Assembly (NCBI GenBank): GCA_029932195.1
Contig: JAOZQN010000003.1
Span: 1 to 45,644, forward strand
Reading direction: 5' to 3'
From: Bacteroidales bacterium
GTDB lineage: Bacteria > Bacteroidota > Bacteroidia > Bacteroidales > JAOZQN01
DNA length: 45,644 nucleotides
Under the pieces are notes generated by a model that worked only from the letters and a program-made list of their open reading frames with translations, was not told the DNA's origin and did not search any database. The translations under genes were made by a program, and so were the position numbers. Below, piece after piece: positions 1 through 45,644 of this stretch; within the stretch, counting starts at the first letter, position 1; every line of letters starts with the position of its first letter.

Positions 1-57
1 AGTTTTGAATAATATTATGCCAAAAAAAACAACGATTTTAGGATTAAGAGACTAATT
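1..57 (+). repeat. Dispersed repeat family D, copy truncated by the window edge (core GAAGTTTTGAATAATATTATGCCAAAAA...AGGATTAAGAGACTAAT)
   Basis: Close matches at 20471..20552 (reverse orientation) and 41646..41730 (same orientation), aligned by eye. Confidence 0.6.
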
Positions 58-81
58 TCCTCCTTCCTCCACCCTAAAATC

Positions 82-969
82 CTATTTCATAAATTTATTT
101 ATTGTGTAAATATTTGCATCTAACAATAATTTTAGTTCTTCGTCTGTTATTTCTGGGTTTACTGATTCTAAGTAGGTTTTAAATCTAATTTCGCAGTTAT
201 CAAGATCCAATTCAAAATTACCAATTGGTAAATCGTAATTGATTTTTGTTATTTCTTTACAAGTCTCCATACATTTTTCTTTCTCTATTTTTTTTGGAGA
301 ATAAATGTATAAAATTACTTGTTTATACTCTTCTTTTGGAATCAATAAACAGTTCCATTTTTTATTTTCATAATAATATTCAAAAACAATACTAAAAGCT
401 GTATTAACTATCTGACAATTAGTTGTGTTTTTATTAAAATAATCAAATATTTTTTGGACAAAAGGTGTTGGAACTATTTTAGTTTCAAACTCTTCTACCC
501 AAGTTGTGGCATATCCCATTTTTAAACTCCCTTTCATATCTTCAGGAACATCTACTTCTTGTTTTACATTTAGGGCAAACCAATTTTCTGTTTTTAGAAG
601 CGGTGCTTTTAAGTCAGAATAAGTTAATTTGTGTAAAGTTTCAATAAGTTTTTCGGCATTAATAACTTTTGAGTCTAATTTTGTTATTTGCGACTTATCT
701 AAAATTAGCTCAATTTCTATTGGCTTATTTTCAGAGAAACCTTCCAACGCCGATTCTTTACGTTTATCTTGTTTTAAATTAAAAGCTTCTAACTTATCTA
801 TTCTTTGATAAGTTTTGTTATCTATTTTTATAGATAATCTTGCTTCTGATGGTTCTCCTTCGGCAATAATAAAATTAGCTTCTGTAATTTTAATATTTAA
901 TTCTTCTCCAGAAGGTGTGGACATTTTTACGTCCACACTCCAAAAATACTGTGTTTTATATTCGTTCAT
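82..969 (-). CDS. Hypothetical protein, operon partner of the DUF4157 protein. Possible chaperone or immunity function; the C-terminal half is weakly YbjN/T3SS-chaperone-like.
   Basis: 295-aa ORF. Its ATG (969) lies 3 nt after the stop (973..975) of the upstream gene. The segment GNFELDLDNCEIRFKTYL is reminiscent of YbjN-like folds. I see no catalytic motif. Confidence 0.6.
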   Translation of the reverse strand: MNEYKTQYFWSVDVKMSTPSGEELNIKITEANFIIAEGEPSEARLSIKIDNKTYQRIDKLEAFNLKQDKRKESALEGFSENKPIEIELILDKSQITKLDSKVINAEKLIETLHKLTYSDLKAPLLKTENWFALNVKQEVDVPEDMKGSLKMGYATTWVEEFETKIVPTPFVQKIFDYFNKNTTNCQIVNTAFSIVFEYYYENKKWNCLLIPKEEYKQVILYIYSPKKIEKEKCMETCKEITKINYDLPIGNFELDLDNCEIRFKTYLESVNPEITDEELKLLLDANIYTINKFMK

Positions 970-972
970 TTT

Positions 973-3093
973 TTACCAGTTAAATGTTTTTGCAAATTCT
1001 TGTTTTGAAAATTCAGCCTTTCCGCTGACTACTCCAATATCTAATGATTTTTCACTTGTTGTAGATATTTTTACTTCTACTGATTTTTCCATAAGATTAA
1101 AAGTTACCGATAAGCCTATGCCACTATCTCCACTTTTTATTCCTATTTTGTCTTCTATTGCTCCTTGTATTTTACTAGTAGCTTGAGATTTTGCTTCGCT
1201 AATAAGAACTGCTGCTTCTGGATCTTCATTTTTTTCTACAGCTTCTTTTACAGTTCCAAATACTTCTTGGATTTTTTGGAGTATTTCTACCACCTTCATT
1301 GTTCCTCCATGGGTAGTGCTTATTCCAATACCTAATTCGCTCTTAGATAATATTTTGTTAGTGTATTCTCTTGCATAAGAAAATTCACCAGATACAGGTC
1401 CTATGGAAATTTTTCCTCCAACACCAAATCCTTTTACATCTTTACCTTTTAGTCCTCCTTTGGTATCTTTATCGTAGCGTTTACTTGTGTTTCCTTTTAT
1501 GCCTACTTCGCCTTTAACAAGTGCTTTTTCTGATCCTATTTCTCCTTTGGCTTCTGCTACTCCTCCAAGTTCTACGTAGGCTTCCGAGTCTGCACCTAAA
1601 GCATCTTTTTCTATTGCTTCTCTAAATGCTGTGGCTTTTCCTGTGCCGCCCCAAGCCCAGTCTGCAAATGGTGATAGCCAAGTTGATTCTTTAAATCGTT
1701 TGTGCATACCATAAGAAATTAGGTTTAATGATTGTTTGGCAGTAGTTCCTTGTGCTTCTATGTATCCTCCAAGTTTTCCTGTTATTTTGAACATTGGTAT
1801 TTTAGCTCCTGCAATAAAGTCAAGTTGTGCACGAGTTTTAAAACTTCCTACTCCTTTTTCTGCCTCAAGAGTCATTTCACCACCAAGGAAGGCAATTCCT
1901 GTTGGTTCTATTGGTATCTCTACTTTTACATTAACTTTTCCGGCAGTGTTGTCGTCTGGTGCAAGTTTTTCTATTACTGGTGCCAGTCCTGTAAGAACGG
2001 AGTTAGCTGATTTGTCTGCATAATATTTTTTCAGTTCAGTTATTCTCTCGTCTCCTACGGACTCCATTGCATTTTCTTGTATTTTTTCGTCGCTTGCTCC
2101 TTTTGCAGTAAGGTTTACACCAGCTTCTGAAATAGCTGAATCTAAATAATTTCTAAATATTCTAAAACCGTAAGCTCTTTTTCTAAGGTCTTGGTCGTCT
2201 CCGTTATATTCCGCCCATACGTCTGCATATCCTCGTAGAACAATAAATTCTTTTTGTATTGCCCATAAGTTCGCTTCAGATAACAAGACAAGATTTGTTG
2301 CTTTTTTTCCTGCTTTATTTAAAAATATTTTATTATGAATATTTTCTAAAACATCTACAGACCTGTCTTTTGCTTTTCCAGAACTACTAAAGAAACCTTC
2401 ATAAGTTATATCTTTAAATGCTGATACAGAACAAAGTGTTCCTTTAACAAAAGGGCTCATTTTTGTGTCCGATTTAGCTTTATGTTCATTATATTCTTTT
2501 TCAGAAGTAGATCTTTGAACTGGTTGATTATTGGAATTTATATTATTTCCAGAAAAACTGTGAATACTTTTTGTTTGGATAGGATTATAGCGAGCAGCTT
2601 TTGCTCCCTGTGTATCTGCCTCGTTTTCCAAACTGGAATTATCATTAATATTAAATTTTCCAATTTGTTTGTTTGGCTGAACTTTGCCTTCTCTTTGTTG
2701 AACAACGTGGGTAAATTCATGCCCTATAAGTTCTTTGCCTGCTTGCGTATCTGGTTTAAATTGTCCAGGTGCAAAATGAACGTTGTTACCTTGTGTAAAT
2801 GCTAAAGCTCCTAAATCAGACGCAGTTTTAGAATCTTCATGAATATTTACATCAGAAAAATCTGTATCAAATGCACCTTGCATTTGTGTTATGAAATTTC
2901 CTGGCTCCTGCGTATTTCCAGAGTTAGTGTCTGTTCCGCTACCCTCTTTTAATTGAGTGGTTTGTTCTGTATTTACGGAAGAGTTATACTCTGGTGGATT
3001 TAACTGCTGTCCAATATCTGAATTATTATTTTCAGTATGGTTGGCTACTGCGTTATTGTTCTGGGTCTGAGTATTATTTTGTTTTGTTTCCAT
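973..3093 (-). CDS. DUF4157 (zincin-like HExxH) domain protein, eCIS-type effector-like, with a roughly 500-aa C-terminal region of unknown fold
   Basis: 706 aa. N/Q/T-rich low-complexity N-terminus, then AFTQGNNVHFAPGQF...LIGHEFTHVVQQREG, the characteristic DUF4157 (PF13699) signature. The rest is Gly/Lys-rich with no motif I recognise. Confidence 0.8.
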   Translation of the reverse strand: METKQNNTQTQNNNAVANHTENNNSDIGQQLNPPEYNSSVNTEQTTQLKEGSGTDTNSGNTQEPGNFITQMQGAFDTDFSDVNIHEDSKTASDLGALAFTQGNNVHFAPGQFKPDTQAGKELIGHEFTHVVQQREGKVQPNKQIGKFNINDNSSLENEADTQGAKAARYNPIQTKSIHSFSGNNINSNNQPVQRSTSEKEYNEHKAKSDTKMSPFVKGTLCSVSAFKDITYEGFFSSSGKAKDRSVDVLENIHNKIFLNKAGKKATNLVLLSEANLWAIQKEFIVLRGYADVWAEYNGDDQDLRKRAYGFRIFRNYLDSAISEAGVNLTAKGASDEKIQENAMESVGDERITELKKYYADKSANSVLTGLAPVIEKLAPDDNTAGKVNVKVEIPIEPTGIAFLGGEMTLEAEKGVGSFKTRAQLDFIAGAKIPMFKITGKLGGYIEAQGTTAKQSLNLISYGMHKRFKESTWLSPFADWAWGGTGKATAFREAIEKDALGADSEAYVELGGVAEAKGEIGSEKALVKGEVGIKGNTSKRYDKDTKGGLKGKDVKGFGVGGKISIGPVSGEFSYAREYTNKILSKSELGIGISTTHGGTMKVVEILQKIQEVFGTVKEAVEKNEDPEAAVLISEAKSQATSKIQGAIEDKIGIKSGDSGIGLSVTFNLMEKSVEVKISTTSEKSLDIGVVSGKAEFSKQEFAKTFNW

Positions 3094-3183
3094 AATTTTT
3101 ATTTTAATGGTAATATTATGTTCTGAAAAATTTTATCCAACACAAAGTTTGGTTAAAAGACAGTTTTTAGTAGTGTATTCACT

Positions 3184-3234
3184 TTTGTGTGGCATGTGTA
3201 GGGAAGCGAAGCAACCGGAACATACCACACAAAA
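3184..3234. other. Imperfect hairpin (about 14-bp stem, about 21-nt loop) between the DUF1016 stop and the DUF4157 gene start
   Basis: TTTTGTGTGGCATGT ... ACATACCACACAAAA with one mismatch. No flanking T-run, so not a classical intrinsic terminator. Confidence 0.35.
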
Positions 3235-3282
3235 CCAAACTAATTATATCCAAGCAAATGTTAAAGCAATCGAATCATTATT

Positions 3283-4329
3283 TTAGTTGTTAAAATCAAA
3301 TCCGTATTTTTCTTTTATCTGTTTCTTTATCTCAATGGCAGACGGTAATTTCCCTTTAAATTTATCTGGTAATTGTCTTGTTAATTGATACTCTGCAACT
3401 CCTATTGGTTTGTTGAAGTCTTTTAGTGAGAATTCTACTTCAAAGTTGTCTTTTTCGGCACAAAGAATTATTCCTATTGGCGGATTTTCATCTTCCATTC
3501 TCACCTGTTGGTCAAGTAGATTTAGATATAAATTCAACTTGCTTGCATATTCCGCTTTATATTCCCCCGCTTTTAGTTCTATTGCTACAAGACATTTTAA
3601 TCCCCTGTGAAAAAACAATAAATCAACAAAATAGTCTTTCGTATTTCCTTTTAATTTATATTGGTTTCCGATAAATGTAAATCCGTAGCCTAATTCCATT
3701 AGCAACTTTTTTACATTGATAACCATCAATCTTTCTAATTCTCGTTCTTTAATTGGTTGTTTTACTCCCAGTAATTCAAGGTTATATACACTTTTCATTG
3801 CATTATCAGCCTGTTCGGATAAATGTTCTGGTAATGTTTCTCTAAAATTATGTTGTTTTGGATTTTCAAGATGATATTCGTAGGCATTTGCTTTTATTTG
3901 GTTTAATAATACATTTCGACTCCAAGCAAAACCTATTGTTGATTTCAGATAATATTCTCTTGATTTGTAATCTTTTAATTTTTGCAATATCAGAATATTT
4001 TGCCCCCAAGGAATGTCAAGTGCTAAATTGTGTAATTCGGGATAATCAACATATTCAGTGTAAAATTGTTTCATAAACCAAAGGTTTCTTTCCGAAAAGC
4101 TGATTGTTGTATCTGTAATTTCCTGTAAATCTTTGGCAAGCTGTTCTACTATGGATTTCCCCCAGCCATACTGTCTCTGTCTATCAACAATTATTTTACC
4201 GATATTAGAATATAATTCAATTTTTGCACGAATTAATTGACTTGATGCTTTTATTCTTGCTTTTTGAATTTCTTCTAATATTTGCTCTAAAAAATCTCTA
4301 TAATCAATATTTTTTACGATATTACTCAT
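3283..4329 (-). CDS. DUF1016/YhcG-family PD-(D/E)XK nuclease domain protein
   Basis: 348 aa. N-terminal YGWGKSIVEQLAKDL...FSERNLWFMKQFY block and C-terminal core VDLLFFHRGLKCLVAIELKAGEYK (D...ExK). A paralog lies at 27295..28404. Confidence 0.8.
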   Translation of the reverse strand: MSNIVKNIDYRDFLEQILEEIQKARIKASSQLIRAKIELYSNIGKIIVDRQRQYGWGKSIVEQLAKDLQEITDTTISFSERNLWFMKQFYTEYVDYPELHNLALDIPWGQNILILQKLKDYKSREYYLKSTIGFAWSRNVLLNQIKANAYEYHLENPKQHNFRETLPEHLSEQADNAMKSVYNLELLGVKQPIKERELERLMVINVKKLLMELGYGFTFIGNQYKLKGNTKDYFVDLLFFHRGLKCLVAIELKAGEYKAEYASKLNLYLNLLDQQVRMEDENPPIGIILCAEKDNFEVEFSLKDFNKPIGVAEYQLTRQLPDKFKGKLPSAIEIKKQIKEKYGFDFNN

Positions 4330-4348
4330 TTATTGCATTTTACAATTA

Positions 4349-4446
4349 TGAAACAGTTGTTTCAGTTTTGAAATTTTCTTTGTTTTTTAATTTGTGAAAC
4401 AACTGTTTCAGTTTTTAGTTTTTCAATTCTGAAACGCCTGTTTCAG
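4349..4446. promoter_or_regulatory. Array of three TGAAAC-N4-GTTTCA palindromes (4349..4364, 4395..4410, 4429..4446)
   Basis: Read directly from the sequence. Copy 2 is the exact reverse complement of copy 1. Each is followed by GTTT on the plus strand. The array sits between the stop of 4443.. and the start of the DUF1016 gene (4329). Confidence 0.5.
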
Positions 4447-4628
4447 TTTCTTTTCTTTATCATTTTTATTAAATCTTCGGGTTCGTATATTTTATCATAT
4501 TTCTCTTTTCTAATCTCATTACTTGTTAAATCAATTTTTATTCTTTTTAAAAATTCTTTAAAGTCTTTATTGATAGTGAGTTTGTTAATTATCTCCCAGT
4601 CTAAATTTTCTCTTGCTATTGCAGGCAT
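4443..4628 (-). CDS. Small hypothetical protein (start uncertain)
   Basis: The track ORF runs 4443..4715, but its first 15 codons or so (4670..4715) lie inside a dispersed repeat that contains a promoter-like motif downstream of that ATG. The next Met (MPAIARENL...) is at 4628. No recognisable domain. Confidence 0.3.
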   Translation of the reverse strand: MPAIARENLDWEIINKLTINKDFKEFLKRIKIDLTSNEIRKEKYDKIYEPEDLIKMIKKRN

Positions 4629-4669
4629 TAAAATTTCAGAAGATAATGGCTCTTCAATGTCAATTTTAA

Positions 4670-4754
4670 TAACTCCCAAATTATTGTGAGTTGTGCTGGT
4701 TGCAAAGCTATTCATTTTTTTGACAATTCCAAATTTTACAGTTAGTCTTTTTTG
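4670..4754 (-). repeat. A-type dispersed repeat (short form) carrying a -33/-7 promoter-like pair that faces the minus-strand gene
   Basis: On the minus strand: TTTG (4730..4733), 19-nt spacer, TAGCTTTG (4703..4710), matching the Bacteroidota TTTG/TAnnTTTG consensus. Homologous to 7681..7768, 13826..14006 and 29578..29752. Confidence 0.6.
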
Positions 4755-4772
4755 TGAAAATAATTTTTATTA

Positions 4773-4993
4773 ATTAGTGTCTGGACGGAAATAGATAACA
4801 ATTTATATATCAAATAAATACAAGGCTAAATCAATTTGAATGTTTAAAAACAAAAAAAGATAAAACACTGATAATCACGGTGTAAAAAAAACAGACAATG
4901 CTATAAGTTTGTAAAATACAAAACATTCAAACCAATTTAACAAGATAACACACTGTATGATTGCTTATTACCTATTTCCGTCCAGAGACTAAT
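4773..4993. mobile_element. 221-bp MITE-like element, copy 1. About 26-bp terminal inverted repeats (ATTAGTGTCTGGACGGAAATAGATAA / ATTAGTCTCTGGACGGAAATAGGTAA), flanked by TA
   Basis: By eye, base-for-base identical to 20191..20411. TA dinucleotides flank both copies. No ORF. Confidence 0.8.
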
Positions 4994-5080
4994 TAATACA
5001 CTTTAATGCTAAAAAAAGGTTATATAGCTAACTACTTAATAGTTTGTTGCAGATTGTAAACCAACAAAATTAATATTATT

Positions 5081-5180
5081 CGAGTGTGTAACATATTGGG
5101 GGATAGCTTTTGGCTTCGCAAAGTGAAAAACTTAAGCTAATAGCCAATATCTAAAAGCCAATAGCCCCTGCGTTACACAT
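5081..5180. repeat. C-type palindromic low-complexity element (TTGCGAAGCCAAAAGC family) just downstream of a stop codon
   Basis: Reverse complement reads GCTTAAGTTTTTCACTTTGCGAAGCCAAAAGC. Bounded by GTGTGTAAC / GTTACACA inverted ends. Related to 9176..9268, 14007..14072 and 37427..37490. Confidence 0.55.
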
Positions 5181-5185
5181 TCATA

Positions 5186-6031
5186 TTATTCAAGTTGTTT
5201 TTCTGGTAAATGGTCTATTATTTCTTGCAAATTATTGGTTAAATAATTGCTTTTAATATTATTTTGTTTCATCAGTTCTTTTGTCTTTTCATAATATTTA
5301 AGACAATATTCTCTATAATTCTCATAATCTGATTCGTAAAACCACATTGTTGCAATATTATTATATGTAACTGTTTCTATTTTTTTATCTGTATCTAATA
5401 TTAAAAAATTGTGTTGAGAAGTATTAGCAGTATAACGAATAGAAACATTTGAATATAATGTTTCGTATTTAATATCCTTATTTTCATTTAATTGCCAAAT
5501 TATAAAAACGTGTTTGTCTGTTAAAACAGGAAAAATAGGCAAGTCGTATTCTAATGCTATGGCATATAAAATATAAGAATAAGTATCACAATCGGCTTTT
5601 CTATTTTTACTGTCTCCTGTAAAAAAATGAAAAAAAAGATTGTTTGTTCGTGAAAAATCTACACTTACATTAAATTTCTCATCTAAGTATTCTTGTTGAA
5701 TTTGGATTAAAAAGTTTCGCACAATTAAACGTATTTCAGCAGAATTATTTTCTAATAATAGTTGCTGTGTATATTTGTTTATTGAAACTCCGTTTAATTC
5801 ATCTTTTTCAAAATTCTCAATTTCTTCTTTTGCTCCCAAAACAATAGAATCTAAAAGAGAATAAGCATTTTCTAAATTTGCGTCTTTGTCTATTAGCGAA
5901 AAATACTCTTCATAATTTAATTTCAATATATTTTTCACAACAACATATTTACACACTTCGTCATTCTCTCCTGTTTGAGAAAGAACAGGAAAAACAAAAA
6001 ACAGCAATATTATTGATAATGCATATTTCAT
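5186..6031 (-). CDS. Secreted hypothetical protein, possibly transglutaminase-like (Transglut_core2/SirB1-like) fold
   Basis: 281 aa with an N-terminal signal peptide (MKYALSIILLFFVFPVLSQ). ADCDTYSYILYAIALEYDLPIFPVLTDKHVFIIW resembles the Cys...His core of SirB1-type transglutaminase-like domains. This is a weak by-eye call. Confidence 0.5.
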   Translation of the reverse strand: MKYALSIILLFFVFPVLSQTGENDEVCKYVVVKNILKLNYEEYFSLIDKDANLENAYSLLDSIVLGAKEEIENFEKDELNGVSINKYTQQLLLENNSAEIRLIVRNFLIQIQQEYLDEKFNVSVDFSRTNNLFFHFFTGDSKNRKADCDTYSYILYAIALEYDLPIFPVLTDKHVFIIWQLNENKDIKYETLYSNVSIRYTANTSQHNFLILDTDKKIETVTYNNIATMWFYESDYENYREYCLKYYEKTKELMKQNNIKSNYLTNNLQEIIDHLPEKQLE

Positions 6032-6056
6032 CTATTTTTAGTTATGATTTTTTTTG

Positions 6057-6110
6057 TAGAACTTCTCTAAATTTTACAACCCGTATGCTCTACAATGATG
6101 TGATATGTTT
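6057..6110 (+). repeat. B-type dispersed repeat, partial copy (3' half only)
   Basis: TAGAACTTCTCTAAATTTTACAACCCGTATGCTCTACAATGATGTGATATGTTT matches the 3' halves of 11569..11675 and 27233..27339. Confidence 0.6.
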
Positions 6111-6234
6111 TTTATATCGAATACGGCTTGGTTTTCGGCGGGTTCTCGCACCCAAGTCAATTATTAGTAATTTGTATAAAGTTCATTCTTTTGTTCATTA
6201 TTGCACTTTGAACCCGCTGAAATCCAAGCTGCTG

Positions 6235-7665
6235 TTAGCGTTCTATGTTTTCATTATATTCTTTCAGTAACTGATTTATATGATAATCCCTTTCTTCTTG
6301 AATTTCTTCTTTTACTTTTTGATATTTCCTTTTTCTAATAAATTTTATTCTACTTTTCCAAATTAAATCTCCATTCTCATTCAAAAAATATTTCTCGTAA
6401 TTTAAATCCTTTGTCCTTCCTTTTAGTATATAAATCGCTTCTAATGCTTTATCACATACTCTTAAAGGTTTAACATGCCATCCACATCCCCCTGACAACC
6501 AATCAACAAATGGGTGATTATTAAGATACATAAATCTTTTGTCTTTTAAAAATGGAATAATTATACTGATATTTAAACTATCACCAATCATAACTAAGTT
6601 TTCTATATAAGTAGCCCATAAACGTATATCTTCCCTTGTTATCACAGAATCTGGATACATAAATTTTGAATGATAACGAATATAAATACTTGAAATATCA
6701 TTAGAATATTTTTCAATTTCAGGAAAACTACATCTTTTTGAGCAAAACCATCTTAATGGTTTATCATAATAAAGACTTTCATCTGAAATATTTGTTCTGT
6801 AATAAGCAACAAATTCTTGCATTGTATTTGGCAAAATTTTTGAAACAGACCATGTTTCATCAAAATAATACATTGTAGTATCATTTTTTAAGTCTTCTTT
6901 TAAAAAAACAATAACAAGACTATCGTTATAGTAGTTTTCATTTAAGTATGTCAATATATGTTTTTTATTTCTTGGTGCTAATGTTGTATTTTTTAAAATT
7001 TCAATGTATTGATATGTTGATAATGCATCTGCAACTTCTGTTGTAAATAATAACCTGTTTAAATCATCATATATAGCTTCTGTATTATTCTGGCAATGCA
7101 AGTTATTTATGAACTTATCAACCAATTCTTCAACTTGTTTTTCCGTTGGTTTACACCAATAAAATTCAAAAAATAAACTGTCAATATAAAGCTCTTTAAT
7201 CTTTCGTTTTTTATGTCTGTATTTGAAAACATCAAATTCCAAGACAAACTTAATTAGATTAGTGTCATTTTTGTGTTTTTCATTATACAAAATTGCATTA
7301 AAAGAATTTGAGAATGGGATACCAAATTTGCTTTGATTAAATATTGTTATACCAGGTGGTATTTTATTATATCTATTTATTCTTATAACAGTTCGTCTAT
7401 TATAATGGTTTGTCCTATTAAAGTATTCATTTTTTTGCAAAAATGTAAACGTTATTGAAGGACTAAATCCTGAAAGTAAAGTGTCCTTTTTATGCTCTAT
7501 TTCTAAATAGATCCAATTAGAATCCGTTACTGTGACATATTTTTTCACATAAATATTTACTTTAATATCATTATTTTCAATATATTCAAATTTGCAAAAA
7601 TTATTTTGTCCAAATAAAATTGAACTATATAAAACTGACAATATAATTATTAAATATTTTTTCAT
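6235..7665 (-). CDS. Secreted hypothetical protein
   Basis: The track ORF extends to 7716, but its first 17 codons lie partly in a dispersed repeat. Met18 (MKKYLIIILSVLYSSILFGQ) gives a clean signal peptide. No recognisable domain. Confidence 0.6.
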   Translation of the reverse strand: MKKYLIIILSVLYSSILFGQNNFCKFEYIENNDIKVNIYVKKYVTVTDSNWIYLEIEHKKDTLLSGFSPSITFTFLQKNEYFNRTNHYNRRTVIRINRYNKIPPGITIFNQSKFGIPFSNSFNAILYNEKHKNDTNLIKFVLEFDVFKYRHKKRKIKELYIDSLFFEFYWCKPTEKQVEELVDKFINNLHCQNNTEAIYDDLNRLLFTTEVADALSTYQYIEILKNTTLAPRNKKHILTYLNENYYNDSLVIVFLKEDLKNDTTMYYFDETWSVSKILPNTMQEFVAYYRTNISDESLYYDKPLRWFCSKRCSFPEIEKYSNDISSIYIRYHSKFMYPDSVITREDIRLWATYIENLVMIGDSLNISIIIPFLKDKRFMYLNNHPFVDWLSGGCGWHVKPLRVCDKALEAIYILKGRTKDLNYEKYFLNENGDLIWKSRIKFIRKRKYQKVKEEIQEERDYHINQLLKEYNENIER

Positions 7666-7680
7666 TATTTTTATTGACGC

Positions 7681-7768
7681 TAACTCCCAAATCATTGAGA
7701 GCCGTGCGGGTTGCAAAGTTATTCATTTTTTCTGATAATCCCAAATTTTACAGTTAGTCTTTTTTTTT
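7681..7768 (-). repeat. A-type dispersed repeat (short form) with a promoter-like pair facing gene 6235..7665
   Basis: On the minus strand: TTTG (7742..7745), 20-nt spacer, TAACTTTG (7714..7721). The gene ATG is at 7665. Confidence 0.6.
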
Positions 7769-7835
7769 AATAATTTTTCTTTTTACATCTTTATTTCCCT
7801 GTTTCATATCCATTTATAATTGAAAATCATTTTTA

Positions 7836-14074: not shown

Positions 14075-17000
14075 TTATTTTATTTTTAAAAAAATTGTTC
14101 TTTCGTTGCTATTTCCTACTCTGTCGTATGCAATAATTTTTATTCTAAGTGCTTGCCCTTTAATAAAGCCAGATATTGGTTTTCTGTAAACAAGTTTTTC
14201 TCCATCATTTATGGTATAAAATATGCCTTTTATTCCTGCAGTAGCATCGGTTGCAGAAATATGAAGTAAAGAATATGGAGTTACCGAGAATATATTTTCA
14301 CTTTCTTCAATACCACTCGGAGTTAGCACTATTTTTATTTCGGGAGCGGTGTTGTCTGCAACAACTTCTATGCTCTTTTTCGTTTCACGATTAGAAACAT
14401 TGTCAATTGCATAATATGATATTTTTTTATTACCATTTCCTTTTACTGAAAAAGGCTTGTCATATTGGCGATTTCCTGCTCCAGTGTTATAATATATTTT
14501 ATTAATTCCAGACGCATTGTCTCCCGACGAAATTTTAAGTTTTGTTTTGGAGCTTACAATTATTTTGTCGGCAGGCTTAAAAGTTTCGCCAACAAAAGAA
14601 ATTGAACTATTTGGTGGTTCTGTATCAATATAAATTTTTTGAGTTTCTTTTTTTATATTTGCAACTTTGTCTTCTGCAAAATAATTAAAATAATACAACC
14701 CATTTTTCTGAGGAAAACTTATATTTTGATTTACATATTCTTGTGTTTTACCTCCACTAATATTATATTTAATATTTTTTACTTCGGTTGTTTTCTCTTC
14801 TGCCGATAAAGAAATTGTGCCATATTTGGATAAGTAAAGTGTGCTTCCTTTGGTGTGCTGCGAACCATGTGCCAAAAGTTCTATTTCTGGCGGATTTTGG
14901 TCAATAATTATTGGCAAAAATTGGATACGTTCCTTATTTTCAACATTATCAGTTGCATAATAATATAAGGTGTGAGTCCCCTCGCTGAGTTTTGCAAAAT
15001 CGGTAGAAGAGATTTTACTGCGATATATGCGAGCTTTTTCTTCTTTATCAAAATAATAATAAATATTAGCAACTCCCGACAAATTGTCGGTTGCAGTGAG
15101 TGAAATTTTTGATTTATTTGATAAAATATTTCCAAAATTATTTGCCCCAAATTCTGCAACTGTCAGAGGCGGAGTAATATCAATAATAAAACTATCTACA
15201 TGATTTTTTTCCTGATTTTTAACGCTGTCAATTGCATAATAACTAATAGTATATTTTTGCTCACGGCTAAATATTTTTAAATCGGATTTGTATTTACCAA
15301 ACTCCGAGCCATTTACAGAGTATAAAATAGCATCTAATCCCGAACTTGTTTTTTTGTTGTCTTCTGATGATAATTTTAAATTCAAATTATTTCCATAATA
15401 AATTGTTTTACCAACAGTGTATTTTTTGGCTCCGCTGTAAACTGCTTTTGTTTTTGGCGAAATTCCATCAATTGGAATTTTAAAACGTTGATTTGTGAAC
15501 GAATTTTTAATTTTTAGCTCATTAATTCCGTGTTTGTTAAACATTAACGGTTTGTTGTCTTCTGTTAAAACAAGGTATGATTTTGCATCTTCGTCTGGCG
15601 AAGCTGATATTTTTATATAAAATGGTAAATTTGTTGAACCAATAAGTTGCTCGTTGCCCATTATCCAATTTTTTGGGTGTTGCTCTGTTTGTGTGATAAT
15701 TTTTCGTGTTTTTTCTTCGACTCGGATAAAAACATTTTGAGGTTCTTCTCTATTGTTCACGTTGTCGGTAGAATAGAAACTAAAATTATAAATTTGTCCT
15801 GTTTCAAAAAAAAGAGTGTCTGTATAAATTTGCTCTGTTTCGTTGTTGATACTAAGAAAAGTCTGTTTTACTCCCGCTTCCATGTCGGTAGATTTTAGCA
15901 CAATTCCAGTATTTCCTGAAATAATTAATGTGTCTTTGTTCCAAAAACAGGATTTTGTAGTTTTATAATAGGTTTTTGGTGGGGAAATATCAAGATAAAT
16001 ACTTTTACGATATTTTTGACTTCTGTTTTCTACCTTATCAAAAGCAAAATATGTAATTCTGTGCAAACCAGAACGGTTATCCAAAGTAAACTCATTTTCG
16101 TATTTTAAATTTGGGTCTGTATTTAATTCATATTCAATTCGTTCTATTTGAGAAAGCGAGTCCGAAGCTGTTATAGATATTTGAGGTTGTGAGGCAACAA
16201 AACTGGTGTTTTCTTTTTCAAAAATATTTCCAGACACAATAAGTTCTGCTTTTGGTAATTCTATATCGTAAATAAATTCCCACTTATTTATTTCTTCTAT
16301 ATTTCCCACATTATCAACTGAGTAGTAAGTTAAAGAATACGAACCTGCTTTTAATTTTGTTAATTCTATAGGCTTTATATATTTCTCTTCTTTTTTATCG
16401 TTAATTTTATAAAAAATAGTTTTTACTCCCGACAATTCGTCGGCACTTGTGAGAACTATTTTTGCTTCTTTAGATAAAATATTTTCATCATAAATTCCAC
16501 TAATTTCTCGTTCTGTTTTTGGAGAAGTTAAATCTACATAAAATTTTATAGCTTTTGGAGTTTCAATATTTCCAACATTGTCAATAGAATAATAATTTAT
16601 AGTATGCTCTCCATTTTCAAAACTTTGATTAAAATTTTGGATATTTTCAAAAGTAGAATTATTTTTGGAAATAAAAGCACTATTCCAACCAGATAGTTTG
16701 TCGGTTGCATTGATTTTTATTTTTAAATCTTTCCCGTAAAAAGTTGCTTTTTTCGTTTTATATTTTTGAGCATTTTTTAAAAATATTTCTGAAGCAGGGG
16801 CAGTTGCATCGCCATAAATATCATAGCATTGTTTAATTTTTTTTGTTCCATTTTTAGTTTTTAATGCCACATTATTACAAATTGTATTTTTGCCTTCCGA
16901 AAAATACATTTCGTCGCCAGTGCTTGGTTTTGCTTCCGTTGTAATTCCTTGCCCGTTTGGTTGGCTGGAAATATTTAGAAAAACAGGCAAAGAACATGGA

Positions 17001-17152
17001 GCAAAAAGTTTACCCAAGTCATTGGTATAATATACTTTTTGATGCTCCAACTGTTTTGCCGTTTGCGAAAAAGTGAGATTATATGTTAAAATCAATATAA
17101 ATATTGATAAAATTTTATGGTATTTAAACTGTAATTTATTTGTTGTAATCAC
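14075..17152 (-). CDS. Large secreted protein of tandem Ig-like / OmpL47-type (chitobiase C-terminal-like) repeats
   Basis: 1025 aa with a signal peptide. About 9 repeats carry the recurring ...D.LSG(V/I)..I.Y......Y..P......G.H.I.YY(S/A).DNVGN.E pattern. Confidence 0.75.
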   Translation of the reverse strand: MITTNKLQFKYHKILSIFILILTYNLTFSQTAKQLEHQKVYYTNDLGKLFAPCSLPVFLNISSQPNGQGITTEAKPSTGDEMYFSEGKNTICNNVALKTKNGTKKIKQCYDIYGDATAPASEIFLKNAQKYKTKKATFYGKDLKIKINATDKLSGWNSAFISKNNSTFENIQNFNQSFENGEHTINYYSIDNVGNIETPKAIKFYVDLTSPKTEREISGIYDENILSKEAKIVLTSADELSGVKTIFYKINDKKEEKYIKPIELTKLKAGSYSLTYYSVDNVGNIEEINKWEFIYDIELPKAELIVSGNIFEKENTSFVASQPQISITASDSLSQIERIEYELNTDPNLKYENEFTLDNRSGLHRITYFAFDKVENRSQKYRKSIYLDISPPKTYYKTTKSCFWNKDTLIISGNTGIVLKSTDMEAGVKQTFLSINNETEQIYTDTLFFETGQIYNFSFYSTDNVNNREEPQNVFIRVEEKTRKIITQTEQHPKNWIMGNEQLIGSTNLPFYIKISASPDEDAKSYLVLTEDNKPLMFNKHGINELKIKNSFTNQRFKIPIDGISPKTKAVYSGAKKYTVGKTIYYGNNLNLKLSSEDNKKTSSGLDAILYSVNGSEFGKYKSDLKIFSREQKYTISYYAIDSVKNQEKNHVDSFIIDITPPLTVAEFGANNFGNILSNKSKISLTATDNLSGVANIYYYFDKEEKARIYRSKISSTDFAKLSEGTHTLYYYATDNVENKERIQFLPIIIDQNPPEIELLAHGSQHTKGSTLYLSKYGTISLSAEEKTTEVKNIKYNISGGKTQEYVNQNISFPQKNGLYYFNYFAEDKVANIKKETQKIYIDTEPPNSSISFVGETFKPADKIIVSSKTKLKISSGDNASGINKIYYNTGAGNRQYDKPFSVKGNGNKKISYYAIDNVSNRETKKSIEVVADNTAPEIKIVLTPSGIEESENIFSVTPYSLLHISATDATAGIKGIFYTINDGEKLVYRKPISGFIKGQALRIKIIAYDRVGNSNERTIFLKIK

Positions 17153-17164
17153 TTTAAAATTAGT

Positions 17165-18199
17165 CTAATCTGTTATTATTATTTTTATTTCTGTTACACT
17201 TTTTCCTGTAATTTTGGATATTTCTTCAATATTATTCCCTTTGTATAATAATTTAAAAATTGTTTTTTCGGTTTCTGCTTTTTGTTTTTCGGTTTCTATT
17301 TGTTCTATAATTTCTCTACTTTTTGCTATGCCGTCTATAAGTCCATTTTCGTAAAAACCTTTTTCGTATTCTTTTATGCCTTCGGTTATTTTTTTCGTAT
17401 TTTTTATGTAAATAAAATCTTCTTGGTTAAAAAATTTAGTAATCAGCCTTTTTATGACTTCTGAAAAAACTGGGTCTTTTTTATATTCTTGAAAATCGGA
17501 GATTGTATTGTTAAAATTTCTTGTTTTTTCGGCAAGTTCAAACCAGTTTTGGTATTTTACGTTGTTTTTATTTTTAACAATATTATGTTGAAACATGAAT
17601 ATTAATTTATTCCTTTGCAAAAAATCAAGCGAGTTACTGTTGTTGTTTAAAATTGCTAATATTTCTTGTCTTTTTAATAAAAGGTCTTTGATTTTTTCCA
17701 CACTCCAAAGTTCGGGGTCTCTGATAAAATTGGCGAGTTTGTCTGGATAATTTGAATAACTCATAAAATTTTCCTCAAAATTAAGAGACTCATCTACAAG
17801 CCAAACAAGAGTTATTGTTGGCACTAAACGACGATAATCTTTTATTTCTTTTTCCGAACTTCCTGTGCTTATGTGTTTTACCGGCAAATTTTCTAACTGC
17901 AAACCTGTATTTATCGCATGATACAAAAAAAAGCGTTGGATAATATCCGGTTTGTCCCACTGTTGCATTTCTATTATTATGTGCCGATTTTCTGTTTTGC
18001 AACGAAAGTCAAATTTTACAGAACGAGAGTCGTCTGTTAGCAGATTATTTTTTTCAAGATGTTCTATTTCTTGAATTGAAATATCCAAAAAATCTTCTAA
18101 AAAACGTTTAGCGATTTTTAAATCCGAAAATATTTTCTTAAAATACCGGTCGTAATTTAGTGGGGCGAGATAGCCTGTTTTGAATTTTTTGTTTAACAT
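17165..18199 (-). CDS. Rpn-family / PDDEXK_2 (TIGR01784-like) recombination-promoting nuclease-like protein
   Basis: 344 aa. N-terminal LAPLNYDRYFKKIFSD...AKRFLEDFL and FDFRCKTENRHIIIEMQQW core, typical of this family. Confidence 0.7.
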   Translation of the reverse strand: MLNKKFKTGYLAPLNYDRYFKKIFSDLKIAKRFLEDFLDISIQEIEHLEKNNLLTDDSRSVKFDFRCKTENRHIIIEMQQWDKPDIIQRFFLYHAINTGLQLENLPVKHISTGSSEKEIKDYRRLVPTITLVWLVDESLNFEENFMSYSNYPDKLANFIRDPELWSVEKIKDLLLKRQEILAILNNNSNSLDFLQRNKLIFMFQHNIVKNKNNVKYQNWFELAEKTRNFNNTISDFQEYKKDPVFSEVIKRLITKFFNQEDFIYIKNTKKITEGIKEYEKGFYENGLIDGIAKSREIIEQIETEKQKAETEKTIFKLLYKGNNIEEISKITGKSVTEIKIIITD

Positions 18200-18268
18200 A
18201 ATTTTTCTAATTTATTAATTTAACACAAAGATACAAAAAAAACTTTTCTAAAGTTAGAAATAATTATT

Positions 18269-20026
18269 CTAATCGTTGTAGTCGTCTGCTGTTAGTTTTC
18301 GTATTTTAAACTGAATTTCTTTTTCCGACTGCTGTTTTAGGTTATCTGTGGCTTTTATTTTTATGGTATAAGTTCCTACTTTATCCATAATTATAGCTGT
18401 TTTGTATTCTTTAAATGGAGACTTATTGATAGAATAAGTTACATTTTTTAAACCAGATGACATGTCGGTAGCGGCGAGAAATAAATTGGTGTATTGTGCA
18501 TAAACATTCACTCCTTCGTCGCCTGTTTCAAGTGGCGAAACGCTAAAAATTTCTTTTATTTCGGGAGCGGCATTATCAGTAATAAATAATAAAATATTAT
18601 CTCCCTCCCTATTATTTACATTATCTATTGCCCAGTATCTGCATAAAAAATTTCCCTCTTTGGTAACTTGAAAATCGTTAGTGTAGGTTGTTTGTTGTTC
18701 GTTACCTACAACATATACTATTTCTTTAATTCCAGAATGAGCATCTGTTGCTTTCAAATTAATTTTGGTGTCTTTATTTATCCAAATAGTAGTGTTTTGG
18801 GCATAAAAATCTCCCGACATTTTATATTTTGTAGCTGGTGGCACTAAATCCATTTGATATTTTTTCCGTTTATTTGTAGATTTATTTCCAAGTTTATCTT
18901 CTGAATAATAAGTTACAGAAAAAGGTCCTGTTTTTAATGAAAGTGGAAATGGATTTTCGTAAGAAGTAAATTTATTGCTGTTATTTATAGAATATTTGAT
19001 GTTCTTTACCTCACTTTTATCATCGGTCGCCGAGAAAGTTATTAGCGACTGTGCCGAAACATATTCTGTTATTCCTTCTTTATGAATTGCTCCTTTTATA
19101 GTTATAGTTGGTTTTGGAGATTCTTTATCATAGTAAAAGTCAAATTTTTTCAGTTCTTCTTTATTGTTCACGTTATCAACAGCATAGTAACTTATTGTGT
19201 GATTTCCATTGCTAAGGCTTTGGATATTTATTTTGCCTACGTAAATAGAAAAACTGGAACTATTATCAAATTTATAATATATTTTCTTAACACCAGATGA
19301 ATTATCTTTACTTGTTAAAACTATTTTTGTTGCACTTGATAAAATATTATCAATAAAATTATTTTCCACAGAGTTTATTGTTTCGGGAGCAGATAAATCA
19401 ACAATAAATTTTACGGTTTTAGGTTTGTTAAAATATCCGACCATGTCCACAGCGTAATATTGCACAAAAAAATCTTTTTCTGTGGTAAAATCAATAGGAG
19501 CAGAGTTTACGTTGTAAGGCTTACCATCTATTGATATTAGCATGTTTTTTACGCCAGAATACTCATCTTTTGCAGAAAAAGTGCAGTTTAATTTTTGTCC
19601 AAAATAAGTTTTACCATTAGTTGTATATTTTGGAGCATTATTAAATTTATGCGAAATTACTGGAGGTTCACCATCTGCAAAAAATCTGAATTTTGTTTCG
19701 TCCAGACTAATGGCATTTATCCACCGAACGTATTGATTTCCAGACATTTCAATTTTTATGCCCTCTTTGTTCTTTTCGTAGTTCCCATTCTTATTTATAT
19801 CTACATTATCCAATAAATAAGAGGGTGAGCCATCTTCTGCCGAAGGCGACAGGCGAATAAAAACAGGAAGGTCGCTGGGCCAATATAATTCCTCTTCTTC
19901 AATGTTTTCATACACTGCTTTGGTGTGTTCTAACTGATTAGCTGGACTAACATTTTGACTGATTGCCTTTTGTGCCGAAAATAATAAAAGCAATATGCTT
20001 AAGAAATAAATGTGTTGAGTTTTCAT
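18269..20026 (-). CDS. Secreted Ig-like/OmpL47-type repeat protein, paralog of 14075..17152
   Basis: 585 aa. Signal peptide, the same N-terminal QLEH.K.(V)Y...LPVF(I/L) module and the same SGVK.I.Y...YY(A/S)(V/I)DNV(G/N)N repeats. Confidence 0.75.
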   Translation of the reverse strand: MKTQHIYFLSILLLLFSAQKAISQNVSPANQLEHTKAVYENIEEEELYWPSDLPVFIRLSPSAEDGSPSYLLDNVDINKNGNYEKNKEGIKIEMSGNQYVRWINAISLDETKFRFFADGEPPVISHKFNNAPKYTTNGKTYFGQKLNCTFSAKDEYSGVKNMLISIDGKPYNVNSAPIDFTTEKDFFVQYYAVDMVGYFNKPKTVKFIVDLSAPETINSVENNFIDNILSSATKIVLTSKDNSSGVKKIYYKFDNSSSFSIYVGKINIQSLSNGNHTISYYAVDNVNNKEELKKFDFYYDKESPKPTITIKGAIHKEGITEYVSAQSLITFSATDDKSEVKNIKYSINNSNKFTSYENPFPLSLKTGPFSVTYYSEDKLGNKSTNKRKKYQMDLVPPATKYKMSGDFYAQNTTIWINKDTKINLKATDAHSGIKEIVYVVGNEQQTTYTNDFQVTKEGNFLCRYWAIDNVNNREGDNILLFITDNAAPEIKEIFSVSPLETGDEGVNVYAQYTNLFLAATDMSSGLKNVTYSINKSPFKEYKTAIIMDKVGTYTIKIKATDNLKQQSEKEIQFKIRKLTADDYND

Positions 20027-20190
20027 TTAATAAATGTGTTATTTTTTTAAAAGTTATTTTTATACTCCCTTGCAAAGCTTGGGTGTTTATATATCTGTTT
20101 ATCAGGAAATTATTAGGTTTTGCATTGTTGGTTTTTACTAAATTTAATATTTATACTAAAAAAGGTTTAGTTGTTTCTTAGATTTACTTA

Positions 20191-20411
20191 ATTAGTGTCT
20201 GGACGGAAATAGATAACAATTTATATATCAAATAAATACAAGGCTAAATCAATTTGAATGTTTAAAAACAAAAAAAGATAAAACACTGATAATCACGGTG
20301 TAAAAAAAACAGACAATGCTATAAGTTTGTAAAATACAAAACATTCAAACCAATTTAACAAGATAACACACTGTATGATTGCTTATTACCTATTTCCGTC
20401 CAGAGACTAAT
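20191..20411. mobile_element. 221-bp MITE-like element, copy 2 (identical to 4773..4993), TA-flanked
   Basis: Constant offset of 15418 nt from copy 1, with no mismatch or indel seen. It is inserted in a sequence whose uninterrupted relative lies at 41898..41983. Confidence 0.8.
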
Positions 20412-20470
20412 TACAAAATGCAAAAAGTAAAGATTTTAACCTAATTCAGTATAACATATTTGTTTATCAG

Positions 20471-20552
20471 AGAAATATTAGTCTCTTAATCCTGAAATCG
20501 GTGTTTTTTTTGCATAATATTATTCAAAACTTCATAATTTTTCCAGCTTGTC
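20471..20552 (-). repeat. Dispersed repeat family D, copy 2 (reverse orientation)
   Basis: The reverse complement reads CAAGCTGGAAAATTATGAAGTTTTGAATAATATTATGCAAAAAAACACCGATTTCAGGATTAAGAGACTAAT. Confidence 0.6.
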
Positions 20553-21068
20553 TTGCTTAGGTTTTATATCGCTAAATTTCATTAAATTTAATGTTGTGCC
20601 CACTCCGAAGTGTATTTTTGCCAAACTCAATGTTTCTTTACAAAAACAATTGCAAAGATATAATTTTTTTTTATTAAATATTGAAAAAAGTGGTTACAAA
20701 AGGTAAACAAAAAAGATAAATATCTTTAGCTATATAGAATTTTACAAATGTAAATAGATTTTTTATCTGAAAAAATAATTAGGAGATAAAATGTAGATAT
20801 TCTTTTTCATATTATTATAATTCCGTTTTTAAATGTTTTTCTTTATATTTTCAACTTATATATAAACATTTAATAATCAGACATTGTTTTATGTAAATAA
20901 GTATGAATTTATAAATCCGAACAACTACAATTTGACTTAGAGCGACAAAAAACGTATCTTTATAAAAATATGAAATGTATTTTTTAAATAATTTAAAATT
21001 ACAAAATTATTTAAACTCACGAAAATAATAAATCCCCCTTGATTTAATTTTCAACAATCTTACTTAAA

Positions 21069-24000
21069 ATGAAATATAAACAAAAAACATTAAGCTTAGT
21101 TTTTGCAATTTTTTTAATTGTTTCACTAAATTTCACAGGATATTCACAAATAACCGTTGATGACACTACACCTGGAGGAGTAGAAACTTTTACTGTTCCT
21201 GCTGGTGTTACTTCACTTACCGTAGAATGTATTGGTGGTGGCGGTGGTGGTGGTGCTGCCGTAGCTACAGGAGCAGGTGGCGGTGGCGGTGGTGCTTATT
21301 CCATGGCTGTAATAGTTGTAACTCCCGGACAAAATATTAGCTACACTGTAGGTAGTGGTGGTCCAGGAGGACCAATGGCAGGAGATGGACAAAATGGAAG
21401 TGTTAGCTCTTTTGGAGTAGGACCAACATTAGTATCAGCAACTGGCGGAACAGGAACAGTTGCAGATGCTCCACTTGGCGGAACTGGAGGTTCTTCTGGG
21501 AGTTGTATCGGTGATGCTTCTTTTAGTGGTGGTGTTGGTGGTAATTTTACAATGGTTATGGGATTTTTTCCCGCAGGTGGTGGCGGCGGTGGTGCTGCAG
21601 GAGCATTAGGAGTTGGAGCAACAGCAGTAGGTCCACTTGGAGGTGCAGGAACAGCACCAGGAGGAAATGGTGCTGATGGAGGAAATGGAGGCTCGCCAAG
21701 TCTAGAAGGTTTATTTGTTGGACAAACAGGTTCTAGTCCAGGAGGTGGTGGTTCTGGTGGTGGAACTGGTGGTGCAGGTGCTTCTATTGGAGGTGATGGT
21801 GCAGACGGTTTAGTTAGAATAACTTATGCCGCTTCATGTGGTCCGGGAACACAGCCAAGTAATAATTCTGTTGGTTCAATAACTGGAACTTCTGCAACAA
21901 TAAGTTGGACTGCTGGAAGTGGAAGTGGAGGAGAGGTTATTTTCTTAAAACAAGGAAGTGCAATAGGAACAGACCCTGTGGACAATACAACTTATGCTGC
22001 AAATTCTGCATTTGGTTCTGGAGACGAAGTTGAAGTTGGTGCTTTTGCAATTTATAATGGTAGTGGAACTTCTGCACCAGTAACAGGATTAGTAGCAAAT
22101 ACTACTTATTATTATTCTGTTTTTACATATAATTCTGCAGGACCTTGCTATTTATCTCCAACAACAATAACGGGTAGTTTTACAACATTAGCTTGTGTGC
22201 CACCTGCAATTCAACCTTCTGATCCTTCAGTTGCTTGCTTAGAACACGAGACTCTAAGTTTTACTTTTACTCGTGGAAACGGGCAAAGGGCAATTGTTGT
22301 GGCAAAAGCTGTTACAAATGTAGATGCAGACCCAGTATATAGCACAATTTATACAGCAAATCCAAATTTTGGAAGTGGAACACAAATAGGAACAGGTAAT
22401 TATGTTGTTTATGATGGCAACGATGCAGGAACTATTACTGTTCCAATAACTGGATTAACACCAGGAACAGAGTATTTCTTTAAAGCCTACGAATATGACG
22501 AATCTCCAAATTGTTACAATCCAAATTCGCCTGCAAATGCAAGTGGAACAACACGTAATCCTGCATTTTATTCATCAAGCACAACATCGCAAAATACTAC
22601 AAATGTAGAACGTAATGCTTTGGCACAAGATGTTATTCTTTTAACTGTTGTTGTAAACGGAGGTGAAGATTATGCAGCTACAATGAATTCTATTACATTT
22701 AATTCCAATGGAACAACAAATACTGCAACAGACTTAACAAATGTTAGAGTTTTTTATACAGGTAGTGATAATACTTTTTCTGATGAAACTCAATTTGGTA
22801 GCACTTTTACCACTTTTGGAACAAATACTGCAAACGATAATTTTGCTTTATTACAAGGAAATAATTATTTTTGGATAGCCTACGATGTGAAAAATACTGC
22901 ATCACTCGGAAATGTTTTAGATGCAGAAGTTACATCTATAAATATAACAGATTATAATGGAACATCAAATGAAACACCAACTGCCACAGCACCGGCAGGA
23001 AGCAGGTTAATTATTAACGAGCCTTGCGGGATTGCAACACCAGTAGCAAAAGCTCCACAAGCAGGTTGTAATACTTCAACAAGTCAAGGAGAATTTTTAC
23101 AGGCTGTTTCGTTTGGAACAGAAGGTGGAACTTCTGATTATTCGTTTTCAGGTTCTTGTGCACCAGCAGTTAGTTACTATGACAGAACTGCAACAAATAA
23201 TTTTACGGTTTTAGAGGGTTCTACTAATAATCTTAGTATTACTTGGAATGACTGGTTGGGTTTATTTTATGAATACAATGTATGGATAGACTGGAATAAT
23301 AATGGTGATTTTCGTGATGCAGGTGAAAGATATCCTGCATCAGGAGGGGTAGCTGTAGGAAGTCCTATTAATAATATCCTAATACCTGTTACTGCAACTT
23401 CGGTTAAAATGCGAATATGGGTGCAAGCTGATGTTAGTTGGGATTGTCCATATAATGTTTCAAACGGACCATCAAGTACTTCATTAGGTCAAATAATGGA
23501 CGTTACAGTATTAATACCAGATGCAACAGGACCATTACCTGCACCACCATCTGGAGTTTCTTGTGCCACACTTGCACCAACCGTAACAACACCAGTAAAT
23601 TACACACACGAAGAAACAGCAAGTCAGTTGACTGCCACAGGAACAAGTCTTTTGTGGTATTCAGATCCAAAAGATGGAGTAGGCTCAGGGACAGCTCCTA
23701 CACCAACTACAAATTCCACAGGAACTCAGACTTATTATGTTTCTCAAAATACAGGTTGTGAAGGACCAAGAACACAAATTGCTGTAAGAGTAGAAACTCC
23801 TGCTTTTCCCACAGCACCAGTTGCAAGTGTCTCTTCACAAGCAACATGTGTAGATGGTGGAGAGATAGACCTTTCTGGTTTGCCAACTCCTGGAACATGG
23901 ACTATTGAACCAAGCACAACAGCAGGTTCGGGTGGTTCATATACTTTTTCCGACCTTGACCCTGGAAATTATAGCTATACCGTAATTAATAGTATAGGTT

Positions 24001-24083
24001 GTATATCTCCTGAATCAAATATTGTAACAATAGATGCTTATCTAACAGAACCAGCATCTTTAAATGGGCACTACAGGATTTAG
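21069..24083 (+). CDS. N-terminal part of a giant T9SS adhesin-like protein (Gly-rich domain, FN3-like repeats, GEVED-like domain); reading frame ended by a MITE
   Basis: Signal peptide, GGGGGGAAVATGAGGGGGGAY glycine-rich domain, FN3-like SWTAGSG...YYYSVFTYN repeats, and WIDWNNNGDFRDAGE (GEVED-like). The last 5 codons and the TAG stop lie inside the inserted element. Confidence 0.8.
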   Translation: MKYKQKTLSLVFAIFLIVSLNFTGYSQITVDDTTPGGVETFTVPAGVTSLTVECIGGGGGGGAAVATGAGGGGGGAYSMAVIVVTPGQNISYTVGSGGPGGPMAGDGQNGSVSSFGVGPTLVSATGGTGTVADAPLGGTGGSSGSCIGDASFSGGVGGNFTMVMGFFPAGGGGGGAAGALGVGATAVGPLGGAGTAPGGNGADGGNGGSPSLEGLFVGQTGSSPGGGGSGGGTGGAGASIGGDGADGLVRITYAASCGPGTQPSNNSVGSITGTSATISWTAGSGSGGEVIFLKQGSAIGTDPVDNTTYAANSAFGSGDEVEVGAFAIYNGSGTSAPVTGLVANTTYYYSVFTYNSAGPCYLSPTTITGSFTTLACVPPAIQPSDPSVACLEHETLSFTFTRGNGQRAIVVAKAVTNVDADPVYSTIYTANPNFGSGTQIGTGNYVVYDGNDAGTITVPITGLTPGTEYFFKAYEYDESPNCYNPNSPANASGTTRNPAFYSSSTTSQNTTNVERNALAQDVILLTVVVNGGEDYAATMNSITFNSNGTTNTATDLTNVRVFYTGSDNTFSDETQFGSTFTTFGTNTANDNFALLQGNNYFWIAYDVKNTASLGNVLDAEVTSINITDYNGTSNETPTATAPAGSRLIINEPCGIATPVAKAPQAGCNTSTSQGEFLQAVSFGTEGGTSDYSFSGSCAPAVSYYDRTATNNFTVLEGSTNNLSITWNDWLGLFYEYNVWIDWNNNGDFRDAGERYPASGGVAVGSPINNILIPVTATSVKMRIWVQADVSWDCPYNVSNGPSSTSLGQIMDVTVLIPDATGPLPAPPSGVSCATLAPTVTTPVNYTHEETASQLTATGTSLLWYSDPKDGVGSGTAPTPTTNSTGTQTYYVSQNTGCEGPRTQIAVRVETPAFPTAPVASVSSQATCVDGGEIDLSGLPTPGTWTIEPSTTAGSGGSYTFSDLDPGNYSYTVINSIGCISPESNIVTIDAYLTEPASLNGHYRI

Positions 24084-24247
24084 AGTGAGAGAAATCTGTA
24101 TTTTGCTCACTGTCAGGCTTTTAGTGATTAGCAAAAAAACAAAGAAAATTAATGAAATTTATGAGCATAACAATCTATAATACTGACATATACAATTGAA
24201 ATAAATTCATTTTTTCAATATTTCTCTCACTCTAAATCCTGTAGAGC
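24068..24247. mobile_element. 180-bp MITE with 28-bp terminal inverted repeats and a 10-bp target-site duplication, inserted in the adhesin gene
   Basis: Left TIR GCACTACAGGATTTAGAGTGAGAGAAAT (24068..24095). The right TIR (24220..24247) is its reverse complement with one mismatch. Direct repeats CTTTAAATGG lie at 24058..24067 and 24248..24257. Confidence 0.85.
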
Positions 24248-24318
24248 CTTTAAATGGAACAAAGGATATAACTCTCGGAACTGGCGATTACCCCTCGTTT
24301 CAGGCAGCAATAGATAGT

Positions 24319-27135
24319 TTGGTGCAATATGGAATAAACGCACCAATTGTTTTTGAAGTTACAGATGCTGTTTACTACGAAAAACTTGTATTTCCAGAAA
24401 TATGTGGAGCAAGTTCGGTAAATACCATTACTTTTACTACATATTGTGACGTTTGTGCTATGGCTGAAATTCAGGCAGATGGAACAGTTACAGATAATTA
24501 TACTGCAAAACTTGATGGAGGACAATATTACACCTTTGATAGAATTAAATTCACAGCATTAGATGCCAGTTATTCTCGTGTTGCCGAAATTACAAATAAT
24601 GCAGAGTCTCTTGATTTTAAAAATTGTATTTTTAAAGGAATGACAACCGCAGGAAATAGTGATGACAATATTTTGGTATTTTCGGATAGCGAAAGTATTA
24701 GTGGTATTACTTTTTTAGGAAATACTTTTTCTGATGGAAGTCAAGGATTATACCTAAAAGGAAATAGTGATACCGATTTAATGGTGAAAATTTCTATAAA
24801 TAATAACACTTTTGAAAATCAGGCATATAGAGGAATTTCATTAATAAATAGCGATAGAATACAACTTTCAACCAACACCTTAAATTCAACTTCTGCAAGA
24901 ACAGATTTTACTGGTTTTTATCTTCAAACAATTAAAAATAATTCTCAAATTTCTAATAATAAAATTTATGCCACAACAGCAAGTGGAACAGGCTTATTTA
25001 TGGATAATGTCAGTGGAACATCTGGCGACCAAGCGGATATTTTTAATAATATGATTTCTATTGGAAGTTTGGGGATTAGTTATGCTATTGACATTGTAAG
25101 CACCACAGGAACAACAGAGTATCTTAATTTTTATCACAATAGTGTTTTTAATAATTATATTTTGGGAGGGGCAGGTATAAGAATTAATACTGCTAATAAT
25201 CTTGAATTTAAAAATAATAATTTTGTTGCTAATAATTCATTTTTGGCAGGAGTTAGTTTTGAAGAAAGTGGTTTAACTGCATCAGTTGCTGAATATAATA
25301 ATTATATGCCAAATATTGCAATACCAGGAGTTGGGGATATTTCAATAGACCCTAATTATTTGGCTATAACAGATTTACATACAGAAACTATTGCTCTTCA
25401 GGTAGGAACAGCCATAGCAGGAATAACATTAGATATTGACGAAGAGACTCGTCAAGCACCACCATATATGGGAGCAGACGAATTTCTTGGGCTTGTAAGT
25501 TGGACAGGAACAGCAAATACTGACTGGAATAATACAGGAAATTGGAGTAGCGGACAAGTTCCAACACGTGGAACAACTATTGAAATCCCAAATGTTACAA
25601 ACTACCCTGAAACTAACTCAAATGCAAGCAAATTAGCAGAATGTAGAAATATGACTATTGATGCAGGTTCTCACGTTTGGATTGAACCAATGAAATATCT
25701 TACTATCCACGAAAATTTTAATCAAAATGGAGAGTTTGTTTTACAATCAGATGCAACAGGAAATGCTTCGCTAATTGCCAATAGAACAGTTAATTATGGA
25801 GGAAGTGCTGTTACAAAATCAGAACTATATTTATCCAATTCTAAATGGCATTACGTATCAAGCCCGATAACAAATGCAGATGCTACATTATTTAACTATA
25901 CGCCGTATTTTTATTGGTATGATGAAGTAACAGCAGACTCTTGGTTAAATGATGTTTTTAGTGGAACAATGGGCTGGACTTTGCAACCAACAGGAGCAAT
26001 GCCAGTAGGAAAAGGCTATGCTGTGATAGACAATACAGCTGCCCAAACGGTTGATTATGTTGGCGAACACAACAATGGAGATATTACTGTAAATTTATCT
26101 CATACCGATAATACCGGTTTTCATGGTAATACAATATTTGATGGTTGGAATTTAGTCGGAAATCCTTATCCTTCAACACTTAATTGGAATGAAGAAAGTA
26201 TTACTAAAACAAATATTGATAATGCAATTTATGTTTATGCCGATGATGGTTCGGGTATTTATAATAATTATATGTATTATCTTTCAGGAGTTCCTGATAG
26301 CCCTTATCCTTCAATTGCATTGAATATGGGAACATGTTTTGTTGCTCCAATGCAAAGTTTTTATGTAAGAGCAAGTGCTGCGGGTTCAAGCGTGGAGTTT
26401 ACCAACAAGGCAAGAGAACACAGTAACACAGCATTTTACAAAGATAGCTTGATTGATAATACACCAAGAATTTTCTTGCAACTTGAAAAAGATGGTATAA
26501 TAGACCAAACAGCTGTGAGATTTATTCCCGAAGCAACAGACCAATACGATGGACAGTTTGATGCACTAAAATTATATTCTACTTCGGAACAAGTGCCACA
26601 AATTTATTTCTTAACAGGATTAGACGGTATTCACATGTCAATAAATACGTTACCTGAGATATACGACAATTTGACTATTCCTATTGGTGTAAAAACTTTA
26701 ATTTCTGGCGATTATAAAATTACAATTCCAGAACTAAATCTTGATGATAATACAACAGCTTATATTCAAGATTTAAAATCAGATAAAATGTTTGCAATTA
26801 CAGATAATTTTAACTTTAAGTTCTACTCCATAGAAGGAAATCATAAGGATAGATTTCAGCTTGTTTTTTCGGTAGAAGAAACAACAGAAATAATTGATAA
26901 TGAGCAAAAAACAATAAAAATTTATTCAAATTCAAATAATGTTCATGTTCTAATAAATCCTGAAAATATGGATTCTAAAATTGAGATTTATAATATTATG
27001 GGACAAAAAGTATATGAAGGTAATTTAACAACCACTCACTCACAAATTTCTTTGCAGGTTGCAAGTGGAAATTATGTTGTAAAAGTTATAAAAGAAGGAA
27101 ATATTGTTATGGAAAAAATATTTATAGAGAATTAG
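24319..27135 (+). CDS. C-terminal part of the same adhesin (parallel beta-helix repeats plus T9SS type-A C-terminal sorting domain). The frame is open from 24258.
   Basis: Beta-helix-like NNTFENQAYRGISLINSDRIQLSTNTL repeats. The C-terminal KIYSNSNNVHVLI...IEIYNIMGQKVYEG...SGNYVVKVI is a Por_Secre_tail-type CTD. There is no signal peptide or proper start of its own. Confidence 0.8.
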   Translation: MVQYGINAPIVFEVTDAVYYEKLVFPEICGASSVNTITFTTYCDVCAMAEIQADGTVTDNYTAKLDGGQYYTFDRIKFTALDASYSRVAEITNNAESLDFKNCIFKGMTTAGNSDDNILVFSDSESISGITFLGNTFSDGSQGLYLKGNSDTDLMVKISINNNTFENQAYRGISLINSDRIQLSTNTLNSTSARTDFTGFYLQTIKNNSQISNNKIYATTASGTGLFMDNVSGTSGDQADIFNNMISIGSLGISYAIDIVSTTGTTEYLNFYHNSVFNNYILGGAGIRINTANNLEFKNNNFVANNSFLAGVSFEESGLTASVAEYNNYMPNIAIPGVGDISIDPNYLAITDLHTETIALQVGTAIAGITLDIDEETRQAPPYMGADEFLGLVSWTGTANTDWNNTGNWSSGQVPTRGTTIEIPNVTNYPETNSNASKLAECRNMTIDAGSHVWIEPMKYLTIHENFNQNGEFVLQSDATGNASLIANRTVNYGGSAVTKSELYLSNSKWHYVSSPITNADATLFNYTPYFYWYDEVTADSWLNDVFSGTMGWTLQPTGAMPVGKGYAVIDNTAAQTVDYVGEHNNGDITVNLSHTDNTGFHGNTIFDGWNLVGNPYPSTLNWNEESITKTNIDNAIYVYADDGSGIYNNYMYYLSGVPDSPYPSIALNMGTCFVAPMQSFYVRASAAGSSVEFTNKAREHSNTAFYKDSLIDNTPRIFLQLEKDGIIDQTAVRFIPEATDQYDGQFDALKLYSTSEQVPQIYFLTGLDGIHMSINTLPEIYDNLTIPIGVKTLISGDYKITIPELNLDDNTTAYIQDLKSDKMFAITDNFNFKFYSIEGNHKDRFQLVFSVEETTEIIDNEQKTIKIYSNSNNVHVLINPENMDSKIEIYNIMGQKVYEGNLTTTHSQISLQVASGNYVVKVIKEGNIVMEKIFIEN

Positions 27136-27232
27136 CTTAATTTATTCATAGCATAGAATGTCAAACCTTCAATAAACACTGTTTATTGAAGGTTTGTTGT
27201 AAGCACTATCATAGAAAAAAGGCAATAAAATG

Positions 27233-27339
27233 GGCTCACATTGAAAAGTTGAGGAGGAGTAATTACGAACCGTATCAAAAAGTTAGAAATTACTCTAAAT
27301 TTTACAACCCGTATGATCTACAATGATGCTGACATGTTT
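27233..27339 (+). repeat. B-type dispersed repeat (full copy) overlapping the 3' end of the DUF1016 pseudogene
   Basis: Near-identical to 11569..11675. The last 15 codons or so and the stop of ORF 27295.. are encoded by the repeat. Confidence 0.7.
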
Positions 27340-28404
27340 TTTCATATCGGACACGGCTACCGGTGGCGTTTGTTTTGTAGCGTTTTCTTTTTCGCTTAGT
27401 TCATTTTCAAGTTGTTCTACCGTTGGTAGTTTAGTTTTTATCTCATCTGGTATTGCTTTTGTTAATTGATAGTCACTTATTCCAATTGGTTTGTTTATAT
27501 CTCTCAGTGCAAATTCTGCTTCAACTCTGTCTTTTTTCTTGCAAAGTAAAATTCCTATTGTCGGATTATCCTCTTCTCGTTTCATCAATGTATCAACCGC
27601 AGACAAATAAAAATTTAGCTTTCCTGCAAACTCGGGTTTGAAAATTCCTGCTTTTAGTTCTATCACAACATAGCACCGCAGCTCTAAATGATAAAACAAT
27701 AAATCAATGTAATAATCTTTCTGACTGACTTTTATGTGATATTGGTTGCCGACATAGGCAAATCCTTTTCCTAATTCAATCAAGAAATCTGTAATATGCT
27801 TTGTTAATTTTGTTTCGATTTCTTTTTCGAGAGCATCGTCTTCTAAGCCAAGAAATCCGAATTGATACGGGTCTTTTATTGTTTCTTGTGCTAAATCTGA
27901 TTGAGGAACAGGCAAAGTTCTTTCAAAATTAGTTATTGTATTACCTTTTCTCTCAAAATAGTTTTTGTCAATTTGTATTTCAAGATTGTCTCTTGACCAA
28001 CCGTTTTCTATCGTAGCACTTGCATAAAATACAGCTTTATCAATATCTTTTATCCGTGAAATTATCAATCTATTATGTCCCCACGGAATTTGTGCCACAG
28101 CTTGTGGCACAAATTCAAATTGCTCTGAATAAAATAGATACCATTGACGCATTGCATAAACATTCCTTTTAGAAAAACCTTTTATATCGGGAAATGATTT
28201 TCGTAAATCCAATGCAAAATGCTCAATAAAGCTACTGCTCTAATCTGTATTTTTTTGTTTTTCAACAACTTCTTTTCCAATATCCCAATACAGCTCTAAC
28301 AAGACAGAGTTTACTGAAAGTGTAGCACGTAATTGAGCTGATTTGATTTTCTGCTTAACATTACTGAGCCAATTTTGATAATCTTTATTTTGTTTTAAAA
28401 TCAT
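27295..28404 (-). pseudogene. DUF1016/YhcG PD-(D/E)XK nuclease paralog with an in-frame TAG (28240..28242)
   Basis: ATG at 28404. 370 codons in one frame. Codon 55 is TAG where the paralog 3283..4329 has the conserved Trp (GWGKSIVEQLAKDL versus D*SSSFIEHFALDL). The nuclease core IDLLFYHLELRCYVVIELKAG is intact. Confidence 0.75.
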
Positions 28405-28414
28405 TTTGCTATGT

Positions 28415-28943
28415 CTATTTTATAACTTCTTCATTGTAAATTGTTTTATTGTCTGATAAATACACAATCTTTGCTAATTCATCTTCTTTTGTGTATATAA
28501 ATCGTTTATAAAAAAGTTTATTTTCTACTTCTCTATTGGTTATTGTCAAAGAAGGATTAATCAAATTATTATCAATATTAACTTGAAGAATATAGCTATT
28601 TGTATGCAATTATTATATTTTAAATGTCCTATTTCATAAATTTTCCGTCCTTGATAATTGATGCTAAAAATACAAAATCCATGTTCATTTTTTATTCCTT
28701 TTTGTGATTTCCCATTTTTGTAAATTACTTTCCCGCTATTTTTTCTTGTAACGACAAAATCATTTAGGTTTAACTGGTCCGATACCTGTATCTCAAATTC
28801 ATTAAAATCAAAAATCTTTGAAGATATTTGAGTTGTTATGCAATGCTTATCTTTAACAGTTTTTGCATATTGTTTGAACCAAAAAAAAAGGATATGCCGA
28901 TAACAATTAACGCTAAAATTATCAAAATTTCACTTCGTTTCAT
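28415..28943 (-). pseudogene. Degraded small membrane-anchored protein gene (at least two frameshifts)
   Basis: ATG at 28943 (MKRSEILIILALIVIGISFFF...). The frame is lost at the A9 run 28881..28889, continues in a second frame (WFKQYAKTVKDK...EIGHLKYNN), then in a third (track ORF 28415..28609). Confidence 0.45.
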
Positions 28944-28948
28944 TAATT

Positions 28949-29545
28949 TTATTTTTTCATCAACTCCTCTGTTTTCTTTTCTGTTTTCAAGATTTTATTA
29001 GTTTTCTTATCCGTATATCTTATCAAGCTTTTATGTTTTTTCCTTGTGTAACTATGAAAACTGTCGATAATAGGGTCAGTAGTGAAATCGCATTTATAAA
29101 TCACCCGTCCTTTTTTATCCCAAGAAGTCCACTTCCCAACAGGCTTTCCCATTTTATACATTTTTTGTTCTTTTAGCTTTCCATTCAAATAATACCTTTC
29201 CCAAAGCCCATGTTCTACACCATCTTTAAGATTTATAATAAGATACGTTGTTATTGCATTTCGGTATAATCTTCGCCTGTTAATTTCATTGTCTTTATAC
29301 CAAATAATTTCCGTCAAAATATCATTTTTGTAAAAAACTGAACTGTCAAGTCTCCCTTGGTCTATGAAACCTTTTTCAATCAGGTTTTCTTTCTCAAAAA
29401 TACACTTGAAATCACCATGAAATATTTTGCCGTTTTGATAAATCAATGTGTCTGTTTTGTCTAAATCACAAATGCAAATTTCCTGTCCGAAAAGGGAAAA
29501 AGTTAAGATATTAATAATGGCTATTAGAGAGACTATTTTTCTCAT
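28949..29545 (-). CDS. MORN-variant / YwqK-like repeat protein with a signal peptide
   Basis: The track ORF extends to 29632, with part of that extension lying in repeat A2; Met30 (MRKIVSLIAIINILTFSLFGQ) is the likely start. DGVEHGLWERYYLNGKLKEQKMYKMGKPVGKWTSWDKKG are typical YwqK/MORN-variant repeats. Confidence 0.65.
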   Translation of the reverse strand: MRKIVSLIAIINILTFSLFGQEICICDLDKTDTLIYQNGKIFHGDFKCIFEKENLIEKGFIDQGRLDSSVFYKNDILTEIIWYKDNEINRRRLYRNAITTYLIINLKDGVEHGLWERYYLNGKLKEQKMYKMGKPVGKWTSWDKKGRVIYKCDFTTDPIIDSFHSYTRKKHKSLIRYTDKKTNKILKTEKKTEELMKK

Positions 29546-29577
29546 TAAATATTGTATTTTTATAGCGGTAACGCACA

Positions 29578-29752
29578 AATCATTGTGAGCCGTGCGGGTT
29601 GTAAAGTTACTCGTTTTTTTTGACAATTCCAAATTAAAACGACTTTGTTTTTTTTTAATTATAGATTAACTTACAAACAGTAAGGATAATGCTTTAAGAA
29701 ATAAAAAAAATAAATGTTTTACATTATCCTCCTCAATTTTTTAAAGTGAGCC
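29578..29752 (-). repeat. A-type dispersed repeat (long form) with a promoter-like pair facing 28949..29545
   Basis: On the minus strand: TTTG (29630..29633), 20-nt spacer, TAACTTTA (29602..29609). The outer end reads GGCTCACTTTAAAAAATTGAGGAGGATAATG. Confidence 0.7.
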
Positions 29753-29783
29753 ATGAATGGCTTTTTTATTTATCAATATATTC

Positions 29784-32678
29784 TTATTCTTCACAATCGT
29801 AGAGCCAAACTTTCACATATTGAGATTTTCTATAATCGTCTATGTTTTCTGGGTCGTTTTCATATTTTTTTCCCTCAACTACGTAGCGAGTTTCAAAAAG
29901 CACTCTGTCTTCTGATATTCCATTGCTTTTCATTATTGCTTTTATTTTATTTATTGGCTCTTCTGCTCTGGCTCTCGCTAGCTCAAAGTTTGAGCAATAG
30001 ACAGTTGTAGGAACAAATGAGGCACTGGAAATTATGTAAACCGTAATTTGTGAATTAGGCTTTCTGAGCTTTGATAAAAAATCATTTTTCAATTTTTTAA
30101 AATCATTTTCATTTATACCAATATCAGATTCATTGTATCCAAAATGTTTTAAATAAGAATGTTTTATTTCTTGCATACTTGCAGGCTCATCTGTTCCTGA
30201 TTCTTGTATTCCGTATAAAAGCCCTCCACTATGAATTATAGGACAACCTTCTGGAGCTATTTCTATTGTTGCATAAACTGTTACAGTGTCATATACTGAA
30301 ATTCTATCTATTATTGTTGTGTCATTAGCTATAAATACTGTGTCAATTAACATTATAGTATCTATTCGTCCTGCAATTTCTTTTAGCACAAATACAGTAT
30401 CTATTCTTATCTGAGGGGCTTCTGGGTCTTCAATCCATGTTTTTCTTTTAGGTCCGTGCAAATATAAATCTTGATGAATATTTACAACCCAGTCAGGGTT
30501 TGTGAGGTTAAGAAATTCAAAATTAATTTTATTTTTATTGATGTCTGTTTGATAACATTTTTCTTTTGTGGCAATGAATCCGAACTCTGTCATTTTGTTT
30601 GCCTCTACCATTTTGGTAATTTCAATATCGTATTCACCTGTTATTTTACTACTTTTGAATTTTATTTTCCTGAAACCGTCTAATTTGTTATTTTTCATTG
30701 CTTTAAGTGCAATATCCACATTTCCAATTGCAGGATATTTTCCGTTAACCTTGTTGTCGTTTACATTTCGGGTAACACCTTTAATATGTATAGTAATTGC
30801 TTTTCCCATTTGGATAGCAAAAATATCAGCTTTATCGTCGCAACCAACGGTTTTTTCGTAGGCGGCAAAATATCCCATTCGTGATTCGTCTGCTATTTGA
30901 AAATTCACATCGGAGCCTGGTGTGTTTACTCTTTTTCCAAGATTTTGCGGTTCAGACCAGTTCAACCATGTGTCGTCTAACCTTTCGCAAATAAATACAT
31001 CGTGTTCGCCAAAGCCAACATGTCCTGCACTGGAAAAATATAAAGTTGTGTTGTCGCCATCTAAAAACGGCGACGACTCGTCGGCAATTGTATTTATTAC
31101 TGTCCCAAGATTTTGAGGTTTGCCCCAAGTTTCACCATCATCATTCAAAAAGCTGATGTAAATATCTCTGCCATCGGTTTTTGTGGTGTCTTCTTGAAGT
31201 GCCATAAAAAGATGTTTACCACCTTTACTTATATAAAAACTCGTGTAATTACTCTGATTTTTAAAATCGTTGATAACTACCGTTTTAGGTTGCGACCATT
31301 TTAAATTAGCAACTGTAATTTCGTCTTGTTTGAGGCTATCAACTTCAAGCCAAAATCGTTGTAATTCGTCATCAATATAAGTGTTAAACGAAAATGGAGA
31401 CTGTTCGTATCTTCCTAATCTATAAAGTTCTCCCCATTTATCCTTTCTTCCTTTTGTTTGCACAAAAACGTTATTTACAGAATGTAAAGAATCATATTTT
31501 GTAGATAATAAAATTGTTTTTTCATTATTAGTAATAAAATTATTATTTTGCGAAAGCAAAACAGAATCTAAAAGTGTAGTATCTGCGGCAGTCCAAAAGG
31601 TTGAATCTAAATGAGATATGGAAAGTCCCGAAGTATTTCCTGCAAATACGTCTTCGCAGTCGCAGTCGGCAAGATTTTCGTATAAGTTGTTGAGATACAT
31701 GTATTCACCTGTTGAAGAAAATCCTACAACTGTGTTTGGCACAACATTATTAAACTCCCAGTAAACAGGTTCTCCACTTTGCCACACATCTTGATTTTCA
31801 TAGTTATTTGGGCGATGCGGATTACAAGAATATATTTTTGTATCTTCAATATCCGAATACCAAATGTTTTGAGTATAAATACTTTTCTTTTTGTCAAATT
31901 CTTTTTTGGAATAATAAAGACGTTTTTCGTCTGGCGAAACTATCGGAAAAATTTCGTTGGAATTAGAATTTATTGCTCCTCCCATATTACTTGATTTTTT
32001 ATCAATAATAACACTTTGGTCTGTAATATTTGGGTCTGGGTATCTTATTGAGTCTCTGCTATTTCGTATTCCTATCGCATCAATTTGATTCCAGCCATCA
32101 ATGGCAAGCGGATTTATTATAACTCTCACTCTATAAACGTCTTGTGCGTCAAAAAACACATTATTAATTCGGTATCCAGTTTGTGCCTGAAAAATAGAAT
32201 CCTTTTTAAAGACATTTATATCCTTATGCTTTTTGCCAATAACATCTGCAACTTTTGGGTCTATATTCTTCTCAAAATGAGACATTCCTGTTCTTGCAAC
32301 CACCGCAGTATCCAAGTAAATTCGCTCCCACATATCTCCACTACTGAGTGGCGAGATATAAATTTCGGCAACTACTCCAGGGTTAAAGCTCTCAAAAACA
32401 GCCACTTGCTCTGCAAAGCGAGATTCTCCAAAATTGACTTCTATAAAAGCCATTTCTACACTTTCTTTGTTTACGTCGTTTGGCATAACTGCCCAAGCAA
32501 ATGTGCTGTTTCGCCCCTGCCTATCTACGTTTGGCATTCCAAGAACTTCTTTTGAGCCGTATCTATCGTAGCTATATTCAGAAGAAACAGTATCTACTTT
32601 TTCTGCCCAGTAAACGTCCTGTGCAACAGCTTGCAACGAAAATATTAAGATTAAAATAAGTGGTATTGTTTTTTTCAT
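29784..32678 (-). CDS. Secreted PD40 (TolB-like beta-propeller repeat) protein with an OmpA-like C-terminal region
   Basis: 964 aa with a signal peptide. PD40-like segments (NEIFPIVSPDEKRLYYS; DESSPFLDGDNTTLYFSS). The C-terminal ...SNFELARARAEEPINKIKAIMKSNGISEDRV resembles a degenerate OmpA_C domain. The ATG lies 1 nt after the upstream stop. Confidence 0.65.
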   Translation of the reverse strand: MKKTIPLILILIFSLQAVAQDVYWAEKVDTVSSEYSYDRYGSKEVLGMPNVDRQGRNSTFAWAVMPNDVNKESVEMAFIEVNFGESRFAEQVAVFESFNPGVVAEIYISPLSSGDMWERIYLDTAVVARTGMSHFEKNIDPKVADVIGKKHKDINVFKKDSIFQAQTGYRINNVFFDAQDVYRVRVIINPLAIDGWNQIDAIGIRNSRDSIRYPDPNITDQSVIIDKKSSNMGGAINSNSNEIFPIVSPDEKRLYYSKKEFDKKKSIYTQNIWYSDIEDTKIYSCNPHRPNNYENQDVWQSGEPVYWEFNNVVPNTVVGFSSTGEYMYLNNLYENLADCDCEDVFAGNTSGLSISHLDSTFWTAADTTLLDSVLLSQNNNFITNNEKTILLSTKYDSLHSVNNVFVQTKGRKDKWGELYRLGRYEQSPFSFNTYIDDELQRFWLEVDSLKQDEITVANLKWSQPKTVVINDFKNQSNYTSFYISKGGKHLFMALQEDTTKTDGRDIYISFLNDDGETWGKPQNLGTVINTIADESSPFLDGDNTTLYFSSAGHVGFGEHDVFICERLDDTWLNWSEPQNLGKRVNTPGSDVNFQIADESRMGYFAAYEKTVGCDDKADIFAIQMGKAITIHIKGVTRNVNDNKVNGKYPAIGNVDIALKAMKNNKLDGFRKIKFKSSKITGEYDIEITKMVEANKMTEFGFIATKEKCYQTDINKNKINFEFLNLTNPDWVVNIHQDLYLHGPKRKTWIEDPEAPQIRIDTVFVLKEIAGRIDTIMLIDTVFIANDTTIIDRISVYDTVTVYATIEIAPEGCPIIHSGGLLYGIQESGTDEPASMQEIKHSYLKHFGYNESDIGINENDFKKLKNDFLSKLRKPNSQITVYIISSASFVPTTVYCSNFELARARAEEPINKIKAIMKSNGISEDRVLFETRYVVEGKKYENDPENIDDYRKSQYVKVWLYDCEE

Positions 32679-32679
32679 A

Positions 32680-33339
32680 TTATTGTAAATAATTTAGATT
32701 TATTAATGCCTTTCGTGCTTCATCTTTAAATAATTTAAAAGATGGTAACATTTCTAATTTTTGTTGTTTTATTTTTTTAGACAATGGAATATATAAGTCT
32801 GAAATTTTAAGTTTGTTTCTTCTTCTTGATTTATTTAGTTGAGATTTCACAAGGGCTTCTTCTATTACTTTTTTAGGATTGGCTATTTTTTCAATTAAAG
32901 TAGTTTTACAAGGCAGACCTAACTCTGAACAGGATTTATCTGTATTAATCTCTTTTAAAAAAAGTTCAATATCTGCAAGCATCCATGCTTCCGTCATTTG
33001 CACAGGAATAATAGCAACCAAATTTTTACAAGTATTTTTTGTGTTTTTTACTAATTCAAATGCTGGTTTTATTTTATTCTCAATAACTTTTTTATTAGAA
33101 GTAAAGTCTGAATCACAATGGACACAAATTATATCAAAATAATTATTTGTTGTTGCAATTGCTTGTATTTTTTTATTAAAAGATTTATTATTATTTGAAA
33201 CATGTATTGGTGGATGAATTTCTATAACAGTCTTACTTTCAAAAAGTAATGCTTCAAACGTTCTTTCTATAATTTTAGCAAGAAAACGCTCGTCTGTGCT
33301 ACCTTCGGTTGTGTATGCTATTTGTAAAATATTACTCAT
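32680..33339 (-). CDS. DUF4276-like protein with a Toprim-like E...DxD signature
   Basis: 219 aa. IAYTTEGSTDERFL (Glu), ICVHCDSD (DxD), PVQMTEAWMLAD. Lies 3 nt downstream of the ATPase gene. Confidence 0.65.
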   Translation of the reverse strand: MSNILQIAYTTEGSTDERFLAKIIERTFEALLFESKTVIEIHPPIHVSNNNKSFNKKIQAIATTNNYFDIICVHCDSDFTSNKKVIENKIKPAFELVKNTKNTCKNLVAIIPVQMTEAWMLADIELFLKEINTDKSCSELGLPCKTTLIEKIANPKKVIEEALVKSQLNKSRRRNKLKISDLYIPLSKKIKQQKLEMLPSFKLFKDEARKALINLNYLQ

Positions 33340-33342
33340 AAT

Positions 33343-34743
33343 TTAATTTAGGTTATTGCTTGTTTCTAAATATTTTTTCACTTCTAATTCTGTCATTTTT
33401 AATTCTTTAGTTGTTATAAAATCAAATTCCACTTGTCTATTTGCCTTTCTAACAGGTAATATTTTTGTAGTTTTAAATTGATACCTATTATTATTTTTTA
33501 TAGACATATTTGTTACTAATTTTGAAAACCATACAGAAATATTTTTAGAAAAATTATTTTCTTTAAAAAGTAAACCTACAAAGGTAGCAGAATGAGTGTT
33601 TACAATTATTTGTCGGAGTGGGAAATTAATATCCTCATCATCAAACAAATCCGAGGAAAGACCTGTCAACAATTCTATCATTGTGTTAATTCTAAATGGG
33701 TGGATTCCATTTTCGGGTTCTTCAAAACAAAGTGTTCCCATATATTTATTATCATATTTTAAGATACAAAGTATTAGTAATCTTAAAGTTCCTTCTGAAA
33801 GCACTCGTGATGAAAATTCTCTACCATCTTCACTAATTAATTTTATTATAAATTTATTTTCAGCGACTTCTTCTATAACATCAACTTTTATAAAATTTGA
33901 CAATAAATTATTAAGTTCTCGTGAAATATCATTTAAAATAGTTTCATCATCAGTTTTTAAGCGATATAATGCGGCTGCTAAATTTCCTCCAGTAGAAGTA
34001 ACAATATCCGATGCCATACGTGGACTTGGTTTACTTAATTCTTCAGGGTTTAGTTGTAAAAAATTCCAATTTATCATTTCTTCTTTTGTGGCAAATACAT
34101 GAGGAAAATTCACACTATCAACACTACTTAATAGTGTTTGAGGGGCATTATTTGCAATAATTTCTCGCCCTCCTTCACCTATGCTACCATCCTGAGATAT
34201 TCTAATATATTTTTTTTTGTTTTTTTCTTCTGTTGCAATATAAGGAACACTTCTTCTGCCATATACTTTTGGGCGGCGATTTTCTAATAATTTTTTATCA
34301 ACGTTTTTTTTTATCCACTTATCTTCTTGATGTTTTATAGGTTTTAAAACTTCATGAGTAATAAATAAATCATCAAAGCCTTTTGAATTTCGTTTTCGTT
34401 CAATTTCAAGTTCGTATCTGAGACGAGTATATTTTAGAGTGGAATTCTCACCCCAATTATCTGTTATACTGACATTTAAAAGTATTTCTACAGCAAGTTT
34501 TATTTCATGTGCAAGTTTTCCATTTGGATATTGTGTAAATTGTTCTCGTGCTTCTCCTCTTAAATTTACATTGTTAAAAGCAGTTTTTAAATCCATTTCT
34601 GCAAGATTCGATAATAATTTCATAGCATCAAATAGGTTACTTTTTCCTGATGCATTAGTTCCTGCAACAACAGTAAATGGTGTAAATTCCATTTTGAAAT
34701 TACTAAACGTTTTAAATCCGTCTATTTCTATTCTTGTTATCAT
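33343..34743 (-). CDS. ABC/SMC-type (AAA_15/AAA_21-like) ATPase
   Basis: 466 aa. MITRIEIDGFKTF...VVAGTNASGKSN (Walker A), LSEGTLR signature-like motif, Walker B LCFEEPENGIHP, H-loop VNTHS. Confidence 0.8.
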   Translation of the reverse strand: MITRIEIDGFKTFSNFKMEFTPFTVVAGTNASGKSNLFDAMKLLSNLAEMDLKTAFNNVNLRGEAREQFTQYPNGKLAHEIKLAVEILLNVSITDNWGENSTLKYTRLRYELEIERKRNSKGFDDLFITHEVLKPIKHQEDKWIKKNVDKKLLENRRPKVYGRRSVPYIATEEKNKKKYIRISQDGSIGEGGREIIANNAPQTLLSSVDSVNFPHVFATKEEMINWNFLQLNPEELSKPSPRMASDIVTSTGGNLAAALYRLKTDDETILNDISRELNNLLSNFIKVDVIEEVAENKFIIKLISEDGREFSSRVLSEGTLRLLILCILKYDNKYMGTLCFEEPENGIHPFRINTMIELLTGLSSDLFDDEDINFPLRQIIVNTHSATFVGLLFKENNFSKNISVWFSKLVTNMSIKNNNRYQFKTTKILPVRKANRQVEFDFITTKELKMTELEVKKYLETSNNLN

Positions 34744-34783
34744 AATTTTCTAATAATTTAAGTAGTTTAAAATTACTTATCAT

Positions 34784-36048
34784 TCATAAATCTATTTGTA
34801 AATTTTTCCGTCTGATAGGCATTGTCATGCACCTTGCACCACCTCCGCCTCGTGAAAGTTCCGAGCCTTTTATTGTTACTACTACTTTTTTGTGTTTTGC
34901 AACATCTTCTTTTCCCGAAATAACATCTTCTGCTTTTAGAACCGAAAATCCAGATTTATTTAATGCTTCAATAGTATAATTATTCCTCTCATAGCCAATA
35001 ATTTTACCTGGAGCAAAAGCGAAAAAATTTGCTCCACTGTGCCATTGCTCACGTTCTTGCATGTGTTTATTTTACCTCCACACAAAACAGGTTTCATTGG
35101 CATTTTGATACTTTTTAGAGCATCAAGAATATTATTAACTTCATTTATTGATATTATTTTCCCATTTTCCACAACCATGTGAATAGTTAAATATTTATTT
35201 AATTTTAGAATTAGTGGTTCGTAAATCATACAAACATCTCTATCTAAGAGAGTAAAAACCATGTCAAGATGTATAAACGACTCTGGTGTTTCGGGAAGTT
35301 GTTGGATAATAATATGTTTGGGAGCAGATTTACTTTCTATCTTATTTGCAATATAATCAATACCTTGCGATGTTGTTCTGATACCTGTTCCAATTATTAA
35401 CACATCTTTTCGAGCCACAAGAATATCGCCTCCTTCCATAGAAATTTTTGGATTAAAATATCGGCTAAATTGTGGATTTATAGTATTTGTAATAAAATTT
35501 GGGTGATGCTCAAATATTGCTTGCATTATTTGCGACTCTCTTTTTCTAACATGACTCGCCATTTTGTTGATTAACACAGAGTTTGATATTGCAGACGAAG
35601 CGTCTCGTGTAAAAAAGAAATTATGGAGCGGTTCTAACGAAAAATATTTATTGCTAAGATAATTTGTCAAAGAATTTTTTTGTCTCGGCAAACCTTCTAT
35701 TAATATTTTTGTCAGCTCACTTGCTTCCGACTCAAGTAAATAACTTTTAACTTCCTTTATATCACAATTTTCAGTAATTTTTGTAACTAAATCGGTTTTT
35801 ATACTTGGAGTTTTTAAAATATCAGATAACAAATCTCTAACCTGAAATGTATTAGTTACTTTTTCAAGAACCCCACTAAATTGAGTATATTCTTTTTTGG
35901 CAACAGATAAGTTTAAAATGTCGCTATATAAAGCCCTTTCAGCATTTTCGGGAGTCATGTTTTCTATTTCGTTGCCAGGAGTATGTAAAATTACTCCCTC
36001 CAACTCACCTATTTCAGAATTTATTTCAATTTCTATTTTCTGTTTCAT
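34784..36048 (-). pseudogene. Arginine deiminase-family gene interrupted by a single frameshift (or an assembly indel)
   Basis: N-terminal SEIGELEGVILHTPGNEIENMTP... in ORF 34960..36048. C-terminal EREQWHSGANFFAFAPG...GGGGARCMTMPI (catalytic Cys motif) in the overlapping ORF 34784..35062. The frame switch must occur within 35060..35076. Confidence 0.7.
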
Positions 36049-36135
36049 TATAATATTGTAATATCTTTAATTTCAAATATTTATTTTCAGTAAATTACTT
36101 TTAACTCGACAACTTGATAACTTTTAACTTACTAC

Positions 36136-37323
36136 TTAAAATCCGATATATGCTTTTGGTAGTTCAAATGGATAAAAAATAGGTTTTGAGCGTTCGGAAT
36201 ATCTTCGTGGGGTTTTTCCTGGAGGACATTCTCCTTCGTGTCTTTTCTGAACTTCGTTGTTATTAAACCACCTTTTTTTATGATAAGTTAAATCTGTGGA
36301 GCAGTCTGTTTTTCTTTTGTTTGCAAAAATAATTACTATAGAAAATTCATGAGTTAAAAACACAGGGGAGTTTTTGAAACGAGTTGTAAAAGAACTTCCC
36401 CAATCTAAATTATACATCAGTTGTAGGCTCAAATATTTTCCAATAGCTGTTTCGTATCCAGCCGTAGCTACAATTTGATTTTTGTTAAAAACACTTGGAC
36501 GCTGAAAATTTTGTGCCGCAACACCAAAAATAAATGGTGCTCTGTATGCGAGCATTCCTACATTTATCAGCGAAAAATCGCCTTGTAATTGATATTTGAA
36601 ATTAGGATAGAACATTATTTTTGAGCGTTCTCTTAATCTGGTAACATGGTCTCGGTGATACATTGGGATAAAAATTCCGCCGTGTGCGGTATATTTTTCG
36701 GGATAAAAAACGCCTTTTGTTCCCAACGATGAGTATTCGTTGTTTTTTATGTGGTGCATCGCAAATCCAAGATTAATCCACGCAGGGTCTGTTCGCCTTA
36801 TGTCTATTGGAAATTGTGAGACAATTCCTGCACTTACATCAACAATATCAAAACTTGTGATTTCTAGTTCGGCAGCGGTTGGAATCCCTGAGTTTGCTCC
36901 ATCGTAAACGCTCAGTTGGTCGTAGAAAACGAGTTTGTCAAAATCGTAATTTGAACCAAAATAAGAGGCTTTTATTCCTGGACGGACAATAATTTTTCGT
37001 AAACTTCCAAATTTATAAGACAACATCAAATCGCCTTTATTTACCTGCAAGCCATCACTTAAAGTATTGTATGCACCACTAAAACCGAGTCCAAAATTGC
37101 CAATTGGCAAATCTGCCGAAACGGAATTATACATTGTTTTGTGCAAAGCCGAATACCATGTCAATTGGTTGTTCATGGAAATCCGAACCATATTTTTACT
37201 TCCTGCAAATCCGGGATTTGTGCTAATATTATTTACAACATTACTCGTTTGGAAAGCATCTTGTGCCTTCGCAAATAAAGAAAATGAGATAAATAAAATT
37301 AATAAGGGTAAAGTTTTTTTCAT
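36136..37323 (-). CDS. PorP/SprF-family type IX secretion system membrane protein
   Basis: 395 aa. Signal peptide, then AQDAFQTS...NPGFAGS and a beta-barrel-like alternating pattern. The usual partner of type-B CTD cargo. Confidence 0.65.
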   Translation of the reverse strand: MKKTLPLLILFISFSLFAKAQDAFQTSNVVNNISTNPGFAGSKNMVRISMNNQLTWYSALHKTMYNSVSADLPIGNFGLGFSGAYNTLSDGLQVNKGDLMLSYKFGSLRKIIVRPGIKASYFGSNYDFDKLVFYDQLSVYDGANSGIPTAAELEITSFDIVDVSAGIVSQFPIDIRRTDPAWINLGFAMHHIKNNEYSSLGTKGVFYPEKYTAHGGIFIPMYHRDHVTRLRERSKIMFYPNFKYQLQGDFSLINVGMLAYRAPFIFGVAAQNFQRPSVFNKNQIVATAGYETAIGKYLSLQLMYNLDWGSSFTTRFKNSPVFLTHEFSIVIIFANKRKTDCSTDLTYHKKRWFNNNEVQKRHEGECPPGKTPRRYSERSKPIFYPFELPKAYIGF

Positions 37324-37426
37324 ATTATTTAAGATAGATAAATACTTAATTAGCTTTTGACTAATGAGTTAATAGTTATTAAGTTTGTTCTATTTTTTAA
37401 GTAAAAAAATAATTTTATATAATTAT

Positions 37427-37490
37427 ATGAGTGTGTAACATCTAGGGCTTAGTTTTTTGTCGCTTTGCGAAGCCAAAAGCCAATGATATG
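37427..37490. repeat. C-type element directly after the stop of 37494..39206
   Basis: GAGTGTGTAACAT...CTTAGTTTTTTGTCGCTTTGCGAAGCCAAAAGCCAA. Shares both the GAGTGTGTAACAT end with 5081.. and the core with 14007..14072. Confidence 0.55.
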
Positions 37491-37493
37491 GTT

Positions 37494-39206
37494 CTAATCA
37501 GTTTTTATTGGAATAATATACGGTTCTTTTCCAGCAAAAATTATCGGAATTTTAATTATCTTTTCTTGTTCTATTTTATTGTCAATAAGTTCTTTGTAGT
37601 ATTTGTTTCTGTCTATTTGTGCCAAAGCATTTTTAATATTTTCATTAATTCGTTTTGTGAAATTGTTATCAAGTTCTTTGGTTTTCTGTTTTTCTATTTG
37701 TTTAATCTCAATTACAACTCCGTTTTTTGTTTTGTTGTGAGGTATTAATATAATGTCATATCTACCCTCCCCACTTTCTCCATTAGATTTAATAATGTAG
37801 TCATCACCAATAATTGCCAGTAAACCCAAAATGTAAGAATGATAAACATATTCATGATTTTTTGCTGTATCATAATAGCTGAATGTATCTCCCATTATTT
37901 TTTTAAAACCTGTTTCAAATTTCGCTATTTTATTGGTTATTAAATAATTTGCCGCATCTTGTAATAATGATTTTTGTAATTTTATATCCACTTTTAGCCA
38001 ATCTATAATTGTATCTTGAAAAATTGTTTTTATTTCATAGTTAGGAATAGTAAGTTCGTATTCTTTTCTTGATATTTGATTTTGGATAGTTAAGTATCCA
38101 CTATAAGTAAATAATGTCCACAATAAATCAGGATTTTTAGATAATTCGGGGAAAACAAAATTTGCTTCTAAGTCTCTTTTTATGCTTTCTCCGTTTATCA
38201 ATTTTAACACCTCTTCTCTAATATTTTCTGCATTTTTCTTTACTATTTGTTCTTTTATTAATTCATTGGCACTGGTATTTGTCCAAAAAGTTTTAAACCC
38301 TTCGTTTGCAGCAAGAACATAATTTAATATAGACCAAGGGTTGTAGATATTGGTAGTCTTTCCAAATTTATATCCATTATACCATTTTTTAATTTGCGAA
38401 TATTTTGTATCTACCTTAAAATCAATAGTAATTTGTTTAACTTCTTCTTCTGTAAAACCAAATTTATCAGAAAATTTATTGTCAAGAATTGAATAAACAC
38501 TAATATTATTCAATCCTGTAAAGATACTTTCTTTTGATACTCTGAGTATTCCTGTAATTACTCCTTTGTAAAGACTACTGTTATCTTTTAACACTCCACT
38601 CAACAGGCTACGCATAAACGAAATTGCATCGTTGTAAAATTTATTATGGCTTGCCTGAATTGGTGTATCGTATTCATCAATTAGAACTATAACTTTCTCG
38701 TTATGATAACGTTGTAAATATTTACTTAACTGTTTTAAACTTGTTTCAAATTCTGTTTGGCTTGCTTTTTTTATAAGGATATTCTGAAATATTGCCTTTT
38801 CATGATTTTTCAGTATATTACTCTCCAACAAATAATCATGATTAGAATATAAATCTACGATTTCAGAAACAATAAATTCTAAACAACTTTGCCATGTATC
38901 TTTTTTTGCATCTTTGAATGTCAAATATATTACAGGATATTTTCCACAATGTTGTTTTACATCATCTTCTGTTTGCCAGATTTTTAAGTCTTCAAACAGT
39001 TTTTTATTTTCTGATTCGCTTTTATCAAAAAAGTAGCGTAGCATTGATAAATTCAACGTTTTTCCAAATCTACGAGGGCGAGGCAATAATATTACTGCTT
39101 TTTGTGCTGTTAATACCTCTTCTATAAGTAATGATTTATCAACAAAATAGTTATTATTTTGTATTATATCTTTAAAGTCGGAATGTCCAAGATTTAGTTC
39201 TTTCAT
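37494..39206 (-). CDS. AAA-ATPase-like (PF09820-type) N-terminal domain fused to a PDDEXK_9/DUF1703 nuclease-like domain
   Basis: 570 aa. LGHSDFKDIIQNNNYFVDKSLLIEEVL...LPRPRRFGKTLNLSML at the N-terminus. C-terminal GEGRYDIILIPH...GVVIEIKQ (D...ExK). Confidence 0.75.
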   Translation of the reverse strand: MKELNLGHSDFKDIIQNNNYFVDKSLLIEEVLTAQKAVILLPRPRRFGKTLNLSMLRYFFDKSESENKKLFEDLKIWQTEDDVKQHCGKYPVIYLTFKDAKKDTWQSCLEFIVSEIVDLYSNHDYLLESNILKNHEKAIFQNILIKKASQTEFETSLKQLSKYLQRYHNEKVIVLIDEYDTPIQASHNKFYNDAISFMRSLLSGVLKDNSSLYKGVITGILRVSKESIFTGLNNISVYSILDNKFSDKFGFTEEEVKQITIDFKVDTKYSQIKKWYNGYKFGKTTNIYNPWSILNYVLAANEGFKTFWTNTSANELIKEQIVKKNAENIREEVLKLINGESIKRDLEANFVFPELSKNPDLLWTLFTYSGYLTIQNQISRKEYELTIPNYEIKTIFQDTIIDWLKVDIKLQKSLLQDAANYLITNKIAKFETGFKKIMGDTFSYYDTAKNHEYVYHSYILGLLAIIGDDYIIKSNGESGEGRYDIILIPHNKTKNGVVIEIKQIEKQKTKELDNNFTKRINENIKNALAQIDRNKYYKELIDNKIEQEKIIKIPIIFAGKEPYIIPIKTD

Positions 39207-39257
39207 TTTTTTATAAATTCTATTTGTTCTTATTTTTCAACTCTTTATTTTTGTTTA

Positions 39258-39935
39258 TTATTCAAATTTTTTATAATTCTCATTCCAATACTTATTTAAA
39301 AAATCCCATTTATCTCCAAAATTAGGAATATATTGTAAGAAAGGAAGAGTTTCAATCTCTACTTTATTTCTTTTATCATCGTTAGTTATTTTATAAATAT
39401 TTATTTCTTGTGGGTATTTATCCGTTTCAAATTCGCAACCTTGTCCCCAAATATATCCTTTTTCTACTATTTTATAATTTTCGATAGTAAATAATCTACT
39501 TTCCCAATTAAAATCGGCACATCCAGCTCTACTGTATGAATAGTAAAAAGATGAATTAGACCTTAATTGAATTGCATCAGGAAATGACATATAATTATTT
39601 ATAAATCTAAATGAATTATTTTCACTATCAAACAAATACAATAAATATGTTGGATTGTTTCCAATATACGTCAACATTAAATCCAAATTTTTATCTTTGT
39701 CAAAATCAATCAATTCAATTTTAAATAAAGCATCACAATCATGTATGGTGTCAATAGTAGTTATTTCTGAATTGCAAAAGACAGAAAATAACATTGAATT
39801 GTTATTAATTTTTTTTGTATTGATTTTAATTGAATTATTATTGACTATCAGTGTTGTATCTAATAAAAAATTTGATTGAGAATAACTAAAATTTGCAATT
39901 GAAATTAAAAAGACTATCAATAATGTTTTTTTCAT
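39258..39935 (-). CDS. Secreted hypothetical protein
   Basis: 225 aa with a signal peptide (MKKTLLIVFLISIANFSYSQ). IDFDKDKNLDLML is faintly FG-GAP/VCBS-like. No confident family. Confidence 0.55.
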   Translation of the reverse strand: MKKTLLIVFLISIANFSYSQSNFLLDTTLIVNNNSIKINTKKINNNSMLFSVFCNSEITTIDTIHDCDALFKIELIDFDKDKNLDLMLTYIGNNPTYLLYLFDSENNSFRFINNYMSFPDAIQLRSNSSFYYSYSRAGCADFNWESRLFTIENYKIVEKGYIWGQGCEFETDKYPQEINIYKITNDDKRNKVEIETLPFLQYIPNFGDKWDFLNKYWNENYKKFE

Positions 39936-40012
39936 AATATCTTTCTGGGATATACTTAATTCTTAATCATAAAATTATAATTCTTGAAACAATTTACAAT
40001 TACAGATATTTA

Positions 40013-41554
40013 TTATCTTATCAATAAAAAAGTTCCAGATGTAGATTTTTTATCTTTTTTGTTTTCACGTTCTTTGTAAGTTTGTCCTTCCCAGTTTCTT
40101 TCTCCAAATTGCCCTTGGTCTATTACTGCATAAATTTTCCAGATATAAGTTCCTTGTTGGCACATATTTCCGTTGTAAGTTCCGTCCCAACCTTCTGCGG
40201 GATAGCCATCTGTCAGCTCTTTTGAAACCCATAAACGTTCTCCTTGCAGGTTGTAAATTTCTAATTTGTATTCCAGTAATTTTTGAGCTTTTGGTTTAAA
40301 ACTATTCAAATCATCGTTAGGGCTGGTTGGAATAAATGCGTTGGGAACGTATAAATCTTCACAAACATCTTCAAAAATAAGTAGGGTATCTTTATAATTA
40401 TGGCAATACCCGTCCCAAACTTGTAATTTTGGGTTGTATTCACCCTCTTCGGTATAACTTTCTATATGAATATCTGTGTATGAACTATCTATAACTACAT
40501 TTGAGCTATCTCCAATAAAATCCCATGCAGAAACAATTACTGTTGATTCTGATTGATTTACAAAAGTCAGTTCGGCAGGATAGCAATATTTTCGTTCCAT
40601 AATTTGAAAATTTGCAATTGGTAAGGCTCTAATATTTAGGTTTCTGCTATATGTTGCACTTCCACAAATATTTGATTGTGTCAATTTTATCTGAAATTGT
40701 CCGTAATCATTAAAAATTGGTGTAAATTCTTCTTCACAACCACTGCACTCATCATATACCTCTCCATTCTGAATTATTTCCCATAAAACTCCTTCTACAT
40801 CAAGACAATTATCTTCTCCATAAGAAGTGTTTTTTATTGTAACCTCACCTGTTTCGCATTTATTGAAGGTAAACGACGTTTCGTCGTAATGGACTGTTGT
40901 ATCGGTAAATTCTATACCTGCATTGGGCTTAGATTTTATTTCCACAGCTCTAAAAAACATTTCGTTAATGTCTGTGCAAATATTTGATGCTGAAACAATT
41001 ATCATAAATCTATCATTAACTGTTGTTCCTCCAATTTCAGTTTCGTTTCCACAAGATGTTCCTGTATAAAAATGAGCGATTTCTGTTTGGTTAATTATTT
41101 CATTGTAAGTTACGTCTGATTCTGTAGCGTCTTCACCCCAGTTAATAGACGTATTCATATCTGGGTGCTCCAAGAAACTGGAAGTAATTTTTATTGTAAT
41201 AGAACTATCTGGTGCACAGACAACTCCTTCGGAGGTGTATTCAATATTTAGATTTGGTTTGTCATAAATCAAAATATCTTCATTGTAAGATGAACCTACA
41301 TTTGGTGTCATAGTTACCTGATAACTACCGCTTCCAATATAGACATGAGTGGCACTATAAGGAGAAGAACTTACGGTTGAAGTATTTCCGTCTCCCCAGT
41401 CCCAAACAACCTCTGTTGCTCCCGTTATTCCGGCAGGAATAAATGTAAAAGTATATTTAGCACATGGCTTTTCACTTGTATAATTAAAACTCTGTGCTTG
41501 ACTCGTGCCAGATAAAATAAAAATTATTAGCAAAAATAGTAGATGTTTTTTCAT
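40013..41554 (-). CDS. PKD-domain protein with a T9SS type-B (gliding-motility-associated, CHU_C-like) C-terminal sorting domain
   Basis: 513 aa with a signal peptide. PKD-like WDWGDGNTS...HVY. C-terminal VPNAFIPTSPNDDLNSFKPK...LEIYNLQGERLW...WDGTYNG...GTYIWKI. Confidence 0.75.
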   Translation of the reverse strand: MKKHLLFLLIIFILSGTSQAQSFNYTSEKPCAKYTFTFIPAGITGATEVVWDWGDGNTSTVSSSPYSATHVYIGSGSYQVTMTPNVGSSYNEDILIYDKPNLNIEYTSEGVVCAPDSSITIKITSSFLEHPDMNTSINWGEDATESDVTYNEIINQTEIAHFYTGTSCGNETEIGGTTVNDRFMIIVSASNICTDINEMFFRAVEIKSKPNAGIEFTDTTVHYDETSFTFNKCETGEVTIKNTSYGEDNCLDVEGVLWEIIQNGEVYDECSGCEEEFTPIFNDYGQFQIKLTQSNICGSATYSRNLNIRALPIANFQIMERKYCYPAELTFVNQSESTVIVSAWDFIGDSSNVVIDSSYTDIHIESYTEEGEYNPKLQVWDGYCHNYKDTLLIFEDVCEDLYVPNAFIPTSPNDDLNSFKPKAQKLLEYKLEIYNLQGERLWVSKELTDGYPAEGWDGTYNGNMCQQGTYIWKIYAVIDQGQFGERNWEGQTYKERENKKDKKSTSGTFLLIR

Positions 41555-41645
41555 ATTAATTAAGTTTGTTTTTATTATTTTCCATGTTCAAAACGTTTAA
41601 TTTAGACTACTCACGTAAGGTTTGATAGATCTGATTATCAAGGCA

Positions 41646-41730
41646 ACAAGCTGGAAAAGTTTTGAAGTTTTGAAATTATGAAGTTTTGAATAATATTATG
41701 CCAAAAATACAACAATATTAAGAATAAGGC
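41646..41730 (+). repeat. Dispersed repeat family D, copy 3
   Basis: ACAAGCTGGAAAAGTTTTGAAGTTTTGAAATTATGAAGTTTTGAATAATATTATGCCAAAAATACAAC. Confidence 0.55.
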
Positions 41731-41897
41731 AAATTAAAATTAATAATTAGCCAATTTAAGCGAAGTTATTTTTTTCTTTAACAATTCAAAAAATGTGAGA
41801 ATATCGGGAATATTTGAACCTTTCTTGAAGCAGTTAAAGGGAAAAAAAACAAGTTTAAATGGGTAATTATTTATTTTAATTTGCCTAAGGAACTATA

Positions 41898-41983
41898 CTA
41901 AAAAAGGTTTATTTGTTTATTAGGTTGTATATTAATTGATTACAAAATACAAAAAGTAAAGATTTTAACCTAATTCAGTATAA
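41898..41983 (+). repeat. Uninterrupted relative (apparent empty site) of the sequence that hosts MITE copy 2
   Basis: CTAAAAAAGGTTTATTTGTTTATTAGG...GATTACAAAATACAAAAAGTAAAGATTTTAACCTAATTCAGTATAA aligns with 20156..20190 plus 20412..20454. The TA at 41941..41942 corresponds to the duplicated TA. Confidence 0.6.
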
Positions 41984-41995
41984 TTTAGGTCATTT

Positions 41996-42745
41996 TTATT
42001 CATTGTTCATAAATCCTTGTTTTTTTAAGACTTCTAAGAACGATTTAGAGAAGAATAAATTATCTTTTTTTACATATCTTTTTTCTGTGAAAATTTGTGC
42101 AAGATTTTCAGTTTTATTTTCTGTTACTAATTGTTTTGTTAGATCAGAGTTCTCTTTCTCTTCGTGTAATTTTTTAATGCTTTCGTCGGAATAATCTTGG
42201 TATTTTTCGTAATGAACTACTGCCTCTAATGGCAAACGGTCTGTTAATTCTGGGGTTTGGTCTGGATAGCCAACTACAATTGAGGTAACAGGCACAACTC
42301 CTTTTGGTAGGTCTAAAATAGAAATTATTTTAGAAGCCATATAGGTTGTTGTTCCAAGATAACAAATTCCCAAACCATGATGTTCTGCGGCAATTGAAGC
42401 ATTTTGTGCAGCAATTGTTGCGTCTATTGTTGCATTGTAGAACCACAAAAAATTATCGTAAGCAGGTTCGGTATTGCTTTGTTTGCACCACTTGTTAAAT
42501 CGGTTAATGTCTGCACAAAATGTTAAAACAACAGGTGCTTGATTTACCATATCTTGTTTAAAATGAGACTCCCACAGCTGTTTTTTTTTACTCTCATCTT
42601 TTGTTACAACAATACTATAAATCTGCATATTTCCAGTATTTGATGCACGAACTGCCGATTTTAAAATATCATTTAAGATGTTTTCTTCAATAGCTGTGTT
42701 TTTGTATTTCCGTATTGAACGGTGTTTTAAAATTGTTTCTAACAT
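41996..42745 (-). CDS. Nitroreductase-family (NfsA-like NADPH-dependent) oxidoreductase
   Basis: 249 aa. ILKHRSIRKYKNTAIEENILNDILKSAVRASNTGNMQIYSIVV is the canonical nitroreductase N-terminus. Confidence 0.8.
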   Translation of the reverse strand: MLETILKHRSIRKYKNTAIEENILNDILKSAVRASNTGNMQIYSIVVTKDESKKKQLWESHFKQDMVNQAPVVLTFCADINRFNKWCKQSNTEPAYDNFLWFYNATIDATIAAQNASIAAEHHGLGICYLGTTTYMASKIISILDLPKGVVPVTSIVVGYPDQTPELTDRLPLEAVVHYEKYQDYSDESIKKLHEEKENSDLTKQLVTENKTENLAQIFTEKRYVKKDNLFFSKSFLEVLKKQGFMNNE

Positions 42746-42751
42746 TATTTT

Positions 42752-43125
42752 AGTTTTTGAGTTGTCGTGTTTTTGAGTTATCGTGTTTTGAGTTATCGTG
42801 TTGTGAGTTTTTGAGTTGTCGTGTTTTTGTGTTTTTGAGTTGTGAGTTATCGAGTTATCGTGTTTTGAGTTTTTGAGTTATCGTGTTTTGAGTTGTCGTG
42901 TTATCGAGTTATCGTGTTTTGAGTTATCGTGTTTTGAGTTGTGAGTTGTCGTGTTTTTGAGTTATCATATTTTTGAGTTATTGTGCAATACGCTTTGCGT
43001 AACTAACAACACGATAACTCAAAAAACTAACAACACGATAACTAACAACACGATAACTCAAAAACTCACAACACGATAACTAACAACACGATAACTCAAA
43101 AACTCACAACACGACAACTGAAGAA
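42752..43125. repeat. Giant imperfect palindrome built from degenerate short tandem units (GAGTT(A/G)TCGTGTTTT on the left arm, the complement on the right arm)
   Basis: Roughly 17 GAGTT-initiated units in 42752..42990. Centre TACGCTTTGCGTA (about 42989..43001). About 9-10 complementary AACACGATAACTC-type units in 43002..43125. No ORF. Confidence 0.8.
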
Positions 43126-43131
43126 CTAAAT

Positions 43132-45099
43132 TCAAAACTTAATTCCTATAACAAGAATATCGTCCATTTGTCTAACATCTCCTTTCCATTCTTTGAGTGT
43201 TTGACTTAATTTTTTCCTTTGTTCTTTCATGCTTAAACCGTAAAAGCCAGTAAGCAAGCTTCTTAGGTTTTTTGTCATGAATTTTCGTTTCTTTGGTCCT
43301 CCCATTTGGTCAGGAAAACCATCTGAGTGCATGTATAAAGTTGTTCCCTCACTTGCTATAATTTTTTTATTAACAAATTTAGTTTCACTTTCGTGTTGGA
43401 TATGTCCGCCAATAGAGAAATAATCTCCCTTAACAACTTCTGTTTTGTCTTCTCGGACAACAACTATTTGATGATTTGCCGCAGCCATAATTACTTCTTT
43501 TTTGTTGGTATTAAACCTACACAAAGTCATATCCATGCCATCGGCAGGTGATTGGTCTAAAATGTCTTCAATCCCGTTTGTTTCTATTGTATTCCTATTA
43601 TTGTTTAAAGTTACAATTATTCCTTTGTGTAATCGGAGTAAAATTGTTGCTGGATCAAATTCTTTTTCTTCGTTAATTATTTTATTCAATAAAGTATTTC
43701 CAATCATAGACATAAATGCTCCTGGCACACTGTGTCCTGTGCAATCTACTGCGGCTACAAATTTAAAATCGTCATGTTTTGCATACCAATAAAAATCGCC
43801 ACTAACAATATCTCTTGGCAAATAAAAAATAAATGCTTCGTTAAAATCAGAAAGAATTGCTTGTTGTGAAGGTAGGATAGCTTTTTGTATTCGGCTGGCA
43901 TAATTGATGCTATCCATAATTTGTTTGTTCTGCTTTGCTAATTTTTGTCTATCTTTTTCTATTTTTATATTTTTTGCATACAGTTCTTTATTTTGGCTAT
44001 TTATTTTATCGTTCTTACTAATAAGGTCTTTATTTTGATTATCTATTTTTATATTTTTTGCTTGTAAATCTTTATTTTGATTGTCTATTTTTATATTTTT
44101 GGAGGAGAGTTCATTATTTAATATCCCTAATTTTTTGTTGGCTTTTTTCTTATCAATAAAAAGTTTAAGAACAATCAGCGAAGCCAATAAAATTAAGACA
44201 AAACCTCCAATAAGCGAATAAATAATTGTTTTTTTTGCTTTCAGTTCTGCTTCCTTCTTTTTTACTTTGGCTTTCTCCTCTTTGATTTTTGCTTGTTTTG
44301 CAGCATTCGTCTGATTAAGTAATTCTATTTCAATTTGTTTCTGTTTATTTTCCTCTTCTGTTTTCGCTAAGGAATCTTCCACAAGTTCTAATTTAAATCC
44401 CTGTATTTCTAATCTATATGTTTTTTCTATTGCAACTCTTTTTTGATACTCAGCAGCAAGTTCTTTTTTCTTAATAATCTCATTTTTCTCAAAATCGTTA
44501 AAACTTGAAGTAAGTCTAAAATATTTTTCATAATTTTCGTTGTCTCCAAGTTCTTTGTAGCATGTAGCTATTTTACTCGACGCATTTCGCATCATACGAT
44601 AATTTTTCAATTCCTGTGCAATTGTTAAAACCTCATCGTAATTTTCAATAGCCAAGTCGTATTTTTTTTGGTTAAAAAGCGTGCTTGCATAATTGGATAA
44701 AGCAGCAGAAATCATTTCTCTATTATTACTTTTATAGGCAATATCTAAACTTGCTTTCAGGTATTTTTCTGCTTCGGGATAATTTCCAACCTCGTTGTAG
44801 AGCCTACCAATTTGCTGATTAAAAATTCTGACCGCTGTAGTATTTCCAATCTCTTCACTAATCTGGCTTGCCTCTACATAAAAAGGCAGTGCCTTATTTG
44901 GCATATTGGCATTATTATAAATATCAGCAATTTTTTTTAAGTAGCTTGCTGTCTGGTTTTTATTTGCCTCTGCTTTATATTTTTCCACAGATTGCAAAAA
45001 ACTATTTACATCATTTTCTTGTTTTGTTGTAAGCTCTTGCGAAAATGACATTACCGAAAAAAACAGACTAATAATTAATACGAAATATTTTAACTGCAT
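43132..45099 (-). CDS. TPR repeat, coiled coil, transmembrane helix and PP2C/SpoIIE-family phosphatase domain protein
   Basis: 655 aa. Signal peptide, TPR-like repeats, Lys/Glu coiled coil, TM helix IIYSLIGGFVLILLASLIVL, a 14-aa tandem repeat KNIKIDNQNKDLxA, then the SpoIIE-type SGDFYW...DCTGHSVPGAFMS...DGF.DQ. Confidence 0.8.
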   Translation of the reverse strand: MQLKYFVLIISLFFSVMSFSQELTTKQENDVNSFLQSVEKYKAEANKNQTASYLKKIADIYNNANMPNKALPFYVEASQISEEIGNTTAVRIFNQQIGRLYNEVGNYPEAEKYLKASLDIAYKSNNREMISAALSNYASTLFNQKKYDLAIENYDEVLTIAQELKNYRMMRNASSKIATCYKELGDNENYEKYFRLTSSFNDFEKNEIIKKKELAAEYQKRVAIEKTYRLEIQGFKLELVEDSLAKTEEENKQKQIEIELLNQTNAAKQAKIKEEKAKVKKKEAELKAKKTIIYSLIGGFVLILLASLIVLKLFIDKKKANKKLGILNNELSSKNIKIDNQNKDLQAKNIKIDNQNKDLISKNDKINSQNKELYAKNIKIEKDRQKLAKQNKQIMDSINYASRIQKAILPSQQAILSDFNEAFIFYLPRDIVSGDFYWYAKHDDFKFVAAVDCTGHSVPGAFMSMIGNTLLNKIINEEKEFDPATILLRLHKGIIVTLNNNRNTIETNGIEDILDQSPADGMDMTLCRFNTNKKEVIMAAANHQIVVVREDKTEVVKGDYFSIGGHIQHESETKFVNKKIIASEGTTLYMHSDGFPDQMGGPKKRKFMTKNLRSLLTGFYGLSMKEQRKKLSQTLKEWKGDVRQMDDILVIGIKF

Positions 45100-45644
45100 G
45101 GTTTAATTATTTAAGTAAATGTTTACATTTGCAAAGATAGAAAAATTAATCTATAATAAAAAAGATAAAAAAGATGTTTTTTTTAATTAAATGGAAGTTT
45201 AATTTGAAACACAATAACTATTTAATTATCAGGTAAATGATAGATAGTGAAAAATTATTTACAATAATCTACAAATATTTTTTGACTACGGTTTACAATT
45301 ACTGTAAAATTGGAATTTTTCACACAAATTCTTTTTTAGCCTCAAAAGTGCAACAATTAATAAATATGAGATTATAAAGGGAAAAAAGGGTGTGAAATAG
45401 TATTTATTTTAACAGAAAATAATGGTAAGATAAATGGATTTTAATAAAAGATAAAGACGAAGATTCTTCCCAAGCTGTAGCAGAAATAATTAAAAAAGCA
45501 ACAGATTTTGATATTTCATTTAAGGAATTAGTAAAAAGAGAGTTTAACCCCACCATCTCATTGCGAATAGATGTTTTTAACACTATTTCTTAGTTCTACT
45601 TTACGAAGTTAAGAATAAACGCCAAAGGCGTGATAATCAATAGT

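What the first reader, a model, noticed from the sequence alone, without database searches (positions are those of the whole stretch)
21069..27135. Giant T9SS adhesin gene split by a 180-bp MITE; precise excision restores one ORF of roughly 1,960 codons
ORF 21069..24083 has a signal peptide, a Gly-rich domain, FN3-like repeats and a GEVED-like domain. It ends at a TAG 14 nt inside an element with 28-bp terminal inverted repeats (24068..24095 and 24220..24247, one mismatch). The element is flanked by a perfect 10-bp direct repeat, CTTTAAATGG (24058..24067 and 24248..24257).

Removing 24068..24257 (the element plus one duplicate) joins codon ...AAT GG|A ACA AAG... in frame with ORF 24319..27135. 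There are no stops in 24258..24318, giving ...EPASLNG-TKDITLGTGDYPSFQAAIDSLVQYGINAP.... The downstream part carries the beta-helix repeats and the T9SS type-A sorting domain.

As it stands, the N-terminal product would lack its secretion and anchoring signal. The insertion looks recent, because the target duplication is perfect. It could be polymorphic in the population, acting as an on/off switch for a surface adhesin.
Basis: seen in the sequence. Interest (0 to 1): 0.65.

Follow-up and report, generated by a model that had tools for sequence, protein, structure and literature searches.

The report
ISL3-type MITE splits T9SS adhesin gene
A 182-bp non-coding mobile element of the ISL3 family has recently jumped into a roughly 5.9-kb surface-protein gene of an uncultured hydrothermal-vent Bacteroidales bacterium and cut it in two, which is real but an ordinary kind of gene inactivation.

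Summary
Terminal inverted repeats, a flanking direct repeat and a premature TAG sit where stated. Deleting 190 bp gives one 1,958-codon ORF.

Three points were added or corrected.
- **Element limits.** The element is 24067-24248 (182 bp, GG...CC ends, 29-nt TIRs). Its target duplication is 8 bp (TTTAAATG).
- **Family.** It is an ISL3-family MITE. Full-length 1,283-1,292-bp ISs with the same termini encode a 402-aa ISL3 transposase. One of them lies in the same vent metagenome. The element is multicopy there, at roughly 10-50 times the depth of its flanks.
- **Empty site.** A roughly 90-92% identical relative in a marine metagenome has the site empty, skipping exactly these 190 bp. Differences from it are mostly synonymous in the fused frame on both sides. 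This includes 24258-24318, upstream of any restart codon.

So this was one gene. It carried a signal peptide, Gly-rich, fn3, BNR_assoc_N, GEVED and beta-helix domains, and a T9SS type-A C-terminal sorting domain. It is now a recent pseudogene.

The on/off switch idea has no support. No empty allele or inversion appears in four vent runs, though contigs at 8-12x depth would miss rare alleles. ISL3 elements are presumed to move by copy-out-paste-in.

This is a new member of a known kind, of low to moderate interest.

The parts
21069..24066 (+). 5' part of the disrupted adhesin gene. It holds a signal-peptide-like N-terminus, Gly_rich_2, fn3-like, BNR_assoc_N and GEVED domains. The last 8 nt are the target site.
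   Evidence: The frame continues into the element for 5 codons.
21069..21149 (+). Signal-peptide-like N-terminus, MKYKQKTLSLVFAIFLIVSLNFTGYSQ.
   Evidence: Read from the translation: basic n-region, hydrophobic core, Q after the likely cleavage site. No predictor was run.
24059..24066 (.). Left copy of the 8-bp target-site duplication, TTTAAATG.
   Evidence: The same 8-bp geometry is perfect (8 of 8) in L008, L019 and L022, and 7 of 8 in L004 and L015.
24067..24248 (.). 182-bp ISL3-type MITE with no coding capacity. GC is 29% over 24068-24247.
24067..24095 (+). Left terminal inverted repeat, GGCACTACAGGATTTAGAGTGAGAGAAAT.
   Evidence: It matches the ends of L025 at 20 of 21 and of L026 at 21 of 21 over the terminal 21 nt.
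24081..24083 (+). Premature TAG stop supplied by the element.
24220..24248 (-). Right terminal inverted repeat, one mismatch to the left one.
24249..24256 (.). Right copy of the 8-bp target-site duplication, TTTAAATG.
24257..27135 (+). 3' part of the disrupted gene: beta-helix region, a roughly 550-aa conserved C-terminal module, and the T9SS sorting domain. It is in frame with the 5' part once 190 bp are removed.
26920..27126 (+). T9SS type A C-terminal sorting domain (TIGR04183 / Por_Secre_tail).
   Evidence: residues 889-957 of the translation that starts at 24256, 33.6 bits against a cut-off of 23. Pfam 22.6 bits, below its cut-off of 27.

Best explanation
A single gene of about 5.9 kb encoded a 1,958-aa T9SS-secreted surface protein, a putative adhesin. 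It was recently interrupted by a 182-bp miniature inverted-repeat transposable element.

The element carries only the roughly 22-29-nt termini recognised by a group of ISL3-family transposases. It was inserted in trans by such a transposase (inferred), which made the 8-bp staggered-cut duplication TTTAAATG typical of ISL3.

Translation from the original start now ends at a TAG five codons into the element. The result is a 1,004-aa secreted fragment without the C-terminal sorting domain. The downstream 2.9 kb has no signal peptide of its own. The protein therefore can no longer be exported and anchored by the T9SS (inferred from the known requirement for both signals). The locus is a young pseudogene in a genome and community rich in MITEs.

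**Shown:** the anatomy, the multicopy state, ISL3 partners with the same ends, an empty site in a relative, and coding constraint across the junction. **Inferred:** mobilisation in trans, and loss of function.
For: - **Anatomy and fused ORF:**
- **Both junctions are real.** Contigs cross them independently in four runs from two vent samples. X1 and X2 contigs run from the flank to 24096. X1-X4 contigs run from 24219 or 24222 into the downstream flank. A separate NCBI assembly contig is 100% identical, insertion included (L024).
- **Multicopy.** Element depth is 57-612 against 5-12 for the flanks. At least 6 other left and 6 other right flanking sequences break at 24067 and 24248.
- **Same termini elsewhere.** They occur in 7 metagenome contigs and in 16 contigs of Bacteroidales, Salinivirgaceae and Lentimicrobiaceae MAGs. 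They bound non-coding elements of 179-424 bp with 8-bp duplications.
- **Full-length partners.** ISs of 1,283-1,292 bp carry these termini (L001, L025, L026, L027) and encode a 402-403-aa protein. L001's protein, the one scanned, hits DDE_Tnp_ISL3 at 1.7e-64 and NF033550 at 246.7 bits against a cut-off of 180.
- **Partner in the same community.** L025 is the contig seen in vent runs X1 and X4, at depth 13-24.
- **Empty site.** An X7 contig joins 24057 to 24248, skipping 190 nt, with a 10-nt ambiguity. The same relative covers both halves of the gene.
- **Codon-position pattern across the junction:**
- **Sorting domain only at the far C-terminus:**. PorP/SprF is encoded in the window.
- **No signal peptide after any restart codon:**
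- **Architecture seen in single proteins.** Gly_rich_2 and GEVED N-terminal parts occur with this C-terminal module and Por_Secre_tail in one polypeptide elsewhere.
- **Precedent.** A 187-nt ISL3-type MITE with 8-nt repeats splits genes in Microcystis (PMC11448079).
Against: - No database protein aligns across the junction itself. The beta-helix segment at about residues 1000-1400 has few relatives. Continuity therefore rests on the X7 contig and the codon pattern.
- The X7 contig is short (391 nt, depth 4) and comes from a 90-92% relative, not the same population.
- The full-length IS copies on short metagenome contigs do not show clean 8-bp duplications, only 3-4 of 8. Chimeric assembly of repeats is a possible cause.
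- The MITE's 124-nt interior is unrelated to any IS found. Its derivation from a particular IS is not shown.
- Copies counted by depth may lie in more than one organism.
- Loss of function was not tested.
Confidence: 0.92

Rival explanations
1. Reversible switch. The insertion is a phase-variation device. Frequent precise excision restores the adhesin gene in part of the population. Excision could be transposase-driven, or could arise by replication slippage between the flanking direct repeats, helped by the 29-bp hairpin.
For: - The flanking repeat is effectively 10 bp, and removing it with the element restores the frame exactly.
- The element folds into a long perfect-stem hairpin, at -61.8 kcal/mol with a z-score of -9.0.
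- The rest of the gene has no other lesion.
Against: - No contig with the empty site and no branch at the junction appears in any of four vent runs from two samples.
- ISL3 is presumed to use copy-out-paste-in through circles, which does not vacate the donor site.
- An intact remainder is equally expected from a recent insertion.
- Only assembled contigs at 8-12x depth were available, so alleles below roughly 10-20% would be missed.
Confidence: 0.05
2. Assembly artefact. A repeated element was wrongly threaded into the gene by the assembler.
For: - The element is a high-copy repeat. Its interior is assembled from k-mers shared with other copies, and several sequence variants exist at 24103-24126.
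Against: - Unique-flank contigs run 27-30 nt into the element on both sides in independent runs.
- A separate assembly agrees base for base.
- A perfect 8-bp target duplication is not something mis-assembly would create.
- Only the choice of interior variant could be wrong.
Confidence: 0.02
3. Two natural genes. The upstream and downstream ORFs are separate genes, and the segment between them is an ordinary intergenic region.
For: - Gene callers annotate two genes here.
Against: - A relative has the two parts joined in frame with no spacer.
- Substitutions in 24258-24318, upstream of the first possible start, are 5 of 5 synonymous in the fused frame.
- The downstream ORF has no signal peptide, yet ends in a T9SS sorting domain.
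Confidence: 0.01
4. Invertible DNA switch. The inverted repeats are recombinase sites flanking an invertible promoter segment, as in Bacteroidales invertons.
For: - Inverted repeats flank a short AT-rich segment next to a surface-protein gene in a Bacteroidales genome.
Against: - No strand-changing joints appear in any run.
- The segment is absent from the relative rather than inverted.
- It is multicopy, has target duplications, and shares its ends with ISL3 transposase-bearing ISs.
- There is no Bacteroidetes-type TAnnTTTG promoter motif in or just after it.
Confidence: 0.01

Closest known systems
ISL3-derived MITEs, for example the 187-nt Microcystis aeruginosa MITE (MaeMITEb class) described in PMC11448079
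   Same: - Length is about 180-190 bp and it is non-coding.
- The termini match those of ISL3-family ISs in the same genome or community.
- It has 8-nt target duplications and tens of copies.
- It folds as a stem-loop and is sometimes inserted in protein-coding genes, splitting them in two.
   Different: - The terminus sequence differs: GGCACTACAGGATTTAGAGTG here, GGCTCTTCG there.
- The TIRs here are much longer and nearly perfect, 29 nt against about 9 nt.
- The host is an uncultured vent Bacteroidales bacterium rather than a cyanobacterium.
- The interior is unrelated to any IS found.
ISL3 family insertion sequences (NCBIfam NF033550, Pfam PF01610), such as ISPst9, ISPpu12 and IS31831
   Same: - The partner elements L001, L025, L026 and L027 are about 1.3 kb.
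- They have GG-starting TIRs and one 402-403-aa ORF, which for L001 scores above the curated ISL3 cut-offs.
- The small elements have the 8-bp duplication typical of the family.
   Different: - The window element carries no transposase and shares only 21-24 terminal nt with these ISs.
- Clean duplications were not seen around the full-length copies.
IS or MITE inactivation of surface-protein and virulence genes, such as Correia elements in Neisseria or RUP in Streptococcus (from general knowledge)
   Same: A small non-autonomous repeat is dispersed through the genome and occasionally lands in coding sequence, truncating the product.
   Different: Those elements belong to other IS families. Some carry promoters or processing sites with shown regulatory effects. 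No such activity is shown or suggested here.

Membership tests
MITE (non-autonomous IS derivative) | Short, under about 600 bp, with no transposase ORF | tested here: met
   The element is 182 bp. No ORF of 60 aa or more lies within it.
MITE (non-autonomous IS derivative) | Terminal inverted repeats | tested here: met
   29-nt arms, 97% complementary; 0 expected by chance.
MITE (non-autonomous IS derivative) | Target-site duplication, and an empty site in a related sequence | tested here: met
   A perfect 8-bp TTTAAATG duplication. An X7 contig skips exactly element plus one repeat, 190 nt.
MITE (non-autonomous IS derivative) | Multiple copies | tested here: met
   Depth is about 10-50 times that of the flanks, and at least 6 other flanks are seen on each side in the source metagenomes. 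Only one copy lies in the 45.6-kb window. Whether all copies are in this one genome was not shown.
MITE (non-autonomous IS derivative) | An autonomous element with matching termini is available in trans | tested here: met
   L025 is a 1,286-bp IS from the same vent metagenome, with ends matching at 20 of 21. L026 matches at 21 of 21. Actual mobilisation was not tested.
ISL3 family | The partner encodes a DDE transposase of the ISL3 type | tested here: met
   PF01610 at 1.7e-64 (218 bits). NF033550 at 246.7 bits against a cut-off of 180.
ISL3 family | 8-bp target duplication and GG-starting TIRs | tested here: met
   The window element, L008, L019 and L022 match at 8 of 8, and L004 and L015 at 7 of 8. 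All copies start with GG. The full-length copies give only 3-4 of 8, which is inconclusive for those.
ISL3 family | Transposition through a circular intermediate (copy-out-paste-in) | not testable with these tools
   Known for the family from the literature. No circle junction could be looked for, because raw reads were not available.
T9SS type A cargo protein | C-terminal sorting domain (TIGR04183) | tested here: met
   33.6 bits against a cut-off of 23, at the last 70 residues of the downstream part.
T9SS type A cargo protein | N-terminal Sec signal peptide | tested here: inconclusive
   The N-terminus looks typical by eye. No signal-peptide predictor was available.
T9SS type A cargo protein | The host has a T9SS | tested here: met
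   A PorP/SprF family protein is encoded at 36136-37323. Core genes such as porK-N and sov were not looked for, as they would lie outside the window.
Adhesin (function) | Demonstrated binding activity | not testable with these tools
   Only the domain make-up (fn3, Ig-like, beta-helix, GEVED) and one relative's name, 'putative adhesin' for P0063, point this way.
Invertible promoter switch (inverton) | Both orientations are present in sequence data | tested here: not met
   No strand-changing joints in seven runs.

The most novel reading that the evidence does not exclude
The insertion might be a population-level, reversible off-switch. The effective 10-bp direct repeat brackets a 29-bp perfect-stem hairpin, which could make this MITE unusually prone to precise, RecA-independent excision. 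Vent Bacteroidales would then toggle a giant T9SS surface protein, and perhaps other MITE-hit genes, on and off.
Probability: 0.05. Interest if true: 0.5.

Novelty: new member of a known kind. Interest (0 to 1): 0.25.

Why it matters
- **Annotation.** The two called genes (1,004 aa and about 835-938 aa) are halves of one pseudogene and should not be counted as two proteins.
- **New element group.** It documents an undescribed group of ISL3 elements, with the terminus GGCACTACAGGATTTAGAGTG. The group has a varied set of 179-424-bp non-autonomous derivatives in marine and vent Bacteroidales, Salinivirgaceae and Lentimicrobiaceae MAGs. These repeats break assemblies at contig ends.
- **Mobilome activity.** It gives a dated-by-eye example of recent mobilome activity hitting surface-protein genes in a vent population.

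It opens no new mechanism.

Tried and rejected
- **First genome scan.** An exact 21-mer that reached into the subterminal part of the TIR found nothing in genome contigs. A pattern restricted to the outer 21 nt, with two degenerate positions, found 16 contigs.
- **Full-length orthologue search.** A search with the fused protein in the 5.8-billion-protein set gave only mosaic domain relatives. No alignment crossed the junction.
- **Rfam.** No family matched anywhere in the window, so a known RNA element or intron is ruled out.
- **Promoter and terminator scan.** The count around the element was no higher than in shuffles. There is no Bacteroidetes -7 motif, so an outward promoter rescuing the downstream part is not supported.
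- **More runs.** A search with the MITE-free 5' part found only one extra run, X8. X8 holds neither the junction region nor the MITE.
- **Transposase search.** tblastn with the ISL3 transposase found no copy in the window or in the MAG loci.
- The contig's identity with the X1 contig was instead shown through its length and two exact 30-mers.
- **Window against TIR-bearing MAG contigs.** No nucleotide similarity beyond the TIRs, so none of them is the same organism.

Full report

Yes. The sequence at 23940-24420 shows GCACTACAGGATTTAGAGTGAGAGAAAT at 24068-24095. Its reverse complement, with one mismatch, lies at 24220-24247. A 3-mismatch search finds only these two sites in the window, and none in 100 shuffles.

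CTTTAAATGG occurs at 24058-24067 and 24248-24257. ORF 21069-24083 translates to a 1,004-aa protein ending ...EPASLNGHYRI*, with its last residues and TAG read from the element. The frame from 24256 is open to 27135.

Joining 21069-24067 to 24258-27135 gives 5,877 nt, which is 1,958 codons and one stop. The domain claims also hold.
- Gly_rich_2, fn3/Pur_ac_phosph_N, BNR_assoc_N and GEVED lie upstream.
- Beta_helix and Por_Secre_tail lie downstream.
- The T9SS type A sorting domain TIGR04183 is above its curated cut-off, in the last 70 residues.

**2. The exact limits of the element**

The repeat finder extends the arms by one base each, to 24067-24095 and 24220-24248. In the source metagenomes, contigs of other copies part company with this locus at 24067 and 24248. 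Every related end found elsewhere begins GG(C/T)(A/T)CTACAGGATTTAGAGTG.

With those limits, complete small elements in other contigs are flanked by 8-bp repeats. The repeats are perfect in L008, L019 and L022, and match at 7 of 8 in L004 and L015.

The element is therefore 182 bp (24067-24248), with an 8-bp duplication TTTAAATG at 24059-24066 and 24249-24256. The genomic C before the target equals the element's last base. The genomic G after the target equals its first base. The 190-bp deletion arithmetic is unaffected.

**3. What the element is**

A scan of public metagenome contigs for the terminus found seven contigs. A scan of one genome per species found 16 contigs. All were MAGs of Bacteroidales (nine contigs from one MAG, often at contig ends), Salinivirgaceae and Lentimicrobiaceae.

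Pairs of termini bound non-coding elements of 179, 184, 254, 332, 390 and 424 bp. These share only the roughly 22-40 terminal nt with the window element.

In L001 the same termini bound a 1,283-bp element with one 402-aa ORF. That ORF matches DDE_Tnp_ISL3 at 1.7e-64 and the NCBIfam ISL3 transposase model at 246.7 bits against a cut-off of 180.

Relatives of this transposase at 73-81% identity lie on contigs L025, L026 and L027. There they are bounded by the same termini at 1,286-1,292 bp spacing.

L025 is a whole 1,286-bp IS whose ends match the MITE's over 20 of the terminal 21 nt. It is the contig seen when vent runs X1 and X4 were laid on L001. It has the same length, and both of that contig's overhanging 30-mers are found in it. 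Its depth there is 13-24, against 8.5-9.3 for the adhesin gene.

The element is thus an ISL3-family MITE, and a plausible autonomous partner lives in the same community. A GG-starting TIR and an 8-bp duplication are the family's hallmarks. The same logic was used for a 187-nt ISL3-type MITE that splits genes in Microcystis (PMC11448079).

**4. Is it multicopy and real at this site?**

The window comes from a hydrothermal-vent metagenome. In four runs from two samples, element depth is 57-612 while the flanks are at 5-12. At least six different sequences adjoin each end.

The right half (24125-24220) is carried by single high-depth contigs identical to this copy. That points to a recent burst of copies. 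The left half has several variants.

Contigs anchored in unique flank run 27-30 nt into the element on both sides, which is the behaviour expected of a 31-mer graph. A separate NCBI assembly contig, L024, is identical over 6,426 bp, insertion included. An assembly artefact is therefore very unlikely. Only the choice of interior variant could be wrong.

**5. Was it one gene?**

A marine metagenome run (X7) holds a relative about 90-92% identical over both halves of the gene. One of its contigs joins 24057 directly to 24248, skipping exactly 190 nt, with a 10-nt placement ambiguity. This is the empty site.

I placed the 77 listed differences between the window and that relative in the fused reading frame.
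- 57 of 77 fall on third codon positions.
- 55 of 75 changed codons are synonymous.
- None creates a stop.
- All five in 24258-24318 are synonymous. This stretch lies after the duplication but before the first possible restart codon at 24319.

That stretch was therefore coding, in this frame, along the line that separates the two lineages. No database protein aligns across the junction. However, many single proteins combine Gly_rich_2 and GEVED N-terminal parts with the same roughly 550-aa C-terminal module and Por_Secre_tail.

**6. Consequence (inferred)**

The upstream product keeps the signal-peptide-like N-terminus (read by eye) but lacks the C-terminal sorting domain. The downstream piece has that domain, but no restart codon is followed by a hydrophobic leader.

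No promoter-like excess or Bacteroidetes -7 motif lies in or after the element. The window encodes a PorP/SprF protein, so the host has T9SS parts.

T9SS cargo needs both a Sec signal and the C-terminal domain (established knowledge). Neither fragment should therefore reach the surface. The locus is a pseudogene.

It looks young for three reasons. The duplication is perfect. The TIRs differ at one base. The remaining 5.9 kb has no other lesion.

**7. The switch idea**

No empty-site contig, no branch at the junction and no inverted form appears in the four vent runs. ISL3 elements form circles and are presumed to use copy-out-paste-in (bioRxiv 10.1101/2023.06.07.543989), which leaves the donor copy in place.

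The element does form a very stable hairpin as a single strand, at -61.8 kcal/mol with a z-score of -9.0. It also sits between effectively 10-bp repeats. That geometry is known from Tn10 work to favour rare host-mediated precise excision (general knowledge).

Occasional reversion is therefore possible, but nothing here shows it. Only contigs at 8-12x depth were available, and rare alleles would be missed.

**8. Comparison and novelty**

The thing works like, and passes the tests for, an ISL3-type MITE that has inactivated a gene by insertion. The particular terminus family and its spread in marine Bacteroidales MAGs appear undescribed in the papers searched. The kind of event is well known. 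I rate it a new member of a known kind, with low to moderate interest.

**9. Caveats**

- The empty-site evidence is one short, low-depth contig from a relative, not the same population.
- Copy number by depth may include other hosts.
- The full-length IS copies lack clean duplications in short contigs.
- The MITE interior has no identified source.
- Function and loss of function are inferred from domains only.

Noticed in passing
window 4765-4995 and 20183-20413: A second MITE-like element of about 225-231 nt. Its two copies are 99% identical, with 31-nt inverted ends (TAATTAGTGTCTGGACGGAAATAGATAACAA). One copy lies about 650 nt upstream of the adhesin start, nested inside another repeat whose uninterrupted paralogue is at 41894-41983. 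It is also high-depth in run X5, at 82-95 against 3-4.
   Followed up: partly
window 4658-4763, 7669-7774, 13804-14021, 29557-29766; also 6060-6100, 11569-11675, 27233-27339: Further dispersed intergenic repeat families, 72-97% identical. The intergenic space of this genome is a mosaic of small repeats.
   Followed up: no
window 42740-43130: The intergenic block between a nitroreductase-family gene and a TPR-SpoIIE phosphatase gene is unusual. Tandem 8- and 15-nt units (consensus TTTTGAGTTATCGTG, about 12 copies) are followed by their reverse complement. Together they form a long imperfect palindrome, with arms up to 87 nt and 60 nt at 93% identity. Its function is unknown.
   Followed up: partly
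window 973-3093, 7836-9173, 9269-9709: Genes with an eCIS core domain, an AAA ATPase and a T4 gp19-like tail tube. These look like parts of an extracellular contractile injection system.
   Followed up: no
window 12210-13736; 32680-34743; 3283-4329 and 27295-28212; 37494-39206: Several defence-like or mobile-looking genes are present.
- Two AAA_15/AAA_21 ATPases, one next to a DUF4276 gene.
- Two YhcG/DUF1016 PDDEXK nucleases. The one at 27295-28212 lacks the first about 54 positions of the N-terminal domain model, and its 3' end overlaps the repeat at 27233-27339.
- An AAA-ATPase_like/PDDEXK_9 gene.
   Followed up: no
window 36136-37323; 14075-20026; 40013-41554: A PorP/SprF T9SS membrane protein gene and several large Ig-like or PKD-domain proteins lie on the opposite strand. 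The neighbourhood is rich in surface proteins.
   Followed up: no
L003/L013 8134-8387 (Salinivirgaceae MAG), L004 350-773, L019 1747-2078, L022 4270-4659: Non-autonomous elements of 254-424 bp share only the ISL3-type termini with the window MITE. One transposase group therefore seems to serve many unrelated passengers.
   Followed up: partly

Follow-up and report, generated by a model that had tools for sequence, protein, structure and literature searches.

HEC-01 (Hma-embedded candidate 01) was described as a candidate system of an ABC ATPase with a TOPRIM partner, and the one representative assayed in that study protected against none of the phages tried (Payne et al. 2024, bioRxiv 10.1101/2024.01.29.577857). 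Another representative, from a cold-seep study, shielded E. coli B from at least one phage among T4, T5, and T7 (Nat Commun 2026); this result concerns a single representative, is given in the text without an effect size, and comes from a protein pair whose similarity to the present member is not established. HEC-01 has therefore been assayed twice, with one negative and one positive outcome, which corrects an initial sequence-only reading that knew of no experimental validation for an ATPase-DUF4276 pair. In PARIS, an ATPase scaffold sequesters the nuclease until a phage protein triggers its release. "MADS3-4" has been counted among the ABC ATPase + TOPRIM systems (PMC11464382). DUF4276 itself has been placed in the Toprim superfamily, with Mad4 as a homologue (PMC12065111).

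The pair examined here lies in a 45,644-nt stretch of Bacteroidales DNA, referred to as the window. The features of the locus are:

29784..32678, minus strand: resident PD40/OmpA-like (PorE/CHU_0125-like) envelope-protein gene, 964 aa, whose upstream spacer has been replaced by the cassette
32680..33339, minus strand: HEC-01B, 219 aa, of the DUF4276 family, predicted to be a metal-dependent nuclease, ATG start (open reading frame list, PADLOC, Pfam, AF2 model)
33343..34743, minus strand: HEC-01A, a 466-aa ABC-type ATPase with an OLD/SMC/RecF-like head, ATG start (open reading frame list, PADLOC, Pfam)
32691..34792, minus strand: inserted segment of 2,102 nt (40-nt leader and two genes), in place of 43 nt of the 58-nt arcA-PD40 spacer (blastn of L016 positions 7800-8145 against the window)
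34744..34783, minus strand: 40-nt AT-rich leader, from the arcA stop to the ATPase ATG (sequence inspection, promoter scans)
34784..36048, minus strand: resident arginine deiminase gene (arcA), upstream of the insertion, in which a 1-nt deletion near 35073 interrupts the reading frame
36136..37323, minus strand: resident PorP/SprF gene, which bounds on the upstream side the variable slot occupied by arcA and the cassette (family profiles, relatives)

Family membership and related systems

The pair is a member of the PADLOC candidate anti-phage family HEC-01, with a HEC-01A match, a HEC-01B match, and adjacency on one strand. The ATPase matches HEC-01A (PDLC04184) with E = 8.3e-139 and 461.5 bits, residues 1-463 aligning with positions 1-461 of the 464-position profile, while the small protein matches two HEC-01B models near full length (PDLC04210, E = 9.4e-38, residues 5-218; PDLC04212, E = 6.7e-37). 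Gene order, strand, and the combination of an ABC ATPase with a small TOPRIM-like partner are the same as in the published family; however, the present pair stands alone in a string of T9SS genes rather than inside an Hma or RM system. The family's name and architecture and the Toprim hypothesis were already in the literature, and the pair opens no new class; the novelty implied by the sequence-only reading did not survive the PADLOC assignment.

A relation to OLD- and PARIS-type ATPases had also been proposed and is borne out by the profile matches of the ATPase to AriA (1.8e-28), mad3 (1.6e-21), and Old (4.5e-12). PARIS is likewise split into two genes for ATPase and nuclease and its ATPase is homologous, but the present ATPase scores far better to HEC-01A, and the partner is DUF4276 where AriB of PARIS is DUF4435/TOPRIM. 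As had been anticipated, neither PADLOC nor Pfam matches the small protein to AriB or DUF4435. PARIS is the best mechanistic template for the pair. P2 Old (class 1) and Gabija GajA (class 2) share the ATPase superfamily, with the OLD structure 6p74 matched at the P-loop head, and their ATPase and Toprim chemistry are similarly proposed to act together; they differ in being one fused polypeptide with an OLD-like_TOPRIM domain, whereas the present proteins are encoded by separate open reading frames. Neither member of the pair matches PF20469 (OLD-like_TOPRIM), which the P2 Old control does match. In Menshen NsnC variants, DUF4276 is also a predicted effector nuclease beside an AAA_15-type ATPase, NsnB (PMC12065111), but Menshen has three genes (NsnA, NsnB, and NsnC) and its DUF4276 is the C-terminal domain of NsnC, while here it is a stand-alone protein of 219 aa in a two-gene unit.

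The two proteins

The ATPase is of the ABC type (OLD/SMC/RecF-type head), not AAA+, and has the Walker A motif (G28-N36), the signature LSEGT (315-319), the Walker B motif LCFEE with its catalytic glutamate (ending at E342), and the H-loop (H384). The motifs quoted initially (GTNASGKSN, LSEGTLR, LCFEEPENGIHP, and NTHS) are each found in the 466-aa protein and are invariant or nearly so among homologues: G28, N30, A31, G33, K34, S35, N36, S316, E317, G318, T319, E341, E342, P343, E344, N345, G346, H348, N382, H384, and S385 do not vary in 38 sequences. Pfam scores are 94.5 bits for AAA_21 and 69.4 bits for AAA_15. An ATPase profile searched against the PDB matched only the P-loop heads of SMC, RecF, Rad50, and OLD ABC ATPases, and phmmer with the ATPase against the PDB gave no match.

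The small protein was first read as DUF4276, and that identification, like the other family matches of the pair, far exceeds chance: it scores 35.4 bits against PF14103 (gathering cut-off 30.2), and all 44 of its homologues match the family, the best with E = 2.6e-11. The partner family is large: grouping at 50% identity gives at least 1,891 clusters. The segments TTEGSTDE, HCDSD, and QMTEAWMLAD are each present in the 219-aa protein; across the 44 homologues E12, G13, D16, R18, C72, H74, D78, C104, E117, and W119 never vary, and conservation of D76 is 90% or more. The AF2 model (pLDDT 90.7) has an N-terminal four-stranded α/β core and a C-terminal helical domain. Strands 1, 3, and 4 span residues 3-11, 70-74, and 107-110, with E12 following strand 1, D76-x-D78 following strand 3, and E117 at helix 4. 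In the alignment and the model, the conserved Glu and the DxD are placed as in the Toprim four-stranded α/β core. A Toprim assignment of HEC-01B is predicted from motif placement and from the literature.

Searches for statistical support of this fold gave the following results. Foldseek with the full-length AF2 model against the PDB had a best E of 1e-2, and with a core-only model (residues 1-131) a best E of 6e-3, neither with any Toprim enrichment; against BFVD nothing was found, and no match in any Foldseek run reached E < 1e-3. The top PDB matches were transcarbamylases, small GTPases, and lumazine synthases. The DUF4276 profile had no hmmsearch match among PDB sequences. In hhalign, it aligned to the P2 Old Toprim with a probability of at most 4% in all three set-ups (a single-sequence template, a 6-sequence profile, and an 8-sequence profile set against an alignment of 249 DUF4276 sequences), so that no similarity to that domain is detectable; however, this null is not evidence against Toprim because the template profile is too shallow. 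A homologue search with the Old Toprim fragment yielded only 5 fragments, tblastn of that fragment against plasmids gave no match, and scans of viral contigs found close Old relatives only. Of the Glu...DxD Toprim layout in the sequence-only reading, the placement and conservation of E12 and D76-x-D78 stand, but statistical support for the fold was not reproduced by Foldseek or hhalign.

Arrangement and insertion of the pair

The sequence and the open reading frames bear out a two-gene ABC-type ATPase and DUF4276 unit with the coordinates and gaps first read. On the minus strand the ATPase and DUF4276 genes are joined by TAA-att-ATG, a gap of 3 nt, and the DUF4276 and PD40 genes by TAA-t-ATG, a gap of 1 nt. 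Homologous ATPase/DUF4276 pairs occur in eight unrelated contexts, and in each the two genes are neighbours, separated by 2-3 nt or overlapping by 4 nt. For at least 16 further homologue pairs the contigs of the two proteins have the same length, and their identity ranks are concordant. The two genes are an obligate adjacent, co-inherited unit.

Insertion of the pair ahead of a pre-existing PD40/OmpA-like envelope gene, as the sequence-only reading had conjectured, is strongly supported by neighbourhood comparison, and the borders are mapped at the nucleotide level. A close relative, L016, lacks the pair and has an intact arcA, 58 nt, and then the PD40 gene; its flanking proteins are 83-89% identical to those of the window. 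By blastn, homology of the left flank with L016 (87% of nucleotides) stops at window position 34793 and homology of the right flank (89%) restarts at 32690, 12 nt before the PD40 ATG. The PD40 protein begins with a signal-peptide-like sequence, MKKTIPLILILIFSLQAVAQ. At the other border the arcA stop codon is altered from TAA to CAA and the frame runs 4 codons further, into inserted DNA. The GC content of the pair is lower than that of the flanks. The pair is likewise absent from L012 and from the more distant relative L011, so that deletion of an ancestral pair in L016 is unlikely. In a comparison of six loci, the cassette had neither repeats at its flanks nor non-coding ends that are conserved.

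Leaders of homologous cassettes have no sequence conserved with this one. A sigma-70-type promoter scan did not rise above shuffled sequences, the Bacteroidota -7 motif TAnnTTTG is missing at both junctions, and no intergenic terminator was found on the coding strand. Because these promoter and terminator scans came up empty, we infer transcription from the arrangement of the genes: the cassette is embedded in a co-directional string (PorP, arcA, ATPase, DUF4276, and PD40), and PD40 would therefore be transcribed through or from the cassette, which suggests co-transcription with the pair. The before-and-after comparison of L016 and the window is useful for studying how recombinase-less two-gene defence cassettes spread, and whether such cassettes rewire the transcription of the genes behind them.

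Proposed function and alternatives

The pair is probably a horizontally acquired two-gene HEC-01 cassette whose likeliest role is anti-phage or anti-MGE defence, with the ABC ATPase as sensor and the nuclease as effector. The HEC-01A ATPase would be translationally coupled to HEC-01B, the predicted Toprim-like metal-dependent nuclease, and an oligomer of the ATPase would bind and restrain it. A phage-derived cue, sensed via ATP binding or hydrolysis, would then license the nuclease, and the released HEC-01B would cut nucleic acid (DNA or tRNA) and so stop the infection. The cassette itself entered the spacer of 58 nt that separates arcA from PD40. We infer that the pair forms a complex and that it has a trigger, a substrate, and an abortive-infection outcome of this kind. 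Other defence-related genes lie near some homologous pairs: an RM-type methylase and HipBA in one locus (L001), and an AbiU2 HEPN protein and a reverse transcriptase in another (L007). The flanks of homologous cassettes are mostly housekeeping genes and not defence islands, however, which counts against a defence role. The locus adds an intact natural example, with nucleotide-resolved insertion borders, to a family that is widespread, has an uncharacterised mechanism, and has given conflicting results in published phage assays.

A selfish addiction module of the toxin-antitoxin type, in which the ATPase restrains a toxic nuclease and loss of the pair kills the cell with no benefit against phage, is an unlikely explanation that nevertheless keeps some weight. 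The cassette is a compact, mobile unit, the label of Pfam family AAA_21 reads "putative AbiEii toxin, Type IV TA system," several loci have a housekeeping context without other defence genes, and the representative of Payne et al. gave no defence. The protection conferred by the cold-seep representative argues the other way, as does the presence of genuine defence systems, Septu among them, in the same chromosomal slots of relatives; addiction, moreover, does not preclude abortive-infection defence. The pair might also belong, as Mad3/Mad4, to a larger methylation-associated system (MADS; Maestri et al. 2024), or be a unit inside an Hma or RM system. MADS too combines an AAA_15/21 ABC ATPase with a DUF4276-family protein, the present ATPase is detectably homologous to Mad3 through both its PADLOC mad3 match and NCBIfam antiphage_MADS3, and HEC-01 was first found embedded in Hma systems (Payne et al. 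2024). The MAD3 score, however, is 151.9 bits, far under the equivalog cut-off of 420 (NF047739), the small protein has no PADLOC mad4 match at E <= 0.01, and the present unit has two genes only, with no methyltransferase, helicase, or other MADS/Hma gene inside or adjoining the mapped 2.1-kb insertion. MADS membership is ruled out by the sub-cut-off score and the missing partner genes, and this explanation as a whole is extremely improbable.

The short gaps and the shared strand, along with nearby T9SS genes (PorP and CHU_C cargo), could suggest an ancient operon of housekeeping or envelope-related (T9SS) function made up of the ATPase, DUF4276, and PD40/OmpA-like genes. The pair is missing beside the PD40 orthologues of L016 (83% identity), L012 (56%), and L011 (47%), PD40 is never downstream of homologous pairs in the eight other contexts, and the insertion borders are known to the nucleotide; the empty sites refute such an operon, the probability of which is negligible. 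The last alternative concerns the effector. DUF4276 might not be a Toprim nuclease but a different enzyme dependent on Cys/His/Asp, or a regulatory α/β domain, and would then cooperate with the ATPase by another route, for example in nucleotide or small-molecule processing. No test run gave a significant structural or profile match to Toprim, and the best structural matches are generic 2-1-3-4 α/β folds, mainly lumazine synthase, with a TM of about 0.45. The acidic residues are flanked by the invariant C72, H74, and C104, which are not typical of Toprim, and 12 of the 44 homologues weakly match DUF3226 while none matches a named Toprim Pfam family. A non-Toprim DUF4276 is improbable, and a Toprim-like effector in a defence cassette is the preferred reading.

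The conserved T9SS trio formed by a CHU_C/PKD cargo gene, PorP/SprF, and PD40/OmpA-like has two slots, cargo/PorP and PorP/PD40, and in relatives other defence systems occupy the same slots. The trio of this Bacteroidales lineage may, tentatively and with the balance still somewhat against it, be an integration hotspot, not described before, that takes up small defence cassettes, which would arrive without a recombinase, repeats, or conserved ends in very short gaps between co-directional genes and replace the resident upstream region. If so, expression of envelope and T9SS genes would be physically coupled to a defence cassette. The slots of the four genomes compared contain:

L011: both slots empty
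L016: an 812-aa gene of unknown function and arcA
Window: HEC-01, with a PDDEXK_9 ATPase-like gene in the second slot
L012: Septu (PtuA/PtuB), with an NsnB-like ATPase trio in the second slot

Family of the ATPase-DUF4276 pair

The two genes of the pair and the envelope gene beyond them are confirmed by the ORF table and the sequence, with the positions, spacings, and all motifs quoted in the sequence-only reading:

33343..34743, minus strand, ATPase ORF, 466 aa
32680..33339, minus strand, DUF4276 ORF, 219 aa
29784..32678, minus strand, PD40 ORF, 964 aa, with a signal-peptide-like start

A gap of 3 nt separates the ATPase and DUF4276 genes, and the PD40 ATG lies 1 nt past the DUF4276 stop. In Pfam, the large protein matches AAA_21 (94.5 bits) and AAA_15 (69.4 bits). 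The sequence-only reading assigned the small protein to DUF4276, correctly, since it scores 35.4 bits against a cut-off of 30.2. The 964-aa protein has PD40 repeats and also partly matches the OmpA-like models PorE and CHU_0125. PADLOC-DB already holds a name for the pair: the ATPase matches HEC-01A over its full length (E = 8.3e-139) and the small protein matches HEC-01B (E = 9.4e-38), with far weaker matches to AriA (1.8e-28), mad3 (1.6e-21), AbiLi, and Old (4.5e-12). The pair is a new member of this already catalogued candidate family. Assignment as a MADS or Hma component was rejected, with Mad3 at 151.9 against a cut-off of 420, no mad4 match, and no methyltransferase.

In word-indexed searches the small protein drew 161 homologues and the ATPase more than 5,000, with Bacteroidota, Chlorobiota, and cyanobacteria as their sources. 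An exhaustive profile search (E <= 1e-3) found at least 1,891 DUF4276 representatives at 50% identity; each of the best 150 is a stand-alone protein about 220 aa long, and all four that were scanned from this top 150 match HEC-01B. The Walker A, ABC signature (LSEGT), Walker B/catalytic Glu, and H-loop residues of the ATPase are invariant across homologues. Its profile retrieved no solved structure of a close relative from the PDB, and since the matches there are confined to the N-terminal P-loop heads of SMC, RecF, Rad50, and OLD proteins, the sequence is consistent with an ABC-type rather than an AAA+ fold.

Payne et al. 2024 list HEC-01 among their "Hma-embedded candidates" and describe it as an ABC ATPase associated with a TOPRIM-like protein, the metal-binding site of which can be aligned to the one in B. 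pseudomallei OLD. The Menshen comparative-genomics paper (PMC12065111) places DUF4276 and RloB in the Toprim superfamily and Mad4 among DUF4276 homologues, and a 2026 survey presents dyads of OLD-type ABC ATPase and nuclease as a pervasive, previously described theme. On these three sources the architecture was already named and discussed, and it has been tested twice, although the sequence-only reading knew of no validation. One HEC-01 representative gave no protection in E. coli K-12 against the BASEL and classic phages (Payne et al. 2024). Another representative did protect E. coli B, against one or more of the phages T4, T5, and T7. What the present locus adds is an insertion resolved to the nucleotide and the indication of a landing zone.

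Insertion and its surroundings

Homologous pairs were compared in eight contexts, the window and seven other loci, and in every one the DUF4276 gene directly follows the ATPase gene, with a gap of 2-3 nt or a 4-nt overlap. At least 16 further pairs of ATPase and DUF4276 homologues are matched by source contigs of equal size and concordant identity ranks. The flanks are mutually unrelated across the eight contexts, and none of the seven other loci has a PD40 gene 3' of the pair.

Neighbours of homologous pairs at the other loci
L001: alcohol dehydrogenase, pair, cytidylyltransferase
L004: ppk, pair, ppx
L005: pair, CN hydrolase
L007: pair close to an AbiU2 HEPN protein and a reverse transcriptase
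L008: MacB/FtsX, pair, ThuA
L026 and L029: two more contexts, unrelated to the others

The pair is a mobile unit that does not belong to an envelope operon. It comes with no integrase or transposase, is bordered by no conserved non-coding ends or repeats, and has a GC content no higher than its flanks. At L004 (7907..12979) the pair sits between polyphosphate kinase and exopolyphosphatase with gaps of 18 and 34 nt, an insertion, as in the window, in a very short spacer of co-directional housekeeping genes; no mobility gene is nearby.

The metagenomic contig L016, from a close relative, has the synteny of the window (nitroreductase 87% identical, CHU_C/PKD cargo 83%, PorP 89%, arginine deiminase gene arcA 86-90%, PD40 83%), with an intact arcA (417 aa), a 58-nt spacer, and then the PD40 gene. 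By blastn, left homology (87%) stops at window 34793 and right homology (89%) restarts at 32690, so that 2,102 nt of the window (32691..34792) stand for 43 nt of the arcA-PD40 spacer. The more distant locus L011 has cargo, PorP, 50 nt, and PD40 with no pair, and L012, equally without the pair, has a different three-gene set between PorP and PD40. The empty site and these two loci confirm the proposed insertion ahead of a pre-existing envelope gene and rule out an ancient three-gene housekeeping operon. Immediately 5' of the PD40 ATG, at the right junction, the cassette 3' end (window 32679..32690, ATTTACAATAAT) and the L016 spacer (8013..8024, ATTTATATTAAT) agree at 10/12 nt; integration may have used this as microhomology, or the match may be chance in AT-rich DNA. 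The cassette took away nearly all of the native spacer, and neither junction has a detectable promoter-like element, so PD40 transcription probably enters the cassette from upstream and reads through it, or starts at an unrecognised promoter within the cassette.

The window arcA (34784..36048, minus strand), immediately upstream of the insertion, is probably a pseudogene. Relative to the intact L016 orthologue, a 1-nt deletion at about 35073 (GGAGGT-AAAAT versus GGAGGCGAAAAT) breaks it into two overlapping ORFs, and its stop codon is altered from TAA to CAA. The identical frameshift sequence occurs in two further assemblies, L009 (NCBI) and L010 (Logan).

In the window a second insertion lies within the same T9SS trio of cargo, PorP, and PD40, and in L012 the PorP-PD40 slot has other contents:

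Window 37494..39935, minus strand, cargo-PorP slot: 225-aa ORF without family match and 570-aa AAA-ATPase_like/PDDEXK_9 protein
L012 5811..9639, PorP-PD40 slot: 656-aa unknown protein, 409-aa AAA_15 ATPase (PADLOC NsnB 2.3e-29), 208-aa unknown protein

The cargo-PorP slot has no insert in L016 (140-nt gap) or L011 (29 nt) and holds Septu PtuA/PtuB in L012; known defence systems share the slots used in the window. The L012 three-gene set is possibly a Menshen-like system with A and C components that escape current HMMs. Four genomes with at least four independent insertions give an indication that, in this lineage, the trio may serve as a landing zone where defence cassettes insert. A protein of about 812 aa, with no Pfam or PADLOC match, is encoded in L016 (4159..6597) between PorP and arcA and is absent from the window; a 68%-identical homologue lies downstream of the PD40 gene in L012 (13939..16380), and the gene appears to be a further single-gene mobile element at this locus.

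Putative Toprim membership and proposed action

In a confident AF2 model of the DUF4276 protein (44 homologues, pLDDT 90.7), strands 1 to 4 span residues 3-11, 39-41, 70-74, and 107-110, each is followed by a helix, and a helical C-terminal domain comes last; E12 is right behind strand 1 and D76-x-D78 behind strand 3, as in the Toprim layout. E12, G13, D16, R18, C72, H74, D78, C104, E117, and W119 are invariant and D76 nearly so. The earlier suggestion of a Toprim-type nuclease stands for motif placement and predicted topology, but statistical recovery failed. Foldseek against the PDB retrieved no Toprim with the full model (best E 1e-2, transcarbamylases, GTPases, and lumazine synthases) or the core-only model (best E 6e-3, lumazine synthase, TM ~0.45), BFVD gave no significant match, and the DUF4276 profile matched no PDB sequence. 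In Pfam at E <= 10, all 44 members matched DUF4276, 12 of 44 weakly DUF3226, and none a named Toprim family, while hhalign gave probabilities of 0.6-3.8% against P2 Old Toprim profiles that are shallow (Neff ~2), so these negatives fail to confirm membership and do not refute it. Beyond motif and modelled topology, putative membership leans on the two published analyses. A non-Toprim enzyme is unlikely, and is kept in view because of the negative fold searches. The invariant Cys and His (CxHxDxD and C104) adjoin the acidic motif and are atypical for Toprim active sites; C72, H74, and C104 might form an extra metal site.

The evidence best supports a defence cassette of the HEC-01 type, in which the ABC ATPase would be sensor or scaffold and the DUF4276 protein the nuclease effector. 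Nuclease-NTPase systems in general form complexes, and in PARIS the AriA hexamer sequesters AriB until ATP-dependent detection of a phage protein frees the nuclease, which cleaves tRNA. With PARIS as template, the HEC-01 nuclease would be sequestered, and released when a phage protein is sensed with ATP; the roles known for AriA and AriB are proposed here. The data show family identity, conserved motifs, obligate pairing, horizontal insertion, and known defence systems in the same slots; complex formation, trigger, substrate, and outcome we infer. It is possible that the pair is a purely selfish TA-like module, although a selfish role and defence are not mutually exclusive.

Other genes of note in the window

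The first ATPase operon (11674..13736, minus strand) is another catalogued candidate defence pair, with a 508-aa AAA_15 ATPase (PADLOC PDC-M29A 1.2e-26, AriA 1.1e-38) and a 179-aa partner (PDC-M29B 2.9e-09). Two YhcG/DUF1016 PD-(D/E)XK proteins (PADLOC PDC-S02) are encoded on the minus strand: that at 3283..4329 is full length (348 aa), and that at 27295..28212 is without about 65-80 N-terminal residues and its gene probably disrupted; the L009 gene calls put a 54-aa DUF1016_N piece in an ORF of its own (about window 28240..28404). Genes typical of extracellular contractile injection systems, eCIS (973..3093, 7836..9173, and 9269..9709, minus strand), comprising an eCIS core domain protein, an AAA ATPase, and a T4 gp19-like tail tube protein, are interspersed with ORFs without family match and a YhcG nuclease gene.
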